Origin: Klebsiella phage ZCKP1 | Sequence record: MH252123.1 | DNA: 64,000 nt | Reading direction: 5' to 3' (one strand) | In this document: one piece after another, positions 1 to 64,000 of the stretch | How positions within the stretch are numbered: position 1 is the stretch's first letter | Layout: each line of letters starts with the position of its first letter | Translations under genes and position numbers: made by a program | Notes under the pieces: generated by a model | Databases searched by the model: none | Told to the model about the DNA's origin: nothing | The model's input: only the letters and a program-made list of their open reading frames with translations

Positions 1-1
1 T

Positions 2-128
2 GGTTTTGGGTTGTATGCCTTATACAAAAAACTTAATCCCCAAAATGCATTACCTGTTTTGGATTCGAGCAATATTCCTGCACTTACTGTTTTGACAATG
101 GCAAACATTAGTGTGGACGTTACCGAGT
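2..128 (+). CDS. 3' end of an upstream gene (partial), probably structural
   Basis: The frame is open from the window start to TAA at 126-128. It sits immediately upstream of the tail fibre operon. Confidence 0.3.
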
Positions 129-138
129 AAGGGGTAAA

Positions 139-2292
139 ATGAAACAAGCTATATTTACTGTCACGCGAGACAAGAGAGTAAATGCGAGTTCATTTAACTA
201 CACGACTGTTGATGGAACAGCAGTCGCTGGTAGAGATTATATTGCAAAATCGGGAACACTTGTGTTCCCTGATGATGCTGATTCTGCTACTATTGTGGTT
301 GAAGTATTTGAACGACCAAAGAACTCAATAGATCTTAACTTCTCCCTCCAAGTTTCAGGGATTAGTCAAAATAACATGATGGTTGAAACAACCATCAATT
401 GTATTATAACTACTATCCAAGAAAATACTACTCCAATAACTTGGACTACAAAAGACGTTAAAATGTTCTCTCCTATGTATTGGACAATAGATTCTCAAGC
501 AACGGAAAGTTGTTCTATTGTATCTCATGGAGACTCTTTTACTGCAAGATTTGTAAACAGAACAACAGCAGGTTTGGCAGGGGTTATCTGGAGCACAGTT
601 GACAAATATGACCATAAAGGTGTTGGGTATTTGCCTCACACAGATTTAAGTTCAGAGAAACTTTGGTTTAAAATGGAAATTAGTCAAAACATGCCAGGTT
701 TTAAAGAAGAACCTTTGGTGCCGACTTTGACTGTAACTCTCCTGGATAAAAGTGTTCATTATGTCAGTTTAGGATTCTACGCTTCAGATATTTCAGAAGA
801 TGGTAAAACAGCTACAATCAAGTTAGATTTTGGTAATATCTTTTCTGGCCCTAATAATGATATTCCTTTGGATATGAGTGCTGTAGATAATATTTTCTTC
901 TCTTTGATTACAGCAAGGTATGAAGAAATAGAAGAGGTTGTACCTATTGACAGTCAAGAGGCTTGGTTTACTTTCACTCTTCTTGAACCTACCTCTGGTT
1001 ACAGTATGATGAAAGTCAGCAACCTTGTCCAGCCTGAACATGATATTCGCATGTGCACATCTTATGATGATATGTATAACCTGACTCCAGAGAGAGTTAT
1101 TTATAATACATATGCACTAGGTTATCGTGGGATGATTAACCATTACAATGGAATGTCTCACTATTATGAGTTCTCATGGAACGGAACATCTTGGGCTTTA
1201 AATAGATCTGTCTTCCTGAATCCAGCTACAGAAGCTTGGCTTAACAGTTTCCATTCTATAGCTAATGAAAATGGCTACACAATAATGAACTCTTTGAGTT
1301 TTGAGTTGATGAGCACAGTTTGTCCTGTAGAATGGGTCCAGCATGATTGGAACGATGCTCTTGCAGCAACAGGGTATGAACCTCCTAGTTATGTGTTGTC
1401 TCCAACTATTGACGAAGGTATGGAATATTTGCAAAATGTTATTAATAAAATAGCATCTATTTCGCAAGCTAATAATATTCCAGTTGTCATTCAAATTGGT
1501 GAGCCTTGGTGGTGGTATAATACAGCAAGTAAAATGCCTTGCATATATGATTACACTACCAAACTGGCATTCAACACAGAAACAGGTTTATTTGCACAAG
1601 ATGCAGGAACAATAGATAATTATAAAACAGGAACGCCGTTTGACGAATACTATGCATTTTTGTCTCGTAAACTAGGATTAAGAGTTACAAAGTTTGCAAC
1701 AGATACTAGAGCAACTTACCCAGGAGCCAAGGTAACATTGCTTCCGTTCTTACCGTCAATTATTGGCAACGGTTTGATGGAGAAAGTTAACTTTCCGTCT
1801 GATTACTACATTCCTGAAACTTTTGATTTTTACTGTTCAGAGTGTTACGACTGGCTTCTGGAAGGTAAAATGATGAAAGCATTCGATGCAATTACCATAC
1901 CACATGAAAAATTAGGTTTTGAATATTCTAATATTCACTATCTTTCGGGTTTTGTTCCAGATGCTACTCTTGCACCTTTGTATGGCTTCAGTCCTGAATC
2001 AAACTACCGCACGTATCTTTGGAAAATGATTATAGGTAATATAGTGTTGAACGCCAATAAGTTCAATGGGCTTACACAATATATATGGGCCTATCCTCAA
2101 ATAATGCATGATTCCATCACGGTAGTTAATTCTCAATCCCAAGTTTTCTATATGGGTAATGTGCCTTTGAATTGTTATTTACAGGATATCACTCTTAAAC
2201 AGGTAAATGTTGAGATTGCCACCATAAGTGGAATTACATTAGCCACTAAATCTGGAGAAGATTTAGTAACAACACAAAAATTTTATATATAG
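139..2292 (+). CDS. tail fibre/tailspike protein with an N-terminal Calx-beta-like domain
   Basis: 717 aa with an RBS GGGG 6 nt upstream. The N-terminal segment (TVDGTAVAGRDYIAKSGTLVFPDDADSATIVVEVFER) matches the Calx-beta motif. It lies in the tail fibre gene cluster. Confidence 0.55.
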   Translation: MKQAIFTVTRDKRVNASSFNYTTVDGTAVAGRDYIAKSGTLVFPDDADSATIVVEVFERPKNSIDLNFSLQVSGISQNNMMVETTINCIITTIQENTTPITWTTKDVKMFSPMYWTIDSQATESCSIVSHGDSFTARFVNRTTAGLAGVIWSTVDKYDHKGVGYLPHTDLSSEKLWFKMEISQNMPGFKEEPLVPTLTVTLLDKSVHYVSLGFYASDISEDGKTATIKLDFGNIFSGPNNDIPLDMSAVDNIFFSLITARYEEIEEVVPIDSQEAWFTFTLLEPTSGYSMMKVSNLVQPEHDIRMCTSYDDMYNLTPERVIYNTYALGYRGMINHYNGMSHYYEFSWNGTSWALNRSVFLNPATEAWLNSFHSIANENGYTIMNSLSFELMSTVCPVEWVQHDWNDALAATGYEPPSYVLSPTIDEGMEYLQNVINKIASISQANNIPVVIQIGEPWWWYNTASKMPCIYDYTTKLAFNTETGLFAQDAGTIDNYKTGTPFDEYYAFLSRKLGLRVTKFATDTRATYPGAKVTLLPFLPSIIGNGLMEKVNFPSDYYIPETFDFYCSECYDWLLEGKMMKAFDAITIPHEKLGFEYSNIHYLSGFVPDATLAPLYGFSPESNYRTYLWKMIIGNIVLNANKFNGLTQYIWAYPQIMHDSITVVNSQSQVFYMGNVPLNCYLQDITLKQVNVEIATISGITLATKSGEDLVTTQKFYI

Positions 2293-2300
2293 GAGTAAAA

Positions 2301-4538
2301 ATGTCAACTACAATTACTAATTTACCCGAAACATCAAAAGTTAATGGTTCAGATTACCTGGTTTTAGATCAACCTGATAAAACTGTTAAAAGCACAGTTT
2401 CCAACTTTCTTACTGACACTGGGGTGGTTTTAGCCACCCAGTTGAAAGATACAGATGGAGCAGATTTAATACAATCCTCAAATGGTAATACTGTTCAGGA
2501 AGAGTTGAATAACAATCTTCTTAATGATCGTGAACAGTGGCGTCGTAGTCTTGCTGAAGCGGGGTTAACACTTGTTGATGGTAGCTTTGAGGATGGTGCT
2601 ACATTAAATAATAATACTGATGCTGTTTGGTATATTGCAGGTGGACAGTGCTATACATGGGGTGGTGCTTTCCCTAAAGCTGTTCCCGCTGACTCAACCC
2701 CTACATCAACCGGTGGTATTGGTCTGGGTGCGTGGGTTAGCGTTGGAGATGCAACGCTTAGGCGGGAGTTAGCGTCAATTACTGGTCAGTTACTCGTAGG
2801 TTCTGCACGCCATCTGGACGACCTGCGCGGTATATTTCCTGGGGTCAGCAGCAGAATAAAAACGCTGGGGGCACTGGCTGCATATGATGGCGGAGGAGAC
2901 ACTTGGGTATTTGACCCGTCAGATATGAGCAGTCTGGTATCCCTCTACCCTAAAATATTTATCGCACCAACAACAGACCCATCAGGGGCTTCTGGGGCAT
3001 GGAAACTAGCATGGAATATGAAAGGCATTAATGCCTCTGCATACGGGATAGGGTTGAGCAAATCTTACTCACATGACACTGAAGCCCTACAGCAACTTGG
3101 TGACTGGAATAAAGCGATTCAGTGGATAAACCTTCCATCAGAGATGTATATCACTGAACTTAACTATACAGAAAACCCAAAATTTTATGGAATTGCTGGC
3201 GCAAATAGCGACCTGTCAGATACGCGCGGGATGGGATCCCGTGAGCATGGTTCTATTATTTATGCCAGAGATGCTGATTCTTCTAATCCAGTTATACACA
3301 TACATGGCAACCCTGGAACTGATAGACTTGGTGGTGTAGATATTTGCTATGTTTCTGTAGTAAGTGTCGATTTGATAGAAAACAGAAATTTAACCATTAA
3401 ACCGGAATTAAACCAAAGAAGCACAAGAACAGCTGTATTCCTGGAATATATAGCCTCAAAAACAAACATACAAGGTCTTGGAATTTTCGGCTTTAAAAAG
3501 TGCCTGTATGGGAATGAGGTTTGGGATGGTTCAATCCGCGATTTGGCTATAAGCATCGGGTCTGATGAAAATGGAACCGAACCAGCCGTGTTTTTTGGTT
3601 CATATGGTTCAGACAATTCTAACAACTTGACTATAGACACATTCCGTATTGAGCACTGCCCATACTCCCTTGAGGTTGATTTTGTAGACCACGTAAGATT
3701 TGTTAATGGCAAGATTGAAACGTATAGAAAACCGGATGCTACACATCATGTTGTTAAAGTTGGCAGCAAGGCAGAGAGGTATCTATTCTCAGGTGTGATG
3801 TTTGTAACCAACCCAACTACAGAAACCCCTTATCTGTATGAGCAAGGCAAGCAGGGTACTTATTCATCTTGCTGGATGACAGTAGGGGGAATCGCTGGCA
3901 ATTATCCAGGTGTTCGTTGGATTTACAGGGACCCAACCGGAACATCAGTAGTCAAGTTTATGGGCATGACAATAAACGGCCCAATGCAAGCTGATGGTAC
4001 GGATCCTACTGCATATCCTATCTACCTTGCCAGTTATGACGAGTTTGGTGGAACCATTAACTGCTACGATTCTTTTACCGTTAATGGCTCGGTAGTTAAC
4101 CCATCATATCAGGGGTTGATTTGCATGAACACCGGGACAAAGATGGGTAAACTGCACATAAACACCAACAACATAACAAAAACAGCGGGGACTGTATTTT
4201 ATGCAAGAGGGGGTGATTATGACATTGGCAAGCCAACACTAGCCGGTGCACCACATAGTCTGCTTGCTGGCGTTAAGAATGATATCAGAAAAATGATAAC
4301 CTCTGCGTCTGATATAGAAATATACCGACGCGAGACTATTTTATTAAGTCCAGGGACAACATTGAACTCAATGACGGGATTTGAGGGGCAGGTTATCCGC
4401 GTTATGACATTTGGCACCGGATGCATAATAAAACATTCAGGTCGGATAAATAACTCATCAGGCACTGATATTTCAATGACAGCAAATACGGTTTACACAT
4501 ATATGATGCTGACCGGCACAACTGCAAAACAAATTTAA
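2301..4538 (+). CDS. tailspike protein
   Basis: 745 aa. The N-terminal anchor-like segment (TITNLPETSKVNGSDYLVLD) is typical of phage tailspikes. It shares the W-G-FPK-VPA-STP-TTGGI motif with the ORF at 12944 and has a beta-rich, Asn/Gly-rich body. Confidence 0.7.
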   Translation: MSTTITNLPETSKVNGSDYLVLDQPDKTVKSTVSNFLTDTGVVLATQLKDTDGADLIQSSNGNTVQEELNNNLLNDREQWRRSLAEAGLTLVDGSFEDGATLNNNTDAVWYIAGGQCYTWGGAFPKAVPADSTPTSTGGIGLGAWVSVGDATLRRELASITGQLLVGSARHLDDLRGIFPGVSSRIKTLGALAAYDGGGDTWVFDPSDMSSLVSLYPKIFIAPTTDPSGASGAWKLAWNMKGINASAYGIGLSKSYSHDTEALQQLGDWNKAIQWINLPSEMYITELNYTENPKFYGIAGANSDLSDTRGMGSREHGSIIYARDADSSNPVIHIHGNPGTDRLGGVDICYVSVVSVDLIENRNLTIKPELNQRSTRTAVFLEYIASKTNIQGLGIFGFKKCLYGNEVWDGSIRDLAISIGSDENGTEPAVFFGSYGSDNSNNLTIDTFRIEHCPYSLEVDFVDHVRFVNGKIETYRKPDATHHVVKVGSKAERYLFSGVMFVTNPTTETPYLYEQGKQGTYSSCWMTVGGIAGNYPGVRWIYRDPTGTSVVKFMGMTINGPMQADGTDPTAYPIYLASYDEFGGTINCYDSFTVNGSVVNPSYQGLICMNTGTKMGKLHINTNNITKTAGTVFYARGGDYDIGKPTLAGAPHSLLAGVKNDIRKMITSASDIEIYRRETILLSPGTTLNSMTGFEGQVIRVMTFGTGCIIKHSGRINNSSGTDISMTANTVYTYMMLTGTTAKQI

Positions 4539-4549
4539 TGAGGTGAACT

Positions 4550-4840
4550 ATGTCATTTAAATTAGCAAAAACATTCACGGCCAATCTGACAACAGATACG
4601 GGTATGAATCTTGGACAAGAGCAGGTTACGGTAGATGTAACCTGTACCATCGCCATGATTACCATTACCCCTGACGGTACAGCCAGGGCTACTATTACGT
4701 CATCGGTAGGTGACGGCACGCCTGTCCAGACAGATATTTTTGAGTTCAGCTACTCAATGTCATCTGGTGTCGGTATATATGAACAAGCATTGGCAGAGAT
4801 ACTGGCGAGTGAGAAGTATACAGGGGCTGTTGCTGGATAA
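4550..4840 (+). CDS. hypothetical protein (late/structural operon)
   Basis: 96 aa ORF with RBS GAGG, located in the structural operon. Confidence 0.4.
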   Translation: MSFKLAKTFTANLTTDTGMNLGQEQVTVDVTCTIAMITITPDGTARATITSSVGDGTPVQTDIFEFSYSMSSGVGIYEQALAEILASEKYTGAVAG

Positions 4841-4857
4841 AAAAGGTGAGCGAGTCT

Positions 4858-5016
4858 ATGGGCGACCTTAGTACCCGACTTAAACGGGTAGAGGAGAGCA
4901 TCACTAAGTCTGAACCTACCATCGAAGAGTTCATTACCATTAAACATAAAGTTGCTGGTGCTGGAATTTTTGGCAAGTGGGCATGGGCTGTAGCAGGTGC
5001 AAATGGGCTTCATTAA
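4858..5016 (+). CDS. small hypothetical protein (52 aa, hydrophobic C-terminus)
   Basis: ATG with RBS AAGGTGA. It is below the 60-aa cutoff of the ORF track and has a G/A-rich hydrophobic tail. Confidence 0.3.
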   Translation: MGDLSTRLKRVEESITKSEPTIEEFITIKHKVAGAGIFGKWAWAVAGANGLH

Positions 5017-5193
5017 GGTTCACACAAGCTATGTCCTGCAAGCGCATGTCATCGCCATGTGATAAAATGATGAAAACATATCGTAGCAGGGTTAATCTTG
5101 TCTTTAGTTACTATCGTACTAACTCAAAGTGTTGTCACTACCACTGCAAGCCCCTCCAAAGAGGGGCTTACTTAGAAAAACAAAGAGGTTGTT

Positions 5194-5502
5194 ATGAACG
5201 AAATGTTCTCCCAAGGTGGTAAAGGTTCAACCGGAATCTTAACCAATAAACAAGCAGTAGCCCGTCACTTTGGAGTTAAACAATCTGAGGTTGTTTACTT
5301 CTCAGTTGGTGTGGATTTGGGTGGGTATAAGGTTATCTATGACAAGGAGACGCAAAGGGCGTATTCCCTACCTGCTGATATTGCCCCAGGTACTACTGCC
5401 ATTAGTCTTAGTGCTGCTGTACTTGTGCATTCAGCGGGTTCTGTAGACCTTGGGGAATTAGCTGTATATCGTGATTTAAAAAGTAATGAGAACGCACCAT
5501 GA
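5194..5502 (+). CDS. hypothetical protein
   Basis: 102 aa with RBS AAAGAGG, preceded by a stem-loop at about 5146-5169. Confidence 0.4.
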   Translation: MNEMFSQGGKGSTGILTNKQAVARHFGVKQSEVVYFSVGVDLGGYKVIYDKETQRAYSLPADIAPGTTAISLSAAVLVHSAGSVDLGELAVYRDLKSNENAP

Positions 5503-5741
5503 GAAAGTTTTTAATCGGAATGTTTTGTACTTATCCAAACAACAAAATCAGTTCTACTAAAGTGTGGAACGCACTGGGAATGCTAACCATGACAGGCATG
5601 TTTATCTTTTTAGGAATAGAAAAAGAAATTCCTGAATGGATGGGTTGGGCTTTTGTTTTCATGATAACTCCTTCTCGCCTCATGAAAAATCTTATTGATT
5701 TACGCTGGGGCAGATCACAATCTACCAAAGAGGATGACTAA
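5499..5741 (+). CDS. small membrane protein
   Basis: 80 aa with two hydrophobic helices. Its ATGA start overlaps the previous stop. Confidence 0.4.
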   Translation: MRKFLIGMFCTYPNNKISSTKVWNALGMLTMTGMFIFLGIEKEIPEWMGWAFVFMITPSRLMKNLIDLRWGRSQSTKEDD

Positions 5742-7228
5742 TGGACGAATATGGTTTGACAGATGCGGGATTTGTAATCCCGACTTTTGATGATGTTTTA
5801 AACAACTACATGACAGCAGTAAAAAACACATTTGGTGCAGATGCAGCCACTTCGGAAGATACTGTGATCGGACAACTGTTTAGAATAATTGCATACACAG
5901 ATTACACATTGTGGGAAGGTATGCAAGGGGTTTATAATACTCAAACACTGGATGGTGCAGAAGGTATTTATCTTGATGAAATCTTTTCTAAACGTGGTTT
6001 CTATCGAGCAGGGGCGGCAGCAAGTACAGGTTATGCATATGTTAAAAGTAATAACAAAGCAGCTTGGACTTACGAGTTAGGCACAGATATTTACTTCAAC
6101 TCTGATAGCGATATGAACTACTATGTTAGCACACCAACTATGTTGAATGCTAAGATTGCAGCTTATCAAATTTCTCGTGCTAATGCAACTGCTACAGGTG
6201 TTCCAAATATTACCTTTTATGCACAAAGTGCGATAGATGGAGGACTAAACAGTAAAACACTTGCACCTGGTTCTTCTACATTTATAGCCGATCTTGAAAC
6301 TTTTATCAAGGCAAACTTAACAGAGGCTGATCGTAGTCTTGTATTTTCTGATTCTGGTAACTTGTCAATTGGTTTTACTTCTTTAACCAGTGATACTCCA
6401 GTGGGACTAGTAACTCCTATCAAATTTTATGCTAGTGTTCCAGTTGGAACCAAATGGAGTGAAATTCCGGTAGTTGCAGCAGAGAAAGGATACAATCCGG
6501 TGGGTGTGGAGTCTATTACAGGGATATCTTCTACCTTTACAGGTTATCTTGATAGTGGTAACTTCTATTCGTTTTCTCCTGGTCGAGATGTTGAGACAGA
6601 TGCAGAATTCCGCTCTCGTTTCAATGACAACGTTGATGAAGCTAACGCAGGGACACGAGCAGCTATTGTGAAAGCACTGTTGCTTACCGATGGTGTTACC
6701 AAGGTGAAGATTTATGATAACCCTACGTTACATGATCAAGAACACGCTCCAGCTATGACTTTCCAGACTATAGTTTATGGAGGGAGTGCTGAAGAAGTTG
6801 CTGAAGTTATTTACAAAACTAAACCAATCAACAGTTTGACACATGGAACAACCAACATAACTGTTACAACAGAAGACGGAGGACAAGAAATTATTCGTTT
6901 TTCTCCTGGTGCTTCTGCTACGTATTCCGTAAAACTTGTTTATCAAACTGTCAACGGAACAACTTTAAGTGGAACAGAAAAACAAAACATTGTAGAAGCT
7001 TTACAAAACCTGCAAGCTTACTTTGAATTAGGTTCTTCAGTAACGAACGATCAAATCAAAGGTGTTATTTATGCAGCACTTGCTTTTGGACGCTTGACTT
7101 CTCTTCGTGTTTATGTTAAACTTAATACTGAGGATGACAGTAAATATACAGAGAATAATATAGTTCCTGCTTATAATGTTGTCCCTTCTTTTGACCTTGA
7201 TAATATTTCTTACGAGTATGGAGTGTAA
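5741..7228 (+). CDS. baseplate protein (Baseplate J-like, putative)
   Basis: 495 aa. It is the first gene of a J-I-H-G-like order (baseplate, small baseplate, tail fibre, Tfa). Confidence 0.45.
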   Translation: MDEYGLTDAGFVIPTFDDVLNNYMTAVKNTFGADAATSEDTVIGQLFRIIAYTDYTLWEGMQGVYNTQTLDGAEGIYLDEIFSKRGFYRAGAAASTGYAYVKSNNKAAWTYELGTDIYFNSDSDMNYYVSTPTMLNAKIAAYQISRANATATGVPNITFYAQSAIDGGLNSKTLAPGSSTFIADLETFIKANLTEADRSLVFSDSGNLSIGFTSLTSDTPVGLVTPIKFYASVPVGTKWSEIPVVAAEKGYNPVGVESITGISSTFTGYLDSGNFYSFSPGRDVETDAEFRSRFNDNVDEANAGTRAAIVKALLLTDGVTKVKIYDNPTLHDQEHAPAMTFQTIVYGGSAEEVAEVIYKTKPINSLTHGTTNITVTTEDGGQEIIRFSPGASATYSVKLVYQTVNGTTLSGTEKQNIVEALQNLQAYFELGSSVTNDQIKGVIYAALAFGRLTSLRVYVKLNTEDDSKYTENNIVPAYNVVPSFDLDNISYEYGV

Positions 7229-7230
7229 AA

Positions 7231-7860
7231 ATGGCAGTGAGTGTTGACCATGTAACAACTTGGGCCAGTATCAATGAAGATGTTAAAAACCTTCTGATTG
7301 AAGATTTTAAATCTTCTCCTAACATTGTCAAGCTCCTCTACATCGTATCCAGTGAAAAGCAAAAGATAGATCAGGCAATGATCTATCTTGCTAAACACCG
7401 CTTGATCTCTACAGCCACAGGCAAATACCTAGATATTCTAGGGGAAGAAATGGGGATCGAACGTAATGGCTCTGATGATGAAGAGTATAGAACAATATTA
7501 AAAATCAGGGCTTACCGCGTAGCCTCCTCTGGGACTCGTGGTGACATAATTGATATCTTCGCCCGTTTCACAGGAACAGAGCGTGAAACGCTTAATACTT
7601 ACGTAGGTTTGAATAAAACCTTTGATGTGTTTTTCTACAACCTGTGTCTTCAATCTGATCAAGCTTTAGAGCAGTTGCTAAGTGTTTTCCCTATTATTAG
7701 TAGCTACCGTCTTGGAGCAAAAGCAGGATCAGCTTTTGGTTTTAGTTCTTATTATGCTACCAAACCGCCTCATGGTATTGGTGGTTTAGGTTCCCTGTAC
7801 ATGGAATCTACTGGGGATGAAACAGGACGCATGTGTACGCTTCTCAAGCAAATAGATTAA
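7231..7860 (+). CDS. baseplate/tail protein (gpI-like, putative)
   Basis: 209 aa. Its position between the J-like protein and the tail fibre gene supports the call. Confidence 0.4.
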   Translation: MAVSVDHVTTWASINEDVKNLLIEDFKSSPNIVKLLYIVSSEKQKIDQAMIYLAKHRLISTATGKYLDILGEEMGIERNGSDDEEYRTILKIRAYRVASSGTRGDIIDIFARFTGTERETLNTYVGLNKTFDVFFYNLCLQSDQALEQLLSVFPIISSYRLGAKAGSAFGFSSYYATKPPHGIGGLGSLYMESTGDETGRMCTLLKQID

Positions 7861-7869
7861 GGAGTTTAA

Positions 7870-8931
7870 ATGGCGAAGCCAATATATTATCCTGACTGGG
7901 CTACACAAACTGTAACGCTCCCAGGAACTTTAAACACAAACAAAATTAGACCTAAAGAAACCATCCGCACAGTTGGTATGGATTATGGTCAAATCATGAC
8001 TTGCGAAGAAATGAACTGGATTCTTAATAATATCGGTTTATGGATTCGCTATTTGGTGGATGACTTTCTTCCAACTTTACCTGATACTTACTTGCCTTTA
8101 GTTGGAACTAAGATTACAATGGCAGGTGATGCTACTGGTGAGGCTACTTGGAACGGTGATAAAGAAGTTATTTTATCTATCCAAGTTCAAGATAATAGTC
8201 ATAATCACTTGTCGGCAAACATTACAGATGCTACTAGTTCAATAGTAACACCAAATGTGTTGGTAAAACGTGATGCAGGTGGTGCTATTTATGGTGGTGA
8301 TGTTTATGTTAATGGTACTTCCACAACAGATCCTGCAACCCTGTTTTTCAAGAACTTTGCAGGACAGACTAATGGTGAGATTTCTGCCGAATACCAAAGT
8401 GGAGGTCAGCTTTATATTTATCGTAGAAATCCTAGCACAGGTAGTGTAGCCGCAGGTGTTCGTTTATATGATGCAGGTTATGTTCTAATAGACAATCCAA
8501 GATCAAACAATGGACAAGACACTTCTAACGGAAATGCCTTGGTTCGCTTAGATTATCTGAATTCTCGTTTGACTTCTCTTCAGAACACATTGCAAACGAA
8601 TATTAATACTGTTCAAAACAACCTGAATAGTGTTAACAGCAACCTCTCTTCCCGTATAAACAATGTAGAAAGTAATCATCAAAGTCAGATTACAAATAAC
8701 TACAACTATGCTAATGGAACCTTTGTAAGAGATATTCGTTACACTAGCCAAGGTGTGTATTATCCACCAGGGAACGAAGTTTCTTGGACTTATATCTGTT
8801 CTTCTGGTTATGTTCTTTCTGGTATTATTGTTCAGGAAACAGGTCGTAGTTCTGCGGATAACATTGGTGGGGTTTACTTCAAACGCCTCCAGCGCAACGT
8901 TAACGGAAACTGGTACGATATTGGAGGCTAA
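7870..8931 (+). CDS. tail fibre protein
   Basis: 353 aa with an Asn/Ser/Thr-rich coiled-coil-like segment (NSRLTSLQNTLQTNINTVQNNLNSV). It is directly followed by a Tfa chaperone gene. Confidence 0.65.
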   Translation: MAKPIYYPDWATQTVTLPGTLNTNKIRPKETIRTVGMDYGQIMTCEEMNWILNNIGLWIRYLVDDFLPTLPDTYLPLVGTKITMAGDATGEATWNGDKEVILSIQVQDNSHNHLSANITDATSSIVTPNVLVKRDAGGAIYGGDVYVNGTSTTDPATLFFKNFAGQTNGEISAEYQSGGQLYIYRRNPSTGSVAAGVRLYDAGYVLIDNPRSNNGQDTSNGNALVRLDYLNSRLTSLQNTLQTNINTVQNNLNSVNSNLSSRINNVESNHQSQITNNYNYANGTFVRDIRYTSQGVYYPPGNEVSWTYICSSGYVLSGIIVQETGRSSADNIGGVYFKRLQRNVNGNWYDIGG

Positions 8932-9477
8932 ATGATATTTACAAATTTTAAAAAGTATATTCCTGAAGACCCTGAACTAAAAGAATTGGTAGAAGTAGAG
9001 AACATTCTTTTCCTTCGTTGTGATCAAGGTTACGATTGGTATGATTTACGTAGCACAGAATTCAATAACGATAAAATGAAAGTCGTTTTTGATGATCAAA
9101 ATCGTATTGTGTTTTGGAATACTGATCCTACACTACTTTGCCCTGAAGATCTTTCTATAGCACAAGTAGACTTTAATATAGATACTTTTGAGGATATTAG
9201 GAACAAGGTTTTGGATTTAGAAACCTTAACTCTTAAGGATAAAGAGTATTCCCGTGAAGAGTTGATGACACAAGCTAGTGCAAAGATTCGCTCTTTACAA
9301 GAGACAGCGGTAGCACTTATAACACCTTTACAATATGCTAAAGATTTAGAAATGGCTACTGAAGATGAATTAGCTTATCTTAAAAATCTTCAAGTTTATG
9401 TGGTTAAACTAAACCGTGTTCCGCTTCAAAAAAACTATCCTTACACTATAGATTGGCCTACATTACCGACGGAATAA
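8932..9477 (+). CDS. tfa: tail fibre assembly protein (Tfa / Caudo_TAP family)
   Basis: The C-terminus (PLQYAKDLEMATEDELAYLKNLQVYVVKLNRVPLQKNYPYTIDWPTLP) closely parallels the lambda Tfa C-terminus. Its TAAATG start overlaps the tail fibre stop. Confidence 0.8.
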   Translation: MIFTNFKKYIPEDPELKELVEVENILFLRCDQGYDWYDLRSTEFNNDKMKVVFDDQNRIVFWNTDPTLLCPEDLSIAQVDFNIDTFEDIRNKVLDLETLTLKDKEYSREELMTQASAKIRSLQETAVALITPLQYAKDLEMATEDELAYLKNLQVYVVKLNRVPLQKNYPYTIDWPTLPTE

Positions 9478-9486
9478 GGGATCACT

Positions 9487-9822
9487 ATGGAATTTCAAGA
9501 AGCATGGGGACTTGCAAAGGATGCAATCATCCCTTTAATCGGAGTCATCTGGTTCTTTTTCAAACAAAAAATGGATAAATTCGGCTCTGATCTTGAGGAA
9601 ATGGAGGAGAAAAGTCGAGAGCTAGAGAAGAAGTTGGTCTTTGTTGAATCAACTTATGCAACTAAAGCCGAACTTACCCAGATGCTAAATCAAATTAACT
9701 CTACATTAATGGCAAATAATAACACTCTTGAGCAAAAGATTGAAAAGATTATGGACCTCAAGAATGCTACTATTCAAATGATGCTAGATGACATAGTTAA
9801 ACGTACACAGAATAAGGGGTAA
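9487..9822 (+). CDS. hypothetical membrane-anchored coiled-coil protein
   Basis: 111 aa with an N-terminal TM segment (IIPLIGVIWFFF) followed by a charged helical region. Confidence 0.4.
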   Translation: MEFQEAWGLAKDAIIPLIGVIWFFFKQKMDKFGSDLEEMEEKSRELEKKLVFVESTYATKAELTQMLNQINSTLMANNNTLEQKIEKIMDLKNATIQMMLDDIVKRTQNKG

Positions 9823-9825
9823 TTA

Positions 9826-12800
9826 ATGGCAACATTCCCAACGTATCCAGCAACGTCTCTTGAACAGGGCGTAGATCTGGTTATTTTCTCGTCCAATCAA
9901 CTTCATGATGTTATTAATGGAAGTGCGACAGAAAGTATTGAGACAGAATCAGGGTTGATACCAACCCTGAGAAAAGCCCTTGTTGATAACTTTTTCTTTA
10001 AAAGCCCATTGGATTGGGCGCAAGGCACAAATGAAACGGTTTTTAACCAACTACGTTATTTTCAGAATGGGGTATTGAGCGGTTATTATTATGCTCCTAA
10101 TGCTACATTGGTAAACCCAATCCCTATGCAAGGTACTCCAGTAGGAGATAACAACTGGGTATTGTGGGGACTGAAGACAGAACAATTGGCAACAGAAGTC
10201 ACACCTTGGGTATATTCTGGTGCAACTGGTTATGAAACAGTAATCAGTCCTCCTTACATCTTTGATAGTGCTATTGTTACAATCAATGGTGTTATTCAGG
10301 TTCTGGGAGAAGCTTTCCGCATAGAAGATAGTAAAATCATTTTATCTGAACCTTTGGGACATGATCCTGCAACAGGACTGCCAAACAAGCTTTTTGCCTA
10401 TATTGGTAAAATCGTAGCTTCCGCAGATACAGATCCTAACTTAGAAAACCGTCTTGTCAGTTTAGAAACAAAAACTGAAGAACTGACAGAAAGCATGGAT
10501 AAAGTACCTTTACAAACTATTGCTCGTAAATACGGTTTGTTGGATGATGAAGTAGCTTACGCAACAGCGGGTCAATCATTAACAGGGATTAAAGCTCTGT
10601 ATGATCCGGTAGCACAATCTTCCTACACATTGCCTCCTAACATCACAGGGACTTTAACATCTTTGTCTGTTTCTGGAGTAATGACTTATTCTGGCGGATC
10701 TGTAGACCTTTCTGCATTAGCTGTTGAACGTGGACAGTTTGTTCATTTGCCTACAAGCTTTGGTAATAACGTAACTCTGACAGCTAAAAATCAGACGATT
10801 GGGCGTGGTGCTGGTCGCTATCGTTGGGCGGGGAGTTTACCAAAAAGTATTTTAGCTTCTGATACATTGGAAACAAGTGGTGGATTAGGTCCAAATGCAT
10901 GGGTTCTAACTAATACAGAAGGACTGTTAACCCCTCGTGGTGGAACATACAACGATTTATTCGATGTTGTCTACTTGTCAGAATTTGCTAACAATACAAC
11001 TACCTATGCCACACCAGAAGCAGCTTTCCAGGCGGCACTGTTAGCAGCAAAAGCTTCGAAAAGTAAGATTCTCGACGCTTACGGTTGTGATATGACTTTC
11101 ACGACAAGCTCTTTTGATATTCAAGATATCACTTTGCGTGGGGGTGTGTTCCGTGGTCAACGCGACTATCGTGTGCAAAATGCTACAGTAGAAGGCACAA
11201 CTTTCCGTAACTCTCGTGTTATGTATTGGGGTGGTGCTGTGCGCATGTTCGATTGTTTGTGGGACGGTGCTCCTCGCGCAGGTCAAGTTGGTAGCTTGGT
11301 ATTCCAAGGCAACCCAATATCAGGTACTTTTGAAATTGATAATTGTACTTTTAAAAATGGGTTATATGGCATCCTTCAACAAGGAACAGGGGAACCAGTA
11401 ACACGCGGTGTCTTCCGTAACCTTACCTTCATGGACATGCAAGGTGATGCAATAGAACTGAACGTCATCAATAAACATTACGATGATGGTTGTGTGATTG
11501 AGAATATTTACCTGTCTAATATCGATGGGACTAACGCTCCTATTCCTCTGTCCAACTGGGGTATCGGTATCGGTGTAGCTGGTAAAGGACCGTATGGTTA
11601 CGGAATCCCTGATGATCAATATTGCAAGAATATTACAATTCGTAACGTTTTTGCAAAACGTTGTCGTCAGATTGTCCACGTAGAAGTTGGTCGTAATATT
11701 TCTATCGAAAACATTCATGGCGATCCAGATCAAACTGTATCTGTTGGGACAGGTTTGGCAACTGGCGCAGTTGTAATGTATGGAAGTAAAGATTTTACGA
11801 TTGATGGTGTTTACGGAGAGCCTAAAACAGACGGTAGCACACTTGCAAGTAATATCCGTATGATTTATTTGGAGTGGGGAACTAACGCAGTTCTGGACGA
11901 AGAGGGCAATCCGGTAGTTCCGGCACAGGGCAGACCTTCAAACCCATGCTTTAACTATTCTGTTCGTAACATTCACACCAAAACTGGGCGTGTTTTTGCA
12001 GGAGTTTCCGCTGGGCCAGGTTATGAAAACAGAGTCAGCTTTGAGAATATCCGTTGTGCTGCGTTGCAGTTGTTCGGTGTAGCTTCTTGGCTTTCAATGT
12101 CTAACATCACCTGTAATATCTTTGATTGTGTTGGTCAACCTGAATCTGGTCCAGGGACATTTTATGATGGATTCTTCCGTAGAGAAAAATCTGTTCTTGA
12201 GATGGTTAACGTAAACTGTTACCCAGATGGCAAGACTATGGTTACTGGTCGCCCACAGTGGAGCCGTTGCCGTTACTCTGATATTCATCGTGTCAACTGT
12301 AATGTTGAAGCTAATATGTATACCAATATCGCAGGTGGTATTGGAGCTATTGTAGGGACAACTGGCAAAGTTTATTACTTAGAGCCTAACCCTAGCCGAA
12401 ACATTGATGGGATGCATTTCCCAACAGGGAAGGAGTTTGACAAAGGGGATATGATAGTCAAAGCGGATAATACGTTCTTCCTTGTAACAACAAGTGGGGC
12501 ATACATTCCAGATATCCCAGCTTTCGGTATTCGAGCTACACAAGCAGGAGATACCTTCCTGACACAGAACTTGACTCCTAATGGGACAGCAACAAACGCT
12601 TCTTGGTTGTATCACTATCCTCTGTCAGCAGGAACACGTATTCGTATTCCTGGTGCTGGTGTAGGTGGAGCAGATTTGGACACAGTTATTACTCGTGCAC
12701 CTTATCAAGATAATGATACGTGGACTAACCCAGTTAAAATAGACATTGCAGATCCAATTGTAACGCCTACGAGTGCTGGAGTTAGAATCAAAACCATACC

Positions 12801-12879
12801 TAACGATTCTAGTAATGTTTCTGTAGGTAATACTGCGGTTATTCGCCCAACACCAGTGGTAGATGTGCCAACAACCTAA
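9826..12879 (+). CDS. tailspike protein (large, beta-helix-like)
   Basis: 1017 aa with repetitive, beta-rich, Asn/Gly-rich segments typical of parallel beta-helix depolymerase spikes. It lies in the fibre cluster. Confidence 0.65.
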   Translation: MATFPTYPATSLEQGVDLVIFSSNQLHDVINGSATESIETESGLIPTLRKALVDNFFFKSPLDWAQGTNETVFNQLRYFQNGVLSGYYYAPNATLVNPIPMQGTPVGDNNWVLWGLKTEQLATEVTPWVYSGATGYETVISPPYIFDSAIVTINGVIQVLGEAFRIEDSKIILSEPLGHDPATGLPNKLFAYIGKIVASADTDPNLENRLVSLETKTEELTESMDKVPLQTIARKYGLLDDEVAYATAGQSLTGIKALYDPVAQSSYTLPPNITGTLTSLSVSGVMTYSGGSVDLSALAVERGQFVHLPTSFGNNVTLTAKNQTIGRGAGRYRWAGSLPKSILASDTLETSGGLGPNAWVLTNTEGLLTPRGGTYNDLFDVVYLSEFANNTTTYATPEAAFQAALLAAKASKSKILDAYGCDMTFTTSSFDIQDITLRGGVFRGQRDYRVQNATVEGTTFRNSRVMYWGGAVRMFDCLWDGAPRAGQVGSLVFQGNPISGTFEIDNCTFKNGLYGILQQGTGEPVTRGVFRNLTFMDMQGDAIELNVINKHYDDGCVIENIYLSNIDGTNAPIPLSNWGIGIGVAGKGPYGYGIPDDQYCKNITIRNVFAKRCRQIVHVEVGRNISIENIHGDPDQTVSVGTGLATGAVVMYGSKDFTIDGVYGEPKTDGSTLASNIRMIYLEWGTNAVLDEEGNPVVPAQGRPSNPCFNYSVRNIHTKTGRVFAGVSAGPGYENRVSFENIRCAALQLFGVASWLSMSNITCNIFDCVGQPESGPGTFYDGFFRREKSVLEMVNVNCYPDGKTMVTGRPQWSRCRYSDIHRVNCNVEANMYTNIAGGIGAIVGTTGKVYYLEPNPSRNIDGMHFPTGKEFDKGDMIVKADNTFFLVTTSGAYIPDIPAFGIRATQAGDTFLTQNLTPNGTATNASWLYHYPLSAGTRIRIPGAGVGGADLDTVITRAPYQDNDTWTNPVKIDIADPIVTPTSAGVRIKTIPNDSSNVSVGNTAVIRPTPVVDVPTT

Positions 12880-12887
12880 TGGAAATA

Positions 12888-12912
12888 GAGAGGGGGAATC
12901 CCCCTCTTTTTC
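12888..12912 (+). terminator. rho-independent terminator
   Basis: Stem AGAGGGGG aat CCCCCTCT followed by TTTTCC. Confidence 0.6.
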
Positions 12913-12943
12913 CAATAGAATGGTCTAATAATAGGAGAGATAA

Positions 12944-14968
12944 ATGAATTTAACAAGACCTAATAGTGCGATAGCCGATCTAGTAGAAGCTACTTATCGA
13001 AAACGTCGCAGTTTTGAGGCAGGTTTTACATTACGTAATTCCCGTGAAGTTTTGCTGTTAGCGGCAGAAGGGAATTATTACCAATGGAAAGGAACTTTTC
13101 CTAAAGTAGTTCCAGCAAACTCTACGCCAGCCACCACAGGTGGTATTTCTTCCCTTGCATGGCAAAGTGTTGGGACCGCTGATGATATAGCAATTATCAA
13201 TGCCAAGTTTACGGCAATGCAGCAACAGATTGATGATCTGTCGGAAACAATACCTGAAGCTGGTAAATCGGCTTATCAGATCGCACTTGATAATGGTTTT
13301 GTTGGAACAGAAGCACAATGGCTTGCTTCTTTGAAAGGGGATACTGGTGCTCAACTTAATATTAAAGGATCATTAGCAAGCACTAGTGAACTACCATCCA
13401 CAGGTAACGTTGCAGGGGATGGTTATATCGTAGGTGATGTAATCTACGCTTGGGATGGTTCTGTTTGGAAACTTATTTCTTCTCTTGGACCAGAAGGGAA
13501 ATCAGCTTATGAGTTATGGTTGGCAGATGGTAATACAGGATCTGTTTATGATTTTCTTACCTCTATAAAAGGTGATAAAGGTGATGTTGGTCCTACAGGG
13601 CCACAGGGAGCACCTGGTGTTAACGCCAACGGTTTTGATTATCGTGGGGATTTGCCTTCTACAAGTAACTTACCACAACCTAACTCTGAAAACGTAAGCC
13701 AAGCTTATTCTATCAATGGTAATCTTTATGTCTCTAACGGGACAGCTTGGGTCAACATGGGTAATATTGTTGGTCCTCAAGGTCCACAAGGTGAGGCAGG
13801 TAAAGACGGTCTTGATGGAACAGATGGAGATGAAGGGAAATCTGCATATCAAAGTTGGCTGGATGCTGGTAATGAAGGGACAGAAGTAGATTTTATTGCC
13901 TCACTTAAAGGTCCAAAAGGAGACAAGGGTGATCAAGGAGAGCGAGGTCCACAAGGTGAACTAGGTCCACAAGGACCAGTGGGTGCAACAGGATCAGGCT
14001 TAGAGGTTATCGGGGTTCTGAACAGTGAAGCTGAACTTCCTCCTACTGGAGAAGTAGGCGATGCATATAAAATTAATAATGATTTGTATGTTTGGGTTCA
14101 AGATGCTACAGAATGGATGAATGTTGGCAGTCTTGGAGGAACATCAATTACAGCCAAAGGTCATGTTCCGAACAGCGAGGCTCTCCCTGTTTATAATAAC
14201 TATGGTGATGCCTACTTAACTGAGGACACTAGTAATCTTTACATCTATACCTACGATCAAGACACCAACTCCGCATCTTTTGTTGACATGGGAAGTATTA
14301 AAGGTGACAAAGGTGAAAAAGGGGATAAAGGAGATAAGGGCGATCCTGGAACAAACGGAACCAACGGTACTGATGGAACCAACGGCAAGGACGGCGCACA
14401 GTGGTTTGTAGCAACAACTAATCCAGTCACAGGGGATGGTGTTATCAATGATTACGCCTTCAATACTACCACTGGGGCAGTGTTTAAGAAAACAGATTCT
14501 TCTACGTGGACACTTATAGGAACTCTTCCTAGTATACCAGAAGCCCCTCAAGACGGCTTGACGTATGGTCGTTCTGATGGAAACTGGATCGAAATATCAG
14601 GATCAGATCCTACGGAAGCTATAACACCAACTAGAGTTACAGCAGGTTTCATGGAACTTGAAACAACCACTGCCAACTCTGGAGCATCTTGGACTCCTTC
14701 TGGAACTTCCAATATGTATGTTGTTACAGTAACTGATGCTTTGACAGTTGGAGCATGGCCTGGTGTTACTGGCTCTACAAAACCTAAAGCGTTTTCAGCA
14801 ATGATTTATTTGATTCAAGATACAACGGGACACACGGTTACACTAGATGCGTCTTATGGAGCACTAAATGATACAGAAATAGCAACTACTGCTAACGCAG
14901 TAACAATTTTGCAATTAACGTATCCTGGTGTGGGTGATATCGTGGACATGGTTGTTGTAACACGATAA
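12944..14968 (+). CDS. collagen-like tail fibre protein
   Basis: 674 aa with several Gly-X-Y triplet runs (GDKGDVGPTGPQGAPG, GPKGDKGDQGERGPQGELGPQGPVGATG, GDKGEKGDKGDKGDPGTNGTNGTDGTNGKDG). It shares the N-terminal FPKVVPANSTPATTGGI motif with the ORF at 2301. Confidence 0.75.
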   Translation: MNLTRPNSAIADLVEATYRKRRSFEAGFTLRNSREVLLLAAEGNYYQWKGTFPKVVPANSTPATTGGISSLAWQSVGTADDIAIINAKFTAMQQQIDDLSETIPEAGKSAYQIALDNGFVGTEAQWLASLKGDTGAQLNIKGSLASTSELPSTGNVAGDGYIVGDVIYAWDGSVWKLISSLGPEGKSAYELWLADGNTGSVYDFLTSIKGDKGDVGPTGPQGAPGVNANGFDYRGDLPSTSNLPQPNSENVSQAYSINGNLYVSNGTAWVNMGNIVGPQGPQGEAGKDGLDGTDGDEGKSAYQSWLDAGNEGTEVDFIASLKGPKGDKGDQGERGPQGELGPQGPVGATGSGLEVIGVLNSEAELPPTGEVGDAYKINNDLYVWVQDATEWMNVGSLGGTSITAKGHVPNSEALPVYNNYGDAYLTEDTSNLYIYTYDQDTNSASFVDMGSIKGDKGEKGDKGDKGDPGTNGTNGTDGTNGKDGAQWFVATTNPVTGDGVINDYAFNTTTGAVFKKTDSSTWTLIGTLPSIPEAPQDGLTYGRSDGNWIEISGSDPTEAITPTRVTAGFMELETTTANSGASWTPSGTSNMYVVTVTDALTVGAWPGVTGSTKPKAFSAMIYLIQDTTGHTVTLDASYGALNDTEIATTANAVTILQLTYPGVGDIVDMVVVTR

Positions 14969-14972
14969 CAGA

Positions 14973-14997
14973 AGCCCCGAAAGGGGCTTTCTTTTTA
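14973..14997 (+). terminator. rho-independent terminator
   Basis: Stem AAGCCCC gaa AGGGGCTT followed by TCTTTTTAT. Confidence 0.6.
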
Positions 14998-15009
14998 TGG
15001 AGGGTTTAA

Positions 15010-17676
15010 ATGTTTCCAATTCCAATATTTACTATTATGACCAGCACTGGTGTCGTTCCTCTGCCAGCAGGTATTGTTAAAAAAGTAATCACTTTAGATT
15101 ACCCAGATAATGCTGGTAATTCTAACAGCAGTTTAGCAATTTTGCTTAATGATGGTAGATTGTTTACTCAAGGCACAAACCTTTTTGGTGAGATTGCAGA
15201 TGGAACTCGTAGTGCACGATTCAATAATTTCTACTTAGCTTCTACTGTAGTAGCGGATGTGTTTACCGCAGATCGTTGTTTTGTTATTAAAACTAACAGT
15301 GGAGGATGGCAATATTCAGGATTGACAGCAGGGTTGGTAGGATCTATAGCAGCAGGTGGTACGGATGCATGTGTAACTACTTGGACCAGCTTTCCATCTG
15401 TAATAACGGGGACTATCTCTTTAGCTAATCTTAAAGAGGTTAAGGGAGGATATAACAACACTCTCTGGTTAATGAATAGTGGTGTTCTTTATGGATCGGG
15501 TCAAAACACAGTAGGCAGTTTAGGTGCAAGTACTACTAACGAAGTTTCTACTCCTCGTCAAATAACGAGTGCAGCAGTTGCTTTTGATGCAGGTTACAAC
15601 CAATGCTCTTATGTCAACAATGTGGGAACCTTGCGTGTTTGTGGAGCCAGCAAAGGTTTAGCAGGTAATAATAACACAACAAAAGCTTTTATAAATGCTA
15701 CGATATCCACTACTGAAACAGTGTATGTCAAAGATTACATCAATACCGTTTCCCAGACAATAGTTGTAGGGGATACCTCCGGTGGAACTGGTACAACAAA
15801 CTACCTTTATGTTAGATCTAATACAGAAACAACCTACACTAAACTGGATACCTTTGCAGCAGGTTTCTCAACATGGAAGTTTCCACCGAGCCGCCACTCT
15901 TTTTTCGTTGGGATTAATAATTCCTTGTGGGCTATTGGTAAGAACTATACGGCAAACTTAGGTCTGGGGTATGATTCTGCGAGCGGAGATCCGCTCCAAG
16001 TGGGAAAACCAGTTAAACCTGAAGGAGTGGGTTCCTGGGATATAAACAAGCTCACAAGCGTTCATACGCTGAATATGGATGTTACTAACCAATTAGGTTA
16101 TCAAGGAACATTTTTCGTTTATAATGGAAATATGTATTATTCCGGTATTTGGAAAGACGGGAAAGCGTCATATCTGTTCAATAGTGGTCTAAACTATAAT
16201 AAATTCACACCGATAGCAAGCTCCGTGATTACGGGTGATATTCTGGCAACTGGCTTAACTACAGATTCTTTAGGAATTTGTATTGTAGGCGGAACTAAAC
16301 AGTTGACACATTCTGTTAGCCCAGAAGGAGGTAAACTTTTCAATATTAAATACACTTCTTCTGCCCCTGCAAACATGACAATATCATCTGCTGGTTTAAT
16401 GACTTTCCATGCAGAAGGTGGTTTTGATGCAGGTATGACAGCCTTAAACGCTGAAGGAACAACTTTATCAGATACCTCTGGAGGATATGCTTCAACATTG
16501 AGCGTTTACACCCCTAGCTTATCTGCGATGGATGTAGGAACAACACAAACAATGGTAGCAGAAATAACGCCAACAGGAGCAGCAAGCTTACCTGGTATGG
16601 TTGTTGAGTATTTCTCTAATGACCCTACGGTAGCAACAGTTGACCCCGTTACAGGCGTTATTACAGCGATTGCTGATGGGGATTGTCGTATCGGTTGTAG
16701 AGCAACTTATCAAGGTGTGGTAACTGCCGAAGATAGTTCTTATCTCGCAGTGAATGCTGTGGTGATTGTGATGGATTATGATTTGACGCAAGAAACTCTT
16801 CCATCGGGTGTTCAGGCTAATGGTGGGAACTCTTTTGCTCGTGCTTCTGGAGATATACTTGTAGCCACTAACACCTTGGTTGCTCCGTTGGAGTATGTTG
16901 GTACTACCCCTGCAGGTAGACGTGTAACAGCTAACACAGCTTCACAAATTTTTGTCAACAATGCCTTAACAAGTGCAAGCCCGTGGGTAAAGACCAACTT
17001 AACTGTTGCAGCTTCATCTGATAACTCTCCGGCTGGAACTACTGCCAATGTATTCAAATTAACTCCGACTACAACCTCTGGTAGTCATATCTTAACTGCA
17101 ACATATACTAACGCGTACAACATATATGCCGGACGTAACTGGTCTGCCTCTGTTTTCTTGAAAGCGAACGGGATTACTAAGGCCAAACTTAGACTAACAG
17201 CAGGAACAGAAATTAATGAGGGTACTTTTGATTTAGCAGCAGGCACATTCACAGGAAGTGAAGCTAATATTATATCTATGGGCAACGGTTGGTATCGTGC
17301 TATTCTGCATAAAACAGGGATAGCCAAACAGTCCTTCATAAGTTTTGAAATAATTGCCTTGGATGCAACTGGTGCGGAGATTTTCGCTGGAGATGGTACT
17401 AGTAACCTTGCAGTTTGGTTGCCACAGCTTGAAGGTGCTCCTACAGGAGAAACATCAAAAGCTGGATCGCCTTATGTCTGCACATATCCTGGAAATTTAG
17501 GAGCAGTATCCTTCACTATACCAAGGAACGGACATACTGGTGTAGATGTTTACTATTCCAACGGGGATGTTGTTCGTGATGTATTCTCTGGCACAGCATC
17601 TACTTGGACAATAGACTACTCCAGCTTGTACGATTGGGGATCAGTCTTTATTACAGGTTTGAAATATTACGACTAA
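15010..17676 (+). CDS. tail fibre protein with a bacterial Ig-like (Big_2-like) domain
   Basis: 888 aa, Thr/Gly/Ser-rich and beta-rich. An Ig-like segment runs around residues 500-590 (DPTVATVDPVTGVITAIADGDCRIGCRATYQGVVTAEDS). Confidence 0.6.
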   Translation: MFPIPIFTIMTSTGVVPLPAGIVKKVITLDYPDNAGNSNSSLAILLNDGRLFTQGTNLFGEIADGTRSARFNNFYLASTVVADVFTADRCFVIKTNSGGWQYSGLTAGLVGSIAAGGTDACVTTWTSFPSVITGTISLANLKEVKGGYNNTLWLMNSGVLYGSGQNTVGSLGASTTNEVSTPRQITSAAVAFDAGYNQCSYVNNVGTLRVCGASKGLAGNNNTTKAFINATISTTETVYVKDYINTVSQTIVVGDTSGGTGTTNYLYVRSNTETTYTKLDTFAAGFSTWKFPPSRHSFFVGINNSLWAIGKNYTANLGLGYDSASGDPLQVGKPVKPEGVGSWDINKLTSVHTLNMDVTNQLGYQGTFFVYNGNMYYSGIWKDGKASYLFNSGLNYNKFTPIASSVITGDILATGLTTDSLGICIVGGTKQLTHSVSPEGGKLFNIKYTSSAPANMTISSAGLMTFHAEGGFDAGMTALNAEGTTLSDTSGGYASTLSVYTPSLSAMDVGTTQTMVAEITPTGAASLPGMVVEYFSNDPTVATVDPVTGVITAIADGDCRIGCRATYQGVVTAEDSSYLAVNAVVIVMDYDLTQETLPSGVQANGGNSFARASGDILVATNTLVAPLEYVGTTPAGRRVTANTASQIFVNNALTSASPWVKTNLTVAASSDNSPAGTTANVFKLTPTTTSGSHILTATYTNAYNIYAGRNWSASVFLKANGITKAKLRLTAGTEINEGTFDLAAGTFTGSEANIISMGNGWYRAILHKTGIAKQSFISFEIIALDATGAEIFAGDGTSNLAVWLPQLEGAPTGETSKAGSPYVCTYPGNLGAVSFTIPRNGHTGVDVYYSNGDVVRDVFSGTASTWTIDYSSLYDWGSVFITGLKYYD

Positions 17677-17680
17677 TAAA

Positions 17681-17712
17681 AAAGGAGCCATTAGGCTCCT
17701 TTTCTTTTATTC
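17681..17712. terminator. bidirectional rho-independent terminator at a convergence point
   Basis: Stem AAAAAGGAGCC atta GGCTCCTTTT flanked by A-runs upstream and T-runs downstream. It separates the + late operon from the - strand genes. Confidence 0.65.
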
Positions 17713-18201
17713 AGCGTTCAATCCTTCACCATGTTCTTGATGCCAAGCCTCATGGTGTAGAGGACACAGCCATAGAACATCTAACGGTTTATCATAATCA
17801 CAATGATGAGCATGAACATCAACAGACCCACACACTTGGCAAGGTTGTTTTATTAACTTTCCATCTCGTAGTGCGTTACCTACAGCTATATGAGCAGAAC
17901 GTTTTTTCGGATTCTTTTCGATGTAACGTTTCTTAGCTTCATTAGCCTTATCTTTACCTTTCCCTTTTGCGTAAGCCTCTTTCAAAGCTTTGCGCTCTGG
18001 GGTCTGATCTCTGTTTTTATCATACTCTTTGTAATATTCAGATTTATCTTTACGATTCTGTTTAACATCTTTCTTATTACATTCTTTGCATTTATTGACG
18101 TGACCGTCAGCCATAGCTTTATGTTTGTAAAATTCAGTGAGGGGCTTTAACACCCCACACTTGAAACAAACCTTAGAAGCAATGCAGGAAGTTTCGACCA
18201 T
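17707..18201 (-). CDS. HNH homing-type endonuclease
   Basis: A Zn finger (CFKCG...CKEC) is followed by the HNH motif HHCDYDKPLDVLWLCPLHHEAWH. The start was moved to the internal ATG (MVETS) at 18199-18201. The N-terminal extension in the ORF track is low-complexity. Confidence 0.6.
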   Translation of the reverse strand: MVETSCIASKVCFKCGVLKPLTEFYKHKAMADGHVNKCKECNKKDVKQNRKDKSEYYKEYDKNRDQTPERKALKEAYAKGKGKDKANEAKKRYIEKNPKKRSAHIAVGNALRDGKLIKQPCQVCGSVDVHAHHCDYDKPLDVLWLCPLHHEAWHQEHGEGLNAE

Positions 18202-19105
18202 ATTGCAGTCCAATAGGGGCAAATGGAATATCATCGTCGAAGTCCATTGGAGGTTCTTCTTGATTACTTGGGGTTGGTTCTGGTTGTGGTTCAGGTTTCT
18301 TAACTTCTTTCTTCTCTTCTTTCTTAGGTTGTTCTGCGGAACCACGAATGGCAGCAGCAACTTTATCAGACAGAGCCAGAACTTTACGAGCAGAATCAAT
18401 CAGATCTTCTACAGAGACAGTCTTAATGGTATGGTCTTTACAAGCATTGAGAATAGCGTGACCAACAGATGCCCCAAGATCATAATCATTAATATCAACA
18501 CCACGAGATTCAGCAATTTCCGATTTCAGCGTGACAGTTGCAGATTGAACAACCCCAGCGATATCGAAAGCATCGCCTTTAACACCATTACGAATCAGTT
18601 CCAGTGCACCATTTACTGCGTGACCAGTTTCCAGACCTACAGTATCACGTTTTTTATAGGACTGCTTAGGAGCAGCATCGTTGGAACCCTTATTGCCAGA
18701 AGATTTGTTAGACTTCTGAACACCATCGGTAGACAATACTGTAATACGAGATTTTTTAGTATTGTAGTAAGTTTTACCGCCTTTATTGTCAACGCGATCA
18801 ATATCAATACTTACTTCTACACCTTTTTCAATAGTGATCCAGTTATCACCTTCTTTGACTTGCAGGTTTTCATAACCTTCTTTCAGTTCAATGTCACCAA
18901 GAGAAATCCAAACACCTTTCTCCTCTGGTTTAGCACCTTTCTCTTTCAGAACAAGAGAAGCTCGGTGAGTTGAAACAATCGTTTTTCCTTCCCAATGAAA
19001 AGTTTTAGGTTCAGCGAATTTATCCAGTTTAACGTAGTCTACGATACCAGTTGCATAAGTTACGGTTTTGCCTTTACGATCAGTTTCAGTATTAATTACG
19101 GACAT
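18173..19105 (-). CDS. single-stranded DNA-binding protein (putative)
   Basis: 310 aa with an acidic SSB-type tail motif (MDFDDDIPF) near the C-terminus and a preceding Pro/Glu/Lys-rich linker. It is the first gene of the replication module. Confidence 0.5.
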   Translation of the reverse strand: MSVINTETDRKGKTVTYATGIVDYVKLDKFAEPKTFHWEGKTIVSTHRASLVLKEKGAKPEEKGVWISLGDIELKEGYENLQVKEGDNWITIEKGVEVSIDIDRVDNKGGKTYYNTKKSRITVLSTDGVQKSNKSSGNKGSNDAAPKQSYKKRDTVGLETGHAVNGALELIRNGVKGDAFDIAGVVQSATVTLKSEIAESRGVDINDYDLGASVGHAILNACKDHTIKTVSVEDLIDSARKVLALSDKVAAAIRGSAEQPKKEEKKEVKKPEPQPEPTPSNQEEPPMDFDDDIPFAPIGLQYGRNFLHCF

Positions 19106-19121
19106 TATTATCTCCTCTATA

Positions 19122-19514
19122 TTACATTAATTTTGCACAGAAAAAGCGGAGTCTTTCCATATCATCTTGCTCTAACAGGTATTTACCTTTACCTATTCCA
19201 ACTCCAATTTCACCGTTAGGGAAATGAACTATTTGCACTGGAAAACCTCCGAGTTTAATTGTGGCAGCTTTGCCTTCTTCGTCTATAACGTTTCGGATTG
19301 TATCTTGCAGTGAAATGAATTCTTTGTTTGTAACAGTGGTTTCAATTATTTCAGATGTTTCAACACGAGCAGTTAGCTTCTTGTTTCCACCTTGAATAAC
19401 CAAAATTTGAAAATAAAAAGAGTTGTCAAGACCTACAACATTTTTCTCAACTAGTGTTAAACTGGTATAATTTCCATAAACAGTTTCAACAGCTATCTTA
19501 GAACGTTCAGTCAT
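19122..19514 (-). CDS. hypothetical protein
   Basis: 130 aa ORF with an RBS. Confidence 0.4.
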   Translation of the reverse strand: MTERSKIAVETVYGNYTSLTLVEKNVVGLDNSFYFQILVIQGGNKKLTARVETSEIIETTVTNKEFISLQDTIRNVIDEEGKAATIKLGGFPVQIVHFPNGEIGVGIGKGKYLLEQDDMERLRFFCAKLM

Positions 19515-19559
19515 TGAATGCTATCCTATCATAAAATGTTTAATATTGTCAAGCTTTAA

Positions 19560-20153
19560 TTACCAAGGAATATCATCTTCTTCCAATCTGGTATCTACTT
19601 GAGGAGGACGTGGAACCTTAACCTCTTTCACAAAACGAAGATATGGGAAACGTGTAGCAATTTTAATAACATGTTTGGCATCTTCTCTAACATCTTTGTG
19701 CAAGAAGCAGATCCCTGTTTCCAAGGTTGTTTCAAAATCTTTAGAATAATAACAGTCCTTCCCATCAAATGCAGCCTGGCAGATGGACAGATCGAACTCA
19801 TTTAGAAAGGTTGTCATTACGCTTGGTTCCATAATCATAAGGTTGCAAAGCTGACCATCACGTTCAAACTCAAAAACGTGTTTAAGACCAGTAACACCCT
19901 CGTAGTTATCCGAAGCTTCTTTGTTTCCTAATTTACGAACATTAGTTCCCATCAAAGCAGATGCAATCAATTCTTGTATTTGCTCTTCTGATCGATGTGC
20001 AGGAAGAGACGTGTAAAAATCCAGATCACGTCCAGCAATATCAAGAATACGCCAATCACGAACAGCGCCGCCAGCCAAGACAGAATTAGGATCAGCAATC
20101 TTTAATACGGTAAGAATTTCTTTGGCAATATTGATTTGTTTTGATTTAGTCAT
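19560..20153 (-). CDS. nucleotidyltransferase (CCA-adding/poly(A) polymerase head-domain-like)
   Basis: 197 aa. The motif LAGGAVRDWRILDIAGRDLDFY matches the GGAVRD...DxD signature of class II tRNA nucleotidyltransferases. Confidence 0.5.
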   Translation of the reverse strand: MTKSKQINIAKEILTVLKIADPNSVLAGGAVRDWRILDIAGRDLDFYTSLPAHRSEEQIQELIASALMGTNVRKLGNKEASDNYEGVTGLKHVFEFERDGQLCNLMIMEPSVMTTFLNEFDLSICQAAFDGKDCYYSKDFETTLETGICFLHKDVREDAKHVIKIATRFPYLRFVKEVKVPRPPQVDTRLEEDDIPW

Positions 20154-20364
20154 GGATACGCTCCACAGTTACTTTTACAACATCGTCCATATTAATCTCA
20201 TCCCCCAAGACCTCAATAACACCTTCCTCATAAAGTCGAGCACATTCTTCCCACACTTCAGCTTCCGTCATTCCACCTGCAATCTTATTTGCAAGACCTT
20301 TAATAACATCTTCATTTTGTTCATCAACAAGAATTGAAACATTAAAGCTCACTAATTTACGCAT
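20146..20364 (-). CDS. hypothetical protein
   Basis: 72 aa, acidic. Confidence 0.35.
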   Translation of the reverse strand: MRKLVSFNVSILVDEQNEDVIKGLANKIAGGMTEAEVWEECARLYEEGVIEVLGDEINMDDVVKVTVERIHD

Positions 20365-20541
20365 TGTTTTCTCCTTATACTTCTAAACGGAAAGTTTCTT
20401 TAGATACAAAATCGTATCCACCTTTTTCAAGCCAGTCATTGTAAACCTCATCGGCTTGAGACTCTATCATAAAATACCGAGTGATAACTTCGTCTCAGAC
20501 AATACGCACAATTTTATAGCAAATCATGATACCATTTCCCA

Positions 20542-20733
20542 TTAATCTTCCTCCAGATCAATTTCATTATAACAATGTATGCAGAAACCATCATTGTGCA
20601 TATGTTGTTCATAGGACATATCTTTACCACAAGACCAACAACGGATATCCCCATCGTCCCATTCACGTTCTTCTTCACCTTCAAATTCATCTGGTAGGTA
20701 AGGCATACCAAGACAATCTAAATCGTAATGCAT
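20542..20733 (-). CDS. small zinc-ribbon protein
   Basis: 63 aa with two CxxC pairs (CWSCG...CIHC). RBS AGGAGG. Confidence 0.4.
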   Translation of the reverse strand: MHYDLDCLGMPYLPDEFEGEEEREWDDGDIRCWSCGKDMSYEQHMHNDGFCIHCYNEIDLEED

Positions 20734-20781
20734 ATCTCCTCCTATAAAGGGGCAGAAGCCCCTTATAAAACAATGAGTTAA

Positions 20782-23700
20782 CTAGTGACAGGACGCCCAG
20801 GAGTTACCCACATCATATCCGGCAGTAAGCTGAACATTAAGATTGTAAAATTCTCCAGCCTTAGTAACAGCTAAAGCAGCAAGTTCACCTGCCCGACTAT
20901 AGGCTGTAAACCATCCACCTTTGGGAGATTCATGAATGTTAGCCCAAATTTGCCCTGTCTCTTTTTCCTTATTATGCTTCCATTCTTCAACTTTAGCAAG
21001 GCATTCTTTATCAATTTTCTTTTGTTCTTCAGGATCGTCTACTTTCTTCCAACCTAATGATTCAGGTGAAAACCATTTAAATTCTACAAGGTTACGAGAA
21101 ACTTCAAGCTGGGCTTCATCGTGATATGCAATCATTTGTTGCACGAAGTCTTTATTCTTCCAGTCATCTTTAAAGAAGTCAACACTTAGCCCTTCTTCTT
21201 CGATCATGTCATCATAAATAACCATTGCACGTTTGGCACAGATAACCCCACCACTTTGGAACAGAGAGTTAAGAATCGCGTGAGCAGAACGAGTAGGAAC
21301 CTTACGACCGTCAATACCCAAAACATACTGTTTACCAGTCTTAACCCAGAAATCGTTTAAACGTTCTTTAAGACGCGCCAGTGGGAATGCAGCTTCCCAG
21401 AAAGCATCGAACACCAGTTGCCCTGTGTATTTATCGCTACCAATTGTTTTAGCAACCTTGTCTGCTTGTGCACCATAAGTGATCCCGTATTTAACAGATT
21501 TCGCCGGACTACGTTCAAATTTACGTCCAATAGTTTCAGTGATACGTTTTGCCATCATTGTGTGAACATCATTAGGTTTCTCTAACAACAGAGCGTTACA
21601 ATATTCGTGTGGCTCCGGCTCGTACCGCCAACAGTTTCCTGTGATGGTAATGCAGTCTTTCTGACGCATGACCCACGTACCAAGTTCTGTTTGTGGACAC
21701 CAAACATCCTCTACACCCCACTCTTCAATAGTCAAACTTTGAACAGGAATGTGAGAGCGGTTAGTCAATGTTGCCACTTTTACTTTCTGCTCTTTTGTAT
21801 TGAAAGCTACAGAGATATTGCCTCCATGCACCAGGTACGAGGCAGTTAAAGCTGCTTCAAAAAGTTCACCTGGGTTCTGCGCCCAACGCCAAACAGGTTT
21901 TTGTTTATGTTCATGCCAGTAACCATCTGCAATCAAGAAACCTTCCAAGAAAGCTACACGCTCGGCATGAGACATATTAACTACACGCTCTACCCACGGA
22001 ACATCCCATTTACCTTGTTGAACATAAGTTAAACTATTTACCTGATCTTGTTCCATGTTAAATGGAGCATTACAAATAATATTATCTCCTGTGCAAAGCT
22101 CGGCAGTTGTTCTGACTTTAGGCACATAAGTATTCCCTTTACTACGGGTATTAACATACCAACGGTGATCTGCTGTTGCACGGTAAGTGTGTGATTTCCC
22201 TTTAATCTCAAACGTCTTACTATTTTTATAGAAGACCTTACCTTTTACTTTAGTCCATTCTTTCAGACCTGTTTCAGCATTGTACCCTAAAATCTCATCC
22301 CCTTCCTTCAGGTCGTGATATCCTACCCAACCTTTACGAGTCAAAGCTTGAGCATCCATCGGCACACAGTAATGTGACTCAATCTTTGCTTCCAAAGAGT
22401 CGAAGTCATAACCAATCTGGAAGTATTTAGGAACTTCTACACCAAACAAGTTACGCATCTCCCATCCAAACAAAGATGTGACACGAGGGATATTGGCTAC
22501 AGATCTATGCTTCATACGAGAGGTGGCAGCATCACATGTAGCGGCTGGGGTAGGAATACGCCCATCCGCCCTTACTGCGGCTAAGAAACCTTTATCGTAT
22601 TCTTGATCTTCTTCATCTTCTTCCCAATCAGCACCGCCACCTAAAATAGAGTTCCTACGATGCTTATACGTTAAGTATTCTACAATCTGTGTAGCATACG
22701 GGAATTTCTCACCCAAAGCTTGCAGGTTAGGACAGATTTCTTTTTCCTGACCTTTGGTAAAGCATGGGTTAGTCAATACTTTAAGACCGCGACCTTTACC
22801 TTTTGCTATACGCTCTTGAATCTTCCTTTCCAAAGTTTCCGGTGTGCACTCCAGATGATCACAACGATCCTGACAAAAATTAGAAGATAGAGTTTGCTCA
22901 ACGTAAGCTCGAATACCTTTCTGAAGTTCTTCCTCGCTCTTTTTAATCTTGGTGCCAGATTTAAGAGTCAAATCTTTATCTTTATATTCAGATGGTACCC
23001 AACCTAATCCTACAAGCCAGTTTTTAATATGGGTAGTATCGTTCAATGTTGCAGGGATATTAGGATCACACAAAGGCTCATCTGCTGCAACTGGCAGTTT
23101 CCACTCTTTCCCCAACATCACTAACCACCAATCTCCATCCCTCTCTTCCAAATGACCATCATGTTTCTTAGCAAAATTGATCATATGGTTAGTTGGCTCT
23201 AAGTTCTTTTTAATTTGCAACTTAGGTGGAATAAAAGCCTTAAGATAACCTTTTGTTGCTGGTTTAGGTGGCAAAATAGGCTCAACGAGTAAACGAAGAC
23301 GCTCCATTTCTGCATCCAAAAAAGCAAGGTTCTCTTCTGCTTGCTTCATGTTAAAAGCAAACCCACGGTGTTCCTGGCGTGTAATAATGTCTGCTACACG
23401 TTGTTCAAGTTCAAATGGACCTTCCCATTTATCATAATCACCCCATTCTTCCATAAGGTAATTATATACACTTGTGTTGGCTTTGTTATCATAGATACAG
23501 TAATAAAGCATATCCGCAGCAAAAGTCTTAAATCGATCTTCTTCTGGAATCTCTTTACGGAAATCTATTTTTACATCACCGCCTGCTTTTCGAGAAAGTG
23601 CTGCCAAGCTATGTCCTGATTTGCCCTCAATCTTTCGATCTGGGTTTAACACTTTACTCAAAATCAAAGAGTCAATAAGTTTTACCTTATTTTTGCCCCA

Positions 23701-24114
23701 CGTGTTATATTTAACACTGTAATCTAATCCATAAAACAGTTTTGTAGCCAACCAGTCATAGTTGATACCGTTGTGTGCCACAGCCATTTCAACCAAATAT
23801 TCAGGCTTGTCTTTAAAATAACCTTCATGATTAATAAAGTCTGGGAAATCTTTTAGTTGAAAATGTGTGTAATCTTGCGCCACATATTCTTTAAGAACAT
23901 ACGTGTATTTACCATCTGATTCTTCATAAGGACGCCCGTCAAAAATATACTTAGGGCCATCGTGGAAAGCTACTATTTCTCCTGTTTCATGGTTCTCTAA
24001 GACAATACAGTGCATTTGAAATGTGTCTTTGAGACGATAAGGACTAGCTAAATAATCGATAGTGTCATTATTCAACAATCCGTTTGCTTCAATATCCCAT
24101 GTAAACTTACTCAC
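20782..24114 (-). CDS. DNA polymerase, family A, with 3'-5' exonuclease domain, interrupted by an intein
   Basis: Exo I motif DIEANGL at the N-terminus. Pol A motif A is YDFDSLEAKI and motif B is RSPAKSVKYGITYGAQ. The segment NDVHTMMAKRITETIG parallels T7 gp5. There is an insertion of about 245 aa after motif A. Confidence 0.85.
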   Translation of the reverse strand: MSKFTWDIEANGLLNNDTIDYLASPYRLKDTFQMHCIVLENHETGEIVAFHDGPKYIFDGRPYEESDGKYTYVLKEYVAQDYTHFQLKDFPDFINHEGYFKDKPEYLVEMAVAHNGINYDWLATKLFYGLDYSVKYNTWGKNKVKLIDSLILSKVLNPDRKIEGKSGHSLAALSRKAGGDVKIDFRKEIPEEDRFKTFAADMLYYCIYDNKANTSVYNYLMEEWGDYDKWEGPFELEQRVADIITRQEHRGFAFNMKQAEENLAFLDAEMERLRLLVEPILPPKPATKGYLKAFIPPKLQIKKNLEPTNHMINFAKKHDGHLEERDGDWWLVMLGKEWKLPVAADEPLCDPNIPATLNDTTHIKNWLVGLGWVPSEYKDKDLTLKSGTKIKKSEEELQKGIRAYVEQTLSSNFCQDRCDHLECTPETLERKIQERIAKGKGRGLKVLTNPCFTKGQEKEICPNLQALGEKFPYATQIVEYLTYKHRRNSILGGGADWEEDEEDQEYDKGFLAAVRADGRIPTPAATCDAATSRMKHRSVANIPRVTSLFGWEMRNLFGVEVPKYFQIGYDFDSLEAKIESHYCVPMDAQALTRKGWVGYHDLKEGDEILGYNAETGLKEWTKVKGKVFYKNSKTFEIKGKSHTYRATADHRWYVNTRSKGNTYVPKVRTTAELCTGDNIICNAPFNMEQDQVNSLTYVQQGKWDVPWVERVVNMSHAERVAFLEGFLIADGYWHEHKQKPVWRWAQNPGELFEAALTASYLVHGGNISVAFNTKEQKVKVATLTNRSHIPVQSLTIEEWGVEDVWCPQTELGTWVMRQKDCITITGNCWRYEPEPHEYCNALLLEKPNDVHTMMAKRITETIGRKFERSPAKSVKYGITYGAQADKVAKTIGSDKYTGQLVFDAFWEAAFPLARLKERLNDFWVKTGKQYVLGIDGRKVPTRSAHAILNSLFQSGGVICAKRAMVIYDDMIEEEGLSVDFFKDDWKNKDFVQQMIAYHDEAQLEVSRNLVEFKWFSPESLGWKKVDDPEEQKKIDKECLAKVEEWKHNKEKETGQIWANIHESPKGGWFTAYSRAGELAALAVTKAGEFYNLNVQLTAGYDVGNSWASCH
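21634..22368 (-). other. intein (Hint domain with single LAGLIDADG-like motif) within the DNA polymerase
   Basis: Begins with Cys (CVPMDAQALTRKGW, block A-like). It contains a TxxH block B (RATADHRWYV) and a LAGLIDADG-like motif (LEGFLIADGY). It ends ...CITITGN followed by Cys+1. The flanking extein sequences align continuously with T7 pol. Confidence 0.55.
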
Positions 24115-24908
24115 TATTCCTCCTTTCTAATGTTCTCCAGAACCCACTGAAGCTCTTTTAAACTTAAACTTCTTACTCCCGCAGTTTTACTAGCTTCGGC
24201 TTTAAGTAACGGGTAAGCCTCAATGATACGCGTTTTAAGATCAGAAGTCAAGGCTTTTAAAAAATAGGTAGATGCTTCAGATAAAGAATCTTCTTCTGAT
24301 AACACTTTACCTGCACTTGCTCCCGCTCTCCTAACGGCTATGTCGTAGTCTTTACTGTTGCCTAATACGAATAGTCGATTTTCTCCTAAAACAACGGGAG
24401 AACGCTTCTCGTTGCGTTTAATCCATACCTGGAATACACAAGGAACATCCCAAGGTTCTCCATGAAGAATAAAAGATCCTTTTGGACATTCTTCTTCGTA
24501 AAGAAGATGCATGTGGGGATTTAGTTTGTGTGCAAAAAAGATTTTTTGAAATGTGCGAGGCAAGATAAAACAAATACCACCTTCGTTATCCAGCATTTCA
24601 GCACAATGGTTAAAGAACTTAATGGCAAGACTAGCATTTTTTCCAAATGGAGGATTACCGACAAAAGCAGTTACACTACCAACAGATTCAACAGATTGAG
24701 CTAAAAAATCTGCCTCAATACAATCTTCAAACTTAGGGTCAATATCAAAAGAAGTTATGTTTTTAAAACAAGAAGAGAAAGCTCCTTCTCCCGCAGATGG
24801 TTCTACGTAGTTAGCTTCCTCTCCAAAAATTTCTTTGATCTTATCACATAAGAACCCCGCATAAGCGGGGTTAGTGTAATATTGATCAAGTGTGTTCAAC
24901 TTGCTCAA
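24114..24908 (-). CDS. DNA N6-adenine methyltransferase
   Basis: N-terminal DQYYTNP, an AdoMet motif (EPSAGEGAF) and catalytic NPPF. Confidence 0.7.
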   Translation of the reverse strand: MSKLNTLDQYYTNPAYAGFLCDKIKEIFGEEANYVEPSAGEGAFSSCFKNITSFDIDPKFEDCIEADFLAQSVESVGSVTAFVGNPPFGKNASLAIKFFNHCAEMLDNEGGICFILPRTFQKIFFAHKLNPHMHLLYEEECPKGSFILHGEPWDVPCVFQVWIKRNEKRSPVVLGENRLFVLGNSKDYDIAVRRAGASAGKVLSEEDSLSEASTYFLKALTSDLKTRIIEAYPLLKAEASKTAGVRSLSLKELQWVLENIRKEE

Positions 24909-24917
24909 TAGTCCTCC

Positions 24918-25349
24918 TTAGTTGTTAGCGAACTCAATAGTGAGGTCAACTTTACCATCATCAGAAATAACCATGTTTTTGGTATTTTTAAAGATGATAT
25001 CTACTTTACCTTCACTTACACGACAGAATGCAACACCATCTGCAACTTTATCAATATAATATTTGTAAGAAAGAATACCTACTTTACTACGACCAGCACC
25101 TTTTGTGAAAGAAGGGCTTACATCGAAACGGAAACCTTTAGAAGAAACAACACGGTAAGAACGTCCAGTTGGAAGATGTTCAATAACAGAGACATTGTTC
25201 TCAACAACTTTTACAGCAAACTCTTCAGGATGATCCTCAACAATCATGTGTGGGATGGCAAATGCCAACGCTTGTTTGTGTTTAATAACACCAGCACCCA
25301 GAGCACCAGCAGCTTTAACTTTTGCATTCAGATCGATTGTCATACGCAT
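24918..25349 (-). CDS. hypothetical protein
   Basis: 143 aa ORF. Confidence 0.4.
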   Translation of the reverse strand: MRMTIDLNAKVKAAGALGAGVIKHKQALAFAIPHMIVEDHPEEFAVKVVENNVSVIEHLPTGRSYRVVSSKGFRFDVSPSFTKGAGRSKVGILSYKYYIDKVADGVAFCRVSEGKVDIIFKNTKNMVISDDGKVDLTIEFANN

Positions 25350-25423
25350 TTTTACTTCTCCTCTTGTTTGGTTGATGAGACAAGTATAAGTCCCTTCCGC
25401 AAAGTTGTCAACAGGTATTTTTA

Positions 25424-25441
25424 ATAAAAGGGCCGAAGCCC
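25424..25441 (-). terminator. stem-loop/terminator downstream of the primase-helicase gene
   Basis: On the - strand GGGC ttcg GCCC is followed by TTTTATTAAAA. Confidence 0.45.
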
Positions 25442-27220
25442 TTAGTAGTTGCTATCCGTAGGCAAATTAGCAGGATTGTTGAAATACTGCTCTTTGTCAT
25501 GCAGAGTTGCAGTTCTAATATCATAGTAAAACTGCCCTGCCGGACCCGTTTCCGAGAACTCACGGTTTTTTAGGATAAAGCAATGAGTCGTATTGCGTTC
25601 TACAGGGTCTTCAGCGGCTTTATCTCGTTCCAAAGCCAAGGTAATACCAGCACCTTTAGCCAAGAAACTACTACCCATTGCATCGTCCTCTGTTAAGTGT
25701 TCATTGCCACCATTAGCCGACTTCTTAACGTGTGAGATGACGATAATGGTTATAGCATACTCTTTCATGATGCGCTTCAACCATGTTGCTAACTCTTCCT
25801 GGGCTTGAACATCCATACCAGAAAGCAAATCAGAATAAGGGTCGATAACAAGAATTGTTACTCCAAAATAGATGATCATCTCCAAAACTTTTTCTTTGAT
25901 AGACTCCACATCTGCTCCACGATCATCACACACATAAAAACGTGGTGATCCATCTTCTCTTTCGTAAAAATCTAGGATTTTTTCTTTATTCTCTTCCAAG
26001 ATTTGAAATTTCTCTTCCGGTGTTTTCCTGTGTAGAGGAATATGCAAGAAAGAGGACAACAGGTTACGAGAATATTTCTTATAAGTTGCTTCCAAGGACA
26101 GAATACCTAGGGTATGTTCTGGGTGTGCAACGATAATATGTTTGGTGATCTCGTTCACCATCAAAGTTTTACCGATACTGGTCTTTGCCAGGATGACTGT
26201 AATCTCTTCCTCTACTAAACCACCACCCAGCATATTTGCAGCAACACGCATAAAAGGAGGCAAGGTAATCATCTTGGATTCCAAGCATTCTAGTGCAGCT
26301 TCATACAAGACATTAGAAGCATAAACACCTGCGGGAGTGTATAGACGAGCACTCCAAAAAGCTTTTACGAAATCCTTTGCACGACCTTCTTCCAGATACT
26401 GATTGGCATCCTTGAGATCCATCTGCATACGGTAGACTTTGTTACGAGGCAGCACCTTAACAATATTTTCAAATGCCTCATTACCTGCTTTGTCGTTATC
26501 CATGCAAACAATAATCTTCTTAAATTTTTCAAAGAAAGGATATTGTGCCTGGACTTGTTTATACATACTGGTTTCACCAGTTGTGCCACTTACTACAGCT
26601 GGAAGCTCATATTTACTGTCCAAGTTTTCAGATAGCATTTGATAAGCTGCCAGAGCATCGTGTTCACCACCTGTAATCACAACAGTATGAGAACGGTCTG
26701 CAAAACGAATTTGTCCAAAAAGATCTACATCTTTACCTACTTGACCAATAGGTTTACTGAAATCTTTAGGATGAATACGACGCTTAAAACCAACCAATTC
26801 TTTACCGATGGTAGTCGGATATAAACAACTTTCTACTACCATCTGATCCCCTTCCTGACGGTATTCATAACGAACACCATAGAAAGATGAAACTTTTTCT
26901 TTAATGCCTCGATAACCACGTGGGTTGGTTGATGTTTCTTGAACAATTTTACGATGAATCTGTTTATTAAATTCCGAACCCACAATCTCCTCCTCTTCTT
27001 CTAAAACTTCACCATTTTCTCGTAACCATTCTACGCTAGGAATAGTGTATTCACACGCAAAGCACTTAGCACCTTTATGCTCTCCATTAGAATCTAATCC
27101 ATAAACCATCAGGTTATTACGAGAGCGATCCTTGCCATTTTTCATGCAGCGCGGACAACCTGTATGTCCTTCCTTGCTAAGATCAACATCAAATCCATAT
27201 TTAGTTATAATGTGCGACAC
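25442..27220 (-). CDS. DNA primase/helicase (T7 gp4-like)
   Basis: N-terminal Zn-ribbon (CPRC...CFAC). A TOPRIM-like DNDKAG motif follows. The C-terminal half is a DnaB-type helicase with Walker A (TSIGKT). Confidence 0.8.
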   Translation of the reverse strand: MSHIITKYGFDVDLSKEGHTGCPRCMKNGKDRSRNNLMVYGLDSNGEHKGAKCFACEYTIPSVEWLRENGEVLEEEEEIVGSEFNKQIHRKIVQETSTNPRGYRGIKEKVSSFYGVRYEYRQEGDQMVVESCLYPTTIGKELVGFKRRIHPKDFSKPIGQVGKDVDLFGQIRFADRSHTVVITGGEHDALAAYQMLSENLDSKYELPAVVSGTTGETSMYKQVQAQYPFFEKFKKIIVCMDNDKAGNEAFENIVKVLPRNKVYRMQMDLKDANQYLEEGRAKDFVKAFWSARLYTPAGVYASNVLYEAALECLESKMITLPPFMRVAANMLGGGLVEEEITVILAKTSIGKTLMVNEITKHIIVAHPEHTLGILSLEATYKKYSRNLLSSFLHIPLHRKTPEEKFQILEENKEKILDFYEREDGSPRFYVCDDRGADVESIKEKVLEMIIYFGVTILVIDPYSDLLSGMDVQAQEELATWLKRIMKEYAITIIVISHVKKSANGGNEHLTEDDAMGSSFLAKGAGITLALERDKAAEDPVERNTTHCFILKNREFSETGPAGQFYYDIRTATLHDKEQYFNNPANLPTDSNY

Positions 27221-27232
27221 TTTGTTCTCCTG

Positions 27233-27511
27233 TTAAAATGGTTCGTTAGTCTCCATCATATATTCTGCTTCTAGTTCTTCCATGTGCTTTCTAAATTGGA
27301 AAGCAATTTCTGCTACAGTTACATTTAAATCTTTTTCAAAAACTTCTGTAGATCCTTCATAAAAACGAATACCGTCAATTAAAAGCCCTCCGTGGTAATC
27401 CCAATCGCTTTCACGAGAAAGTGGATTAGGTTCTTCATAATAGTAATCCACCTCCACGACCAAGGCTTTCCCGTTACGAGTGGTGTATTCAAAATCAAAA
27501 GTGTTAATCAT
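27233..27511 (-). CDS. hypothetical protein
   Basis: 92 aa. Confidence 0.4.
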   Translation of the reverse strand: MINTFDFEYTTRNGKALVVEVDYYYEEPNPLSRESDWDYHGGLLIDGIRFYEGSTEVFEKDLNVTVAEIAFQFRKHMEELEAEYMMETNEPF

Positions 27512-28455
27512 TATAGCTCCTCAAATAAAAGTCTACGACGCTCATTCAACACATCAATGTGATAATGAGTCCTGACATACTTAGCTAATGCTAATCCTTT
27601 CTCCATGCAAACATCGGGAGCACTTAATAAGTATTCCGTAATATCTTTCCACTCGGAAGGTGTTTCAGCAAAGAATAACAAATCTTTAAACTCTTGTGTA
27701 TGATAATTCTCACGAGGAGAGCAGATTAAAGGTAAACCCTTAGCACCTGCCTCAAGAATTTTAAGATTGCTTTTTGCATTATTAAACACGTTATCGATCA
27801 ATGGTGCAAGACTGATTTGATGACCATCGTAAGATTCCATGTAGTTGGCATATGGTCTTACACCTTCATAAACACAAGTTGGTGCTACATTTTCTCTGAT
27901 TACAGACCATTCACGACTACTTAAAACTTCGGAATCCCTACGAAAACCACATATTGTAAGATCTTTACCAAAATCGGGCAAGATAGCCAAATCTTGTTTA
28001 TGTGTTTCACTTCCAGCCCAGACTAATGGAGTTTTGGAGTAGCGATCACGGGTCAACACAAATTGACCTTCATCGTAAGGAAGTCCATTAGGGATTATGT
28101 GCACATTATCATTGTATTGTGAAAGTTCAACTTGCAAGGCAGGTGTCGTAGTTGTAACAAGATCACTGTGCTCTAAAAACCATTTTAAATGTTCACGAAT
28201 ACCTGATTCAAAAATACCTTCTAACATGTGTCCTTTTGGAATAACTAAAGAGTCATCCAAATCCATAACCATTTTAAAGCCCAGGTTTTTAAGGGCTAAA
28301 AAGCCCTCTTTACCTTTTGTTGGCACTCCGTTAAAAACGAAAACGTTGTGTTTAGGTTGTGAAGAGAACTGCCTTGAGTAAGGCAGCACTACCCTATGGA
28401 AATCGCAGACACTATAATTGATTCCGTTACGATTGTCAAGAATTATTTGTCCCAT
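27511..28455 (-). CDS. glycosyltransferase (GT-B-like), paralog 1
   Basis: 314 aa. It is a clear paralog of the next gene, sharing DLDD and VWAG motifs and the overall layout. Confidence 0.45.
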   Translation of the reverse strand: MGQIILDNRNGINYSVCDFHRVVLPYSRQFSSQPKHNVFVFNGVPTKGKEGFLALKNLGFKMVMDLDDSLVIPKGHMLEGIFESGIREHLKWFLEHSDLVTTTTPALQVELSQYNDNVHIIPNGLPYDEGQFVLTRDRYSKTPLVWAGSETHKQDLAILPDFGKDLTICGFRRDSEVLSSREWSVIRENVAPTCVYEGVRPYANYMESYDGHQISLAPLIDNVFNNAKSNLKILEAGAKGLPLICSPRENYHTQEFKDLLFFAETPSEWKDITEYLLSAPDVCMEKGLALAKYVRTHYHIDVLNERRRLLFEEL

Positions 28456-28462
28456 ACTTCAC

Positions 28463-29410
28463 CTACAAACTTTCAATGACCTGGCGTCGCAATTCGTTTG
28501 CATCTGCCAGATTATAATGTGTTCGAACATGTTCCGCTAAGAACAAGCCGCGATCTTCCCGATAGTTCGGATTGCGAAGAAGCTTAACAATTTCGTAATG
28601 CCATTCTGCTTTATTCTCTGCATAAGCAACAGCGCGAGCATCTACAGGGTTAAAATAAGGTAATACCTTAGAACAAACAATCGGAATACCTTTTGCCCCA
28701 GCTTCAAGGATTTTGAGATTACTTTTACAATTATTAAAATCATTATCTACCAAAGGAGCTATAGCAATAGCATGACTTTCGTAAACACTCATGTAATTAT
28801 CTAAATCTTTTACAGCAGCTTTATATTTGGCATTTGGTAAATTTCTGCGAATCTTAATCCACTCTTGTCCTGTGATGCTTTGTGATGCTTCATATCCCGC
28901 AATAGTAAGAAGTTCATCATCGAAAGTATTAGAGACTAGTCGTAAGTCGGGTTCGTGACTAGCACCGCCAGCCCATACAACAGGGGTACCGGATGAACGA
29001 TCATTTGACAAAGTGAATTGTCCACTATCAAAAGGAAGTGCATTTCGGATCACAACAACATTCCTATTTAAGTGACGGATCTTATATGCCAAATATTCCG
29101 TAGTCACAATGACCACATCAGCAAGCTTAATCATAGCCACAATAGCGTGAGTGTTTGACTCATATAAACTTGCTAAATAATGTTCTGGATTAAGTTGGTA
29201 GAAATCATCTAAATCTACAACAATTTTAACACCTTGACGTTTCAGGGACAGAACATATTCTGCACCTTTAGAATGAATACGGTTAAACACGACAACATCT
29301 TTCTTAGGCTGAAAATTATTGTTGTTAAATGGTATAACAATACGATGATAATCACAACCGCTGTGAGGTTTTGCATCAATTTTCAGTTTAGTCCATTTTT
29401 TATTTGACAT
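28463..29410 (-). CDS. glycosyltransferase (GT-B-like), paralog 2
   Basis: Paralogous to 27511..28455. The start was moved to the ATG (MSNKKW) at 29408-29410, which has AGGAGG 9 nt upstream. Confidence 0.45.
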   Translation of the reverse strand: MSNKKWTKLKIDAKPHSGCDYHRIVIPFNNNNFQPKKDVVVFNRIHSKGAEYVLSLKRQGVKIVVDLDDFYQLNPEHYLASLYESNTHAIVAMIKLADVVIVTTEYLAYKIRHLNRNVVVIRNALPFDSGQFTLSNDRSSGTPVVWAGGASHEPDLRLVSNTFDDELLTIAGYEASQSITGQEWIKIRRNLPNAKYKAAVKDLDNYMSVYESHAIAIAPLVDNDFNNCKSNLKILEAGAKGIPIVCSKVLPYFNPVDARAVAYAENKAEWHYEIVKLLRNPNYREDRGLFLAEHVRTHYNLADANELRRQVIESL

Positions 29411-30083
29411 GTGCCAGTGCCTCCTCATAAGAAATTCGGATTTTCCCATTTTTAATATCTTCTAAAGACGCTTTATATTCTTCCCAGTTAATGCCAATAG
29501 CAGCTTCTTTCTCTTCTTTTGTCAGGTTAGCAAAAGGCATAGGATTGTTTCCAAAAACATCGTCTGGGTGGATATAAGCCATGATACGAAGTGGACAAGG
29601 TATTGCCTGAATACCCTGATTCAAACCAGCAGCTTTCAAACGGTGTACCCATTCAGCATCTTCAAAACCATAGCCGTGAGTGTAAGGGCGGAAATAACCC
29701 ATCTTCTCAACAACGGCACGAGAATACATTGCAAATTGACACATTGCAAGCTCCCAGAGAATAACTTCTCCTTTACTCCCAACAACTTTATCTTTGAAAT
29801 ACTCCGGCATACCAAAGAAATCCCATCCTCCAGAGACAGCTTGATCTACAAAATATGTTTCCCATCCCTCTATGATTGGGTAGCAATCGTCGTCAAAAAT
29901 AAACCAATAATCATAACCTTCTTCATAAAACTGGTGCATAAGTTCATTCCTGGCATAAGCTACACCTTTACGATCTGGATCGTTGAATACTCGAAAATCT
30001 GCACGTGGATCTGTTACAAGGTAGTCTTTAAGTGGACGGACACCGACAGTGATAACACCCACTCCGATTTTAATATTTTCCAT
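29400..30083 (-). CDS. glycosyltransferase (GT-A-like, DxD)
   Basis: 227 aa with a DDD motif (FIFDDDCYP). Confidence 0.45.
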   Translation of the reverse strand: MENIKIGVGVITVGVRPLKDYLVTDPRADFRVFNDPDRKGVAYARNELMHQFYEEGYDYWFIFDDDCYPIIEGWETYFVDQAVSGGWDFFGMPEYFKDKVVGSKGEVILWELAMCQFAMYSRAVVEKMGYFRPYTHGYGFEDAEWVHRLKAAGLNQGIQAIPCPLRIMAYIHPDDVFGNNPMPFANLTKEEKEAAIGINWEEYKASLEDIKNGKIRISYEEALAHVK

Positions 30084-30091
30084 TTTCTCTC

Positions 30092-30655
30092 CTAAATAGT
30101 TTTACTGTGATCGTGACAGTGTAATAAATGATGTATAGACCGTTGAGGATTTGTTTGACCTAACCTGTAAATGTGAAACAGATACATTCCCCGCATCAAT
30201 CCTAACCTCTTTCCTTTTTCATGTAAAGTGCGAGAGAAAATTAAGTCGAATTGGATAGATTTTTCTTCGAAAGGAATTTCATTCCACAATGATTTTCTAA
30301 AAAGCAAAAAGAAACCTGCCAGAGGTGTTCCGAAAGGAACTTCTTCAACACTCACTTTATGATATTCTCTTGCAATCTTAGCATATTCTATATGGTTTAG
30401 AATATCTGGATCATCGTTAATTTGGTTAGAGAAAAGCTGATAACCACTGCCTAACCTGTTACAAGTTGCACCTATTACATCAAAAGGCGGGTTTGACATA
30501 ACAAGCTCTTCAAGCATAGATGGTTGATCAGGTAGGAGGAACATTGTATCGGTATCTCTTAAACACACCCAACTATCATCTGGAAGAACGGCAATGGCTT
30601 CATTGATAGCCTTGCCGATATTTCCTGTCAGATAGGGAGTAATATAATAAATCAT
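30092..30655 (-). CDS. glycosyltransferase-like protein (GT-A-like)
   Basis: 187 aa with a DTD motif (CLRDTDTMF). It is the fourth of four consecutive sugar-transferase-like genes. Confidence 0.4.
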   Translation of the reverse strand: MIYYITPYLTGNIGKAINEAIAVLPDDSWVCLRDTDTMFLLPDQPSMLEELVMSNPPFDVIGATCNRLGSGYQLFSNQINDDPDILNHIEYAKIAREYHKVSVEEVPFGTPLAGFFLLFRKSLWNEIPFEEKSIQFDLIFSRTLHEKGKRLGLMRGMYLFHIYRLGQTNPQRSIHHLLHCHDHSKTI

Positions 30656-30671
30656 TCTCCCCTCCGTTATA

Positions 30672-30863
30672 TTAACTGTCGGCTACAATCCCACGTTTAA
30701 TCATTTCTTGTTGAATCTGGATGACACGATCTCGTGCTTCCATATATTCTTTAAAAGATTCTTGGAGATGGTCACGGGCTACGTCCCGTAGTTTAATAAG
30801 TTTGTCGTTTGTCACTTCTTGAAGAGAGATCTCGCCAGTTTCATTGGTCCCAAGCGTTTTCAT
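30672..30863 (-). CDS. hypothetical protein
   Basis: 63 aa. Confidence 0.3.
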   Translation of the reverse strand: MKTLGTNETGEISLQEVTNDKLIKLRDVARDHLQESFKEYMEARDRVIQIQQEMIKRGIVADS

Positions 30864-31119
30864 TTACAACCTCCTTAATAGCTACTGCACAGTTCTTACA
30901 AATACATTGACCTTTGTTTTTAGAAATTTCAATGTAAGGTTCATTTTCGTTTTCTCCGCGTCGTGAATCGTATATTACTGTATTGAAGCAGACAACGCAA
31001 ATGTTTTTAATAACGACATATTTTTGCACTTTCTGTTTAGTGCGAAAATTGACTTCAATGACTTCTCCCATCAGTGAATCTCCCCTAAAATGTTGTTTTG
31101 AGACATTACTGCGGAGCAT
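30841..31119 (-). CDS. small zinc-ribbon protein
   Basis: 92 aa with CVVCF...CKNC. Confidence 0.35.
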   Translation of the reverse strand: MLRSNVSKQHFRGDSLMGEVIEVNFRTKQKVQKYVVIKNICVVCFNTVIYDSRRGENENEPYIEISKNKGQCICKNCAVAIKEVVNENAWDQ

Positions 31120-31418
31120 TCTACAGCATCATGAGTCCTTGCAAAACGCTCCCACAACACAGCATCTACTTTAAGAACCATACAAGGATAAATACTGTCG
31201 TTGATCATGTCAATGCTATATTTATCTACATCCTTTTCATCTTCCATAAACAAAGTAGCGTATGCTTCCAAATGTTTACGGGTGTAGTATACGTCTTCTT
31301 CGGTAAGACCGACAACCAGGTAACTTGCTACAACAACAGTATTATCTTCTTGCATTTTAACTCCCCTTTGGTAGATAGAAACCATGCACTTTATCTCGAT
31401 AAACAAGACGCATATCAC
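31071..31418 (-). CDS. hypothetical protein
   Basis: 115 aa. Confidence 0.35.
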   Translation of the reverse strand: MICVLFIEIKCMVSIYQRGVKMQEDNTVVVASYLVVGLTEEDVYYTRKHLEAYATLFMEDEKDVDKYSIDMINDSIYPCMVLKVDAVLWERFARTHDAVECSAVMSQNNILGEIH

Positions 31419-31878
31419 GTTCCCAGTGTGTCCTTATATTCCGTTTCTTGAAGTATAGAGCACCTTTAGTAACATCTAAAACAGACCGCAATTCAGGAAA
31501 ATGTTTCTCTAAATAAAGTAAACGCTCCGCTATTGCTTTTGCTTCCTGCCACTTATCTTTCTCTGTTACGTTAAAAGTTTTCGCATATGAGAATTGCCCT
31601 TTCTGGAACAAGACTTCTCTGACTGTGTTAGGGAAGTAGGTATCATTTCTTCTGTTGATTACCACATTCCCAACGGCATTCATTCCTTTTTTACCCAGAC
31701 CGCGACCTTCTGCGTAAATTGCACAAGCTAATAGAATTTTATCATTATATTGCTTTGTACATTTGTGAACTACTTTAGCGGTTTTTACGTTTGCAGCTTC
31801 GGCTTTCGCCACAACAGGTGTAAATGTAAAAGCAGTTAAGGATAGTAACGCAACTGTTACAAAGTTTTTTATCAGCAA
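31357..31878 (-). CDS. secreted cell wall hydrolase (SleB/Hydrolase_2-like)
   Basis: Cleavable signal peptide (ALLSLTAFTFTPVVAKA-EA) plus the segment ACAIYAEGRGL...VGNVVINRR...QFS, typical of the SleB/CwlJ family. Confidence 0.6.
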   Translation of the reverse strand: MLIKNFVTVALLSLTAFTFTPVVAKAEAANVKTAKVVHKCTKQYNDKILLACAIYAEGRGLGKKGMNAVGNVVINRRNDTYFPNTVREVLFQKGQFSYAKTFNVTEKDKWQEAKAIAERLLYLEKHFPELRSVLDVTKGALYFKKRNIRTHWERDMRLVYRDKVHGFYLPKGS

Positions 31879-31942
31879 ATTTTGCCTCCTTTTTAAGTTA
31901 ACGAATTTCTAGTATAACACGATAGAGGCTTTATTGCAAGAG

Positions 31943-31965
31943 GGGGATTTCTCCCCCTCAAAATC
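31943..31965 (-). terminator. stem-loop downstream of terD-like gene
   Basis: Stem AGAGGGGGA ttt CTCCCCCTC. The flanking U-tract is weak. Confidence 0.35.
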
Positions 31966-31977
31966 ATTTGTTAATTA

Positions 31978-32580
31978 TTATGGACATTCATACCATTCTT
32001 TTTTACCACCGAAGGCCATCACCACATCACAAATATCCAGACCCGCTTTGCCTACACCATATGCTTTCAGCTTCCATTCCCCATCTTCACGAACCAAGGA
32101 AGCCACGTGGCAGATTGTGTTGCCAGCTACTTCAGGAGCCAGGAAGTCAAAATCCAGAATTTCCACATTGCGCTCGGAGTCGAAGATTTTAAGCATACCT
32201 TCAGAAGCATGACCAAAACGTTTCAGACCTGTATCATCATCAATGGTCAGAACAAAGGCAATCTCTTGTGCATCAGGGGAGATTTTAGCCAGAGTAATAT
32301 CAATCTGCTCCATGCTGCCAGTTCCATCACGAACATCGTCACCAGCGAAGGTAGAACGTTCAGGATCAAACTTGTTAGCATAGCAAACCAGATGACGTGC
32401 AGACAGCATTTCAGGATTGCCAGCGGCATTGTGACGACAAACCAGTGCACTTACATCCAGATCCAGTTTAGAATCAGATTTCCAAGAGAATTCCAGGCGC
32501 AGTTCTTTCAGAGCCGGAGCAACTTTCTTCAGGGAAATTTTTTCGCTAGAGCCTTTTTTCAGGGAAATTTTATCAGTCAT
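31978..32580 (-). CDS. terD: TerD-domain protein
   Basis: 200 aa. It has the N-terminal KISLKKG..KISLKK repeat. The body (DLDVSALV..., GDDVRDG, SLVREDGEWKLKAYG) matches TerD/TerZ family architecture. Confidence 0.7.
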   Translation of the reverse strand: MTDKISLKKGSSEKISLKKVAPALKELRLEFSWKSDSKLDLDVSALVCRHNAAGNPEMLSARHLVCYANKFDPERSTFAGDDVRDGTGSMEQIDITLAKISPDAQEIAFVLTIDDDTGLKRFGHASEGMLKIFDSERNVEILDFDFLAPEVAGNTICHVASLVREDGEWKLKAYGVGKAGLDICDVVMAFGGKKEWYECP

Positions 32581-32595
32581 CTTTTGTCTCCTCTA

Positions 32596-32865
32596 TTATT
32601 TAAGTGTAATACCAGTTACAGTCAATTCTACTTCCAAAAGCTTAGATGTGTTTTGGATTGATACTAATTGTGCATGATGGTTTAGTTCTACAGCAGAATA
32701 ATCATTTTCCCCATCGTCTACTTTTAAATAAACAATGATTTCACTAAGGTCTAAACCATTTTCGTCAAATGCATTTTCATAGACGAAAGTATCTCCTACA
32801 TCCAAATCTTTAATGGTAAGGCATCGTTTATTTACTTTTTGCTCATCAATTTCGAAGTTTAACAC
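32596..32865 (-). CDS. small beta-rich protein, paralog A
   Basis: 89 aa, paralogous to 33887..34231. Shared motifs are DLDVGxTFxY...AxExxGLD and ExxLxVTxITLK. Confidence 0.4.
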   Translation of the reverse strand: MLNFEIDEQKVNKRCLTIKDLDVGDTFVYENAFDENGLDLSEIIVYLKVDDGENDYSAVELNHHAQLVSIQNTSKLLEVELTVTGITLK

Positions 32866-33094
32866 TTCTTCCTCCTAATGTTATCTCCGGTTTGTATATA
32901 CGAAGAATTATAGCATTTTCATTTTCTTTGTCAACCCATTCTTCATAATCAGGCCATACATGAATCTCTACTCTACTTACAATATCTTCCATTCGCACAG
33001 TCCCAATGAAATACTCTTTGAGACTGCGCATAATGAAAGCTTCTCTCTCACGCCAATAATTTTCTATGACTTGAGAGGCAAGCTCGTCGATCAT
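32846..33094 (-). CDS. hypothetical protein
   Basis: 82 aa. Confidence 0.35.
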   Translation of the reverse strand: MIDELASQVIENYWREREAFIMRSLKEYFIGTVRMEDIVSRVEIHVWPDYEEWVDKENENAIILRIYKPEITLGGRSVKLRN

Positions 33095-33885
33095 TTTTTA
33101 GCACCTACTTTAACAACCCACTCTCCGAACTCTTCAGATAAGAGTTTGTCATAAAGTTCTGAATCTGTCAAGTCTAAATCTTTAATGCCAATAAAACCAA
33201 CATTATCATAAGCATTTGCCAGTTCTTTCAGGAAGCCAAACTTCTCATTACCAACGCCAACCATGAACCAATAAATAGGTTTATTCTTATTCTCTTCGAT
33301 AAGATGACGAACAGCACTAGGATCACCATTCTCACCATCAGTCTGGAAGAATACAACACCAGGGGTAACGTCAGCACCTGGTTCAGATACAGCTACAACT
33401 TTTTCACGCTCTACAGACACTGTTTCAGTTTTACCAAGCAGACGATTAAAGAAGCCTTTCTTTGGAGCCTCCTCTTGCACCACTTGTTTAGTGGTAATAT
33501 ATTTAGTAACAGTACCAAAATACTCATCGTAGATATCCGCCATTACAGGGGCGTAATTTGTTCCACCTCCGATACGAACATTACGCATACATTTACCAAC
33601 ATAGTCATCGTAAACATCTGCTGTTGCTGGAGTAAGCTCTTGGGAACTCGTATTGAAGGCCCACATATCAATTTGTTGATTATCGTCGAACAGCATACCA
33701 AAAGGAAGCAGTTTACCTACAAAATCACTCACTACCCCACTAGAATATAGACCATGCATACTACCAGAAATATCTAGAGCACATGCTACACGAAGAACAA
33801 TCTTACCTTCATTCAGGTTCTTATTCTTTTTCAGAGAGAAAGCAAGGTTTTCTTGACGTTTTTTCAGGCTGATTTTCTCGGACAT
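33091..33885 (-). CDS. vWA-domain protein (TerY-like) with TerD-like N-terminal ISLKK peptide
   Basis: The N-terminus is MSEKISLKK...FSLKK. A MIDAS motif (DISGSM) and downstream T/D ligands make up the von Willebrand A fold. Confidence 0.65.
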   Translation of the reverse strand: MSEKISLKKRQENLAFSLKKNKNLNEGKIVLRVACALDISGSMHGLYSSGVVSDFVGKLLPFGMLFDDNQQIDMWAFNTSSQELTPATADVYDDYVGKCMRNVRIGGGTNYAPVMADIYDEYFGTVTKYITTKQVVQEEAPKKGFFNRLLGKTETVSVEREKVVAVSEPGADVTPGVVFFQTDGENGDPSAVRHLIEENKNKPIYWFMVGVGNEKFGFLKELANAYDNVGFIGIKDLDLTDSELYDKLLSEEFGEWVVKVGAKK

Positions 33886-33886
33886 A

Positions 33887-34231
33887 TTATTTCTCCTTCT
33901 TAAGTGTAATATTGGTAACTTCTAAATCTACTTCCACCATATTTGTATCTGGTGGGATGCAATGAGTATAGCCTCGTTGTGCTAGTGATCCATTAATACA
34001 GATCGCACTGTTTGTGGAATTTTTAATGAACACCAAGTTACGGTAGGTATCCAACCCTGCGTCTTCATAGGCATCATAATACATGAATGTGGCCCCTACG
34101 TCAAGATCTTCGAAAGCAATAGGTAAATCCTGACTTTTTTCTTCTTGAATATTGAATCTAAACACGCATACCTCCTCTACCAATTTTGAAGCCCAAATCG
34201 TAAGCTTCCTTAGTGATCTTTTGTAACTCAC
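33887..34231 (-). CDS. small beta-rich protein, paralog B
   Basis: 114 aa, paralog of 32596..32865. Confidence 0.4.
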   Translation of the reverse strand: MSYKRSLRKLTIWASKLVEEVCVFRFNIQEEKSQDLPIAFEDLDVGATFMYYDAYEDAGLDTYRNLVFIKNSTNSAICINGSLAQRGYTHCIPPDTNMVEVDLEVTNITLKKEK

Positions 34232-34721
34232 TTATAGGAAGTGTTACAAGAGGATCATCTTCTTCAATTTCCATCTTGTCATCTTCTGTTTCAATGAGAG
34301 TATTATGCACTTTGTGATAAGGGTTGTCAACACGTTTAAACTTATTCTTTTCTGTGCTGAAAAAACAATCTGGATCTTCTTCACCATCCCCCCAACCTTG
34401 GTTAGGATCTCCGTCAGATTGTTCTGTAGGGATTTCACCTGTAAAGTACTCTTCCAGCACCATAGCAATACCGTCTCTTGGATTTGAGGAATGCATTAAA
34501 TCACAAACCTTACCCCAATCCGTAGCCCATTCGAACCGTTCACGAACGCCATTTTCACCCTCTTTTCCAGAGAAAACACAACCATAACTATCATAGTTGC
34601 CATACATCTCTTCAATAACAACACCGTCCTTCAAAAGAAAGAGGTAGCAAGGTGATCCGTCGAAAGAAGTAGAAAGGGCAGCTTTGCCCGATTCTTTGCA
34701 CAAAAAGCTAAAACAACCCAT
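34158..34721 (-). CDS. hypothetical protein
   Basis: 187 aa, acidic. Confidence 0.4.
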   Translation of the reverse strand: MGCFSFLCKESGKAALSTSFDGSPCYLFLLKDGVVIEEMYGNYDSYGCVFSGKEGENGVRERFEWATDWGKVCDLMHSSNPRDGIAMVLEEYFTGEIPTEQSDGDPNQGWGDGEEDPDCFFSTEKNKFKRVDNPYHKVHNTLIETEDDKMEIEEDDPLVTLPISELQKITKEAYDLGFKIGRGGMRV

Positions 34722-34924
34722 TACAAACCCTCCTTCAGATTATCAAGAGCTACAGTGGTTTCACAAGAGTCTCCATAAGTTTTATGATGTTCCAGAAAAG
34801 CTTCGGGTCCACCCCAGTCATTATCTTGTGTATTCCAGCCATCAATAAAAGCATCTTCAATGATTGTGATCAGTTCTTGTCGGGTTAACTGGATAATATT
34901 AGGATCGTTATCGTAGTTAAACAT
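34721..34924 (-). CDS. hypothetical protein
   Basis: 67 aa. Confidence 0.3.
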   Translation of the reverse strand: MFNYDNDPNIIQLTRQELITIIEDAFIDGWNTQDNDWGGPEAFLEHHKTYGDSCETTVALDNLKEGL

Positions 34925-35089
34925 CTTCTTCCTCCTCTAAAATATGGAACCCGTAATTACAATAATCCTGAAAGGTTTCGTGCGCAAGATCTTCTATATC
35001 CTCTTGAGACATATCATCTTCAATTTCGATATCCACAACCTCATTGCATCCACACCAAGCAGTTTCAATATTCACTCGTAATATTTTCA

Positions 35090-35284
35090 TTACTCCTCCT
35101 CATTGAAGTCAATATCTGCAAGGAGTTCGAATTTACGGAAGTTACGACAACCTTCATAAATATAACAATCACGACAAACTGCTAGAACACTTGGGGGATA
35201 TATACCTCCCATCGGTGCGAATCGTTTTTCGTCATCATAACGGACACCAATGTCTTCATCAATTATATAGATACGGATTCTCAT
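35090..35284 (-). CDS. hypothetical protein
   Basis: 64 aa. Confidence 0.3.
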   Translation of the reverse strand: MRIRIYIIDEDIGVRYDDEKRFAPMGGIYPPSVLAVCRDCYIYEGCRNFRKFELLADIDFNEEE

Positions 35285-36393
35285 TTACCAAGCCCTCGTT
35301 TCACAGCAGCTACCATCCCGTCTTCCAGAGATTGAACTTCATTAATATAATCAACACGAGCAGCACGGGCTTCCGTATTGATGCGGTTAGTTTCTTCCAA
35401 CATCTTAACCAAGTTTTCCTGATCGTGACGCAGAGTTTCAATATCCAACACTTGACGGTTAGCCAGTGCTGCTGCTTCGATCTGATTCTGTGTGGCAAGA
35501 TCGCTACCCAGTTTAATTGCCAGGTTAAATTCATCAAGAACGTTATTCTGCGTCTCTGCTGCTTTCATTTGACGTAAGCTCTCGATATACATTGAGAAGT
35601 TAGCAGAGTAAGCAGGAATAACATTATTTACTATGTTACGCGCAGATCGCATTAAGCTTGCAGAAACTTTTTGCATACCTTGTACACGCGGTCCCATTTG
35701 GACACACAGTAGGCGCAATGCTTTTAAATCTGCAATACGAATCTCCAGAAGATCCAAAGTATCTCGGATCACTTGTCGCTGTTCTACTGCATCTTCTGGA
35801 AGAGCAGCCAAAGCTTGTTCTTCTTTTTCATAGGTTGCTGTTAGAAGCTGCATATCTCGGTTCAAACTTGCAGCATATTGTCCAATAGCTTGATGTAGCT
35901 TTTCAAGATATACCAAGGAATCTTCTTCTTTGCGAATATCCATTTGAAGGTTCTTTACCAACTCTTCAATACGGTTATTAACATTATCAAACTCCCCAAA
36001 CAGGTCTTCTTTCATACCCATAACTTTTTTAATGAGTTTAGTAATACCCTTGCTTTGTTTAATAGAGTTTGGATCAAGTTGTTTTGCCTGTTTAATCAAA
36101 GCTGTGAGTCGTTCACTCATCTGATCGCCTTGATTACTACGTTGATGTTTTAATACCTCGGCATTCAAGGAACGCAAGGTTGTTCCTGCCTCTGCCCCAA
36201 TCTCTTCGATCTCTTGTCGGGTCATAGAAGGCAAAACTGGAACTTCTTGCGGTGCTGCTGGTGCATAAACAGGACTGGCATCTAACACACTTGGAGCGAA
36301 TACAGATTTACTTGCATCTGTTGTTGCAGCGAATACACTCATTTCAGACTTCTTCTGACCACCAGTAGCTGCTTTTAAAAATGGACTTGTCAT
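35281..36393 (-). CDS. TelA-like (toxic anion resistance/KlaA family) protein
   Basis: 370 aa and all-helical. It has long coiled-coil heptads and conserved blocks resembling TelA. It sits in a cluster with TerD, TerC and a vWA protein. Confidence 0.55.
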   Translation of the reverse strand: MTSPFLKAATGGQKKSEMSVFAATTDASKSVFAPSVLDASPVYAPAAPQEVPVLPSMTRQEIEEIGAEAGTTLRSLNAEVLKHQRSNQGDQMSERLTALIKQAKQLDPNSIKQSKGITKLIKKVMGMKEDLFGEFDNVNNRIEELVKNLQMDIRKEEDSLVYLEKLHQAIGQYAASLNRDMQLLTATYEKEEQALAALPEDAVEQRQVIRDTLDLLEIRIADLKALRLLCVQMGPRVQGMQKVSASLMRSARNIVNNVIPAYSANFSMYIESLRQMKAAETQNNVLDEFNLAIKLGSDLATQNQIEAAALANRQVLDIETLRHDQENLVKMLEETNRINTEARAARVDYINEVQSLEDGMVAAVKRGLGK

Positions 36394-36980
36394 TCTTCAT
36401 TCTCCTCTTCTGCATCTCTTATATATGGTGAAACACCGTACTCTTTAGCTACTTTAACCCAATCATCCCATTTATACAACCATAATTTTCCTTCAGTTCC
36501 TTCTTTATCTGATTTCAACCACATGTTAGGTTGCTTACCTGGGTACATGCGATTAGGTTTACGATTATAACCTCTAACACATCTTGTCGCAAACCTATCT
36601 ACCAGAACAAGAACATATTTATATTCGTGGTTCAACGGCTCTTTGGAAGTGGCTTTAGGATTAGCCCCTAATTCTGCTGCCAGTTTTTGCCAATGAGCAC
36701 CATGCCTACTAAACTTACCCATACAACCATCAATAGCGTGAGCAATTTCGTGCTTCATTGTATCCACGATCATATCTCTTGTGGAGTTCTTATGCAAGTG
36801 CCAATTTACAACAACAATCTTATCTCGGTAGTTGCACCAACCAAAAGAGTTATTCACTTTGTTTCTAACGCAAGCTTTATATCCTGCTTCACGTAACATG
36901 TTGTAGTAAACAGGAAAATCTTCTTTTATTTCCTGCATCACTTCCCACCACAAAAGTTGCAAGTCTCTCTCGGTATGCAT
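36390..36980 (-). CDS. SprT-like zinc metalloprotease domain protein
   Basis: HExxH motif (MKHEIAHAIDG) with a downstream His, and a Trp-rich N-terminus. Confidence 0.5.
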   Translation of the reverse strand: MHTERDLQLLWWEVMQEIKEDFPVYYNMLREAGYKACVRNKVNNSFGWCNYRDKIVVVNWHLHKNSTRDMIVDTMKHEIAHAIDGCMGKFSRHGAHWQKLAAELGANPKATSKEPLNHEYKYVLVLVDRFATRCVRGYNRKPNRMYPGKQPNMWLKSDKEGTEGKLWLYKWDDWVKVAKEYGVSPYIRDAEEENEE

Positions 36981-36983
36981 AAC

Positions 36984-37577
36984 TTACACCTTAAAAGTGA
37001 AATGCGTGGTCGTGGCTTCAAAATCAGGGCCAGATAAACGTGCACTGAAATCTGAAATATTTGTAATTAAAAAGCTTTTATGCATACCTAACACAGCCAC
37101 GCTTTCAATATCTTCTACTAACATTTCAATCATGTTAGAAACATGGCTGAACGTAGGGTTTTGTTTTTTGATGGTGTAGAAAGAAAGATTCTCACCTGCT
37201 GTATAAGATACCTCTTCAAAATCTTTAATCGTATATTGTGTGCCATCAGTAAAGAAAATGGTAGCTTTATTAGTAGCACGTTTCTTGTTTTTTGGTCCTT
37301 TTTTACGTTTACTGCGAGTAGGCAAACCGTTTGGGAACACCATAGCTACAAATTCTTCAGGAGAAACCTCCTTACCGAAATCATAACCATAAGAAACAGC
37401 ATCTATAAACTCGTCGTCTTCATTTTTAAAATAATGAAAATAAGGCCAATTTGAGAGATTATCAAGCATCTTATGCTCATCCACAGCAGAGAACGTATCC
37501 CTCAAAGCGCGTGTAATTTGCAAAGCATTAGGCAAACTTTTAACACCTGTAATGGAAGTACGAATAGAAATTGTCAT
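36984..37577 (-). CDS. hypothetical protein
   Basis: 197 aa. Confidence 0.4.
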   Translation of the reverse strand: MTISIRTSITGVKSLPNALQITRALRDTFSAVDEHKMLDNLSNWPYFHYFKNEDDEFIDAVSYGYDFGKEVSPEEFVAMVFPNGLPTRSKRKKGPKNKKRATNKATIFFTDGTQYTIKDFEEVSYTAGENLSFYTIKKQNPTFSHVSNMIEMLVEDIESVAVLGMHKSFLITNISDFSARLSGPDFEATTTHFTFKV

Positions 37578-37591
37578 TGTTTTTCTCCTTA

Positions 37592-38029
37592 TTAACGTCG
37601 CTTGCTACGAGATGAACTCTTTTTACTTAAAGGGCTATTGTAAGATTTACGAGTTGTATAGCTACTATTTGTTTTAAAAGTTTGTCTCGGCTTTTCATAA
37701 GTTTTTATCTCTTGTTTAGGCTTACCATAAAAATTAGTTTTCGGTTTAGGTGTATTATAATGCTTATTAATAATCGTTCTGTTATCGTTATAATCCCCAC
37801 TGTTACGATTACTACCACCACTCATCATATGCCCTAACAACATACCTGTAGCAAACTCACCAACACCGCTACTACTAGAACCGCCACCATTGTTGATAAT
37901 AGTTGTATCTCCGTCAGATCCTTGTTGAGCGTATTGTTGAGGAGGTTGTTGGTATTGTGCAGGATTTGTTTCATCCTCGCAAGCTGTTAAAAAGATACAA
38001 CCAATTAAAATCAGGGCTAGTTTTTTCAT
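37592..38029 (-). CDS. lipoprotein (Gly/Ser/Gln-rich)
   Basis: Start set at the ATG (MKKLALILIGCIFLTAC) at 38027-38029 with RBS AGGAAA. Lipobox is LTAC. The mature part is Q/P-rich then G/S-rich. Confidence 0.55.
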   Translation of the reverse strand: MKKLALILIGCIFLTACEDETNPAQYQQPPQQYAQQGSDGDTTIINNGGGSSSSGVGEFATGMLLGHMMSGGSNRNSGDYNDNRTIINKHYNTPKPKTNFYGKPKQEIKTYEKPRQTFKTNSSYTTRKSYNSPLSKKSSSRSKRR

Positions 38030-38216
38030 ATTTGCTTTCCTCATTTTGACTATTAATACATCTGTGTTTGAAATCTCCAGAGAAGCAATAAAGTTGCTCT
38101 CCATCTCGGTATAAACTTACTTTACTGCCGTTGATTACGCTTGTCAATACAAAAATTACAACAAACAACCCTATTGCAAAACAAATATTTTCAAACACAA
38201 TCAACAAGTATTTCAT
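37971..38216 (-). CDS. small membrane protein (N-terminal TM)
   Basis: 81 aa. Its TM helix (LLIVFENICFAIGLFVVIFVLTSV) overlaps the lipoprotein gene start in another frame. Confidence 0.3.
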   Translation of the reverse strand: MKYLLIVFENICFAIGLFVVIFVLTSVINGSKVSLYRDGEQLYCFSGDFKHRCINSQNEESKYEKTSPDFNWLYLFNSLRG

Positions 38217-38563
38217 TTTAAAAATACCTCATCATCAGTTTCATTATCCCAGAAGAACAAATCCCAACCATTCGGATCATTCCATTTGGCTGCTGGAGAA
38301 GTCCATATTTGTTCGATATCAATATTCAAAACTTCACCGTTTCGTTTTGAAACAGCTTTAGTTAATTCCCAATGAGATACAGGCTCTACTTCCCCTGAAC
38401 CACTCCCACAACAAGCTACCACGTTAGGAGGCAACTTAATTGGATCTTTGGTCACGATCATAACGCTTACCCCAGGGTAAACTTTTGAAAGATAATCTAA
38501 AACGTAATCCACATCACCAGATAAATCCCAAACAAGTTCTTGAATTTCATCAAAATTATTCAT
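38213..38563 (-). CDS. hypothetical protein
   Basis: 116 aa. Confidence 0.4.
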   Translation of the reverse strand: MNNFDEIQELVWDLSGDVDYVLDYLSKVYPGVSVMIVTKDPIKLPPNVVACCGSGSGEVEPVSHWELTKAVSKRNGEVLNIDIEQIWTSPAAKWNDPNGWDLFFWDNETDDEVFLK

Positions 38564-38579
38564 AAGTCTCTCCTATAAA

Positions 38580-38598
38580 ATAGCCTCCCGAAGGAGGC
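38580..38598 (-). terminator. rho-independent terminator downstream of terC
   Basis: On the - strand AGCCTCC ttcg GGAGGCT is followed by ATTTTATAGG. Confidence 0.5.
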
Positions 38599-38605
38599 TC
38601 ATCTA

Positions 38606-39580
38606 TTAAACAGCAGCTTCTTCTTTTTCAGGGAAGATAAAGCTTGCAATAACACCAAGAGCTAATGTGCCTAGAACAATCATCAGACTTACGTTAGGGG
38701 AAATATCATGCGGGAGGAATGACCACTTGGCATGAAGTGTTTCACCGAACGGGTGATACATAAGTTTAGCACCGACAAATACCAGAACCACAGCAACAGC
38801 CTTCTCTAAGTGAACCAGATATTTCACAGCCACACTTAACACAAAGAAAAGTGCACGTAAACCAAGAACAGCCATCAGCATTGCAGAATAAACTAGCAGA
38901 GGTTCTTGTGTCACACCGATCACAGCCGGAACTGAATCAAAAGAGAAGACAATATCTGTAAGCTCAATAACAAACACACAAAGAAGAGCAGGAGTTGCAT
39001 ATTTAATACCATTCTTAATGGTGATGAACTTTTCACCATCCAGTGCATTGTGCACAGGCAGAACTTTACCTACTAAACGAACAGCCCAATGTTTAGAGTA
39101 ATCAATATCCTCTTCTTCGTCACCACCTTTGATGATAGCCACGGCAGACCAAGCTACAATCAAACCGAACAACACTTGGACCGACCAATGAAGGTTAAAC
39201 AAAGCGGTCCCTGCTGCAACAAAAATACCTCGGAAGACAATGGCTCCTGCAATCCCCCAAAGTAAAATCTTATGTTGGAGATGTGTGCTCTTAATTCCAA
39301 AGCTTGCAAAAATTGCCATGAACACCATCAGGTTATCTACAGAAAGACTTTTTTCCAACACATAGCCACTTAGGAAAAGCGCGGCAAACTCTTTACCATG
39401 TTCTACCCAAATGAATGCGTAATATCCTAAAGCTAAAGCAATCCAAAAAACAGACCAAAGCAAAGCAGATTTAATTCCAATTTCTTTATTCTCTTTATGA
39501 CCAAAGAAATCGATACCAATAGACAATGCCAAAATACCAACTAAAACAACTACATCAATAATTGGGAAACCGAGTTGCAT
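38606..39580 (-). CDS. terC: TerC-family integral membrane protein
   Basis: 324 aa with about 9 TM helices and the TerC motif (DIVFSFDSVPAVIGVT). Confidence 0.7.
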   Translation of the reverse strand: MQLGFPIIDVVVLVGILALSIGIDFFGHKENKEIGIKSALLWSVFWIALALGYYAFIWVEHGKEFAALFLSGYVLEKSLSVDNLMVFMAIFASFGIKSTHLQHKILLWGIAGAIVFRGIFVAAGTALFNLHWSVQVLFGLIVAWSAVAIIKGGDEEEDIDYSKHWAVRLVGKVLPVHNALDGEKFITIKNGIKYATPALLCVFVIELTDIVFSFDSVPAVIGVTQEPLLVYSAMLMAVLGLRALFFVLSVAVKYLVHLEKAVAVVLVFVGAKLMYHPFGETLHAKWSFLPHDISPNVSLMIVLGTLALGVIASFIFPEKEEAAV

Positions 39581-39597
39581 TCTTTTCTCCTCTCTTT

Positions 39598-39659
39598 GCG
39601 GGGGAACTATTCCCCCCGCTTCATGTGATATATCTTACTCTTTTTAAGAACTATGTCAA
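39598..39659 (-). promoter_or_regulatory. early-type promoter (TTGACA-16-TAAGAT) plus 5' stem-loop module driving terC
   Basis: The - strand reads TTGACAtagttcttaaaaagagTAAGATatatcacatgaaGCGGGGGGaatagttCCCCCGCaaagagAGGAGaaaagaATG. This is the same module found before the early genes at 61.7-63.7 kb. Confidence 0.55.
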
Positions 39660-39662
39660 CAC

Positions 39663-39884
39663 TTATTTTGTTGAATGAGAGGAAAAGATTCCTCGTAATA
39701 CCGCCAAAATAAACGAAACACAAACCACGGTCCAGAAGGTTACTGGGACAGTGATATCTGCATGACCCATAACTTCAGCAACATAGTTGTAAGCCAGCAA
39801 CAGTAACCAAGCTGGAATCAAACTAAGCATAAAAGCAATAACAAAAAAGCTTACCACTGCAACAATACCTGCAAAAACACCCAT
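39663..39884 (-). CDS. small membrane protein (2-3 TM)
   Basis: 73 aa and very hydrophobic. Confidence 0.45.
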   Translation of the reverse strand: MGVFAGIVAVVSFFVIAFMLSLIPAWLLLLAYNYVAEVMGHADITVPVTFWTVVCVSFILAVLRGIFSSHSTK

Positions 39885-39896
39885 ACTAATCTCCTC

Positions 39897-40370
39897 TTAA
39901 AGTTTATAAATAGTCACATCGTGACCTGTTTTTACTAAAGTTTCTTCAATCATCACTTGGATGATAGCCCAATTACCTCCAGCATGTCCCGCTCCAATCA
40001 TAGGTAAACCGATCTTACATTTTTGGTCACGGAGAAGCAAATCATTAGCCATAGCTATTAGTGCATCGTACAAGGCATCATAGTCCAACTGACGACCTTT
40101 AGCATTATATCCGTAACGGTATTGCCCGTAGAGATTATATACCAAAGGGTCTGATTGTTCGTCTGGCACCCCTAAACTAAAAGAACCTAACTTACTTTGA
40201 TCACCAGCCATTGTGTCTAAATCTGCCGCATATGCATAAGGGAATGCTCGTTTAATTTGCGGAGCAATTCCTGCCCCCATATTACACATACAATTGCAAC
40301 AATGAGCAATAACAGTTACTTCACCTGCTTTAGCGGCATCAATAAGATTACCTGTTTTCATTTTAAGCAT
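39897..40370 (-). CDS. Macro domain protein (ADP-ribose binding/hydrolase)
   Basis: The GNLIDA...VIAHCCNCMCNMGAGIA and IGLPMIGAGHAGGNW blocks match macro domain motifs. The start was chosen at the ATG (MLKMK) that has RBS TAAGGAG. Confidence 0.6.
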   Translation of the reverse strand: MLKMKTGNLIDAAKAGEVTVIAHCCNCMCNMGAGIAPQIKRAFPYAYAADLDTMAGDQSKLGSFSLGVPDEQSDPLVYNLYGQYRYGYNAKGRQLDYDALYDALIAMANDLLLRDQKCKIGLPMIGAGHAGGNWAIIQVMIEETLVKTGHDVTIYKL

Positions 40371-40383
40371 TTTTAGCTCCTTA

Positions 40384-41211
40384 TTACAGAATGTGTTGTT
40401 TTGTGTAACGATCCAAGAATTCAAAGTTTTCAGCATACTTTGAAATTCGGTTGTAACCTTCTCCCAAACATCCGAAGAAAAGTTGCTCTACATAGTAGTG
40501 TGGCAATTGGCTAAGAATGATTTTGAAGTCTTCGTGATTTTGGCCCATAAGATACTTAATAGGACGAACAAGACACTGTGCATCACGTTCTTCATTAATC
40601 ATTTTAACAAACGCTTCTGGTGTATTAATATAATTAAAATTCAGTTTAGCTTCGGTATCTGCTTGATTACCTTCATATTTTGCAAAATACAAGAAGTAAA
40701 CATCATTTTTAACTTGATTTTCATCAAGGATCTCAATCAGTTTGTCTTCATGAGTTCCAGTGATATTTACATCATCAATAAACACAAGCTTCTTATCACC
40801 CCAGAATTCTTTGTTGCAGTAGAATGTATCCCCATCAATAAGTTTCTTACGACTAGCTTTATCCAAGAAACCATAATCGTTGATATAGCTAACTTTACGA
40901 TGAATAATATCTAGTTCTGCTGAACGACCTTGATCATATTGTGATTGCAACATATTAAAGTAATTAATAAAATGATCTGTCATCATTGTTGCAGCATTAT
41001 GCACATGGTTGTAAGGAGAAGGAATGATAACAAATTGTTCCCCAATATGTTTCATTGCCACTTGAGCAAAAAACTGAAGTGCCAATTCTTTACCCATACG
41101 ACGCGCAGCCTGGTTACTACCAAATTTCAATTTTGAATAATCTTTAATATCAAAAGTAGCAGTTTCCAGGTCATCAAATTTATTTGCAAAAATTTGAGTT
41201 TGATTACGCAT
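40384..41211 (-). CDS. phosphoribosyltransferase (PRTase type I-like)
   Basis: PRPP-binding motif KLVFIDDVNITGTH. Confidence 0.55.
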   Translation of the reverse strand: MRNQTQIFANKFDDLETATFDIKDYSKLKFGSNQAARRMGKELALQFFAQVAMKHIGEQFVIIPSPYNHVHNAATMMTDHFINYFNMLQSQYDQGRSAELDIIHRKVSYINDYGFLDKASRKKLIDGDTFYCNKEFWGDKKLVFIDDVNITGTHEDKLIEILDENQVKNDVYFLYFAKYEGNQADTEAKLNFNYINTPEAFVKMINEERDAQCLVRPIKYLMGQNHEDFKIILSQLPHYYVEQLFFGCLGEGYNRISKYAENFEFLDRYTKQHIL

Positions 41212-41881
41212 TTACAATTTCTCCTCTTTTAAGTTTCTCTAGTAAGTCGTTAGGGTTCTTAATATGACAGAAGTTAATACCTATGTCAACACATTTACCA
41301 TCAAATTCTTCGCTGTCCCCAACATGTAAAATCTCTTCAGCCTTCAAAGGAATGCTTGAATATGTGGCGGTCCTAACAAAGAATCTAGGATCTGGTTTAC
41401 ACAACAGATGTTCGTCTGAAAAATGCATAAATTCAAAACAATTCCAACTGTCGAACATGCAAGCACGACGCAAAATATCCCCAGATATAAAATTAGTATT
41501 GCTTTTAATACTAAGATCATATTTACCAGACAAGTATAGCAAACAAACTGGCAAATCTAAAGCAATATGTGGAGGAAATTTAAGAAACCATTGCTCACAC
41601 TCAAAACGCATTTGTGCAGATTCTACAGGGGTTAAACCTATCTTTCTTCCCAACATATTCCATGCATATGCTACACCTTCTGCACACCCATTTAGTGCAG
41701 CATTATCCATAATTTCTTTGGCATCTTTATATGCTTCTTTTGCCGCACGTTCAGACATTCTACCATATGTAGCAATAGTGTGCGTACGTGCATCTGCATA
41801 GTTTTGATTGGCAGAAATAAGAGTATTCCATACATCAAAAGAAATATGTTTTATTGTCATACTAGGCCCACCACGCATCAA
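41204..41881 (-). CDS. HAD-superfamily hydrolase
   Basis: Motif I-like FDVWNTL, motif III K-PDP and motif IV VGDSEEFD. Confidence 0.5.
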   Translation of the reverse strand: MMRGGPSMTIKHISFDVWNTLISANQNYADARTHTIATYGRMSERAAKEAYKDAKEIMDNAALNGCAEGVAYAWNMLGRKIGLTPVESAQMRFECEQWFLKFPPHIALDLPVCLLYLSGKYDLSIKSNTNFISGDILRRACMFDSWNCFEFMHFSDEHLLCKPDPRFFVRTATYSSIPLKAEEILHVGDSEEFDGKCVDIGINFCHIKNPNDLLEKLKRGEIVNA

Positions 41882-42467
41882 GATTTAAGTTACTGTCTAC
41901 CACAACTTGTTCTATGTGGTAGCCTTTTATCTGTATCCCACTGTTCAAGAGCATATCATACGCTTCATTGAAACGCAACTTATCTTCTGCGGAATATAAG
42001 CGAGCATTATAAAATCGGTAATCAATTTCTTCTGCATTAGAAGAAATACGGAAGAAGTTTGTTTCTACTTCGGGATCACTTGCTGAAGTCTTAATGTGAA
42101 CTTCTCCATAATTTTCTTTACTTAGATCCATGAAAAGAACACAGGCAACATGTTTAAACATTCGTTCCAGTTTGTAACGAACAACATTGAAACCTGCATT
42201 CTCAAGTTTTTCTACACACTGCAACATTAAAGTAGTGTCGAGATCGCTTTGATACTTTGTTAACATACGATCACGTTGAGACTTTGTATCCCGATGTAAA
42301 TCAATTGTTGTGCATTTGGCACCAATAATCTTAGCTGCTTTCATCAACTCTTCAGAACTAACGTTAGATAAAGTAAGATGAAAATGGGCTTTCCACACTT
42401 TTTTAGCAGGGACACCAAAAGATTTATCCCCACTATTCGGCATGTTGACTACTACACTATGTTGCAT
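41862..42467 (-). CDS. hypothetical protein
   Basis: 201 aa. Confidence 0.4.
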   Translation of the reverse strand: MQHSVVVNMPNSGDKSFGVPAKKVWKAHFHLTLSNVSSEELMKAAKIIGAKCTTIDLHRDTKSQRDRMLTKYQSDLDTTLMLQCVEKLENAGFNVVRYKLERMFKHVACVLFMDLSKENYGEVHIKTSASDPEVETNFFRISSNAEEIDYRFYNARLYSAEDKLRFNEAYDMLLNSGIQIKGYHIEQVVVDSNLNLDAWWA

Positions 42468-42482
42468 TACTTATCTCCTCAC

Positions 42483-42707
42483 TTAAAATGGAAGTCTTTG
42501 AAGTTCATCTCCTCCGATATCAAGTAATTTAGCAACATCTCGATCAGAAAGCAACTCTTTTCTTTGTAAAATATCCACAAGGGTTGCAAGAATGTCCTTA
42601 ACGTCCCGATCACTGTTCTTCAAAAGTTCTCCTGCCGTCCCTACTCTATCTCCTACAGCAAAATATGTAACCATGAAACCTCCTAAGTTAATCTGATTGC
42701 CAACCAC
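42483..42707 (-). CDS. hypothetical protein
   Basis: 74 aa. Confidence 0.3.
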   Translation of the reverse strand: MVGNQINLGGFMVTYFAVGDRVGTAGELLKNSDRDVKDILATLVDILQRKELLSDRDVAKLLDIGGDELQRLPF

Positions 42708-43158
42708 TTGCCGTTTTGGTCCATAATCTTTGATTATCTGACCCTCTGAAAGGTTTTGTAGTTGGATTGTTTATTTCATACTTTCCGTCTACAATAATGT
42801 CAACAAGATTTTTAATATACAAAGGCACTTCCTCAAAAGTATATCCTGTATACACCATTATATCTTTGCTTGACCCATAAACGTCTCTAACCTTTTCTAT
42901 AAGGCTTTTAACATTGTAAATATTCTGCGGATCTAATGGTTCTCCTCCTAAAATTGTTAAACCTTTTACAAACGGTCTTGACAAATCTTTTAAAACTTGC
43001 TCTACATTTTCGTGAGTAAACGGTTTCCCGTAAGAATAAGACCAGGCTTTCTGGTTAAAACAGCCACGACAACCGTGGCTACAACCACTAACCCAGAGGG
43101 AGCACCTAACTCCCTCACCATTAATAAGATCTACAGGTTCATATCCTGCAAAATTCAA
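42688..43158 (-). CDS. nrdG: anaerobic ribonucleotide reductase activating protein
   Basis: Radical SAM CxxxCxxC (CSHGCRGC). It is 156 aa and sits directly downstream of nrdD. Confidence 0.8.
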   Translation of the reverse strand: MNFAGYEPVDLINGEGVRCSLWVSGCSHGCRGCFNQKAWSYSYGKPFTHENVEQVLKDLSRPFVKGLTILGGEPLDPQNIYNVKSLIEKVRDVYGSSKDIMVYTGYTFEEVPLYIKNLVDIIVDGKYEINNPTTKPFRGSDNQRLWTKTASGWQSD

Positions 43159-44969
43159 AGATGTTTCTCCCTTTGCAAAACTTCCTGCATTTTACCTTTG
43201 TTATAAGGCCGTGAATTAGGGGCAGAAAGATACCCTGATACACGTCTAACTACAGAAATAGTTTCTTCTTCATGGTTGCCACAATCAGGGCACTCAAACC
43301 CTTTAGCCGTTGCCTTAAATTCTCCATGAAAACCACACTTAAAGCATTGATCCACGGGCTGATTAATACCAAAATAGTGAATATGTTCATAAGCGTAGTC
43401 TACTAAAGTCTCCAAAGCTTCTAAGTTATTCTTTAAGTTTGGTGTTTCGACATAACTTATGTTACCACCATTGCTAATCTGCGCAAAACCTGCTTCATAA
43501 TCCCATTTTTCAAAAGGATTTGTTACCAACCATACAGGTTGATGAAAAGAGTTGGTAAGATAGTCTCTTTCTACCAAACCTGGGTATTTTTCATTTAAAG
43601 CTGTTGCAAACTTATAGCACAAGGATTCTGCTGGAGTTCCATAGAGACTAAACGCCAGTTTAGATCGTTCTTTAAACACAGCACACACATCTTTCATATG
43701 TTGCAGAATGTTTTTACCAAGTTCCTTTTTATCTTTTTCTTCTGGATAAAGGATTTCCAAAGCTTCAGCAAGACCTACATAACCAATACTAATAGAAGCA
43801 TAACCATCTTCAAACAAAACACCAATTTCATCGTTGGCATTTAAACGCGCTAAAGCCCCTTCCATGAAAAGAATAGGGTTTTCAGATGCTTTGGTATGTC
43901 TAATACGGTTTACACGTAGCATGTGAGCATCATAGGCTATCTCCATATGCTTATTAAGAAGATCGGTGAAAGATTCTCCTTTGCTTCTCGCTTCCGCAGC
44001 AATCAGAGGCAAGTTGATAGAAACTACTCCAAGGTTGAATCGTCCATCATATTTTTCTCCTTGTTCTGTGGCATAGTACGACAAAAAGGAACGACAGCCC
44101 ATACTCGTAACGGTACCATCTGCTGATCCCGTAACTTCTTTGTTCAAAGGAACAGAAATAAAATCTGGATAAATACGATCAGCACAACATGCCAAAGCTT
44201 GTTGCTTAAGGTCATAGTTAGGATCACTAGGTTTCATGTTAACACCTTCTTGTAAAAAGAAAATAACTTTAGGGAATACAGGCGTTACATGATCTTTGCC
44301 TAGACCATTACTATGCACTTTAAGATAGTTAGCTGTGATCATTCTGCCAAAAACAGAGGTATCCAGACCCATACTGATCGTAATAAAAGGAGATTGTCCA
44401 TTTACACTCATTAAAGTATTAACCTGATACAAGAGAGTTTGCATAGCATCATATACATCTTGTTCAGTCATTTCTAGGGCTTCTTTCCTTGCATAACAAC
44501 CGTAGCGACGTTTGGTTATCTCCATGTTTTTAAGGAAACTAGCTTCAACATAAGGACTAAGACCTTTATCAATGTGCGCACACGTCTGACCGCCATACTG
44601 ACTGGAGGCAACAGCTTGGATGATTTGAGTTAGCACTGTAGTAGCTACTCCAATAGATTTTGGTTTTTCTATCTGTGCAGCACCGATCTTAAAACCATTC
44701 TCTAACATATCTTGATAATTAACAAGACAACAGTTTGTAAGAGGAGAGAGTAGATAATCCAAGTCGTGAATATGTCCAAAACCTTCTGTATGCCATTCTG
44801 ACAAGTTTTTTGGCAGTATCTGTGTCATTGCCATATGTTTGCTTAAAATCCCCGCCAAGAGATCCCTGTGCGTGTTAACGAGGTGGGAAGGTTTGTTTGC
44901 ATTCTCTCTAGTGTATGTTTCTGAAGTGCGATCTAAAAAAGAAAAAACATCTTGGTACAAATCTTTCAT
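43155..44969 (-). CDS. nrdD: anaerobic ribonucleoside-triphosphate reductase
   Basis: C-terminal Zn-ribbon (CFKCG...CPDCG) and glycyl radical motif RRVSGYL. 604 aa. Confidence 0.85.
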   Translation of the reverse strand: MKDLYQDVFSFLDRTSETYTRENANKPSHLVNTHRDLLAGILSKHMAMTQILPKNLSEWHTEGFGHIHDLDYLLSPLTNCCLVNYQDMLENGFKIGAAQIEKPKSIGVATTVLTQIIQAVASSQYGGQTCAHIDKGLSPYVEASFLKNMEITKRRYGCYARKEALEMTEQDVYDAMQTLLYQVNTLMSVNGQSPFITISMGLDTSVFGRMITANYLKVHSNGLGKDHVTPVFPKVIFFLQEGVNMKPSDPNYDLKQQALACCADRIYPDFISVPLNKEVTGSADGTVTSMGCRSFLSYYATEQGEKYDGRFNLGVVSINLPLIAAEARSKGESFTDLLNKHMEIAYDAHMLRVNRIRHTKASENPILFMEGALARLNANDEIGVLFEDGYASISIGYVGLAEALEILYPEEKDKKELGKNILQHMKDVCAVFKERSKLAFSLYGTPAESLCYKFATALNEKYPGLVERDYLTNSFHQPVWLVTNPFEKWDYEAGFAQISNGGNISYVETPNLKNNLEALETLVDYAYEHIHYFGINQPVDQCFKCGFHGEFKATAKGFECPDCGNHEEETISVVRRVSGYLSAPNSRPYNKGKMQEVLQREKHL

Positions 44970-45069
44970 TATTAATCCTTATTTTGTGAGTAGAACTATT
45001 ATTCTACCTCTTTCAACCGAAAAAAGCTTTGAGGGAAATCAAAAAAGGCGCAAAGTGCGCCTTTAAGTT

Positions 45070-46419
45070 TTATCGTTTGGAGAGGAATTGTCTTCCCATG
45101 ATCTTACCATTCTTTACAGCGGTCCCATCATGTCCATTATAATCCCAAGTTCCGTCGATATTACGCAAGAAACTATCACGAACAGTGTAGGCTTTACCGT
45201 TCTCTACTTTACTTTCTTCCACAATGATCGCCATAACAAGCTTATTTTCAATTTCGGTAGTAACCGATTCTTTGATACCCTCTGTAACTTCACGATCATA
45301 TTGGATATAAACTCGCTCCTCGGTCACTTGCACGTCTACCACATTTTTAAATGTGTAGGTCTGTTGTGTAGTGTAGAGGACACGAACGACACTCTTCTTA
45401 CCTACTGGCGGCTTCTGACGACGTTTGCGGTAACGTGGAGACGGGTTAAGTTTAATATAGCCTACAATGTCTGATCCATCTCCAGAGTGGCTCCAATAAA
45501 GTGTCTCTGCCAACAAACCTTTTCCTTGGTCCCCATTTCGAAAAAGAACATCAACAGGACCATCACAAGGGCGTTTACCTCCGATGTGGGCTTGGTATTT
45601 TGCTGTTCTTGGGAGAACAAAATATTCTTCAATCTGCCATTCACTATCGTATTTCTCCCACTCAAAGTGGTTGGCTTTGCATACTTCTAAAACACCATTT
45701 TTGTAACGGACTTGAACAAAATCCTCACAAGGTTGAATACCTGTATTAGGAATATAGGTAGGCTCTGTGTCTTCTGGTTCAAAAGTCTCTTTTTGTTGTT
45801 CCACATCTTCCACTTTTCTTACATGCTTAGTATAAAACATATCTTTAAACTCCTGTGCTTCAACCTCAACTGCAAATTCATGTTCTCTGACAGCCGGAGG
45901 CACAAGGCTTCCACACTCAAGATGTAGAGCATCCAGACCTGCCATTTTATCGTAAAAGATAACTTTTCGATACTTCTTACCGTCTTCTGGAATAGCAGGG
46001 TCTACTCGTTTAAGACGGGAAGCATCGCTTTTAGTCCAAAAACTCTTCCCTGTTGTATTATTGAAAGTAGTAATCATTTCTCCAATTTCTTCTTCAGAAA
46101 GGTTACTAGTGTCTGTGTAAACATCTTCAATTTTTAGCATTTTAGTTTTCTTAAAAATTAAATCTAGCATTGCATCTCCTGTAAAACGTAGTTCATTATC
46201 TCCTACTGTCGGCTCTCCAGTAAATTCATCGGTCCCGACTGTGTGACAGATGTATGGAAAATTTGTGCAACCGTGTAAAAGAGCATATTGTCCTGTAAGT
46301 TTAGGATCTGTCTCTTTAGTCCAACCATATGCAATCTCAATAGCTTTGCAAAGCCTATCGAACAAGCCCCGATTGTTTGCCGCTGTTACCAAATCTTGCT
46401 TATGTGCATATACATTCAT
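45070..46419 (-). CDS. hypothetical protein (449 aa)
   Basis: Long ORF next to nrdD with no family-level motif recognised. Confidence 0.45.
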   Translation of the reverse strand: MNVYAHKQDLVTAANNRGLFDRLCKAIEIAYGWTKETDPKLTGQYALLHGCTNFPYICHTVGTDEFTGEPTVGDNELRFTGDAMLDLIFKKTKMLKIEDVYTDTSNLSEEEIGEMITTFNNTTGKSFWTKSDASRLKRVDPAIPEDGKKYRKVIFYDKMAGLDALHLECGSLVPPAVREHEFAVEVEAQEFKDMFYTKHVRKVEDVEQQKETFEPEDTEPTYIPNTGIQPCEDFVQVRYKNGVLEVCKANHFEWEKYDSEWQIEEYFVLPRTAKYQAHIGGKRPCDGPVDVLFRNGDQGKGLLAETLYWSHSGDGSDIVGYIKLNPSPRYRKRRQKPPVGKKSVVRVLYTTQQTYTFKNVVDVQVTEERVYIQYDREVTEGIKESVTTEIENKLVMAIIVEESKVENGKAYTVRDSFLRNIDGTWDYNGHDGTAVKNGKIMGRQFLSKR

Positions 46420-46970
46420 AATAACCCTCCTCGTTTTATTGCAATAGATGCCCTAGGCTCTGCGATACCAGTGGCGTATAAATATGGATGACCTTGTGGA
46501 GAAGTTCTCATCCCAAACGAACCTAATTCTAACCCATACATATCTTCCACGTCAAGACCAATATCTGTCTCTATGATTTGAGTTTGAACTTTGTAATACG
46601 TCCAAAAGAAATAGCGCATAGTTTCGGCATATTCTTTGACGGACGCTCCTGGATAAAACTCAATAATTTCCAACTTTAAGAAAATGTTAAAATGAGCATC
46701 ATCCAACTCTTCTTCTGTTCGGTAGCAAGGTGTTAGAGCCATATAAGGATGATCTGTTGAAAATTCAAACCCATCTTTCTCCATCTGGAGGAAAGACTGC
46801 TCTGCACTGGCTACGTAGAACTTACCATTAGGATGCCCCAAGGGGCGATCCTCTTTACCTTCTGGTAATGTATATGCAAGGATATCCGCATCTACAAGAT
46901 AAGGGGCTTCCAACATCTCCGCAAATCGCCCGTAGTAATCAATAGCTTGAGCAATAACAGCTACGTTCAT
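46416..46970 (-). CDS. hypothetical protein
   Basis: 184 aa. Confidence 0.4.
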   Translation of the reverse strand: MNVAVIAQAIDYYGRFAEMLEAPYLVDADILAYTLPEGKEDRPLGHPNGKFYVASAEQSFLQMEKDGFEFSTDHPYMALTPCYRTEEELDDAHFNIFLKLEIIEFYPGASVKEYAETMRYFFWTYYKVQTQIIETDIGLDVEDMYGLELGSFGMRTSPQGHPYLYATGIAEPRASIAIKRGGLL

Positions 46971-47218
46971 GATCTTCCTCCTGTGCGGAAAGCGCGTTTA
47001 GTAATGTTGGACATAATGATTAAGTCTTGTAAAGTCATATCTGGGAACTGTTGTTCTAAAACTCCCTCGACAGCACCTATAATATCTGATAATTCAACAA
47101 GTTGCATTATTTTGCAATCCTGCTCAACAGCATCAAAAAGTTCTTCTACTTCCTCTTTAATCTTTTCTATGCTGCCATAAGGTTGTTTCTTAATGTCTCT
47201 TATGTGATACCCTGCCAT
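46967..47218 (-). CDS. MazG-like nucleotide pyrophosphohydrolase (putative)
   Basis: 83 aa with EExxE...E/D helix pattern (IEKIKEEVEELFDAVEQDC...LVELSDIIGA). Confidence 0.35.
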   Translation of the reverse strand: MAGYHIRDIKKQPYGSIEKIKEEVEELFDAVEQDCKIMQLVELSDIIGAVEGVLEQQFPDMTLQDLIIMSNITKRAFRTGGRS

Positions 47219-48811
47219 TTAACGATCCTCTCTGATTTGATTAATCTTACGAGCAAGGGCAGCTATAAGCTTATCTTCTTCAGATACAGGAGCCGTGCTC
47301 TTACCTAAACGATGCATGTCTAGAATCTCTTGAACAGTCCGGTTCCATTGTAGACATTTAATACAACGTGTATGTGCAACATACAGAAGATTTCGTTCTG
47401 ATTCTTCAAGACCTACCCACTCACCCTTCTTATCATAATTAGAAGGAAAGTCATTTGCAACAATAACCTGATCCCATTCCAAACCTTTTGATTTGTGGGC
47501 TGTAGTTAAAGTAACTTTAGCCGTTGGAGAGTTACGGTGCATACGTAAAGTGTATGCAATATTATTAGCTTTACCAGAAACAACAATGTTTAAAAGTCGT
47601 TTTGCATCAGGATCTGATTCTGCACACTCTACAAATTCTTCCCAAGAAGTGTAAGGGAGAACTGTCTCATGCTTAACTTTGTCCAAATCACCTCTACGTA
47701 AAGCATTAACACTATCAACCATAGAAATGAAATCTTTGGTATCTACGTTAATAATAATCTCTTCTCCGTTAGCGATTCGGTCCATAGCTTCGAGCAACAG
47801 AGTCAAATTCTTACGGAAAATAATGGTGTAAGGTTTACTATAATCTACCACATCAGAATGAAAACTTCCAGTGACAGTATCATAACCTTTGCCTACCAGC
47901 GGATGCTTCAGAGGTGAACGATCAGAAAGGATCGCATTAGCAATGTCCGCAACTTTAGGACCAAAGCGAAAACAAGCTGTCAGAGGCAACTCAACCCCAT
48001 ATGTAGCCGTTTGCTTCATCATGTTCTGGCTTCCACGGAACTGATAAATACTCTGAAATTCATCACCCACAACAACAATACGTTTAGCCGATTTAGCATT
48101 GCGAAGGATAGACAGGAATGCAGGGTTAACATCCTGGAATTCATCTCCAAAAATAATATCGTATCCTAGATCTTCTTTGCTCAATTCAAAGAGTTTCACA
48201 TAGGTGTCATGAGTCATAATGGTTTCTGATTTAGGATCAATACGCTCACGCCAAAGTTGCTTCGCATATTTAACAACTTCGTTAATAAGTTTTTGTTCGT
48301 TGATGTTCTTACGTTTAAGATCTGACATATGCACTTTAGGAAAATGTTTATGTCCAATATGTTCATCGTCAGAAAACTCATATTTAGCTAAAGTTTGTTT
48401 TACCATTAACCCGATCATTGCACGAGTCAGTAGCACTTTACCATTCTTATCGATCAAGTTTTGAATCTTGAATTTTTTGGCAATCTCGCTACCAGTTCCA
48501 GCTACGTTAACATATTGACCTTCTGGACGAGACAATTTGTGTCGAAGGTTTTGTGGAAGACGCTGGTAACAGATTGAATGTAGCGTTCGGCACATAACAT
48601 TAGGCGGCATTTTACGTCGAGCTTCCTCTGCCATACTTTTGTTAAATGCCAAATATAGAATACTATCATTTGTGCCATTAGCCAACATATACAGTGTTGA
48701 CGTTTTACCTGATCCAGATTTAGCTTGAATTGTAACGAAACGATTTTCTTTATACCCGCTTTCAATAGCATATTGTTCATCAGTAGGTGTAAAACTCAAT
48801 TGTGTAGACAC
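47219..48811 (-). CDS. SF1 DNA helicase (Dda/RecD-like)
   Basis: Walker A (AKSGSGKTST), a DExx box (VVVGDEFQ) and a C-terminal motif (TTAHKSKGLEWDQVIV). Confidence 0.8.
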   Translation of the reverse strand: MSTQLSFTPTDEQYAIESGYKENRFVTIQAKSGSGKTSTLYMLANGTNDSILYLAFNKSMAEEARRKMPPNVMCRTLHSICYQRLPQNLRHKLSRPEGQYVNVAGTGSEIAKKFKIQNLIDKNGKVLLTRAMIGLMVKQTLAKYEFSDDEHIGHKHFPKVHMSDLKRKNINEQKLINEVVKYAKQLWRERIDPKSETIMTHDTYVKLFELSKEDLGYDIIFGDEFQDVNPAFLSILRNAKSAKRIVVVGDEFQSIYQFRGSQNMMKQTATYGVELPLTACFRFGPKVADIANAILSDRSPLKHPLVGKGYDTVTGSFHSDVVDYSKPYTIIFRKNLTLLLEAMDRIANGEEIIINVDTKDFISMVDSVNALRRGDLDKVKHETVLPYTSWEEFVECAESDPDAKRLLNIVVSGKANNIAYTLRMHRNSPTAKVTLTTAHKSKGLEWDQVIVANDFPSNYDKKGEWVGLEESERNLLYVAHTRCIKCLQWNRTVQEILDMHRLGKSTAPVSEEDKLIAALARKINQIREDR

Positions 48812-48825
48812 GTATTTCTCCTCTC

Positions 48826-49335
48826 TTAATAAAAACTCTTGACAATCCTCATCATTTCCTTAGCTCTGCTGGCATAAGGTTCTTTTAGATTAGGTGGCAA
48901 ATGTGCATTAATGTACCCCATTTGTTTTTCCCATGTCCACTTATCTTTAAATCTTGGCATGGTATCTCCTGCTAAACTGTTTTCTTTTCGTGTTTGAATG
49001 ATCCAATTACATGGAAAATGCACACCACCTTTACGGAAGGGAATATAATGCCCCAATGTGAATGCCTTATTGTTCTTTAAACGTCCAGCTAAATTAAGAT
49101 TAACAATAAGACTACGAAACACGTAGTATTGATAAAGATTGTCAACAGTATATACAGAGTAGTATGCTCTAAGTGCATTATCTCTACTAAGATTACCAAC
49201 ATCCAAACTGCACCAGTTTAAATTACTTGGATCGTAGTTGTGATTATCAATCCATTCTTCTCTTTCCTCAAATTCTGCATTAACAGCAGATTGCCCTGCT
49301 GTAGATACAAAAAGAGAATTTGCATCAAAGAACAT
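48826..49335 (-). CDS. hypothetical protein (weak HNH-like segment)
   Basis: GHYIPFRKGG...NWII resembles a degenerate HNH core. Confidence 0.35.
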   Translation of the reverse strand: MFFDANSLFVSTAGQSAVNAEFEEREEWIDNHNYDPSNLNWCSLDVGNLSRDNALRAYYSVYTVDNLYQYYVFRSLIVNLNLAGRLKNNKAFTLGHYIPFRKGGVHFPCNWIIQTRKENSLAGDTMPRFKDKWTWEKQMGYINAHLPPNLKEPYASRAKEMMRIVKSFY

Positions 49336-49345
49336 ACTCCCTCCT

Positions 49346-49756
49346 TTAGTTTACATCGTTTAGAGCATTACCAATCTTTAAGATAATAACATCGTTAAGA
49401 GCTTCTTCTCCATTAAGACCAGAGAAAGCAGGAGTAACGAAAGTTACCATATAATAATGGTCTTCTTGTAGGATTGCGATAACGCCGTCTAGTTTAACAT
49501 CTCCTGTGAAACGAAAAACTTTCAACTTTTGTTCTAAAGGAAGATCTCCTTCAACATTTAAAACCATATCTCCGACACCAAACTTTTCTGCCCCGATGTA
49601 GATGTAAGCTTGGTCCTCTTTTTTATGGTAATACAATGTTGCTTGTTTGTCTTGTAGTGTTGTGATACCAAACACATCTACATCAATAATATTTTTCAAA
49701 AATTCTCCTCCCAAATCCAATAATTGTCTACATAAGTAGGATGCTTTTTGTCCCAC
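49346..49756 (-). CDS. hypothetical protein
   Basis: 136 aa. Confidence 0.35.
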   Translation of the reverse strand: MGQKASYLCRQLLDLGGEFLKNIIDVDVFGITTLQDKQATLYYHKKEDQAYIYIGAEKFGVGDMVLNVEGDLPLEQKLKVFRFTGDVKLDGVIAILQEDHYYMVTFVTPAFSGLNGEEALNDVIILKIGNALNDVN

Positions 49757-50064
49757 TCTTTTCTAGCCCAGGCCACGGCTGCTACCAATACATCTCCATG
49801 ACAAGGTTGAGGGGAGCAGAAGCAAACTAAATCTTTCCCTTCTAACTCTAATAAATCTTCAAGAGTGATCTTACCACAACGAATTTGCTCCCACAACCAC
49901 TCTTTATACCTTTGTATAGTTGATCCTCGTGGTTCATCATCTTTTAACTTAAAAGGGTTTGCAAACTTAGAGGCTTTTAGTCCCATATGTGGCATTGCTC
50001 TACCAATATAAACAGCACCATCTGGGATTGTTTTGCCTAAATGGTAAAAGTTTAATACCTTCAT
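49696..50064 (-). CDS. hypothetical protein with conserved Cys/His motif
   Basis: 122 aa with LVCFCSPQPCHGDVL. Confidence 0.4.
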   Translation of the reverse strand: MKVLNFYHLGKTIPDGAVYIGRAMPHMGLKASKFANPFKLKDDEPRGSTIQRYKEWLWEQIRCGKITLEDLLELEGKDLVCFCSPQPCHGDVLVAAVAWARKEWDKKHPTYVDNYWIWEENF

Positions 50065-50065
50065 A

Positions 50066-50428
50066 TTAACCTAAACACATACGTGCGATCAGACCTTGGA
50101 TGAGTTTATCTGCTTCTTCACGATCATAGTCGGTATCTTCTATACCACCATCTTCGTCACGATAAACTTTACCTTCTAGGTAGCCAGCATCGATCAAACC
50201 AATAATCAAATCGAACTGCCAGCAAGAGTTACCGAAAGGGCGTTTTCCACTGAAACTATCTTCTTCTTCCCAAAGCGTAGAGAGCAGTCGTCTGAAATAT
50301 TCACGCACAGTAACAGTGCCAAGATCATCGTCTTCAAAAACAACATCTAAAGCATCTGGTTCAGCTTTCTCTACAACAGGCACATAACGTTGACCATTAA
50401 TAACAACATCTACGATTGTTTCTCTCAT
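50066..50428 (-). CDS. hypothetical protein
   Basis: 120 aa. Confidence 0.4.
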   Translation of the reverse strand: MRETIVDVVINGQRYVPVVEKAEPDALDVVFEDDDLGTVTVREYFRRLLSTLWEEEDSFSGKRPFGNSCWQFDLIIGLIDAGYLEGKVYRDEDGGIEDTDYDREEADKLIQGLIARMCLG

Positions 50429-50787
50429 TTTTCCTCCTTTTTGTATTCAATGAACATATCTGCATAGTAAGCTTTACGTTCTTCAAATTTAGCAGGGTTT
50501 ACCACAATGAACAACACCTTTCGGTTGTCTTGTGGTTCTTTGACTGTAATATATAAATCTTTTGTGCAATAGAAACCTGTGGCTTTGTAAGCGTCACCCC
50601 AATTATCCACTCCACGATCTATACGATCAAACTTGCAGTTATACTTTTTATCATCCACCTGGTAGACAGCTTCACCACCATACCAAGTGAAGAATTGGCT
50701 ACCTTCCACCCCAATCTTGAAACCATCACGGGCGGCTGTAGCATTGGTGGCAATCATCAACATCAGGACACAAAGTAGCCTTTTCAT
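50425..50787 (-). CDS. secreted hypothetical protein
   Basis: Signal peptide MKRLLCVLMLMIATNATA. Confidence 0.45.
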   Translation of the reverse strand: MKRLLCVLMLMIATNATAARDGFKIGVEGSQFFTWYGGEAVYQVDDKKYNCKFDRIDRGVDNWGDAYKATGFYCTKDLYITVKEPQDNRKVLFIVVNPAKFEERKAYYADMFIEYKKEEK

Positions 50788-51093
50788 TTAGAATTCCTCT
50801 TCAGTCTTCTGTCGGTTTTTGAAGAATACTACGTCATATACCTCTCCGTAACCATCATTCACACAAAACATAATAAAACGATCATCTTCTGCTGTTGGTG
50901 CACGATGTTCAAGTTCAAAACTTTCAATAAAACCGCGTGAATTTACGTAGTAGATTTCATCCTCACCAGAGAACATCCAATCCCTGTCTATCAGATAGAA
51001 AGCTAAACTCACAGGCGACAACTCATCCTTCACAGAATCATTGTACAGCATGTGGGCTGCAACTGCCAAGCTTAAAGTCGGATTATACAACAT
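50788..51093 (-). CDS. hypothetical protein, paralog pair member 1
   Basis: Its C-terminus (FIMFCVNDGYGEVYDVVFFK) is paralogous to the next gene. Confidence 0.4.
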   Translation of the reverse strand: MLYNPTLSLAVAAHMLYNDSVKDELSPVSLAFYLIDRDWMFSGEDEIYYVNSRGFIESFELEHRAPTAEDDRFIMFCVNDGYGEVYDVVFFKNRQKTEEEF

Positions 51094-51440
51094 TACACCT
51101 CCTCGTCAGACTCATCTGCTTTAGAGAATACAACATTAAACGTTTCACCGCAACCATTATTTACGAAATACATGATAAAGTTTTCATCTTCGTCTACAGG
51201 GCCACGGTATTCCAGTTCGTAGCTATACAGAGAACTATCGCTTGTGGCTCCCTGCGGATACCAGAAATAGATCTCATCGAAAGATTTAACCCACTTCAAA
51301 CCTGTACGATCCTCAAACACTAATGAGGAAGGATTGTCAGCATCTTTGACAGCTTCTTCATAATCCTGGTGGAACTTGACTGCTGTTGATAATGTGCTCA
51401 TTATGCCTCCTCGTAATGTTTGCAAACAACGTGTCTCCAC
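51093..51440 (-). CDS. hypothetical protein, paralog pair member 2
   Basis: FIMYFVNNGCGETFNVVFSK. Confidence 0.4.
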   Translation of the reverse strand: METRCLQTLRGGIMSTLSTAVKFHQDYEEAVKDADNPSSLVFEDRTGLKWVKSFDEIYFWYPQGATSDSSLYSYELEYRGPVDEDENFIMYFVNNGCGETFNVVFSKADESDEEV

Positions 51441-51593
51441 GTCTTCTTATAATGTTCTCGCTTCGTCATAGCTTCTTGATAAGAGGGAATACGCTGTAAC
51501 AGAAGTCTCCATTCGCAGTCTACGCCCATACGTCCGTACAAAGCATAACGAACATTGTTTTTCTTGTCTTGCATACTCCCTCCGATCAGTTAA

Positions 51594-51791
51594 TTAAACT
51601 TTTTCCCAAGTACCAAAAGCACAGGAAGGGTAGATTCCAACTTGAGGGTTTCCGTTATCATCTTTGAAAGTAAAACTGTTGTTGTCTTTATCAAGAACTG
51701 TAGAATAAATCTTACCAACAGTAACGCAGTTGGAAGCTTGACCCAGTTCAGTGAGAGTAAGACATTTCATTTTCTGTTTCTTTGTAGCCAT
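51594..51791 (-). CDS. hypothetical protein
   Basis: 65 aa. Confidence 0.35.
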   Translation of the reverse strand: MATKKQKMKCLTLTELGQASNCVTVGKIYSTVLDKDNNSFTFKDDNGNPQVGIYPSCAFGTWEKV

Positions 51792-51874
51792 TTATAAAAA
51801 TCTCCTTAGTAAGTGAATCTTTATTCTACACAAAGAGCTTTACACATGTCAAGTAACTCTTTGTCAGATTAGTC

Positions 51875-52144
51875 TTAATGATTGGTGATGTTGATGACAA
51901 TCTTAGTTTCAACCTTAGCCCAACAGGAGTCTGCTTCATTAAAACGACTATTCACAATGTATTCTCCTGCACGAGAACCTGTTAAACACACTGCACCTGT
52001 ATCTGTAGCCAAATAGTATTCTCGTTCTTGTTCATCTACTTCTGCAATGTAATAGTAGAAAACAGACATAGGTTCAATTTCAGATAAACGGTATAACTTT
52101 GGAACAGGGGATTTCTCGATAAACTCAACAGAAGTTTTACTCAT
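51875..52144 (-). CDS. hypothetical protein
   Basis: 89 aa. Confidence 0.35.
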   Translation of the reverse strand: MSKTSVEFIEKSPVPKLYRLSEIEPMSVFYYYIAEVDEQEREYYLATDTGAVCLTGSRAGEYIVNSRFNEADSCWAKVETKIVINITNH

Positions 52145-52377
52145 TTGTTTTCTCCTAGATCTAAACTAATTAAAAAGTCACGAAGGATGATCATTTGTTC
52201 TGTAGATAATGATAATACACCTTCTCCATAAATATCACCAGACCATTCAGCAGTTAGATCTAGTGTACCAGTACCAGGAAACCAATCAATAGTGATCTGA
52301 TTACCATTAGAGTCAGGTAGTATTTCACTAACTAACATAACACACTCTCCTATTATTGTTCTTGATCTTACGATCAT
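52141..52377 (-). CDS. hypothetical protein
   Basis: 78 aa. Confidence 0.35.
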   Translation of the reverse strand: MIVRSRTIIGECVMLVSEILPDSNGNQITIDWFPGTGTLDLTAEWSGDIYGEGVLSLSTEQMIILRDFLISLDLGENK

Positions 52378-52514
52378 CTACCGATAAGAACAAGTACTTA
52401 AATCTCTGTTCTTCGAACATCTAACGATAGAGATTAATCTATTACATAATCTATACTCGCTATCGCTCGACCCTTCGGGGTTAGGGTAGCATATTTTTTG
52501 AAAAAAGTCAACAC

Positions 52515-52832
52515 TTATTTTTTGGTAAGTAGATAAATCAATTGTTCACCTGCTTCTGGTGCATATAGTGCTTTAGTATCGAAGTCAAAGAAGTGAGTGA
52601 CTCCTGTTACTTTGGATGCATGAATAGATAATCGTGCAAGCTTAAGCAGATTATCCATTTCCGCAATCTTTGCACGAAATACTGCACGTGTAGCGTCAAA
52701 AGCTGCATGTGGCATGTATTTACGATTTAGACTACTACGTTTAAATTTACGATAATCTGCAATGATCCTGTTACGTTCTTTGTTCAAGTGCTTTACCAGT
52801 GCAGTATATACATGTGGTTCTTTGTTAGCCAT
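52515..52832 (-). CDS. hypothetical basic protein
   Basis: Start set at the ATG (MANKEPH) that has RBS AAGAGGAG. Confidence 0.4.
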   Translation of the reverse strand: MANKEPHVYTALVKHLNKERNRIIADYRKFKRSSLNRKYMPHAAFDATRAVFRAKIAEMDNLLKLARLSIHASKVTGVTHFFDFDTKALYAPEAGEQLIYLLTKK

Positions 52833-53037
52833 TGTTAATCTCCTCTTCATATGTTGGTAGTGCATGGTATGCGATCACAGGTGCCAAGTCAAAATAAAAA
52901 TGACCATTGATAACAGCTATCGTGCCATTGCGTGTTTTGTTAACTTCACAGAATCCTTTCTTGCCGTCTGCCATGATTACAAGCCACTCTCCGATAGGAA
53001 CATCCTTGGTGCCAGATACTTTAATCCACCCACTCAT
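52825..53037 (-). CDS. hypothetical protein
   Basis: 70 aa. Confidence 0.35.
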   Translation of the reverse strand: MSGWIKVSGTKDVPIGEWLVIMADGKKGFCEVNKTRNGTIAVINGHFYFDLAPVIAYHALPTYEEEINNG

Positions 53038-53291
53038 TTTACTTCCCCTTTGTAATCGGACACTATACCAGGTCTTACTTTTGCCTTAAGATGTTTCAAC
53101 TCTGCCATAGGAGTTGCCACTTGTATAGGGTTAACTTCAACCTCGTAGATAGTATACTCATAACCCGCATACTTCCCGATGGAATGCAGATATTTGATAG
53201 CATGTTCAGGTGAATCTGCTTCAACATACCCCAAATCTTTTGTAGTGCGGCCTTCACAGTCGCCTTCTGTAGTTACGTGATAAAGTGTCAT
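53034..53291 (-). CDS. hypothetical protein
   Basis: 85 aa. Confidence 0.35.
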   Translation of the reverse strand: MTLYHVTTEGDCEGRTTKDLGYVEADSPEHAIKYLHSIGKYAGYEYTIYEVEVNPIQVATPMAELKHLKAKVRPGIVSDYKGEVK

Positions 53292-53433
53292 AAAACCTCC
53301 TCATAGTAAGGCAGAGCCTTGATTAATTGTTCTGAAGTGCCATTCTGCACCCACGTAATGCCGTTGTCAAGAGAAACATAGCCTTTCTTATCAACAAACT
53401 TACGAAGACAACCAGTGAACATGTTTTTGTAGA

Positions 53434-53877
53434 TCATTTCTTCTTTCCTTTCTTTAATTTGTTGTGACCTTTACCCTTATAAAGCTTGTGATTACGAGCA
53501 GACGGGTTATTTTGGTTCTCCAGTCGGCTAACAGGTGTATTCCAAAGGTTTCCTGCTACAAAAGATGCTGCCACAAGTTCTTCCAGGTATACAAAATCCA
53601 AAGCAGGTATCTTTGTTTCCCTCATCTCGCGTTCTACATTAGACAACACTCCTTCTTCCTTACTGTCTTCTTTTTCAAGTACAGACCAACCCTCTTCCTG
53701 CCAAGCTTCCCCTCTGAACCAAGTTTCCATGTTATAACCTTGTTCGTCGAGAATAACACCATCTCGCATCTCAAACCATTCGCCACCACAAAAATGGCGG
53801 TGCTCAACACGTCTACCTTCCTTCATTGCTTCTTTAGCTTCGGGCCAAGTCAGTTTGATGTTTTGGATGTTTTGCAT
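53434..53877 (-). CDS. hypothetical protein with Lys-rich C-terminus
   Basis: 147 aa. It is the first gene of the leftward transcription unit, with RBS AAGGAG. Confidence 0.4.
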   Translation of the reverse strand: MQNIQNIKLTWPEAKEAMKEGRRVEHRHFCGGEWFEMRDGVILDEQGYNMETWFRGEAWQEEGWSVLEKEDSKEEGVLSNVEREMRETKIPALDFVYLEELVAASFVAGNLWNTPVSRLENQNNPSARNHKLYKGKGHNKLKKGKKK

Positions 53878-53894
53878 TTGTTTTCTCCTTTTGT

Positions 53895-53970
53895 TTGGTA
53901 GGAGTTGATCTTAACAAGATTAAAAAGTATGTCAATACTTGATCTGAAATTATTTTCAGGTATCATGTAT
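53895..53970. promoter_or_regulatory. divergent promoter region
   Basis: On the - strand TTGACAtactttttaatcttgtTAAGAT precedes the 53877 gene. On the + strand TTGATC-16-TATCAT precedes the 53992 gene. Confidence 0.45.
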
Positions 53971-53991
53971 GAACATTAACAAGAGAGGTAG

Positions 53992-54285
53992 ATGATGAAC
54001 ATTACTTTAGCAACTAAGAATATTTCTGAGACAATTAACGGTTTTGGTGTCATTGTAGCCTTACACGGTAACAACGAGAAATGGTTGGCTTCTTTTGAAG
54101 AGGATCGTCAGCACAACATTATTTTAGATGCTCCTATAAAAGTTATGCATATCGTTGGTGAAAGCAAAGTGCTCACTTCCTCCCGTTCAAAAGAACAAAT
54201 TACAAATGAATTAGTAAAACTGCTTGACAATGTTCTTAACATGTTTGATAATGCACCCATCGATACAAAACGTGTCTTAATGTGA
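53992..54285 (+). CDS. hypothetical protein
   Basis: 97 aa. Confidence 0.4.
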   Translation: MMNITLATKNISETINGFGVIVALHGNNEKWLASFEEDRQHNIILDAPIKVMHIVGESKVLTSSRSKEQITNELVKLLDNVLNMFDNAPIDTKRVLM

Positions 54286-54297
54286 GAGGAGAACAAA

Positions 54298-54585
54298 ATG
54301 TACTATTCACAAGACGAAGTAGCAAACATTAAACTGGCAGTGGGAGATCTTATTGTGTCACCTAACTACTATTGGGATAACACAGATTTGGTTGAAGTAG
54401 TAACCCATGTTGGAGTTGAAGGTATTGTGCTCTACACACTAGGTGGAGGTGTTGTTGGGGAAATGGAACGTTATACGACAACGAAGAAACTGGTAAGCTC
54501 TTATCACATGTTTTTACACCAAGGTTCGGAAGAGTATACAGCTTTCTTGTTGAAATTAGATGCAGATCGGGAGAAGGCACGATGA
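54298..54585 (+). CDS. hypothetical protein
   Basis: 95 aa, RBS GAGGAGAA. Confidence 0.4.
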   Translation: MYYSQDEVANIKLAVGDLIVSPNYYWDNTDLVEVVTHVGVEGIVLYTLGGGVVGEMERYTTTKKLVSSYHMFLHQGSEEYTAFLLKLDADREKAR

Positions 54586-54938
54586 AAATTGTACACGATG
54601 AAATTCAAATAGAAGAAAGTGACCTGATGGATTTGGATGCAGCTTTGGGGAAGGTAATCTATGCAGGAATTAAAGCCTTCCGTGAGAAGGCAAACAATAG
54701 CACGTTTGTCATGATCCCCACTAAACTGATGCGTGTTTTGTATCCAAATAGAAGTGCGCCGTATACAAATGAAGAAGAGGAGACAGGTAGAAGAGAGTGG
54801 TTAAATATTTTAGAAAAGATGGAGAATGCTTTTATTGATAGTGGTAATCCAGAAATCGTGTATGCTGAAGATCAAAGGAAGGCACGGTTAGAGGGCCGTC
54901 TTTTATTCGCTAGTTATTTTGATAATCTTTGGAGCTAA
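54582..54938 (+). CDS. hypothetical protein
   Basis: 118 aa. Confidence 0.4.
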   Translation: MKIVHDEIQIEESDLMDLDAALGKVIYAGIKAFREKANNSTFVMIPTKLMRVLYPNRSAPYTNEEEETGRREWLNILEKMENAFIDSGNPEIVYAEDQRKARLEGRLLFASYFDNLWS

Positions 54939-55117
54939 ATATGTCTGAATTCTTCACAATGGCTTTCTTAGGGATCTATCTGATTATTAGTGCTGTTGGC
55001 TTAATCATGTCTCTAATAGAGGAAATGGGAATTAAGTGGAATTGTGCATTCGGTATAGCTCTTATGCTCACTCCAGTTTGGATCTACATTTGCAAATCGG
55101 TTGAACTAATTGGTTAA
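54929..55117 (+). CDS. small membrane protein
   Basis: 62 aa with two TM segments. Confidence 0.4.
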   Translation: MELNMSEFFTMAFLGIYLIISAVGLIMSLIEEMGIKWNCAFGIALMLTPVWIYICKSVELIG

Positions 55118-55466
55118 TGGAGGTAATATGTTTAGTAAAGAAATGAGAGAGGTGATCGCTACTCTGGTAGTTGATCATGGTGTTGAAGTTGAGCGTCACG
55201 TTTGGAAAGACGAGCCTCCTTTCTTTGATTTGGCATCACGGGCTAAAAGTCACATGTATCTCCTTGAAGATGATAAGGATTTTATTCTGCGTATGCGTTA
55301 TGATCGAGAGTTTAGAATTCCTCTTGACACAGATCCTGATGATGTAGTATTGTGGTTGGCAGAGCATTTCGCATTTAACGCTCTACATGGAAGAAGTTTT
55401 GGTAATGAACGTTGGGATACCATTTGTCGTAAACATAATATTGAACCAGAATACGGGAGTATGTAA
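55110..55466 (+). CDS. hypothetical protein
   Basis: 118 aa. Confidence 0.4.
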   Translation: MVNGGNMFSKEMREVIATLVVDHGVEVERHVWKDEPPFFDLASRAKSHMYLLEDDKDFILRMRYDREFRIPLDTDPDDVVLWLAEHFAFNALHGRSFGNERWDTICRKHNIEPEYGSM

Positions 55467-55717
55467 TGTTAAGCGTTAAGCCTAAGATGATCAGTGAAGA
55501 CCAGAAAGATTTCATTTACAAGTGTGGACGAATCTGGAGAGAGTATACCAAGGGTAACGAGGTCGTGGTGGTTACTGAACACCAGATTGAAATCTCTGAT
55601 CTTTTCGGTGATTATTTGCAAGTGATCAAATTAGGCATTGACAGAGGTTTGGTGCAGGTGTTAACATTATCCCAAGTTGAAGCAGAACACTTAGACAAAA
55701 TCATTGTCGAGTTCTAA
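55466..55717 (+). CDS. hypothetical protein
   Basis: 83 aa. Confidence 0.4.
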   Translation: MLSVKPKMISEDQKDFIYKCGRIWREYTKGNEVVVVTEHQIEISDLFGDYLQVIKLGIDRGLVQVLTLSQVEAEHLDKIIVEF

Positions 55718-55895
55718 GAGGAGAAAGAATATGATCTCTTTAGAATCAATAGCTTTTAAGAAAGGGTATACCGCAGGGTTCAAGTTTGGTATGTTTAATA
55801 AAGTAAATCCATACTGTCCAATGACACACAAAAAGGAATTCGAAGAATGGGAAGATGGATTTTCTAAAGGCTACCAGGCAAAGGGTTGGTTGTAA
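55704..55895 (+). CDS. hypothetical protein
   Basis: 63 aa, RBS GAGGAG. Confidence 0.4.
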   Translation: MSSSKRRKNMISLESIAFKKGYTAGFKFGMFNKVNPYCPMTHKKEFEEWEDGFSKGYQAKGWL

Positions 55896-55904
55896 GGAGA
55901 GAAT

Positions 55905-56069
55905 ATGATTTTAAACTTCATCATCAACTTGTGTTTGACATTGGGACTACTCTGTGCAATAGTATCCCCTCTGGTTGGTGAATATTGTTCTGAATTGGCG
56001 ATGTTTATAGTTCTTGGTGCGGCTATTGCTAATATGTTTGTCGCTGCGATTTGTATGTTGTGGGAATAG
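55905..56069 (+). CDS. small membrane protein (54 aa)
   Basis: ATG with RBS AGGAGAG. It has two hydrophobic helices and is below the ORF-track cutoff. Confidence 0.35.
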   Translation: MILNFIINLCLTLGLLCAIVSPLVGEYCSELAMFIVLGAAIANMFVAAICMLWE

Positions 56070-56080
56070 GAGGGAAGTTT

Positions 56081-56437
56081 ATGAAAAAATTAATCTTAGC
56101 CACATTGCTGGCTACCGTAAGCTTCACCACTTACGCTCAAAAATTTGTAGCAGTTAAAACGGATATTGGTAAAGATGTTGTGATCACAGGCAACAAGTTT
56201 TACTATACACCTGGGAATGGTGTTCTAGAAGAGTGCAAAGATGTTGAGGCATATACAGGAAAAGAAGATAACACGGAACGTCCTTTTTATTCGATTATAG
56301 CTACTTGCAAAAATGAAATAGTAGCTATTAAACAATACAAAGATGCACCTGGAGGAGAGTACTTATTAGTCAAGAATATTAAGAGTGAAAAAACTGCAAA
56401 GTTTACAGTAATTATTTTAAAAGGAGAAACGTTCTAA
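56081..56437 (+). CDS. secreted hypothetical protein
   Basis: Start set at MKKLILATLLATVSFTTYAQ (signal peptide) with RBS AGGAGGGAAG. Confidence 0.5.
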   Translation: MKKLILATLLATVSFTTYAQKFVAVKTDIGKDVVITGNKFYYTPGNGVLEECKDVEAYTGKEDNTERPFYSIIATCKNEIVAIKQYKDAPGGEYLLVKNIKSEKTAKFTVIILKGETF

Positions 56438-57576
56438 TGAAATACACTATTTTTGGAGATGTAGCTGTTGTAAATAAGGAATATGGCGTTGAAGCTAATA
56501 AACTTCCTGCTGGAGTTTGGGTTGTCAACTGCGATCCGCACGGTAACTACTCTTTAGTGCGTGGCGAAAGTTTCTCTCTTCCGAACACTCTTTATGGGGA
56601 AACTAAAGATCGCGCCGCACATGTTATTAAAACATTTGCTCGTCGTAGTAAAGAAGGTAAAAATACTGGGGTGTTACTGACAGGGACAAAAGGCAGTGGT
56701 AAGACGATGTTAGCTAAACTGATTAGCATGTCTCTAATGTCCACAGAAGGTTTAGGTATTCCAACCATTTTGGTTACACAGCCTTACACAGATGCTGGCT
56801 TCTTAGAATTTATGAGTAAAATTACAGATCGTGCTGTTGTTTTATTTGACGAATTTGATAAAGTGTACGCTAAGAAAGAAGATCAGGAAGCACTGTTGAC
56901 CTTGTTGGATGGAACAGGAAGTGGGAATAAACTTTACATCCTCACTAAAAATAGTGGTTATATCTCGGAATATTTTGTAAACCGTCCTAGTCGTATCTAC
57001 TACAGTTTCAATTACGATAAACTGTCTAGTGAAACTATGTTAGATTACTTGGATAAGAACTTGGTAAATAAAAAGCACGTAGATAACTTCCAACGTTTAT
57101 GGGATGTTAGCACAGAGTTGTCTTTCGATGTTATTCAAGGCATTGTAGAAGAATTGAATTTCTATCCAAAAATGACTTTTAAAGAATGTCTTGAAATGAT
57201 GGGTATTTCTTTAGGGAACGATGCTAAATGGAATGTGGCTTCTATCGTAGCTAATGGCAAAACCTTGAAGGTGAATTGGATCAATAACTGGCACGACTTC
57301 ACCCCTACTAAGTTTTTGTCGGGTGCTTGTTCCCTGAACATCTATCTACAAAGTTTGAAAGATGATGAAGTGGAAGCAATGGAAACCAACAGTTATGTTA
57401 TCCTGGATGAAGATGGTGATCCACATATTGATCTATGTGCAACGGCTGATGGTCTAACTTGTGATCTGATTGAAGGTGGTAAGATTCTGGTTATGAGCAC
57501 TACACCAGGAAACACTTTGCGAGTGGTGCTGGAGCCTGTAACACAACGTTCCACTACACTTGGTAGCGTGTTCTAA
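56437..57576 (+). CDS. AAA+ ATPase
   Basis: Walker A (LLTGTKGSGKTMLAKLI) and Walker B (VVLFDEFDKV). Confidence 0.6.
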   Translation: MKYTIFGDVAVVNKEYGVEANKLPAGVWVVNCDPHGNYSLVRGESFSLPNTLYGETKDRAAHVIKTFARRSKEGKNTGVLLTGTKGSGKTMLAKLISMSLMSTEGLGIPTILVTQPYTDAGFLEFMSKITDRAVVLFDEFDKVYAKKEDQEALLTLLDGTGSGNKLYILTKNSGYISEYFVNRPSRIYYSFNYDKLSSETMLDYLDKNLVNKKHVDNFQRLWDVSTELSFDVIQGIVEELNFYPKMTFKECLEMMGISLGNDAKWNVASIVANGKTLKVNWINNWHDFTPTKFLSGACSLNIYLQSLKDDEVEAMETNSYVILDEDGDPHIDLCATADGLTCDLIEGGKILVMSTTPGNTLRVVLEPVTQRSTTLGSVF

Positions 57577-57579
57577 TAA

Positions 57580-57603
57580 AGATGCCCCGCAAGGGGCATT
57601 TGT
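57580..57603 (+). terminator. rho-independent terminator
   Basis: Stem GATGCCCC gcaa GGGGCAT followed by TTGTTAT. Confidence 0.55.
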
Positions 57604-57664
57604 TATGGAGGGATTTTAGTTATTCTTTTGTTGTAGGCTCGCACTAATAGCTAAAGGGGGAGGT

Positions 57665-59125
57665 GTGCCAAAAATAGTCACTTGGGAACAATATAAAACA
57701 GATATAAAACAAGCTTATCAAGGTAAGTCTTGGACTGTTGTAGATTATATTGAGCCGTGGAACGGCAATAAAACTAAACTTAGATGCATCTGTGCTCTGC
57801 ATGGAGAATGGAAAACAACAAGCATAAATACCGCTAAACTAGGGAGGGGTTGTCCAGAATGCGGTAGGGAGATTATAAGTAAAGCAGTATCTATAAACAA
57901 ATCAAAAACCTGGGAGCAATATAAAGAAGAAGTGCAAACCACTTACAATCAGGCAGGTAAGTTTTGGACTGTTACAGGATGGCACGGAGAATGGAAAGGA
58001 TGGAATACTAAACTGGTTTGTTGTTGTGCTTTACATGGGGAGTGGAGGTCTACTTCTATATCTTCTGCGAAAAACGGGAGTGGATGCAGGAAGTGTATGG
58101 GAGAAGCAAACAGAGAAAGAACATCGATTGCATGGGAGAAACATAAAGAAGAAGTAGAAGAAGCTTATAAAGAAAAACCCTGGATTGTTAGAGGCTATGT
58201 GGAACCGTGGAACGGTTCCCGCACTAAGTTGATTTGTGAGTGTAAGGTTCATGGTCAATGGTGCACTACCACTGTAAACAGTGCTAAACAAGGGACTGGA
58301 TGCTACAGTTGTCAAAGAGAAATGACGAAACAAAGGAATACAATGGAGGATAAACAACATGTTGAAGATTTTATAAAAGCTTGTCCTGATAATGTAGAGC
58401 GTAAATATTATCGTAGCGATAGAGTAGATAGATTAGGTCGTCAGGTTTACTGGATTGTAGAATGTCCTATATGTGCAGAGGATGATTATTGTAAAGAAGG
58501 CTTATGCGATAATAAATTTGAGATGAAGATGAGTCATTTGAAAAGGGGTGGCCTTCCTTGCCGTTGTTCTAAATATTATCATTACACTCCTGAACAATGG
58601 GCCTACCGTATGACCAAAGCTTGCCAGGAACGAGGGGATCAATTTATAGGATTCATTGATAAGGTAAGCAATAACAGCAAGTTTAAATATCTATGTAGGG
58701 AGCATGGAGAGCAAACGATCACACCTACCGATTATCTCAATGGGAAAGGTTGTCCAGGCTGTAAGAACAGAAATATGCAAGAATTTTACATCAATATTAT
58801 TCTTGATGAGTACGGAGAAGACACGGGAGCTTACAAGTTGGGGATTGCAAAGGACAGTGATATCAGGATCAAAGGGCAGAATGCAAACAACAATTACTCT
58901 ATGCGCCGTATAGCATTGTTCGATCTGCCGTCCTACCAAGCTTGCAGGGCGTTAGAGAGTAAGCTAAAGTCTAAGACTGATCAGATTCTACCGTCTATTG
59001 GCTGTGTAGAACGCTTGCACATGAAAGATGGTCATAGTGAAACCTTCCTGCGCGAGGATTTGGCTATCGTCTTAAGTGCTATCAACCAAGCAGGTGGAAT
59101 AATGAGAGAGGAGGAAACATGTTAG
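57665..59125 (+). CDS. tandem Cys-rich (zinc-ribbon-like) repeat protein with C-terminal T5orf172/GIY-YIG-like domain
   Basis: Three and a half repeats of about 73 aa follow the pattern W..YK..(9)W.V..Y.EPWNG..TKL.C.C..HGEW.TT......G.GC..C. The C-terminus (YKLGIAKDSDIRIKGQNANNNYSMRRIALFDLP...ALESKLKS) resembles T5orf172. It has a GTG start with RBS AAGGGGGAGG. Confidence 0.5.
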   Translation: MPKIVTWEQYKTDIKQAYQGKSWTVVDYIEPWNGNKTKLRCICALHGEWKTTSINTAKLGRGCPECGREIISKAVSINKSKTWEQYKEEVQTTYNQAGKFWTVTGWHGEWKGWNTKLVCCCALHGEWRSTSISSAKNGSGCRKCMGEANRERTSIAWEKHKEEVEEAYKEKPWIVRGYVEPWNGSRTKLICECKVHGQWCTTTVNSAKQGTGCYSCQREMTKQRNTMEDKQHVEDFIKACPDNVERKYYRSDRVDRLGRQVYWIVECPICAEDDYCKEGLCDNKFEMKMSHLKRGGLPCRCSKYYHYTPEQWAYRMTKACQERGDQFIGFIDKVSNNSKFKYLCREHGEQTITPTDYLNGKGCPGCKNRNMQEFYINIILDEYGEDTGAYKLGIAKDSDIRIKGQNANNNYSMRRIALFDLPSYQACRALESKLKSKTDQILPSIGCVERLHMKDGHSETFLREDLAIVLSAINQAGGIMREEETC

Positions 59126-59484
59126 TTGACGTTCAAATTATGCGCAACGAAAGAATGGACTTCTTTGAAGCAGTAGAGAAACATCTGATCAGATGGGACT
59201 ATGAATTTGTTCCTGCTGGATGTGGACCAGTAGAGCATTTAGCGGAAGACGACGATGTATACATGATCATTCGTCAAGTGTACCAGACAGACCAGTGTGA
59301 AGAAACTCCCGAACTGATTTTGTTTGAGTGTAAAGATCTTGCAAAATATTTTGACTATGGCGGAAAAGAGGGTCATAATCTCTCCAGATACAATAAACGT
59401 CTACTTATCTTAGACTACATGCGGAACAACAAACACAAACTCATCGACGCAGACGCAGTTTATGGCTACTGGTGGATGGATTAA
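59119..59484 (+). CDS. hypothetical protein
   Basis: 121 aa. Confidence 0.4.
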   Translation: MLVDVQIMRNERMDFFEAVEKHLIRWDYEFVPAGCGPVEHLAEDDDVYMIIRQVYQTDQCEETPELILFECKDLAKYFDYGGKEGHNLSRYNKRLLILDYMRNNKHKLIDADAVYGYWWMD

Positions 59485-59497
59485 CAAAGGAGAAACT

Positions 59498-59686
59498 ATG
59501 GCACGTTTAGCAGACCATGAAATCTTTAAACCTATTCTGAACCACTATGATGAACTTAAAGCAGTGTTGGATTGTTATAGAGAGGATGAAGAACGTTTGG
59601 AAATCAATCTTAAGATAGTTCTGATGAAAGCTTTTCAAGACGGGCAAGCTAAAGTCTTAGAAGGCATGAAAAATGAGAATAACTGA
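59498..59686 (+). CDS. hypothetical protein
   Basis: Start set at the ATG (MARLADHEIF) that has RBS AAAGGAG. Confidence 0.4.
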   Translation: MARLADHEIFKPILNHYDELKAVLDCYREDEERLEINLKIVLMKAFQDGQAKVLEGMKNENN

Positions 59687-60215
59687 CGAATATGTATTCT
59701 TCTTTTCACATAAAGATGTGTTTAGTAATTGGTATATTGCACCCTTTACAGAAACCGAACCAGGTTACAATCAGACATTTAATTGTGTCGAACAATACAT
59801 GATGTGGCGTAAAGCTTTGCTTTTTAATGATCACAACACTGCACAGGCTATTCTGACTCATAGTTTGATACGGAAAGATGAGAAGATCCAAGCTTATTAC
59901 AAACGTATGGGTAGGGCAGTGTCGGATTTTGATAACAACGTATGGGAAGAGAACCGTGAGCGTATTGTTATGCGAGGTTTATGCTTGAAATATGTACAGA
60001 ATCCAGATTTGTATGCAGACTTACACCTTTACCAATACAAAACGTTTGTTGAAGCAAGTCCTTACGATAAGGTTTACGGTATTGGAATGGGAATGTATGA
60101 ACCAGGGGTGCTAAATCCGGTCAACTGGAAAGGGCAGAATCTTTTAGGCAAATATCATAACAAACTGATCGAAATACTTTTCCCAGACAAAATACCGCAA
60201 AGACGATATTTGTGA
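59673..60215 (+). CDS. NADAR (YbiA/DUF1768) domain protein
   Basis: FFSHKDVFSNWYIAPFTETE...FNCVEQYMMWRKALLFND matches the NADAR signature (F-FSNF...F...EQ..M..KA..F.D). Confidence 0.65.
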   Translation: MRITDEYVFFFSHKDVFSNWYIAPFTETEPGYNQTFNCVEQYMMWRKALLFNDHNTAQAILTHSLIRKDEKIQAYYKRMGRAVSDFDNNVWEENRERIVMRGLCLKYVQNPDLYADLHLYQYKTFVEASPYDKVYGIGMGMYEPGVLNPVNWKGQNLLGKYHNKLIEILFPDKIPQRRYL

Positions 60216-60270
60216 TATTTTAACTTTTTTCATTTTTAGAACAAAGGCGTCACTTTGTAGCACAGAAATA

Positions 60271-60306
60271 AGGCTCCTACAGCACCGTAGAGAGCCTATT
60301 ATTTTG
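60271..60306 (+). terminator. terminator after the NADAR gene
   Basis: Stem AGGCTC...GAGCCT followed by ATTATTTTG. Confidence 0.4.
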
Positions 60307-60457
60307 TCCTATACAAACCCTTGTCTTTTTCAGTTTGCATCACTAGGATTCGATCTGAGTGGGTTCCTGAAGGTCTGCCAATAAGATTAAAGGTTATCTC
60401 AAATTCCCATTACCTATTATCTCAAAAATCCCTCAAATTATTTAAACTTTTTAAGAA

Positions 60458-60644
60458 TTTACAAAAGTGAAAGTTGAAAACCAAAATTTAAAGTTTAGGA
60501 AAATTATCTTAAAATGTCAGATACAAAACAAAACTCAAAAGTCAAGGAAAATTTTAAAAATTTTGCGCGCCCACAGTATTTAAAGTTTTTTTGCTTTTAC
60601 AAAAATGAAAGTACAAAAGCAAAATTTAAAGTTTACAAAAATTT
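60458..60644. repeat. two about 48-bp AT-rich direct repeats (60458-60505 and 60597-60644) plus short TATCTCAAA repeats upstream
   Basis: tttacaaaagtgaaagttgaaaaccaaaatttaaagtttaggaaaatt versus tttacaaaaatgaaagtacaaaagcaaaatttaaagtttacaaaaatt, about 40/48 identical. Confidence 0.6.
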
Positions 60645-60655
60645 ATGCAGATGGG

Positions 60656-60762
60656 AATGAGAAGAGTTCTCATATGGAAATGCAAATGATAATGATTCGC
60701 ATTTAGGTTTATAAATGAGATTGATTCTTATTTGATAAGGTAAATGATAATCATTCTCATTT
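60656..60762. promoter_or_regulatory. array of four about 20-bp palindromic operator-like sites, Fur-box-like
   Basis: The sites are AATGAGAAGAGTTCTCATAT (60656), AATGATAATGATTCGCATTT (60685), AATGAGATTGATTCTTATTT (60713) and AATGATAATCATTCTCATTT (60743). They are spaced 28-30 bp apart. The last is a near-consensus Fur box (GATAATGATAATCATTATC). Confidence 0.5.
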
Positions 60763-60994
60763 AGAAAATGACGCGCAGGGGCGGTGTTTGTCTCGCGCTC
60801 CCGTGTCCCCTCGCCATGTAATAAGAATAACAGATCCAGCCAGGAAAGCAAGCGATTATTTTATCTTTACATTTCTTTACAAATATATAGCGCCCAGCCT
60901 ACCGGCGATCAACCTTCCAACCAGTGCCCCTGGTATGTTAGCCCCGCCTTTACGCCGTGGGGTGGCGCTTCCTCTTCTGTATGTAAAACAGTAT

Positions 60995-61034
60995 AAGCCC
61001 GATCCCTGGGCTTGTCAAGATTATTTTTTGTTTT
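60995..61034. terminator. stem-loop plus T-tract (candidate bidirectional terminator)
   Basis: AAGCCC gatccct GGGCTT followed by gtcaagaTTATTTTTTGTTTT. Confidence 0.4.
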
Positions 61035-61287
61035 CTTGCCAGGATAGGACACCTAACCAAAAATACATATCGCCCCGCGCCCCTGGTGGGATCTTGCTTT
61101 CCCCGCCGCCACTGCAAGCCCATAGATAACCATTTGCGAACGTATCAAAATGATCTATCTCTTCCACCTTATGATCGCCCAGGTTGAGAACGGTTTCAAC
61201 CTTTAAGCCCGTTGCGCTTGCTACCTGGTGCACCGTGCCGCCTTGCCAGCCCAATGAGTGCATAAGGTGTAATGTAGTATTTGTCAT
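61021..61287 (-). CDS. hypothetical protein (88 aa) in GC-rich island
   Basis: ORF with RBS AAAGGGCG. Candidate promoter on the - strand is TTGCTA-17-TATCAT at about 61335-61365. Its GC content is much higher than the phage average. Confidence 0.35.
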   Translation of the reverse strand: MTNTTLHLMHSLGWQGGTVHQVASATGLKVETVLNLGDHKVEEIDHFDTFANGYLWACSGGGESKIPPGARGDMYFWLGVLSWQENKK

Positions 61288-61396
61288 GGTATCGCCCTTT
61301 CTTTGATGTGCGCCCTGGTTGGCGCGGTAGAAAGATGATAGCCCTTTCTTTTATATATAGCAAGCAAAAAGAAAATAAAAAAGATTGAAAAAGTGG

Positions 61397-61425
61397 TTGA
61401 CGTTCCTCACCTGGTAGCGTAGTAT
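61397..61425 (+). promoter_or_regulatory. sigma70 promoter (TTGACG-17-TAGTAT) with A/T-rich UP-like element upstream
   Basis: It is followed by a leader of about 130 nt before the ATG at 61561. Confidence 0.5.
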
Positions 61426-61560
61426 TCATCTTGTCGAGGGGGGCGCGGCACAACGACAATAAACAACAGGAGGGCGCAATGTAGGACGGGCAAAGGTGAG
61501 GATCTCCATAATCCACCGTCCACCAACAAAAAACATCATTCATCACCTGGAGTTAAAATC

Positions 61561-61758
61561 ATGGCAACATTGCACATAGTAGCGAAAGCAGGACAAATCA
61601 GCGTCGTGGTAAACGGTTTTACTGAGTTCAGTCATCCCCAGGATGATCATGAAACGGTTTTATCTTTTATTGATTCCTTGTTAGAAATGGGAGTCATTAC
61701 AGAAGACCAGCACGCTACAAAATGCAAGCGCGTTAATCAAATTGCAGGGATAGAATAA
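61561..61758 (+). CDS. early small protein
   Basis: 65 aa, RBS GGAG. Confidence 0.45.
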   Translation: MATLHIVAKAGQISVVVNGFTEFSHPQDDHETVLSFIDSLLEMGVITEDQHATKCKRVNQIAGIE

Positions 61759-61764
61759 AAAGTA

Positions 61765-61823
61765 TTGACAACAAACAACAACCTGATAAGATGTATCACA
61801 TAGGGCGGGAAGTGGTTTCCCGC
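61765..61823 (+). promoter_or_regulatory. early promoter module P1 (TTGACA-16-TGaTAAGAT, then conserved TATCACATAGGGCGG and a stem-loop)
   Basis: -35 at 61765-70 and extended -10 at 61784-92. The hairpin GGGCGGGAAgtggTTTCCCGC lies at 61803-61823. Confidence 0.6.
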
Positions 61824-61848
61824 TCGTAACAGAAGAGAGATTATCATC

Positions 61849-62121
61849 ATGGCATCATATAGCGCAACAATGATCGTAGCTGGCACAACTGGTAAACCTA
61901 TGAGCGGTGGCGGATCTTTCGCTAATATCAATATTGACGGGCGTTTATCCCTGGACGCAGCGATCGCCATTGCACGGGAAACATTTAAGAAAGAATGTAA
62001 TTTCAACAAGCAAGATTATCTCGGTTTCGCTATTGAAAAAACCGCGCGCTTTGTTGATTATAAAAGCCCGAAAATGGTTGACACTACATTAAAAGCGCAA
62101 GATGTAGCGTTTTTGCTTTAA
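61849..62121 (+). CDS. early small protein
   Basis: 90 aa, RBS AGAAGAGAG. Confidence 0.45.
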   Translation: MASYSATMIVAGTTGKPMSGGGSFANINIDGRLSLDAAIAIARETFKKECNFNKQDYLGFAIEKTARFVDYKSPKMVDTTLKAQDVAFLL

Positions 62122-62124
62122 GGC

Positions 62125-62180
62125 TTGACATTAACGAATAATTTGTTAATATGTTACATAAAGCGGGAATAGTTCCCGCT
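62125..62180 (+). promoter_or_regulatory. early promoter module P2 (TTGACA-16-TAATAT plus stem-loop AGCGGGAAtagTTCCCGCT)
   Basis: -35 at 62125-30 and -10 at 62147-52. The hairpin lies at 62162-62180. Confidence 0.55.
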
Positions 62181-62197
62181 GTTTGTAAGGTGGTAGA

Positions 62198-62455
62198 ATG
62201 TTTTACATCAAATTAAAAGGTCACGTGATCGCGTTCAAAGATAACGCTTTTTACAGATTAGCAAAATATGCGTTAATACATCCCCACTATGTTTATATAA
62301 GGGGGCGTGATGAAATAAATATCTTTGATCAAACAACATGCGAAAACATCGAGATCCGCAAGGTTGGCGTACGTGATTATCGTACATCTTTCTACCCTTG
62401 CAAGGATTCAGCAAGTCTTTTTAAAGTATGCCAATTGTTGAAAAAAGGTGGTTAA
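62198..62455 (+). CDS. early small protein
   Basis: 85 aa, RBS AAGGTGG. Confidence 0.45.
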   Translation: MFYIKLKGHVIAFKDNAFYRLAKYALIHPHYVYIRGRDEINIFDQTTCENIEIRKVGVRDYRTSFYPCKDSASLFKVCQLLKKGG

Positions 62456-62456
62456 T

Positions 62457-63014
62457 ATGGGCCGCGAATATGTGATCCAGTCTTGGGTAAAACACGAAGC
62501 AGATGATCCGCGCATCATTCCCGATCATCTTATCGATGAATCCACGGGATATAGCGGTGAGCAAATAGGTAACAGATCAGCACGTAGTAACGGCAACGTA
62601 AAAGCGCGCTATGTGCGCCCTGGTTGGCTGGCAAATGGTAACGCTGATTTATCCAGCGCGGGAGATCCTAGCGACGGCGCGAAAGATAATCCCTTGTACA
62701 AAGTTGATCCGGCTTTTCGTGTCCTGGATGAATACCCCAGCAAGATAGCGGCGCTTGATGAAGCTCTGGAAAGTAAGCGCATCACCTGGACCGCTTACAA
62801 CATGGCAAAAAACGTACTTGATGGTAAGCTGATCCAGGCTGAAAGAAAATTAGCCAAAATTGCAGCCATAGCCCAGGAGGAAGACGAGGAGACAACGGAA
62901 GAGGAAGAGTACGAAGAGATCCCGCCGTTGTTGTGTGTTGATGCTTTTCCTGATTATCAGCCGACAGAGGAAGAAAAAAGGATCGCGCTAGAAAACTTTG
63001 AAAATAGTCTTTGA
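62457..63014 (+). CDS. early protein with strongly acidic C-terminal region
   Basis: Start at ATG 62457 with RBS AAGGTGG. It ends in a poly-Glu/Asp tail (EEDEETTEEEEYEE). Confidence 0.45.
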   Translation: MGREYVIQSWVKHEADDPRIIPDHLIDESTGYSGEQIGNRSARSNGNVKARYVRPGWLANGNADLSSAGDPSDGAKDNPLYKVDPAFRVLDEYPSKIAALDEALESKRITWTAYNMAKNVLDGKLIQAERKLAKIAAIAQEEDEETTEEEEYEEIPPLLCVDAFPDYQPTEEEKRIALENFENSL

Positions 63015-63069
63015 CATATCGCCGCCACTGGCATAATATTTACCACGTAGGGCGGCAATGGTGCCGCTC
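63011..63069 (+). promoter_or_regulatory. early promoter module P3 (TTGACA-17-TAATAT plus TTACCACGTAGGGCGG and a stem-loop)
   Basis: -35 at 63011-16 and -10 at 63034-39. The hairpin GGGCGGCAatggtGCCGCTC lies at 63050-63069. Confidence 0.55.
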
Positions 63070-63097
63070 ATAGTGAAATTATGCAAGAGGTTTACAA

Positions 63098-63193
63098 TGA
63101 TTAATAAAGAAAATAGCTTGACGGTTGGAACGATTAACGCTATCATTTTCGCCGTTCCATTTTGGGTTGTAGTAGCGGCTATTATTTTCTAAA
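63098..63193 (+). CDS. small membrane peptide (31 aa)
   Basis: ATG with RBS AGAGG. It has a hydrophobic segment (AIIFAVPFWVVVAAIIF). Confidence 0.3.
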
Positions 63194-63201
63194 AAATATT
63201 C

Positions 63202-63262
63202 TTGACAACGTTTTTTAATCTGATAAGATGTATCACATAGGGCGGCGGAATACTTCCCCGCC
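63202..63262 (+). promoter_or_regulatory. early promoter module P4 (TTGACA-16-TGaTAAGAT plus TATCACATAGGGCGG and a stem-loop)
   Basis: Nearly identical to P1. The hairpin GGCGGCGGAAtacTTCCCCGCC lies at 63241-63262. Confidence 0.6.
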
Positions 63263-63283
63263 AAAACAAAAAAGGGTAACACA

Positions 63284-63646
63284 ATGAGCAAGCAAATCAA
63301 TACTATCATGTTTAATCTGGTATCTTTCCGCGATGATATGAAAAATTTACCACGTGAAACGGTTGATATTCATGTTTCAGCTTATCGCGCCCTTATTGAT
63401 ATGTTACCGCTAAAACGTGATCAACATGCCGCTAATATGATGCTTAATGCTATGCTTAAAAAGATGATTCAAACGGATCTTACCCTGGCATATGAGTATC
63501 AAGGGCGCTTATATGCAACTTACAACAGAGCGGTACCTGGTCTGGGAAGTACTGAAGAGTTGCACGGCTTAAACCTGGATCAAAACACTTGGGATAGTAT
63601 GCGCCGCGTTATGGTATGGGCCGAAAGCGGTAAAATTTACGAATAA
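63284..63646 (+). CDS. early small protein
   Basis: 120 aa, RBS AAGGG. Confidence 0.45.
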   Translation: MSKQINTIMFNLVSFRDDMKNLPRETVDIHVSAYRALIDMLPLKRDQHAANMMLNAMLKKMIQTDLTLAYEYQGRLYATYNRAVPGLGSTEELHGLNLDQNTWDSMRRVMVWAESGKIYE

Positions 63647-63652
63647 AAACGG

Positions 63653-63712
63653 TTGACACTGTTTAAAATTCTAGTATAGTTTACCACATAGGGCGGGAAA
63701 TGGTTTCCCGCC
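63653..63712 (+). promoter_or_regulatory. early promoter module P5 (TTGACA-16-TATAGT plus TTACCACATAGGGCGG and a stem-loop)
   Basis: The hairpin GGGCGGGAAatggTTTCCCGCC lies at 63691-63712. Confidence 0.6.
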
Positions 63713-63734
63713 AACAATGAAAAAGGTTATCATC

Positions 63735-64000
63735 ATGGCTATTAATATTAATGTTTCCTCTTATGCTACCCTGGCTAACACGGCTAAAATTGAATTATCC
63801 AGCATTGAGGCGGTGCATATTAGCGCCCGTCGCTGGTTCCAACAGTCCTACGGTAATACATATTTTTCTTTAATGGTTGACGTTGAGATCGGCGGTAAAC
63901 TGATCGAGGTGGTTAACGTTCCGTTTCAATATGGCTATGGTGATCATTTTGATACCGTCGCCCTGGAAGAGTTTAGCAAGGTTATCAACCTGGAGGGCAA
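63735..64000 (+). CDS. early small protein (3' end truncated by the window)
   Basis: ATG with RBS AAAAAGG. The frame is open to the window end. Confidence 0.4.
   Translation, partial: MAININVSSYATLANTAKIELSSIEAVHISARRWFQQSYGNTYFSLMVDVEIGGKLIEVVNVPFQYGYGDHFDTVALEEFSKVINLEG

Follow-up and report, generated by a model that had tools for sequence, protein, structure and literature searches.

A NADAR protein of a Phapecoctavirus as predicted orthologue of the anti-DarT1 factor AdfN^Bas60, with a separately encoded macrodomain of ambiguous role

NADAR and macrodomain proteins both act on ADP-ribose, and in the stretch of phage DNA analysed here (64,000 nucleotides, called the window below) one of each is encoded by a gene of its own. 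A reading made from the sequence alone had proposed that the two reverse DarT-type ADP-ribosylation of DNA or protein, and had added a PRTase and a HAD hydrolase from elsewhere in the window to form an ADP-ribose and ribose-phosphate toolkit. This raises the question of which of the four genes can be assigned to such a counter-defence, and against which modification. The 6 kb around the NADAR gene are 97-98% identical to many Phapecoctavirus genomes, e.g. ESCO25, ESCO13 and Schickermooser, and on this similarity the phage is classified as a Phapecoctavirus, a phAPEC8-like myovirus of the subfamily Stephanstirmvirinae with E. coli as its host. The features around the NADAR gene are as follows.

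56437-57576, + strand, AAA ATPase, upstream of the NADAR gene
57665-59125, + strand, CapR-domain endonuclease, upstream of the NADAR gene
59660-59664, + strand, ribosome-binding-like GAAGG, 8 nt 5' of the NADAR ATG, read from the sequence
59673-60215, + strand, NADAR gene, ATG-to-stop ORF of 180 aa, predicted orphan ADP-ribosylglycohydrolase of AdfN^Bas60 type
60271-60305, + strand, intrinsic-terminator-like hairpin and T-run, AGGCTCctacagcaccgtagaGAGCCT then ATTATTTTG, 56 nt past the NADAR stop

The 180-aa NADAR/YbiA open reading frame was recovered exactly where the sequence-only reading had placed it, and its translation holds the motifs quoted for it. The start of the gene overlaps the 3' end of a preceding 74-aa ORF (59462-59686), and this overlap suggests translational coupling of the two. 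Because of the hairpin and T-run, at whose matching position a terminator is annotated in phAPEC8, NADAR is the final gene of the + strand block that runs from about 53992. This block consists mostly of small genes and begins just past the divergent point from the leftward genes; we infer its early expression from gene position alone. The protein is 100% identical to phAPEC8_00256, copies at 80% identity or more are present in 69 phage records, and some homologue is present in 717 records.

A PF08719 search and a structure prediction had been proposed as checks of the family assignment, and both were positive. The Pfam search with the NADAR protein gave a match far beyond chance (E = 1.8e-35, 123 bits against a cut-off of 35.1 bits) over profile positions 3-154 of 163, i.e. 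152 positions covered, and PHROG 1017 was matched at 5e-52. The AlphaFold2 model, built on an alignment of 64 sequences that also served for the invariance counts below, has a mean pLDDT of 95.5 and a pTM of 0.89, and the NADAR fold is present in it. When the model was compared with the PDB by Foldseek, the matches were the Phytophthora nicotianae NADAR in complex with ADP-ribose (8BAU, TM 0.79/0.75, prob 1.0) and E. coli YbiA (2B3W, TM 0.68/0.73); beyond these two no PDB chain matched below E = 1.

In 8BAU the ADP-ribose is held by E43, K50, R79, W89, R93, E125, D130 and W133, and hydrolysis needs E43, K50 and the residue at the E125 position (PMC11543638). The alignments give E40, K47, R81, W91, R95, E127 and D132 as the counterparts of the first seven in the window protein, and the W133 position is a Tyr. 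The catalytic Glu-x6-Lys is thus present as E40/K47, corresponding to E43/K50 in 8BAU and E36/K43 in T4, as is the further acidic function close to the distal ribose (E127/D132, corresponding to E125/D130 in 8BAU). Five of these positions (E40, K47, W91, E127 and D132) are invariant among the 64 homologues. The protein is very probably an active NADAR ADP-ribosylglycohydrolase.

The residue at the E125 position also marks the subfamily: YbiA-type and stand-alone NADARs have Glu there, DarG1 has Asp, and T4-type NADARs have His (PMC11543638). In the window protein this residue is Glu (E127). When run on PDB chains, the family profile matched 8BAU with 121.8 bits and YbiA with 64.8 bits, and at E <= 1 it picked up no further NADAR chain in the PDB copy. 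BLASTP of the window protein against T4 gp30.3 returned no similarity at E <= 10. Taken together, the Glu, the profile scores and the missing gp30.3 match assign the protein to the stand-alone NADAR family, rather than to the DarG1 or the T4 type. Compared with 8BAU, the representative described by Schuller et al. 2023 (PMC11543638), the fold (TM 0.79), the residues contacting ADP-ribose and the Glu at E125 are kept at just 29-33% identity, and the phage protein differs by an insertion of its own around residues 60-75 and by the lack of the oomycete-specific extension.

T4 gp30.3/AdfN^T4 and DarG1 resemble the window protein in superfamily and in proposed chemistry and purpose, namely taking ADP-ribose off guanine in DNA. 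The T4 type was rejected for the window protein, which has Glu instead of His and no detectable sequence similarity to T4-type AdfN. DarG1 was rejected as well: it has Asp where the window protein has Glu, it carries an N-terminal basic extension whereas the core of the window protein starts at about residue 4 with nothing before it, and it is adjoined by DarT1, whereas no DarT gene lies near the window NADAR.

Several public annotations imply another function within the same superfamily, that of a YbiA-like housekeeping N-glycosidase which destroys reactive intermediates of the riboflavin pathway. Labels in related records ('GTP cyclohydrolase II', 'YbiA-like N-glycosidase') speak for it, and so does the match to TIGR02464, the NCBIfam riboflavin-intermediate N-glycosidase domain, at 112 bits, above the cut-off of 73.7 bits. 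This match does not discriminate, however, because AdfN^Bas60, which is active against DarT1, scores almost equally at 109 bits. The TIGR02464 match probably explains the 'YbiA-like N-glycosidase' labels in relatives, and 'GTP cyclohydrolase II' was probably taken over from a subsystem name used for RibA fusions. Further points against a YbiA-like function are the far better score of the family profile on 8BAU than on YbiA, a BLASTP identity to YbiA of 29% over just 96 aa, and no riboflavin genes among the neighbours scanned. We regard this function as very improbable.

The closest experimentally studied relative is AdfN^Bas60 itself. Its gene was located as bas60_0111 (QXV83846.1) in phage PaulScherrer (Bas60, MZ501100), where it is annotated as 'putative YbiA-like N-glycosidase'. 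The two proteins are 59% identical over 172 aa (E = 4e-69), are of equal length class, have identical catalytic residues and share the change from Trp to Tyr at the 8BAU W133 position. Their genes also stand in the same order, with ATPase, CapR-type endonuclease, NADAR and a long non-coding stretch following each other in the phi92-like phages as in the window. They differ in 41% of residues and in 7 residues of the N-terminal hairpin, which the window protein lacks, and the Phapecoctaviruses have two additional small ORFs between endonuclease and NADAR.

A neighbour-joining tree built from 69 NADARs places the Phapecoctavirus proteins in a sister clade to the one with AdfN^Bas60, with 8BAU, then YbiA and then T4 gp30.3 progressively further out. 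Maffei et al. (BASEL) count Bas60-62 among the phi92-like phages, to which the phAPEC8 group is sister; an assignment of Bas60-62 to Vequintavirus was dropped on this account. The phi92-like Bas60-62 now belong to Justusliebigvirus in Stephanstirmvirinae, so both phages lie within one subfamily. Vequintavirinae NADARs, e.g. that of LTH01, reach just 38% identity. Based on the 59% identity, the shared gene order, the sister clades and the alike profile scores, we assign the window NADAR as the Phapecoctavirus orthologue of the published anti-DarT1 factor AdfN^Bas60.

What is known of this factor comes from Johannesman et al. 2025 (PMC11825919), who reported NADARs outside T4-like phages, AdfN^Bas60 among them, in Bas60-62. 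AdfN^Bas60 expressed alone in E. coli neutralised DarT1, with no phage needed, and with it RB69, T5 and Bas25 plated again on DarTG1 hosts, while T5 was not rescued by it on DarTG2. AdfN^T4 is described there as requiring the T-even context, which AdfN^Bas60 does not. The Results and Discussion of that article report ectopic expression only, and they mention no deletion in the native phage (PMC11825919).

By orthology, the window NADAR would have the same activity and role as AdfN^Bas60. It is likely to be a stand-alone NADAR ADP-ribosylglycohydrolase that acts against DarT1, the Phapecoctavirus counterpart of AdfN^Bas60, and anti-DarT1 counter-defence is probably its main role. The proposed course of events is that NADAR would be transcribed at the end of a rightward block made up of small non-structural genes, and that after infection the host toxin DarT1 would put ADP-ribose on the guanine N2 of phage DNA. 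NADAR would then bind the N2-linked ADP-ribose and cleave the N-glycosidic bond, so that ADP-ribose is freed and normal guanine restored, which would allow replication and transcription to proceed in E. coli carrying DarTG1. The target of NADAR would be the modification rather than the toxin, and the thymidine modification made by DarT2 would not be reversed. The anti-DarT reading of the NADAR given by the sequence-only reading is well supported by this orthology. It is not new, as the protein appears to be a further member, of Bas60 type, of the already known AdfN class.

The substrate range of the family has to be weighed against a role centred on DarT1. NADAR subfamilies that share an activity in vitro differ in DarT1 rescue in cells (PMC11125620). 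Stand-alone NADAR-family enzymes, unlike DarG1 and the T4 NADAR, also act in vitro on ADP-ribosylated cytidine and RNA, removing the ADP-ribose (PMC12945103), and the profile groups the window protein with them (8BAU above YbiA). Because of this in vitro action, the target range of the window NADAR may be wider and DarT1 need not be its main natural target. The main target could accordingly be cytidine- or RNA-linked ADP-ribose, or a soluble signal or toxin derived from ADP-ribose in another defence, with anti-DarT1 action as one facet or a side activity. Iyer et al. argue along these lines that phage NADAR and Macro proteins mostly process low-molecular-weight ADP-ribose derivatives (PMC9503650), and the best PADLOC match of the window NADAR is a component of the candidate defence system PDC-M42C; AdfN^Bas60 scores alike. 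Against this stands AdfN^Bas60, the closest tested relative, which in vivo both neutralises DarT1 and protects phages from DarTG1. Moreover, the literature searched revealed no E. coli defence in which cytidine or RNA guanosine is modified and which a NADAR would counter. We therefore hold a main target other than DarT1 to be unlikely. Going by the activity of the stand-alone family on cytidine-ADP-ribose and RNA in vitro, a function of the window NADAR that is not only anti-DarT1 is likewise considered unlikely, and DarT1 is kept as the preferred target.

The genomic neighbourhood of the NADAR was scanned with profiles, and no ADP-ribosyltransferase, DarT-like or other ADP-ribose-related domain was found among the neighbours. 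For this reason the NADAR is considered an orphan and not half of a toxin-antitoxin pair. The two small ORFs between endonuclease and NADAR have no family match, and for ten small ORFs nearby, nothing meaningful came out of a Pfam scan at E <= 0.1. An Rfam scan of 56000-64000 by E-value found no RNA family, and ARAGORN found no tRNA over the whole window. The endonuclease upstream of NADAR is present in phAPEC8 as a different allele.

An orphan NADAR could also erase ADP-ribosylation written by the phage itself, e.g. by a Sir2-like protein, which would make it part of self-regulation and not of counter-defence. A Sir2-like protein, phAPEC8_0072, is indeed annotated in phAPEC8, and T4-like phages express NADAR genes together with phage ADP-ribosyltransferases (PMC9503650). 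The Sir2-like gene, however, lies beyond the window; in phAPEC8 it is at 24.1-24.9 kb, a long way from the NADAR gene at 141.95 kb. No ADP-ribosyltransferase adjoins the NADAR, and AdfN^Bas60 needs no phage factor for its action against a host toxin. An eraser of phage-made marks is accordingly judged to have very little chance of being correct, and host-directed action against DarT1 is retained.

The second gene of the proposed pair, that of the macrodomain protein, lies in the leftward block, whose relevant features are listed here.

33091-33885, leftward block, vWA-TerF-like
35281-36393, leftward block, TelA
36390-36980, leftward block, SprT-like
38606-39580, leftward block, TerC/Alx
39897-40370, - strand, macrodomain protein of 157 aa, TARG1/DarG/SCO6735 class, separately encoded
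40384-41211, - strand, leftward block, PRTase_3 (ComF-like, PF15610)
41204-41881, - strand, leftward block, HAD hydrolase

The macro ORF named by the sequence-only reading exists on the - strand, and it is backed by matches to PHROG 335 (1e-55), to the PADLOC DarG macrodomain (1.6e-10, over positions 1-144 only of a 329-position model) and to SCO6735. The Pfam Macro match is marginal (23 bits against a cut-off of 22), and the NCBIfam DarG model matches over the macrodomain part only. In the PDB the protein matched SCO6735 (1e-12) and Taq DarG (9e-7), and also BT1257 and TARG1. Translation probably starts at 40370, which brings the N-terminus into register with residue 1 of Taq DarG and leaves a gap of 13 nt after the PRTase stop.

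The protein carries H23, N26 and Q83. N26 aligns with N22 of Taq DarG, and Q83 aligns with Q85 of SCO6735, with the Gln of T4 Tk.4 and with the catalytic Lys of DarG (K80) and TARG1 (K84). In SCO6735, a thymidine-ADP-ribose DNA hydrolase 32% identical to the window macrodomain, Q85 is essential for removing thymidine-linked ADP-ribose from DNA (PMC9411070). T4 Tk.4, which is 37% identical and shares the Gln, has been renamed AdfM, and by genetic evidence the phage depends on it to grow on DarTG2 hosts (bioRxiv 10.1101/2025.11.20.689424). DarG2 differs from the window protein in having a C-terminal DarT-binding domain, which the 157-aa protein lacks. On both sides of the proposed pair, the core proposal of the sequence-only reading is thus supported by homology to a factor acting against DarT-type ADP-ribosylation (AdfN^Bas60 at 59% for the NADAR, T4 Tk.4/AdfM at 37% for the macrodomain).

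For the macrodomain this homology does not single out one function. Adpp of Vibrio phage Gary dephosphorylates ADP-ribose-1''-phosphate, which lets NARP1 rebuild NAD+ against RES-type defence (bioRxiv 10.64898/2026.01.28.702374). The window macrodomain is 41% identical (E = 2e-36) to the Direpillow8 macrodomain of an Adps-macro-Namat operon, which in turn is 94.3% identical to the macrodomain at the equivalent position of Gary; this Gary protein is taken to be Adpp. AdfM, Adpp, SCO6735 and the window protein are all single macrodomains of about 155 aa with Gln at the position of DarG K80 and TARG1 K84.

Unlike Adpp, the window macrodomain is not in an Adps-Namat operon and sits between TerC and the HAD-PRTase_3 pair. 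When Adps and Namat were searched by tblastn in the window and in positions 1-83000 of phAPEC8, nothing better than E = 0.029 was found, and all matches were short. The full NARP1-AP system (Adps-Adpp-Namat) was therefore rejected for this locus, and with neither partner found in the sequence searched, an Adpp role would have to be played here without the NARP1 partner.

We consider the macrodomain a candidate for an AdfM-like thymidine-ADP-ribose DNA hydrolase, for an Adpp-like phosphatase, or for both. Its role is ambiguous because the 41% identity to the Adpp type exceeds the 37% to the anti-DarTG2 factor AdfM; an anti-DarT2 function is plausible and not better supported than a phosphatase function. 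The NADAR and macrodomain genes are 19 kb apart on opposite strands and nothing links the two physically, so that their connection is conceptual only. The occurrence of a NADAR and a Gln-type macrodomain in one phage is not new either, as T4 has both AdfN and AdfM.

The PRTase and HAD hydrolase genes both exist on the - strand as described, and their proposed membership in an ADP-ribose toolkit did not hold. Matches to PF15610, PF00702, PF03741, PF05816 and PF10138 all fall inside 33091-41881, and an anaerobic ribonucleotide reductase comes after HAD in the block. In the Justusliebigvirus phage Eryne the gene order of the block is identical. Within the Ter system, signal biosynthesis has been proposed as the task of PRTases and HAD phosphoesterases, and Ter-type modules are known from jumbo phages (PMC7824862).

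Homologues of the PRTase_3 at 46-55% identity were found in many large phage-like contigs. In all three unrelated phage-like contigs compared, a gene of HAD size stands directly upstream of the PRTase, with a recorded HAD-family match in two of them, and in two of the three TelA, vWA-TerF, TerC and TerD adjoin the pair. A macrodomain homologue within 7 kb of HAD-PRTase_3 was found in none of the three (0/3), and the macrodomain was rejected as a conserved member of the module on this account. With the pair conserved, Ter genes beside it in two of three contigs and no macrodomain nearby, PRTase and HAD are assigned to a phage-borne Ter-like module and not to a toolkit for ADP-ribose reversal. 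The placement of the macrodomain gene beside them is specific to the subfamily of the window's phage. NARP3 was also considered as a home for PRTase, HAD and macrodomain, and was rejected since NARP3 consists of PnuC and NadR.

Phapecoctaviruses are under development for therapy and biocontrol of avian-pathogenic and ESBL-producing E. coli. Knowledge of a probable anti-DarTG1 enzyme in these phages helps to predict their host range where strains carry DarTG or RES-type defence, and the macrodomain, as a possible anti-DarTG2 factor or processor of ADP-ribose-1''-phosphate, likewise bears on such prediction. The assignments also correct misleading public labels, namely 'GTP cyclohydrolase II' and 'swarming motility protein' on the NADAR gene and 'Zot-like toxin' on the PRTase gene. 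Existing knowledge of how phages counter DNA ADP-ribosylation is not changed by them.

The non-coding stretch of about 800 bp 3' of the NADAR gene was inspected as well; public annotations of ORFs disagree in it. A structured RNA in the GC-rich part at 60771-61130 was unconvincing, with z = -2.4 for the + strand and +0.3 for the - strand. The non-coding stretch contains two 72-nt direct repeats, and four palindromic boxes of AATGA-N9-TCATT type at a spacing of 29 nt. One of the boxes fits the Fur-box consensus with 3 mismatches, where 0.02 such matches are expected by chance. Similar palindromic boxes are present at the equivalent relative place in the phi92-like phages.

The macrodomain protein encoded apart from the NADAR gene belongs to PHROG 335, of which T4 Tk.4/AdfM, an anti-DarTG2 factor, is also a member. 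Its closest non-enterobacterial relatives, approximately 40% identical, come from Vibrio Thalassavirus and Pseudomonas Pakpunavirus, where their genes lie within or next to NARP1 operons encoding Adps/Namat (positions 3129-6135 and 1-3480 of the neighbourhood records L010 and L011, respectively). Since NARP1-operon macros and Tk.4/AdfM both fall into PHROG 335, two different published counter-defence roles are found within one phage macrodomain family.

The macro gene is part of a larger gene block:

33091-41881, minus strand, phage-borne Ter-like module (vWA-TerF-like, TelA, SprT-like, TerC/Alx, small membrane ORF, macro, PRTase_3, HAD)

The gene order of this module is kept in Justusliebigvirus, and the HAD-PRTase_3 pair is found at 46-55% identity among many large phage-like contigs, where TelA, TerC and TerD are its usual neighbours. 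Published work has suggested superinfection exclusion as a possible role of the Ter-like module in a lytic phage. Another protein to be considered is encoded outside the window, in phAPEC8:

JX561091 24129-24929, Sir2-like protein, 266 aa

It is possibly the phage's own NAD+-consuming or ADP-ribosylating enzyme, and the NADAR or macro proteins could have a partner or a target context in it.

The following features flank the NADAR gene:

57665-59125, plus strand, endonuclease of 486 aa that carries five CapR-homology repeats (PHROG 681)
60434-60643, two direct repeats of 72 nt each, 82% identical, 138 nt apart
60656-60766, four palindromic boxes with 29-nt spacing (AATGAGAAGAGTTCTCAT, AATGATAATGATTCGCATT, AATGAGATTGATTCTTATT, AATGATAATCATTCTCATT)
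60771-61130, GC-rich stretch (51%) after the direct-repeat region
60788-61129, plus strand, position corresponding to a 113-aa ORF annotated in phAPEC8
61018-60990, minus strand, predicted strong sigma-70-like promoter (TTGACA-17-TATACT) directed into the GC-rich stretch
61021-61287, minus strand, position corresponding to an 88-aa ORF annotated in ESCO13

The NADAR block lies directly downstream of the endonuclease gene, a homing-endonuclease-like cassette that is replaceable. phAPEC8 carries a shorter gene (394 aa) at this site and has no DNA matching positions 57580-59093, the flanks being approximately 97% identical.

Downstream of NADAR, the palindromic boxes could act as a Fur-regulated promoter, as an operator array or as origin iterons. 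The fourth box overlaps a 3-mismatch match (chance expectation 0.02) to the E. coli Fur-box consensus. Near-consensus boxes (AATGAGAATCATTATCATT) follow the NADAR gene of Bas60 and PD06 at the matching relative position. Both direct repeats lie in an AT-rich stretch (29% GC), and each is closed by AAAATTTAAAGTTTA.

An Rfam search over 56000-64000, which includes the direct repeats and the GC-rich stretch, gave no match. The GC-rich stretch is without a convincing ORF, and its RNA folding z-scores are -2.4 (plus strand) and +0.3 (minus strand). Public annotations of 60788-61287 disagree between phAPEC8 and ESCO13, and neither the 113-aa nor the 88-aa ORF has a family match.

Some labels in related records are misleading: NADAR appears as 'GTP cyclohydrolase II', 'swarming motility protein' or 'DNA methyltransferase', PRTase_3 as 'Zot-like toxin' or 'orotate phosphoribosyltransferase', and the AAA ATPase as 'FtsH-like protease'.

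Follow-up and report, generated by a model that had tools for sequence, protein, structure and literature searches.

A non-coding hub of about 800 nt in the phAPEC8-like (Phapecoctavirus) genome analyzed here houses, together with two AT-rich direct repeats, four palindromes that are clustered, evenly spaced, conserved among relatives and set in a fixed geometry with their surroundings. Judged by their sequence, the four sites share the specificity of host Fur operators. Our preferred explanation, which we hold at slightly less than even confidence, is that they are sites for the Fe2+-loaded Fur dimer of the host and are used in cis as an operator array in the main control hub of the phage. 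Fur occupancy, the identity of the controlled promoter and the downstream consequence are what we infer from these features.

The palindromes are 21-mers starting at positions 60655, 60684, 60713 and 60742 of the window (the whole 64-kb stretch of DNA that was analyzed), with a spacing of exactly 29 bp; an earlier note on this DNA had described them as four sites of about 20 bp at intervals of 28–30 bp. With a matrix derived from E. coli sites, Fur box 1 (60655–60675, GAATGAGAAGAGTTCTCATAT) scores 16.2 bits, Fur box 2 (60678–60704, with the 21-mer AAATGATAATGATTCGCATTT at 60684) 25.8 bits, Fur box 3 (60713–60733, AAATGAGATTGATTCTTATTT) 23.8 bits and Fur box 4 (60742–60762, AAATGATAATCATTCTCATTT) 29.2 bits; all four are strandless features. 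Box 4 is the strongest of the four and has the top score of the whole window with this matrix. Box 1 encloses the perfect palindrome ATGAGAAgagTTCTCAT (60657–60673), and the stretch TGATAATCATTCTCA in box 4 (60745–60759) has a single mismatch to the 7-1-7 Fur motif TGATAATnATTATCA, so that both the perfect palindrome and the match at 14 out of 15 positions pointed out in the earlier note hold. Two mismatches to the same motif are found at 60687–60701. The 19-bp Fur consensus GATAATGATAATCATTATC agrees with 60740–60758 at 16 out of 19 positions, the sole match of this quality in 64 kb (0.02 expected). Box 2 is a composite of two overlapping boxes (60678 and 60684) with an offset of 6 nt; overlapping 19-bp Fur boxes offset by 6 bp are a classic arrangement. 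A consensus drawn up post hoc (ATGAKANNNNTTCKYAT) matches the four sites only in the window (0.04 expected). With a matrix built from the four sites, these score between 23 and 33 bits, and every other window position scores 13.5 bits or less.

We applied the four-site matrix to 150 kb of E. coli MG1655 DNA (three stretches of 50 kb each). Its best matches include fepB-entC (twice), fepA-fes, fepD-entS, fhuA, fecIR and fecA, and four out of the five matches of at least 16 bits lie in known Fur promoters. In the reverse direction, the four phage sites take the top four ranks of the 64-kb window when it is scored with a matrix from these seven E. coli sites, a test that is partly circular as its E. 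coli sites had been picked with the phage matrix. Since the site matrix recovers canonical E. coli operators and the reverse test works, the check by Fur-matrix scoring proposed in the earlier note turns out in favor of sites that are Fur-box-like in the strict sense. A blastn search of 5,426 E. coli genomes revealed no counterpart of the array, and no Fur homologue is encoded by the box-carrying phages (rV5/phi92-like, T5-like and RaK2-like phages, and another phage contig).

On the left, the hub is bordered by an intrinsic terminator hairpin on the plus strand (60270–60300), recognized from the sequence and annotated as a terminator at the equivalent position in phAPEC8. It closes an upstream plus-strand operon that includes a NADAR-domain gene (59673–60215, plus strand), assigned by a Pfam-type domain match. 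On the other side, an 88-aa gene is encoded on the minus strand (61021–61287). By homology it corresponds to phi92 gp224 (phrog_19316, function not assigned), with 98.5% nucleotide identity to the phi92 copy, and it is absent from several box-carrying lineages (T5-like, RaK2-like, Certrevirus). Pfam predicts no DNA-binding domain in its product. One segment of the protein resembles a helix-turn-helix when judged by eye. A plus-strand ORF at 60788–61129, annotated in phAPEC8, was rejected, the overlapping minus-strand 88-aa gene being the real one. We also dismissed the ‘attL/attR’ features annotated at the hub of Salmonella phage R7, which merely represent an 80-nt overlap between the record ends. 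The hub had been described as a transcription divergence between modules, which is only partly correct: the flanking genes on both sides are all on the plus strand, but the 88-aa gene and two early-class promoters inside the hub do point leftward. The AT-richness described for this region is borne out, with a G+C content of 24–32% in the part with the repeats and palindromes vs about 39% across the window.

The AT-rich direct repeats are located to the left of the palindromes. Two copies had been recognized before with a length of about 48 bp; both are present, but they are 72 nt long (60434–60505 and 60572–60643, plus strand, 82% identical), and the repeat family search also revealed a partial third copy with 73% identity (60522–60554, plus strand). 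They are preceded by the short repeats already reported, two plus-strand copies of TTATCTCAAA at 60394 and 60417 (60394–60426), which the repeat search recovered. The sub-motif ATTTAAASTTT occurs four times in the direct repeats (60440, 60486, 60578 and 60624), two of them in copy 1, which also includes a promoter-like TTTACA-18-CAAAAT. Compared with an iteron set (at least three direct repeats by AT-rich DNA), the hub contains about 2.5 copies of the 72-nt repeat, with 24–27% G+C. Relatives carry three genus-specific repeats of about 65–70 nt at the same position, according to the alignment and the sequences.

Every rV5-like and phi92-like genus that we examined carries an array of one to five boxes in the corresponding position (Phapecoctavirus, Justusliebigvirus, Certrevirus, Seunavirus, Mydovirus and Vequintavirus, plus unclassified relatives). 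The boxes are kept though the flanking DNA is only 48–59% identical between the window and phi92. Loss of the array from otherwise syntenic relatives had been named as a ground for refutation; all relatives examined have kept it. Box 4 is the one retained by every relative examined, and the Seunaviruses (SSE121, PVP-SE1) retain one box only, at this conserved position. The distance between the last box and the motif GGTGWTTGTCTC is always 41 nt in the relatives compared, and that to the ACAT initiator of the leftward promoter P_B is 53–56 nt across relatives, box 4 lying at about +53 to +74 relative to the P_B start. In addition, the alignment of relatives shows a −10-like hexamer nAGAAT after the last box in all lineages compared (GAAAAT in the window, 60764–60769, strandless). 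The Vequintavirinae have a possible −35, TTGAAT, at the left edge of the box, which then sits between TTGAAT and CAGAAT. The hexamer may belong to a rightward promoter overlapped by Fur, as its −10, or else represent the minus-strand U-rich tail that follows the P_B leader hairpin.

P_B itself is a predicted leftward sigma-70 promoter of the early class (60824–60851, minus strand, TTGCTT-16-TATTCT), identified by promoter comparison; its hexamers are kept across genera and its spacer sequence drifts. The second leftward early-class promoter, P1 (60981–61018, minus strand, TTGACA-17-TATACT-ACAT), agrees with the consensus at 11 out of 12 positions and overlaps a bidirectional terminator hairpin (60995–61013), and its conservation is visible in the alignment. 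Both share their architecture with four plus-strand early promoters in the window. The predicted 5′ leader of the P_B transcript (60763–60819, minus strand) begins with the ACAT initiator (60819–60816), continues with a GC-rich hairpin that carries the conserved loop GAGACAAWCACC, and ends where box 4 begins. Read by eye, the G-U wobble pairs of this leader fit the minus strand only. Its single-sequence folds are no better than those of shuffled sequence (z near 0, except for CR8), and RNAalifold on the 220-nt module gave weak values for both strands (−24 and −26 kcal/mol). Because both the consensus and the single-sequence folds are weak, we do not claim a structured RNA at this module. Targets complementary to the conserved loop GGTGTTTGTCTC are present in the window in no excess over chance.

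Upstream of P_B, a predicted CpxR-type tandem box GTAAA-N5-GTAAA (60866–60880, minus strand) is the sole exact match in the window and lies 14 nt from the −35. It agrees with the CpxR consensus (tandem GTAAA box) as quoted in PMC9603713, here taken as GTAAA-N(4–8)-GTAAA upstream of a −35. Eight relatives have kept the box, and its distance to the −35 is either 5 nt or 14–15 nt, two values that differ by roughly one turn of the helix. As in CpxR-activated promoters, an exact consensus box thus precedes a weak −35, and the 9–10-nt indel between subfamilies preserves helical phase. However, with 0.33 exact matches expected in 64 kb, a lone one carries no significance by itself, and OmpR-type half-sites (TTTACA) fit the predicted box equally well. 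Between this box and P1 lies a highly conserved GC-rich non-coding core (60885–60980, strandless, CTACCGGCGATC...GGGGTGGCG...CCTCTTCT), which is found in about 230 phage records. One of its hairpins has a compensatory A-U to G-C change in the alignment, read by eye. A conserved ORF in this module was rejected given indels that are not multiples of three, and a host origin was rejected after blastn had found nothing similar in 5,426 E. coli genomes. An Rfam search of 59500–62500 with E-values up to 1 returned nothing.

As a cis-acting operator array, the boxes would make transcription across the hub depend on iron. In iron-replete cells, Fur-Fe2+ would sit on the boxes, with the three extra boxes raising the occupancy, and the array would block transcription: leftward early transcripts would end before they reach the AT-rich direct repeats, and the rightward promoter overlapped by the last box would be shut. 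Upon iron starvation, Fur would depart and transcription would pass through the array. At the 5′ end of the P_B transcript, the hairpin and the U-rich tract are immediately followed by box 4, which also covers the interval between −35 and −10 of the possible rightward promoter. Because the last box overlaps no core elements of P_B, Fur could repress this promoter only as a roadblock and not in its classical manner. As for the candidate rightward promoter, its −35 (GTAAAT) is poor in this phage, and transcription would have to start within the hairpin stem. Since the T5-like arrays have no comparable promoter module adjacent to them, a role as promoter operator alone may not generalize. To our knowledge, host Fur operators have not been described as separate sites at intervals of 29 bp.

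Arrays of this kind, most often with a spacing of 29 bp, were also found in at least three unrelated phage groups, with T5-like phages, RaK2-like jumbo phages and a further phage contig among the carriers. The T5 boxes are identical with the annotated palindromes E–I and the direct repeats C of the injection-stop region, and they are located at 9472–9637, corresponding to 7.8% of the genome. The T5 palindrome palG (AAATGAGAATCATTATCATTT) reaches the maximum score with the window-derived matrix, and its region has most of a 30-nt stretch in common with box 2. T5-like genomes contain up to about 10 boxes each. The function of the T5 injection-stop palindromes has been called ‘impossible to guess’ in a review-style preprint (Davison, 2020). 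In the RaK2-like phage fENko-Kae01, the hub is part of the terminal repeat, at a distance of 565–1235 nt to the physical left end. The phi92-like phage BME3 has extra boxes close to the record start, at 52 and 247 nt, which fall into a terminal repeat of 342 bp (a reported figure; the record end is irregular, with N bases and an extra partial copy), and its hub array is found at 8.1% of the genome from the reported end. From the genome end inward, the order is alike in BME3 and T5, namely early genes, host-factor module, Fur array, direct repeats and the remainder of the genome. The resemblance of the window hub to T5 Repeat Region 3 (AY587007) extends to the motif, the 29-bp base spacing (varied in T5 by 6-bp steps), the setting in a large non-coding region that adjoins direct repeats and early genes, and a cluster of palindromes of the DRC/palE–I type. 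In contrast, T5 has paired DnaA boxes in its IRD′/IRC′ inverted repeats as well as DRD repeats, neither of which occurs in the window hub, whereas the GC-rich module and P_B of the hub are both lacking in T5. The T5 region lies inside a 10-kb terminal repeat; for the window phage, the comparison concerns only the reported ends of its relative BME3.

These positions also bear on an architectural role, which we regard as possible yet doubtful. The array and the direct repeats would then form a nucleoprotein complex that marks an origin, a packaging- or terminus-related site or an injection stop of the T5 type, and Fur might be a structural component supplied by the host, comparable to IHF at lambda cos or DnaA at origins. 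The coincidence of the T5 boxes with annotated injection-stop palindromes and repeats argues for such a role, as do the location of the fENko-Kae01 hub and the extra BME3 boxes inside (reported) terminal repeats, the position of the BME3 hub at 8.1%, the gene and array order that BME3 shares with T5, and the genus-specific, iteron-like repeats to the left of the boxes. The single box of the Seunaviruses speaks against it, and we are not aware of any case in which Fur has an architectural function. The origin in particular is favored only by AT-richness and the genus-specific direct repeats: no DnaA motif (TTWTNCACA) or IHF motif (WATCARNNNNTTR) occurs within 60200–61400, there is no initiator gene nearby, and the GC-skew minimum at about 53–54 kb is away from the hub, with a skew that follows gene orientation. 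The Seunaviruses equally argue against a Fur sink, as array size is not the conserved property. Such a decoy, quite unlikely in our estimation, would soak up Fur through near-consensus boxes on the replicating phage genome. Either the iron-uptake regulon of the host would then be de-repressed, providing phage enzymes with iron, or freed Fur would be kept away from AT-rich promoters of the phage. It would agree with the number of boxes in T5-like genomes and with their strength, since sites in independent phages reach the matrix maximum of 33.1 bits vs 16–23 bits for host operators (window-derived matrix), and in the FURTA assay, one Fur box is enough to titrate Fur when carried on a multicopy plasmid. 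Yet a decoy leaves the fixed distance to the promoter/hairpin module unexplained. Moreover, T5 degrades host DNA within minutes, early in infection, and therefore de-repression of the host would be pointless for this phage.

The last box could instead serve primarily as the operator of a rightward Fur-repressed promoter for a conserved non-coding RNA of about 210 nt (roughly 60775–60980), an analogue of RyhB made under iron starvation only. The classical Fur geometry of the Vequintavirinae, with the box between TTGAAT and CAGAAT, fits this proposal, as do a terminator-like hairpin on the plus strand (60953–60967) followed by a pyrimidine-rich tract, and the non-coding core conserved in about 230 records without a conserved ORF. 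We nevertheless consider it unlikely: there is no Rfam match, the consensus fold is weak on both strands, the G-U wobble pairs in the first hairpin (by eye) favor a minus-strand RNA, the −35 is poor in the window phage, and two strong leftward promoters oppose the transcript. Finally, the earlier note had envisaged operators of a phage-encoded dimeric regulator. A phage protein with a specificity resembling that of Fur would then bind the palindromes, the candidate being the adjacent 88-aa protein with its helix-turn-helix-like segment (by eye), and repressor genes do often adjoin their own operators. We judge this highly improbable, because unrelated phage families with shared hosts carry the same motif, mostly at 29-bp spacing and without an obvious common regulator. 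Searches with the motif are highly specific in retrieving host Fur operators, and the box-carrying phages encode no Fur-family protein. The 88-aa protein as box binder was rejected on its distribution, being missing in the T5-like, RaK2-like and Certrevirus box carriers, and on its lack of any Pfam domain.

Fur boxes are textbook host operators. Their conserved arrays in strictly virulent phages are apparently new, as we found no description of Fur boxes in virulent phage genomes in the literature searched on Fur and phages. The phage sites resemble the enterobacterial Fur boxes (fepA-fes, fepB-entC, fhuA, fecIR, fecA) in specificity and dyad symmetry, and one composite site has the 6-bp offset. 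The enterobacterial boxes, however, overlap with a 6-bp phasing, whereas the phage array consists of four discrete sites with a strict 29-bp period, which are on a virulent genome, nearer to the consensus and not clearly placed over a −35/−10 pair. Sites for an abundant host regulator in phage control DNA are known from IHF at lambda cos and att, DnaA boxes near lambda pR and ori, LexA boxes in temperate phages and the Fur control of stx1 in Shiga-toxin prophages. Here the regulator would be Fur, the phage is strictly virulent, and the array is multi-copy and conserved across unrelated families.

If Fur binds to the array, these phages would read the iron status of the host at the hub where early transcription starts, and possibly also envelope stress through the CpxR-type box. 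More speculatively, and on balance rather unlikely, large virulent phages of Enterobacterales (T5-like, rV5/phi92/phAPEC8-like and RaK2-like) might have host Fur-box arrays as a cis-element in common, which would mark the boundary of the first-expressed segment and couple the earliest infection steps to Fur occupancy and hence to host iron status. The coupled step could then be a pause in DNA entry, early transcription or the start of replication; the T5 injection-stop palindromes would be Fur sites, and phAPEC8/phi92-like phages would have a hub-bounded terminal segment of about 8% of the genome. The shared motif gives a testable identity to the T5 injection-stop palindromes. It may also link early phage development to iron, a condition that is strongly variable in the gut and during infection and has relevance to phage therapy.

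The window's phage is a phAPEC8-like myovirus (Phapecoctavirus, Stephanstirmvirinae), and over 60200-61000 phages SKA64 and ESCO5 match it at 99.4-99.6% identity. The non-coding hub of about 800 nt is bordered on the left by a gene (59673-60215, + strand) labeled 'GTP cyclohydrolase II' in several GenBank records, though its actual domain is NADAR (PF08719, E = 1.8e-35). The terminator of this gene (+ strand, near 60270-60300) forms the left edge. Listed upstream are a 486-aa protein (57665-59125) in which the CapR homology domain (PF21817) is found in five stretches and a 379-aa AAA-type ATPase (56437-57576). The right border is a gene for an 88-aa protein (61021-61287, - strand; phrog_19316), in which no Pfam domain was found; residues 18-37 have a helix-turn-helix look, as judged by eye. 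Public annotations conflict at this site, with a 113-aa + strand ORF (60788-61129) in phAPEC8 and the 88-aa minus-strand gene in anhysbys and phi92; conservation supports the latter. To the right follow small early genes on the + strand, each behind a promoter of a common class, TTGACA-16/18-TAnnnT followed after 3-5 nt by ACAT. Past the ACAT, the transcripts carry a GC-rich hairpin (AGGGCGG...CCGCTC) at their 5' ends. This architecture is shared by promoters at 61765, 62125, 63202 and 63653 (+ strand) and at 61018 and 60851 (- strand).

The hub contains the AT-rich direct repeats described in the earlier note, but these are 72 nt long rather than about 48 (60434-60505 and 60572-60643, 82% identical), with a third partial copy at 60522-60554. 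Both copies of the short TTATCTCAAA repeats were found again. Four palindromic sites follow in tandem; described before as sites of about 20 bp spaced at 28-30 bp, they are 21-mers exactly 29 nt apart (boxes 1-4, starting at 60655, 60684, 60713 and 60742). Box 2 is composite, with an additional overlapping box 6 nt upstream, and overlapping boxes offset by 6 bp are the classic arrangement of Fur operators. A consensus made post hoc matches the four sites alone (0.04 expected), while the 19-bp E. coli Fur consensus with at most three mismatches has one match in 64 kb, namely box 4 (0.02 expected).

Beyond mere likeness to Fur boxes, the specificity of the sites was put to the test by matrix scoring. 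A position matrix derived from the four window sites only was run along three 50-kb stretches of the E. coli MG1655 genome. In the ent/fep stretch, the best four matches lie in divergent promoter regions known to be under Fur control, namely fepB-entC (twice), fepA-fes and fepD-entS; in the fec stretch, the best two are the fecIR and fecA promoters; in the fhuA stretch, the fhuA promoter ranks second after a site between map and rpsB. Canonical Fur promoters represent four of the five matches of at least 16 bits in 150 kb. The map-rpsB site, AATTGAGAATCATTCTGAATT (MG1655 ~189,580; position 44581 of the retrieved stretch), scores 19.6 bits, above the fhuA operator. In the reverse test, which is partly circular as its seven E. 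coli sites were picked with the phage matrix, the array sites rank first to fourth in the window (29.2, 25.8, 23.8 and 16.2 bits; next position 16.1). Judged from these scores, the motif carries the binding specificity of enterobacterial Fur.

With the phage-site matrix, boxes were detected at the corresponding position of all related genera examined, so the absence from syntenic relatives that the earlier note had named as counterevidence was not encountered. Four to five boxes are present in Justusliebigvirus (phi92, Paula, Serratia KKP_3264) and Certrevirus (CR8, F1M1E), three to four in the unclassified Stephanstirmvirinae phage KP13-26, two in Mydovirus KB57 and Seunavirus GAP31, and one in the Seunavirus phages SSE121 and PVP-SE1. 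Vequintavirus HeinrichReichert has three and its close relative W70 one. The boxes are kept even though the window and phi92 are only 48% identical in the left flank, 58% in the AT-rich repeats and 59% in the array. The distance from the last box to the motif GGTGWTTGTCTC is invariably 41 nt. Where the window has AT-rich repeats, Vequintavirinae carry direct repeats in three copies, each about 64 nt long and containing (A/G)GTACTCGATC (retrieved sequences L009, 2230-2440; L007, 2260-2440; L008, 2200-2400), and RaK2-like hubs have many copies of CAGTACTG; both look like lineage-specific protein-binding repeats beside shared Fur boxes.

BLAST and pattern scans also revealed the motif in virulent Enterobacterales phages unrelated to this family; its copies there are most often 29 bp apart, with 6-bp variants of that spacing. 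The T5-like Salmonella phage 3sent1 has about ten boxes between DnaA-box repeats and GTCGGATTTGCACA repeats. In T5 itself (AY587007), the boxes fall on features already annotated in the 'injection stop signal' region (9472-9637), namely palindromes E, F, G, H and I and direct repeats C1-C4, and palG reaches the maximum score with the phage-site matrix. Major nick 1 of T5 (9661-9668) lies just past the array. Davison, comparing 25 T5-like phages, found these palindromes extremely conserved and their function 'impossible to guess'; Fur and iron are nowhere mentioned in that text. RaK2-like jumbo phage contigs of 345,809, 359,777 and 366,160 bp contain arrays of about five boxes. One of these three has, in addition, a lone box with a GC hairpin and a perfect leftward promoter (TTGACA-17-TATTAT) after it; this is the module seen in rV5-like phages. 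Another of them has the motif GTAAA-N5-GTAAA. An 11-kb phage contig that encodes a small terminase has a 1.6-kb non-coding gap with four boxes, all identical in their right halves; the last three follow one another at a spacing of 29 nt.

To the right of box 4 lies a GC-rich non-coding module (about 50% G+C), found in about 230 phage records, with no conserved ORF and no Rfam match. Together with the 88-aa gene it forms a conservation island (60763-61287): at the nucleotide level the module is 89% and the gene 98.5% identical to phi92, whereas identity is 48-59% in the flanking DNA, and the genes upstream hardly align. This suggests either a recent inter-genus exchange or very strong nucleotide-level constraint. 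Two leftward promoters of the phage's early class are predicted here, P1 (61018-60990, TTGACA-17-TATACT-ACAT) and P_B (60851-60824, TTGCTT-16-TATTCT-ACAT). Across genera the hexamers of P_B are kept while its spacer sequence drifts, and box 4 begins 53 nt past its ACAT initiator (53-56 nt in relatives). The predicted P_B transcript opens with a hairpin with a conserved loop, GAGACAAWCACC, and with G-U pairs, seen by eye, that fit the minus strand only; since its folding energies are not better than those of shuffled controls, we regard it as a lead and not as a claim. The weak -35 of P_B is preceded upstream by an exact tandem box of the CpxR type, GTAAA-N5-GTAAA (60866-60880, - strand; consensus quoted in PMC9603713), the sole such match in the window. 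It is kept in eight relatives, where its distance to the -35 is either 5 nt or 14-15 nt, about one helical turn apart between subfamilies, and is missing in one jumbo-phage version of the module, where the -35 is the consensus TTGACA. The same tandem sequence is seen at ~3605 in the hub of a RaK2-like jumbo phage (L019). This hints that envelope stress may also feed into the hub.

The position of the array in the genome offers a further parallel. For the phi92-like phage BME3 a 342-bp direct terminal repeat has been reported (PMC12210895). Its record (PP239276) opens with 1.4 kb of non-coding DNA with Fur boxes at 52, 247, 1158 and 1216, the first two within that repeat. Its hub array (11,876-11,989) lies at 8.1% of the genome, and every small early gene sits between the genome end and the hub. 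For the T5 array the figure is 7.8%, which is where the first-step-transfer DNA has its boundary. From the end inward, both phages show the same order of early genes, host-factor module, Fur array, direct repeats and rest of the genome, a striking parallel that rests on one irregular GenBank record (BME3). Jumbo phages do not follow this 8% rule. In the RaK2-like fENko-Kae01 (OR228459), the hub and promoter module are close to the physical left end (565-1235 nt from it) and within a 19.7-kb direct terminal repeat. The Phapecoctavirus counterpart of the BME3 terminal region lies about 10.9 kb right of the hub, beyond the window.

The earlier note had weighed a Fur-binding or Fur-titrating element against an operator or iteron set for a phage regulator or replication initiator. 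We tentatively favor host Fur-Fe2+ bound at the sites and acting in cis to block transcription across the array. The sequences themselves show the specificity of the sites, their clustering, periodicity and conservation and their geometry, whereas occupancy by Fur, the controlled promoter and the consequence are what we infer. The conserved core would be a single box whose distance from the P_B/hairpin module is fixed, and additional boxes would raise occupancy. With Fur bound, leftward early transcripts from P_B and P1 would not reach the AT-rich repeats, and a rightward start, if one overlaps box 4, would be shut as well; iron starvation would lift the block. Less probable is an architectural role at an origin, a terminus or an injection stop, the region named for the last of these in T5 being where its boxes lie; as an origin, the hub shows neither DnaA/IHF sites nor a skew signal.

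We give a small chance to a rightward Fur-repressed non-coding RNA. The hexamer nAGAAT stands past box 4 in all lineages and the left edge of the last box forms TTGAAT in Vequintavirinae; together the two could make up a rightward promoter that Fur overlaps. Read on the minus strand, the nAGAAT bases may instead be the U-rich tail after the P_B hairpin. A Fur sink seems slightly more doubtful still, weakened by the relatives with a single box and by the fixed geometry. That the phage itself encodes the binder is very improbable. No Fur homologue is encoded in the T5-like, RaK2-like, rV5/phi92/phAPEC8-like or other-contig groups examined, and T5-like, RaK2-like and Certrevirus phages lack the 88-aa neighbor gene; a common host factor is therefore the economical explanation of the shared motif. 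Fur boxes and the use of host factors by phages are known already, and no description of a conserved Fur-box array in strictly virulent phages was found in the literature searched. What appears to be new is an array common to unrelated phage families that coincides with the unexplained palindromes of T5.

Follow-up and report, generated by a model that had tools for sequence, protein, structure and literature searches.

Repeated promoter-hairpin cassettes in Klebsiella phage ZCKP1 closely resemble the PeSL design of T4-like phages

Background

Promoter-early stem-loop (PeSL) cassettes are known from the T4-like phages phi1/RB49, PST/T4 and nt-1/KVP40 (Arbiol et al. 2010, PMC2839356; Comeau et al. 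2014, PMC4122927). The cassettes described here closely resemble this design. As in PeSL, an intergenic motif of about 70-100 bp, in which an A/T-rich tract precedes a consensus sigma70 promoter, a GC-rich stem-loop and the SD and ATG of the next gene, is repeated in a hyperplastic region before small ORFans, with a few copies elsewhere, and supplies the joints of insertions, deletions and replacements between close relatives. Other traits differ. The phage lineage is Stephanstirmvirinae, not T4-like. In phi1 the stem-loops form five positional subclasses, mostly between or over the -35 and -10 boxes (PMC2839356), whereas here the stem-loop has a near-fixed place 10-11 nt after the -10, inside the predicted transcript. 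The present hairpins have no U-tracts and occur alongside canonical terminators, and crossovers fall in the hairpin block, whereas for phi1 the A/T-rich tract was proposed. Terminator activity in a reporter assay and mini-circles are observations made on phi1/RB49. A literature search for promoter-hairpin cassettes outside the T4-like phages found nothing relevant.

Two further systems share part of this anatomy. Conserved sigma70-like early promoters clustered before short ORFs are reported for Certrevirus and rV5-like phages (PMC7344957; PMC3606486). There as here, an UP element and consensus -35 and -10 boxes stand in a region of short hypothetical genes, in large virulent myophages without an RNA polymerase of their own; however, the text searched describes the promoter alone, with no downstream hairpin or shuffling role. 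The ompA and papA leaders of E. coli are 5'-terminal stem-loop stabilisers (Emory, Bouvet and Belasco 1992, as cited in PMC3997798) and resemble the leaders predicted here in having a stable hairpin very near the mRNA 5' end, followed by an unstructured, ribosome-accessible stretch.

Results and discussion

The window, that is, the whole 64,000-nucleotide stretch of Klebsiella phage ZCKP1 (MH252123.1) analysed here, belongs to a Phapecoctavirus (phAPEC8-like E. coli myophages; Stephanstirmvirinae) and is 96-98% identical to many genomes of this group. A preliminary description had placed five sites on the plus strand and one on the minus strand before terC. A whole-cassette profile (nhmmer) recovers exactly these six, at the same positions and with E = 4e-9 to 3e-16, and nothing else in the 64 kb; it was used instead of a 12-mer count, which is weak alone (five matches at up to two mismatches versus 1.6 expected). 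An independent repeat finder also recovers a 29-nt family (D2), in which positions 63217-63245 of cassette P4 are 97% identical to 61780-61808 of cassette P1.

The six cassettes follow a common order: an A-rich tract, TTGACA, a 16-17 bp spacer, a TAnnnT -10 box, a block of the form ..CAC(A/G)TAGGGCGG, a GC hairpin, a purine-rich unpaired leader, SD and ATG, in a unit of about 80-90 bp that fills the entire intergenic gap. In the window the -35 TTGACA is perfect in six of six copies, the spacer is 16 bp in five and 17 bp at P3, and the -10 reads TAAGAT (P1, P4, terC), TAATAT (P2, P3) or TATAGT (P5). An extended TG, earlier assigned to P1 and P4, is indeed present at both, and P2, left off that list, carries it too. 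The block CACATAGGGCGG, described as conserved throughout, is exact at three sites and has one mismatch at P3; P2 (ACATAAAGCGGG) and terC (ACATGAAGCGGG) carry variants. Folding yields one hairpin of 8-9 bp at each of the six sites (-14 to -18 kcal/mol; z = -1.9 to -4.6 against shuffled sequences) and leaves the rest of the leader unpaired in every copy of the window. The distance of 20-40 nt formerly given between hairpin and ribosome-binding site applies only when counted from the hairpin start; the 3' end lies just 7-15 nt or so before the SD and 17-27 nt before the ATG.

An information profile over 90 cassettes has its maxima at the A-tract (an A-run upstream of the -35), the -35, the -10 and TAGGGCGG. 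Conservation does reach beyond the RNA polymerase contacts, as first proposed: the spacer is unconserved, at about 0.1-0.3 bits per position, versus 1.0-1.5 bits for TAGGGCGG. The general reading of the sites as a strong sigma70-type promoter, then a hairpin in the initial transcribed region, likewise holds. Rfam 15 covariance models gave no match at E up to 1 in the region 60500-64000.

Cassette P1 (61756-61848, plus strand; profile E = 8e-16) would drive a 90-aa ORFan at 61849-62121. Its A-tract occupies 61756-61764, the -35 61765-61770, the TG 61784-85, the -10 (TAAGAT) 61787-61792 and the hairpin 61803-61825 (-15.5 kcal/mol, z = -3.0); A61798 or A61800 is the candidate transcription start. 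P2 (62119-62197, plus; E = 1e-10) stands before ORFans of 85 aa (62198-62455) and 185 aa (62457-63014), both of which it is predicted to drive; its -35 is at 62125-62130 and its -10 (TAATAT) at 62147-62152, with the variant block and a hairpin at 62162-62180 (-14.6 kcal/mol, z = -3.2). At P3 (63006-63096, plus; E = 7e-14), the putative promoter of a 31-aa ORF (63097-63192), the -35 (63011-63016) overlaps the TGA stop of the upstream gene, and the 17-bp spacer leads to a TAATAT at 63034-63039 and a hairpin at 63050-63069 that includes one G.U pair (-15.1 kcal/mol).

P4 (63190-63283, plus; E = 6e-14) has its -35 at 63202-63207, a TAAGAT -10 at 63224-63229 and a hairpin with one bulged C at 63241-63262 (-14.0 kcal/mol), and would drive a 120-aa ORF at 63284-63646. 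The orthologue of this ORF is annotated as 'membrane protein' in related records. P5 (63644-63734, plus; E = 3e-16) comprises a -35 at 63653-63658, a -10 (TATAGT) at 63675-63680 and a hairpin at 63692-63712 (-15.4 kcal/mol, z = -3.2), before a gene that it would drive from 63735 and that continues past the window end; phages DE16, P3322 and EP57 have an extra 180-bp gene at this site.

The minus-strand cassette (39581-39665; E = 4e-9) has its -35 at 39659-39654, a TAAGAT -10 at 39637-39632, a variant block (ACATGAAGCGGG / ACATGAAGCGGGG) and a hairpin at 39619-39598 (-18.0 kcal/mol, z = -4.6). It precedes terC (38606-39580, minus; 324 aa; Pfam PF03741 TerC, E = 3e-40; PHROG 7180), the only cassette-driven gene outside the array described below. 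Directly 3' of terC, at 38575-38599 on the minus strand, is a terminator-like hairpin, AGCCTCC-TTCG-GGAGGCT followed by ATTTTAT, which was found by reading the sequence, the terminator-like pattern scan having covered other regions. It is conserved in muut and in Klebsiella phage phi1_175008. With a cassette in front and a terminator-like hairpin behind, terC appears as a self-contained transcription unit.

The complete anhysbys genome, about 96% identical over the stretch, contains 21 cassettes by the same profile, 20 of them on the plus strand at 44.4-53.5 kb and one before terC, and none elsewhere in its 149 kb. TAGGGCGG occurs 14 times in this genome, all on one strand and all within the array. 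The sites had been taken for a non-random group that includes terC, and 20 copies in a single 9-kb array plus terC bear this out. The five plus-strand sites of the window are the edge of such an array of about 20 copies, which continues beyond the window. Those array genes behind cassettes that were examined are ORFans without known function. True intrinsic terminators with U-tracts are present in the same array, and three of its spacers have a hairpin without a promoter. Across 280 related records the array is mosaic, and only 18 cover at least 80% of it in one piece.

Several observations argue that the hairpin acts as RNA. Among the 90 cassettes, 46 have the hairpin begin 10-11 nt after the -10. 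In the orthologous terC leaders of six phages it is kept through double compensatory substitutions: the arms vary in sequence and length and the loop in length (3-5 nt) without loss of pairing, and at 71-75% nucleotide identity the hairpin still occupies this position. Pairs in these leaders were read from individual folds, the MAFFT alignment being not structure-aware and misplacing the arms. Seven arrays contain 47 distinct hairpin sequences, of which 24 fold better on the sense than on the antisense strand, 10 worse and 13 equally, a modest bias (Wilcoxon p = 0.03, on related sequences). Where G.U pairs occur, the G is on the 5' arm (17/17). None of the six window cassettes has a U-tract after the hairpin, the tails (CGUAACAG, GUUUGUAA, AUAGUGAA, AAAACAAA, AACAAUGA and AAAGAGAG) being A- and purine-rich, and no cassette hairpin was called by the terminator-like pattern scan. 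The fixed distance from the -10, the lack of a U-tract and the compensatory changes in terC leaders indicate that the hairpin is most likely a 5'-proximal RNA structure and not a terminator.

What this structure might do was the subject of several earlier suggestions. RppH and RNase E need at least two unpaired 5' nucleotides and prefer three or more (PMC8833179). Given a predicted start 6-8 nt after the -10 and a hairpin start 10-11 nt after it, the 5' tail would be 3-5 nt, enough for both enzymes, whereas ompA/papA-type protection needs fewer than about 2-3 by the rules in the same paper. A role as 5' stabiliser against RNase E thus survives only marginally, and protection of the 5' end would be partial at best. 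The three array spacers with a hairpin but no promoter suggest that it has a role beyond the 5' end as well. RNase III sites need double-stranded RNA of roughly 20 bp, or about two helical turns; with stems of only 8-9 bp, a processing site of this kind is unlikely. We also rejected an intrinsic terminator (no U-tract), a CsrA-type loop motif, since the loops share no conserved GGA, and a sigma-dependent pause or put-like antitermination RNA, for which a -10-like repeat or a two-hairpin structure is missing.

We consider it probable that these sites belong to the PeSL type and act as modular cassettes for the expression of early genes. Unmodified host RNA polymerase would read the A-rich UP-like tract and near-consensus sigma70 promoter, presumably early, and initiate about 7-8 nt past the -10, where the context CA(C)A(T) is conserved. 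The GC-rich hairpin would then form 3-5 nt from the 5' end of the transcript, followed by the unstructured purine-rich leader with SD and ATG. Each small array gene, like terC, would in this way be equipped with a strong promoter and a standard 5' UTR of its own. Protection or insulation of the mRNA is the most likely task of the hairpin, which may impede decay that depends on the 5' end, may keep the ribosome-binding site free whichever gene follows and, in read-through transcripts, may act as a 3' exonuclease barrier. For Phapecoctavirus, Vequintavirus or rV5-like phages, our literature search returned no transcriptome or start-site map.

The original reading of PeSL stem-loops was that of terminators or attenuators (PMC2839356). 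Applied here, the hairpin would stop transcripts arriving from upstream cassettes, and each gene would be expressed mainly from its own promoter. A phi1 PeSL stem-loop placed between promoter and lacZ did cut expression as much as rrnB T1 (PMC2839356), and the hairpins of the three promoter-less spacers would fit such a function. We nevertheless find it unlikely: the cassette hairpins, with A- and purine-rich tails and no U-tract, were not called terminator-like, while canonical U-tract terminators are used in the same array where transcription evidently should stop, and behind terC too. Moreover, the hairpin lies downstream of the cassette's own predicted start, where an efficient terminator would abort its own transcript, and termination does not need a fixed distance from the -10.

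PeSL-type expression cassettes would also serve as crossover points, since unrelated genes are separated by copies of a common block of 20-70 bp. Gene-sized indels, replacements and permutations between relatives have their joints inside cassettes, often in the hairpin block. Between anhysbys and P3322 the crossover lies inside a GC hairpin in four of six gene-sized indels, and for two of these the hairpin is that of the cassette block GTAGGGCGG or the crossover lies in the block itself. When all pairs are taken together, 14 of 15 distinct crossover homologies consist of sequence from a cassette or a hairpin. In the Justusliebigvirus inny the window's modules are permuted, and the joints are chimeric cassettes that combine the P4 promoter with the P1 leader and the P2 promoter with the P4 leader. 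The rV5-like phage FV3, which belongs to another subfamily, has two genes with phAPEC8-type cassettes as a module in place of the rV5 one, with the left boundary at the -35. Alignment ends also fall in cassettes more often than expected (253 of 593 versus 99), a count that is confounded by selection for intact genes and drawn from non-independent pairs; inspection of individual joints was used in its place. Intergenic breakpoints are expected anyway, because only indels that leave genes intact survive.

Recombination in the cassettes would delete, insert, replace and permute modules, each bringing its own expression signals, and would homogenise the hairpin block among paralogous cassettes. 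The location of joints inside cassettes implies that sequence conservation among paralogous copies also reflects recombination. Such recombination may be a by-product rather than a selected function, cassette blocks being the only homology available between unrelated genes.

The hairpin block might instead be a dedicated, structure-recognised recombination site, analogous to integron attC, from which a phage-encoded enzyme excises mini-circles and re-inserts them. Crossovers are seen inside hairpins that lack a promoter (a terminator hairpin and that of the spacer GGGGCGGCAACGCCCC), the hairpin is where chimeric cassettes are joined, cassette-flanked modules occur in another subfamily, and PeSL mini-circles were physically detected in phi1/RB49 (PMC2839356). 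However, the crossover segments (3-70 bp) are the only sequence that the flanks share, and ordinary short-homology recombination suffices; some joints fall outside the hairpin, at the A-tract/-35 or the ATG, and the fixed position relative to the promoter is left unexplained. We regard a dedicated enzyme-served site as quite improbable. By analogy with attC, we allow only a slim chance that the block is a structure-recognised exchange site of a gene-cassette system common to large virulent coliphages, spanning Stephanstirmvirinae, Vequintavirinae and possibly Asteriusvirus. If so, small early genes for host takeover or anti-defence would be cut out as mini-circles together with their promoter and could enter again at any other hairpin.

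Alternatively, the inverted repeat and TAGGGCGG could form the DNA site of a protein, either an operator through which a phage or host regulator shuts off early promoters, or a phage-specific promoter. The repeat is symmetric and spans about +4 to +25, a position from which a dimer, once bound, would prevent escape, and its consensus is lineage-specific (GGGCGGCAATGGTGCCGCC here versus GGGGAGAAATGGTTCTCCCC in Asteriusvirus UE-S1); the phage-specific promoter is implied by the label 'putative promoter determined with PHIRE' in the phAPEC8 record. Against a DNA site stand the terC hairpins, which differ between orthologues in arms and loop with pairing kept, and the 47 distinct sequences in seven arrays; the asymmetric G.U pairs and better sense-strand folding point to RNA, and relatives examined have no annotated phage RNA polymerase gene. 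A protein-bound DNA site thus has little probability, and a sequence-specific form of the operator suggested in the preliminary description is unlikely. That the downstream block is a mere remnant of recent promoter-region duplication, with no function beyond the promoter, is very improbable: P1 and P4 are nearly identical over 29 nt, and the paralogues of one genome resemble each other more closely than orthologous terC leaders from different genera do, but spacer and leaders vary among copies while block and pairing are conserved, the downstream genes are unrelated, the terC hairpin keeps its place through compensatory changes, and Asteriusvirus has the same design in a different sequence.

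The PeSL idea, described for T4-like phages only in the papers found, hereby gains a second subfamily. Phages of the rV5-like group show this design too, as does an Asteriusvirus jumbo phage, there with a consensus of its own. The finding would explain how many small early genes, a class often suspected to include host-takeover and anti-defence functions, are organised and exchanged in a widely isolated group of coliphages that are therapeutic candidates. As a strong promoter and a standard leader accompany every such gene, one that is swapped at a cassette should be expressed immediately. The cassettes could furthermore provide compact natural promoter and 5'-UTR parts for engineering, and a concrete, testable system for the role of 5'-proximal hairpins in phage mRNAs.

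Both halves of the cassette are already annotated in the phAPEC8 type genome (JX561091), the sigma70 half as 'putative host dependent promoter determined with MEME' and the block GTAGGGCGGCAATGGTGCCG as 'putative promoter determined with PHIRE'. In that record, however, the halves are annotated separately and in only some copies, and the hairpin is not recognised as a stem-loop or a recombination joint. Our analysis corrects this annotation habit: the 'PHIRE promoters' of phAPEC8 are hairpins.

Cassettes in the window and in a complete relative

The 2.5 kb around the cassettes aligns at 96-98% identity with dozens of Phapecoctavirus genomes (subfamily Stephanstirmvirinae; virulent, phAPEC8-like E. 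coli myophages of about 150 kb). We used one of them, the complete phage anhysbys (MN850648), as a proxy for the window's genome. Near-identical or closely related records carry other host labels (Acinetobacter vB_AbaM_ABPW7, 99% identical in the terC region; Campylobacter A150, A147 and A140; Serratia KKP_3264; Pseudomonas PsgM04F), and some host labels of these coliphage-like genomes look doubtful.

The six sites of the preliminary description, P1 to P5 on the + strand (-35 at 61765, 62125, 63011, 63202 and 63653) and the terC site on the - strand (39581-39665), are present as described: each has a perfect TTGACA, a -10 of TAAGAT, TAATAT or TATAGT, and a conserved block leading into a GC hairpin. 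The -35/-10 spacer is 16 bp (17 bp at P3). An extended TG, reported for P1 and P4, occurs there and also at P2; the 12-mer CACATAGGGCGG is exact at three sites and has one mismatch at P3; P2 and terC carry the variants AAAGCGGG and GAAGCGGG. When the segment between the presumed start and the ATG is folded, each of the six leaders forms one hairpin of 8-9 bp (-14 to -18 kcal/mol; z -1.9 to -4.6), with the Shine-Dalgarno (SD) sequence and the remaining leader unpaired. A whole-cassette profile matches only these six sites in 64 kb (E = 4e-9 to 3e-16), and an independent repeat finder also recovered the family. At P3, the -35 (63011-63016) embeds the upstream gene's stop codon (T-TGA-CA), as it does in the rV5-like phage FV3 (L009 7744-7750); intergenic space is fully used at both overlaps.

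A random genomic distribution had been named as evidence against a regulon. When both strands of anhysbys (149 kb) were searched, the 21 profile copies found were not scattered: 20 lie on the + strand at 44.4-53.5 kb and one lies on the - strand before terC, with no further copy on either strand. Likewise, TAGGGCGG occurs 14 times in anhysbys, on a single strand and always within this 9-kb array. The array comprises about 28 tiny genes with gaps of 75-92 bp, nearly every gap being one cassette; since the window ends within it, P1-P5 are its first five members. Genes downstream of the window cassettes are ORFans of no known function, and the terC product is a bona fide TerC family member (Pfam E = 3e-40). 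On its 3' side terC is closed by a hairpin that resembles a terminator and has a U-rich tail, so the gene stands as a unit of its own within a long block of leftward genes.

Anatomy and RNA structure

In 90 non-identical cassettes taken from seven arrays, the A-run 5' of the -35, the -35 itself, TAnnnT and TAGGGCGG (1.0-1.5 bits) hold the most information; the discriminator holds a moderate amount and the -35/-10 spacer almost none. The hairpin begins 10-11 nt past the -10 in 46 of the 90, and 7-12 nt past it in most. If transcription starts at the usual 6-8 nt past the -10, where the conserved CACA offers a pyrimidine-purine step, the predicted transcript would read A(C)AUA and then enter the stem, leaving a 5' tail of 3-5 nt. 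Cassettes have no Rfam match. A role of the hairpin as terminator or attenuator ranks below one in protecting or insulating the mRNA: canonical terminators such as GGGCGCACCAAGCGCCCTTTCTTTTT are present within the array, and among cassette hairpins we found neither a following U-tract nor a terminator-like call.

Orthologous terC leaders from the window phage, REC, PsgM04F, Justusliebigvirus muut, Klebsiella phi1_175008 and Citrobacter Tr1 (71-99% identity) all keep a hairpin at constant distance from the promoter despite differing arms (GCGGGGGGA/UUCCCCCGC, GCGGAGGA/UCCUCCGC, AAGAGGGGG/CUCCCUCUU, AAGGGAGAG/CUCUCCCUU). Several of the arm differences are compensatory double substitutions; A-U becomes G-C, for example, and G-C becomes A-U when the last two pairs are compared. 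The view of the hairpin block as a mere duplication remnant accordingly ranks below that of a selected RNA structure. Of 47 distinct hairpins, 24 fold better as the sense RNA, 10 fold better as the antisense and 13 show no difference, a modest bias among mutually related sequences; the G lies on the 5' arm in each of the 17 G.U pairs. This strand bias and the fixed position speak for a sense-transcript structure rather than an operator in double-stranded DNA, and the reading as an operator or phage-specific promoter is placed lower.

Anatomy, distribution, structural conservation and chimeric joints are established at the sequence level, and the interpretation first offered holds in part and can be extended. 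Host RNA polymerase would start at the cassette promoters early in infection, and the hairpin, forming 3-5 nt from the transcript 5' end, would probably protect or insulate the mRNA and keep the purine-rich leader accessible to ribosomes irrespective of the downstream gene. A strict 5'-terminal stabilizer role is uncertain, because two unpaired nucleotides suffice for RppH and RNase E, with three or more preferred (PMC8833179), and because hairpins also occur in three promoter-less array spacers.

Recombination at cassettes

Comparison of relatives supplies a second reason for the sequence likeness of paralogous copies, namely recombination. Of 280 matching records, just 18 span 80% of this highly mosaic array without a break. 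Anhysbys and P3322 (about 96% identity) differ by six gene-sized indels, four with the crossover within a GC hairpin. Two of these lie in cassette blocks, one in shared GTAGGGCGGCAATGGTGCCGC, where a single cassette in one phage faces two flanking a gene in the other, and one in TATTTATCACGTAGGGCG; the others fall in a promoter-less hairpin spacer and a terminator hairpin. The remaining two indels use short homologies adjoining the ATG. At the P5 site, DE16, P3322 and EP57 have an additional 180-bp gene with its own cassette.

Modules of the window are permuted in Justusliebigvirus inny and KKP_3264, where the 31-aa gene of P3 precedes the P1 gene and the P4 gene ('membrane protein' in relatives' annotation) follows it. 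Cassettes at these joints are chimeric, combining the P4 promoter and its own spacer with the P1 leader, or the P2 promoter with the P4 leader; the switch point lies in a block common to P1 and P4 (97% identity). In FV3, of a different subfamily, a two-gene module with phAPEC8-type cassettes and a left boundary at the -35 stands where rV5_ev158 has other genes, which looks like inter-subfamily transfer. Its genes, ORF161 and ORF162 (L009 7744-8469 versus L019 3135-3845 in rV5_ev158), are the only ones in the stretch without a similar-to-rV5 annotation.

Comparison of all pairs among the seven arrays yields 15 distinct crossover homologies (3-70 bp), of which 14 consist of cassette or hairpin sequence, although cassette blocks are the sole homology between unrelated genes and selection favors intergenic breakpoints regardless. 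Alignment ends fall in cassettes in 253 of 593 cases against 99 expected, a pooled count of non-independent events. With homology of this kind at the joints, a dedicated structure-specific recombination site ranks below the mRNA role of the hairpin.

Relation to PeSLs and other phages

Promoter-early stem-loop (PeSL) cassettes were described in the T4-like phages phi1 and RB49 (PMC2839356) and later in PST/T4 and nt-1/KVP40 (PMC4122927). They cluster in hyperplastic regions in front of ORFans, each copy combining a sigma70 promoter with an A/T-rich tract and a GC stem-loop; modular shuffling proceeds through them, and mini-circles arise from them (PMC2839356; PMC4122927). The window cassettes share every sequence-level feature of this design and, on that basis, are PeSL-type cassettes, here in Stephanstirmvirinae rather than in a T4-like phage. 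Their stem-loop is nearly fixed past the predicted start site, whereas phi1 PeSLs form five positional subclasses; their hairpins lack U-tracts, and crossovers fall in the hairpin block instead of the A/T tract. Another subclass, with the stem around the -10, occurs once in the array (anhysbys 48019-48094), and in several FV3 cassettes the stem lies around the -35. A second FV3 type, TTTTTAGATGGCCTTGACTCCAGGGCCATCAATAAAGTAAACT (L009 2202-2283, 2823-2912, 3157-3234 and 6542-6628), encloses the -35 hexamer in its stem-loop, as in a subclass common in phi1.

Cassettes of the same design also occur in the jumbo phage Asteriusvirus UE-S1, under a consensus of their own, TATAATGTTTTACATCAAGGGGAG..CTCCCC. 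Just 3' of the P5-orthologous site in DE16 and P3322, downstream of the additional 180-bp gene, lies a cassette of different style, ACTATTGACAATGAGTGATAGTATAAGCATAATAACTTTTATC (L006 13405-13520; L005 13404-13520), which resembles UE-S1 cassettes (L010, for example 9656-9738 and 12415-12498) and hints at exchange between phAPEC8-like and these unrelated phages. Some single array genes, too, have counterparts in Asteriusvirus phages, with 79-89% nucleotide identity. In the phAPEC8 GenBank record the sigma70 half is already labelled a host-dependent promoter (MEME) and the block GTAGGGCGGCAATGGTGCCG a 'putative promoter determined with PHIRE'; in the literature searched, we found no description as promoter-hairpin cassettes or recombination joints outside T4-like phages.

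Region upstream of the array

Between the rightward gene block (ending near 60215) and a divergent promoter region (61288-61560) lies an AT-rich non-coding stretch with iteron-like repeats (60434-60764): two copies of a 72-nt repeat (60434-60505 and 60572-60643; 82% identical) and three 29-nt tandem units (60656-60764). The anhysbys record has a repeat_region near the corresponding position, and the stretch could be a replication origin or regulatory region. An 88-aa gene runs leftward at 61287-61021. Rightward, a promoter TTGACG-17-TAGTAT (61397-61425) precedes a leader of about 135 nt, GC-rich in places and with no standard cassette hairpin, that extends to the first array gene (61561-61758). 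The arrays of EP57 and phiWec188 open at the equivalent position with a normal cassette that bears a GGCAATGGTGCC-type hairpin.
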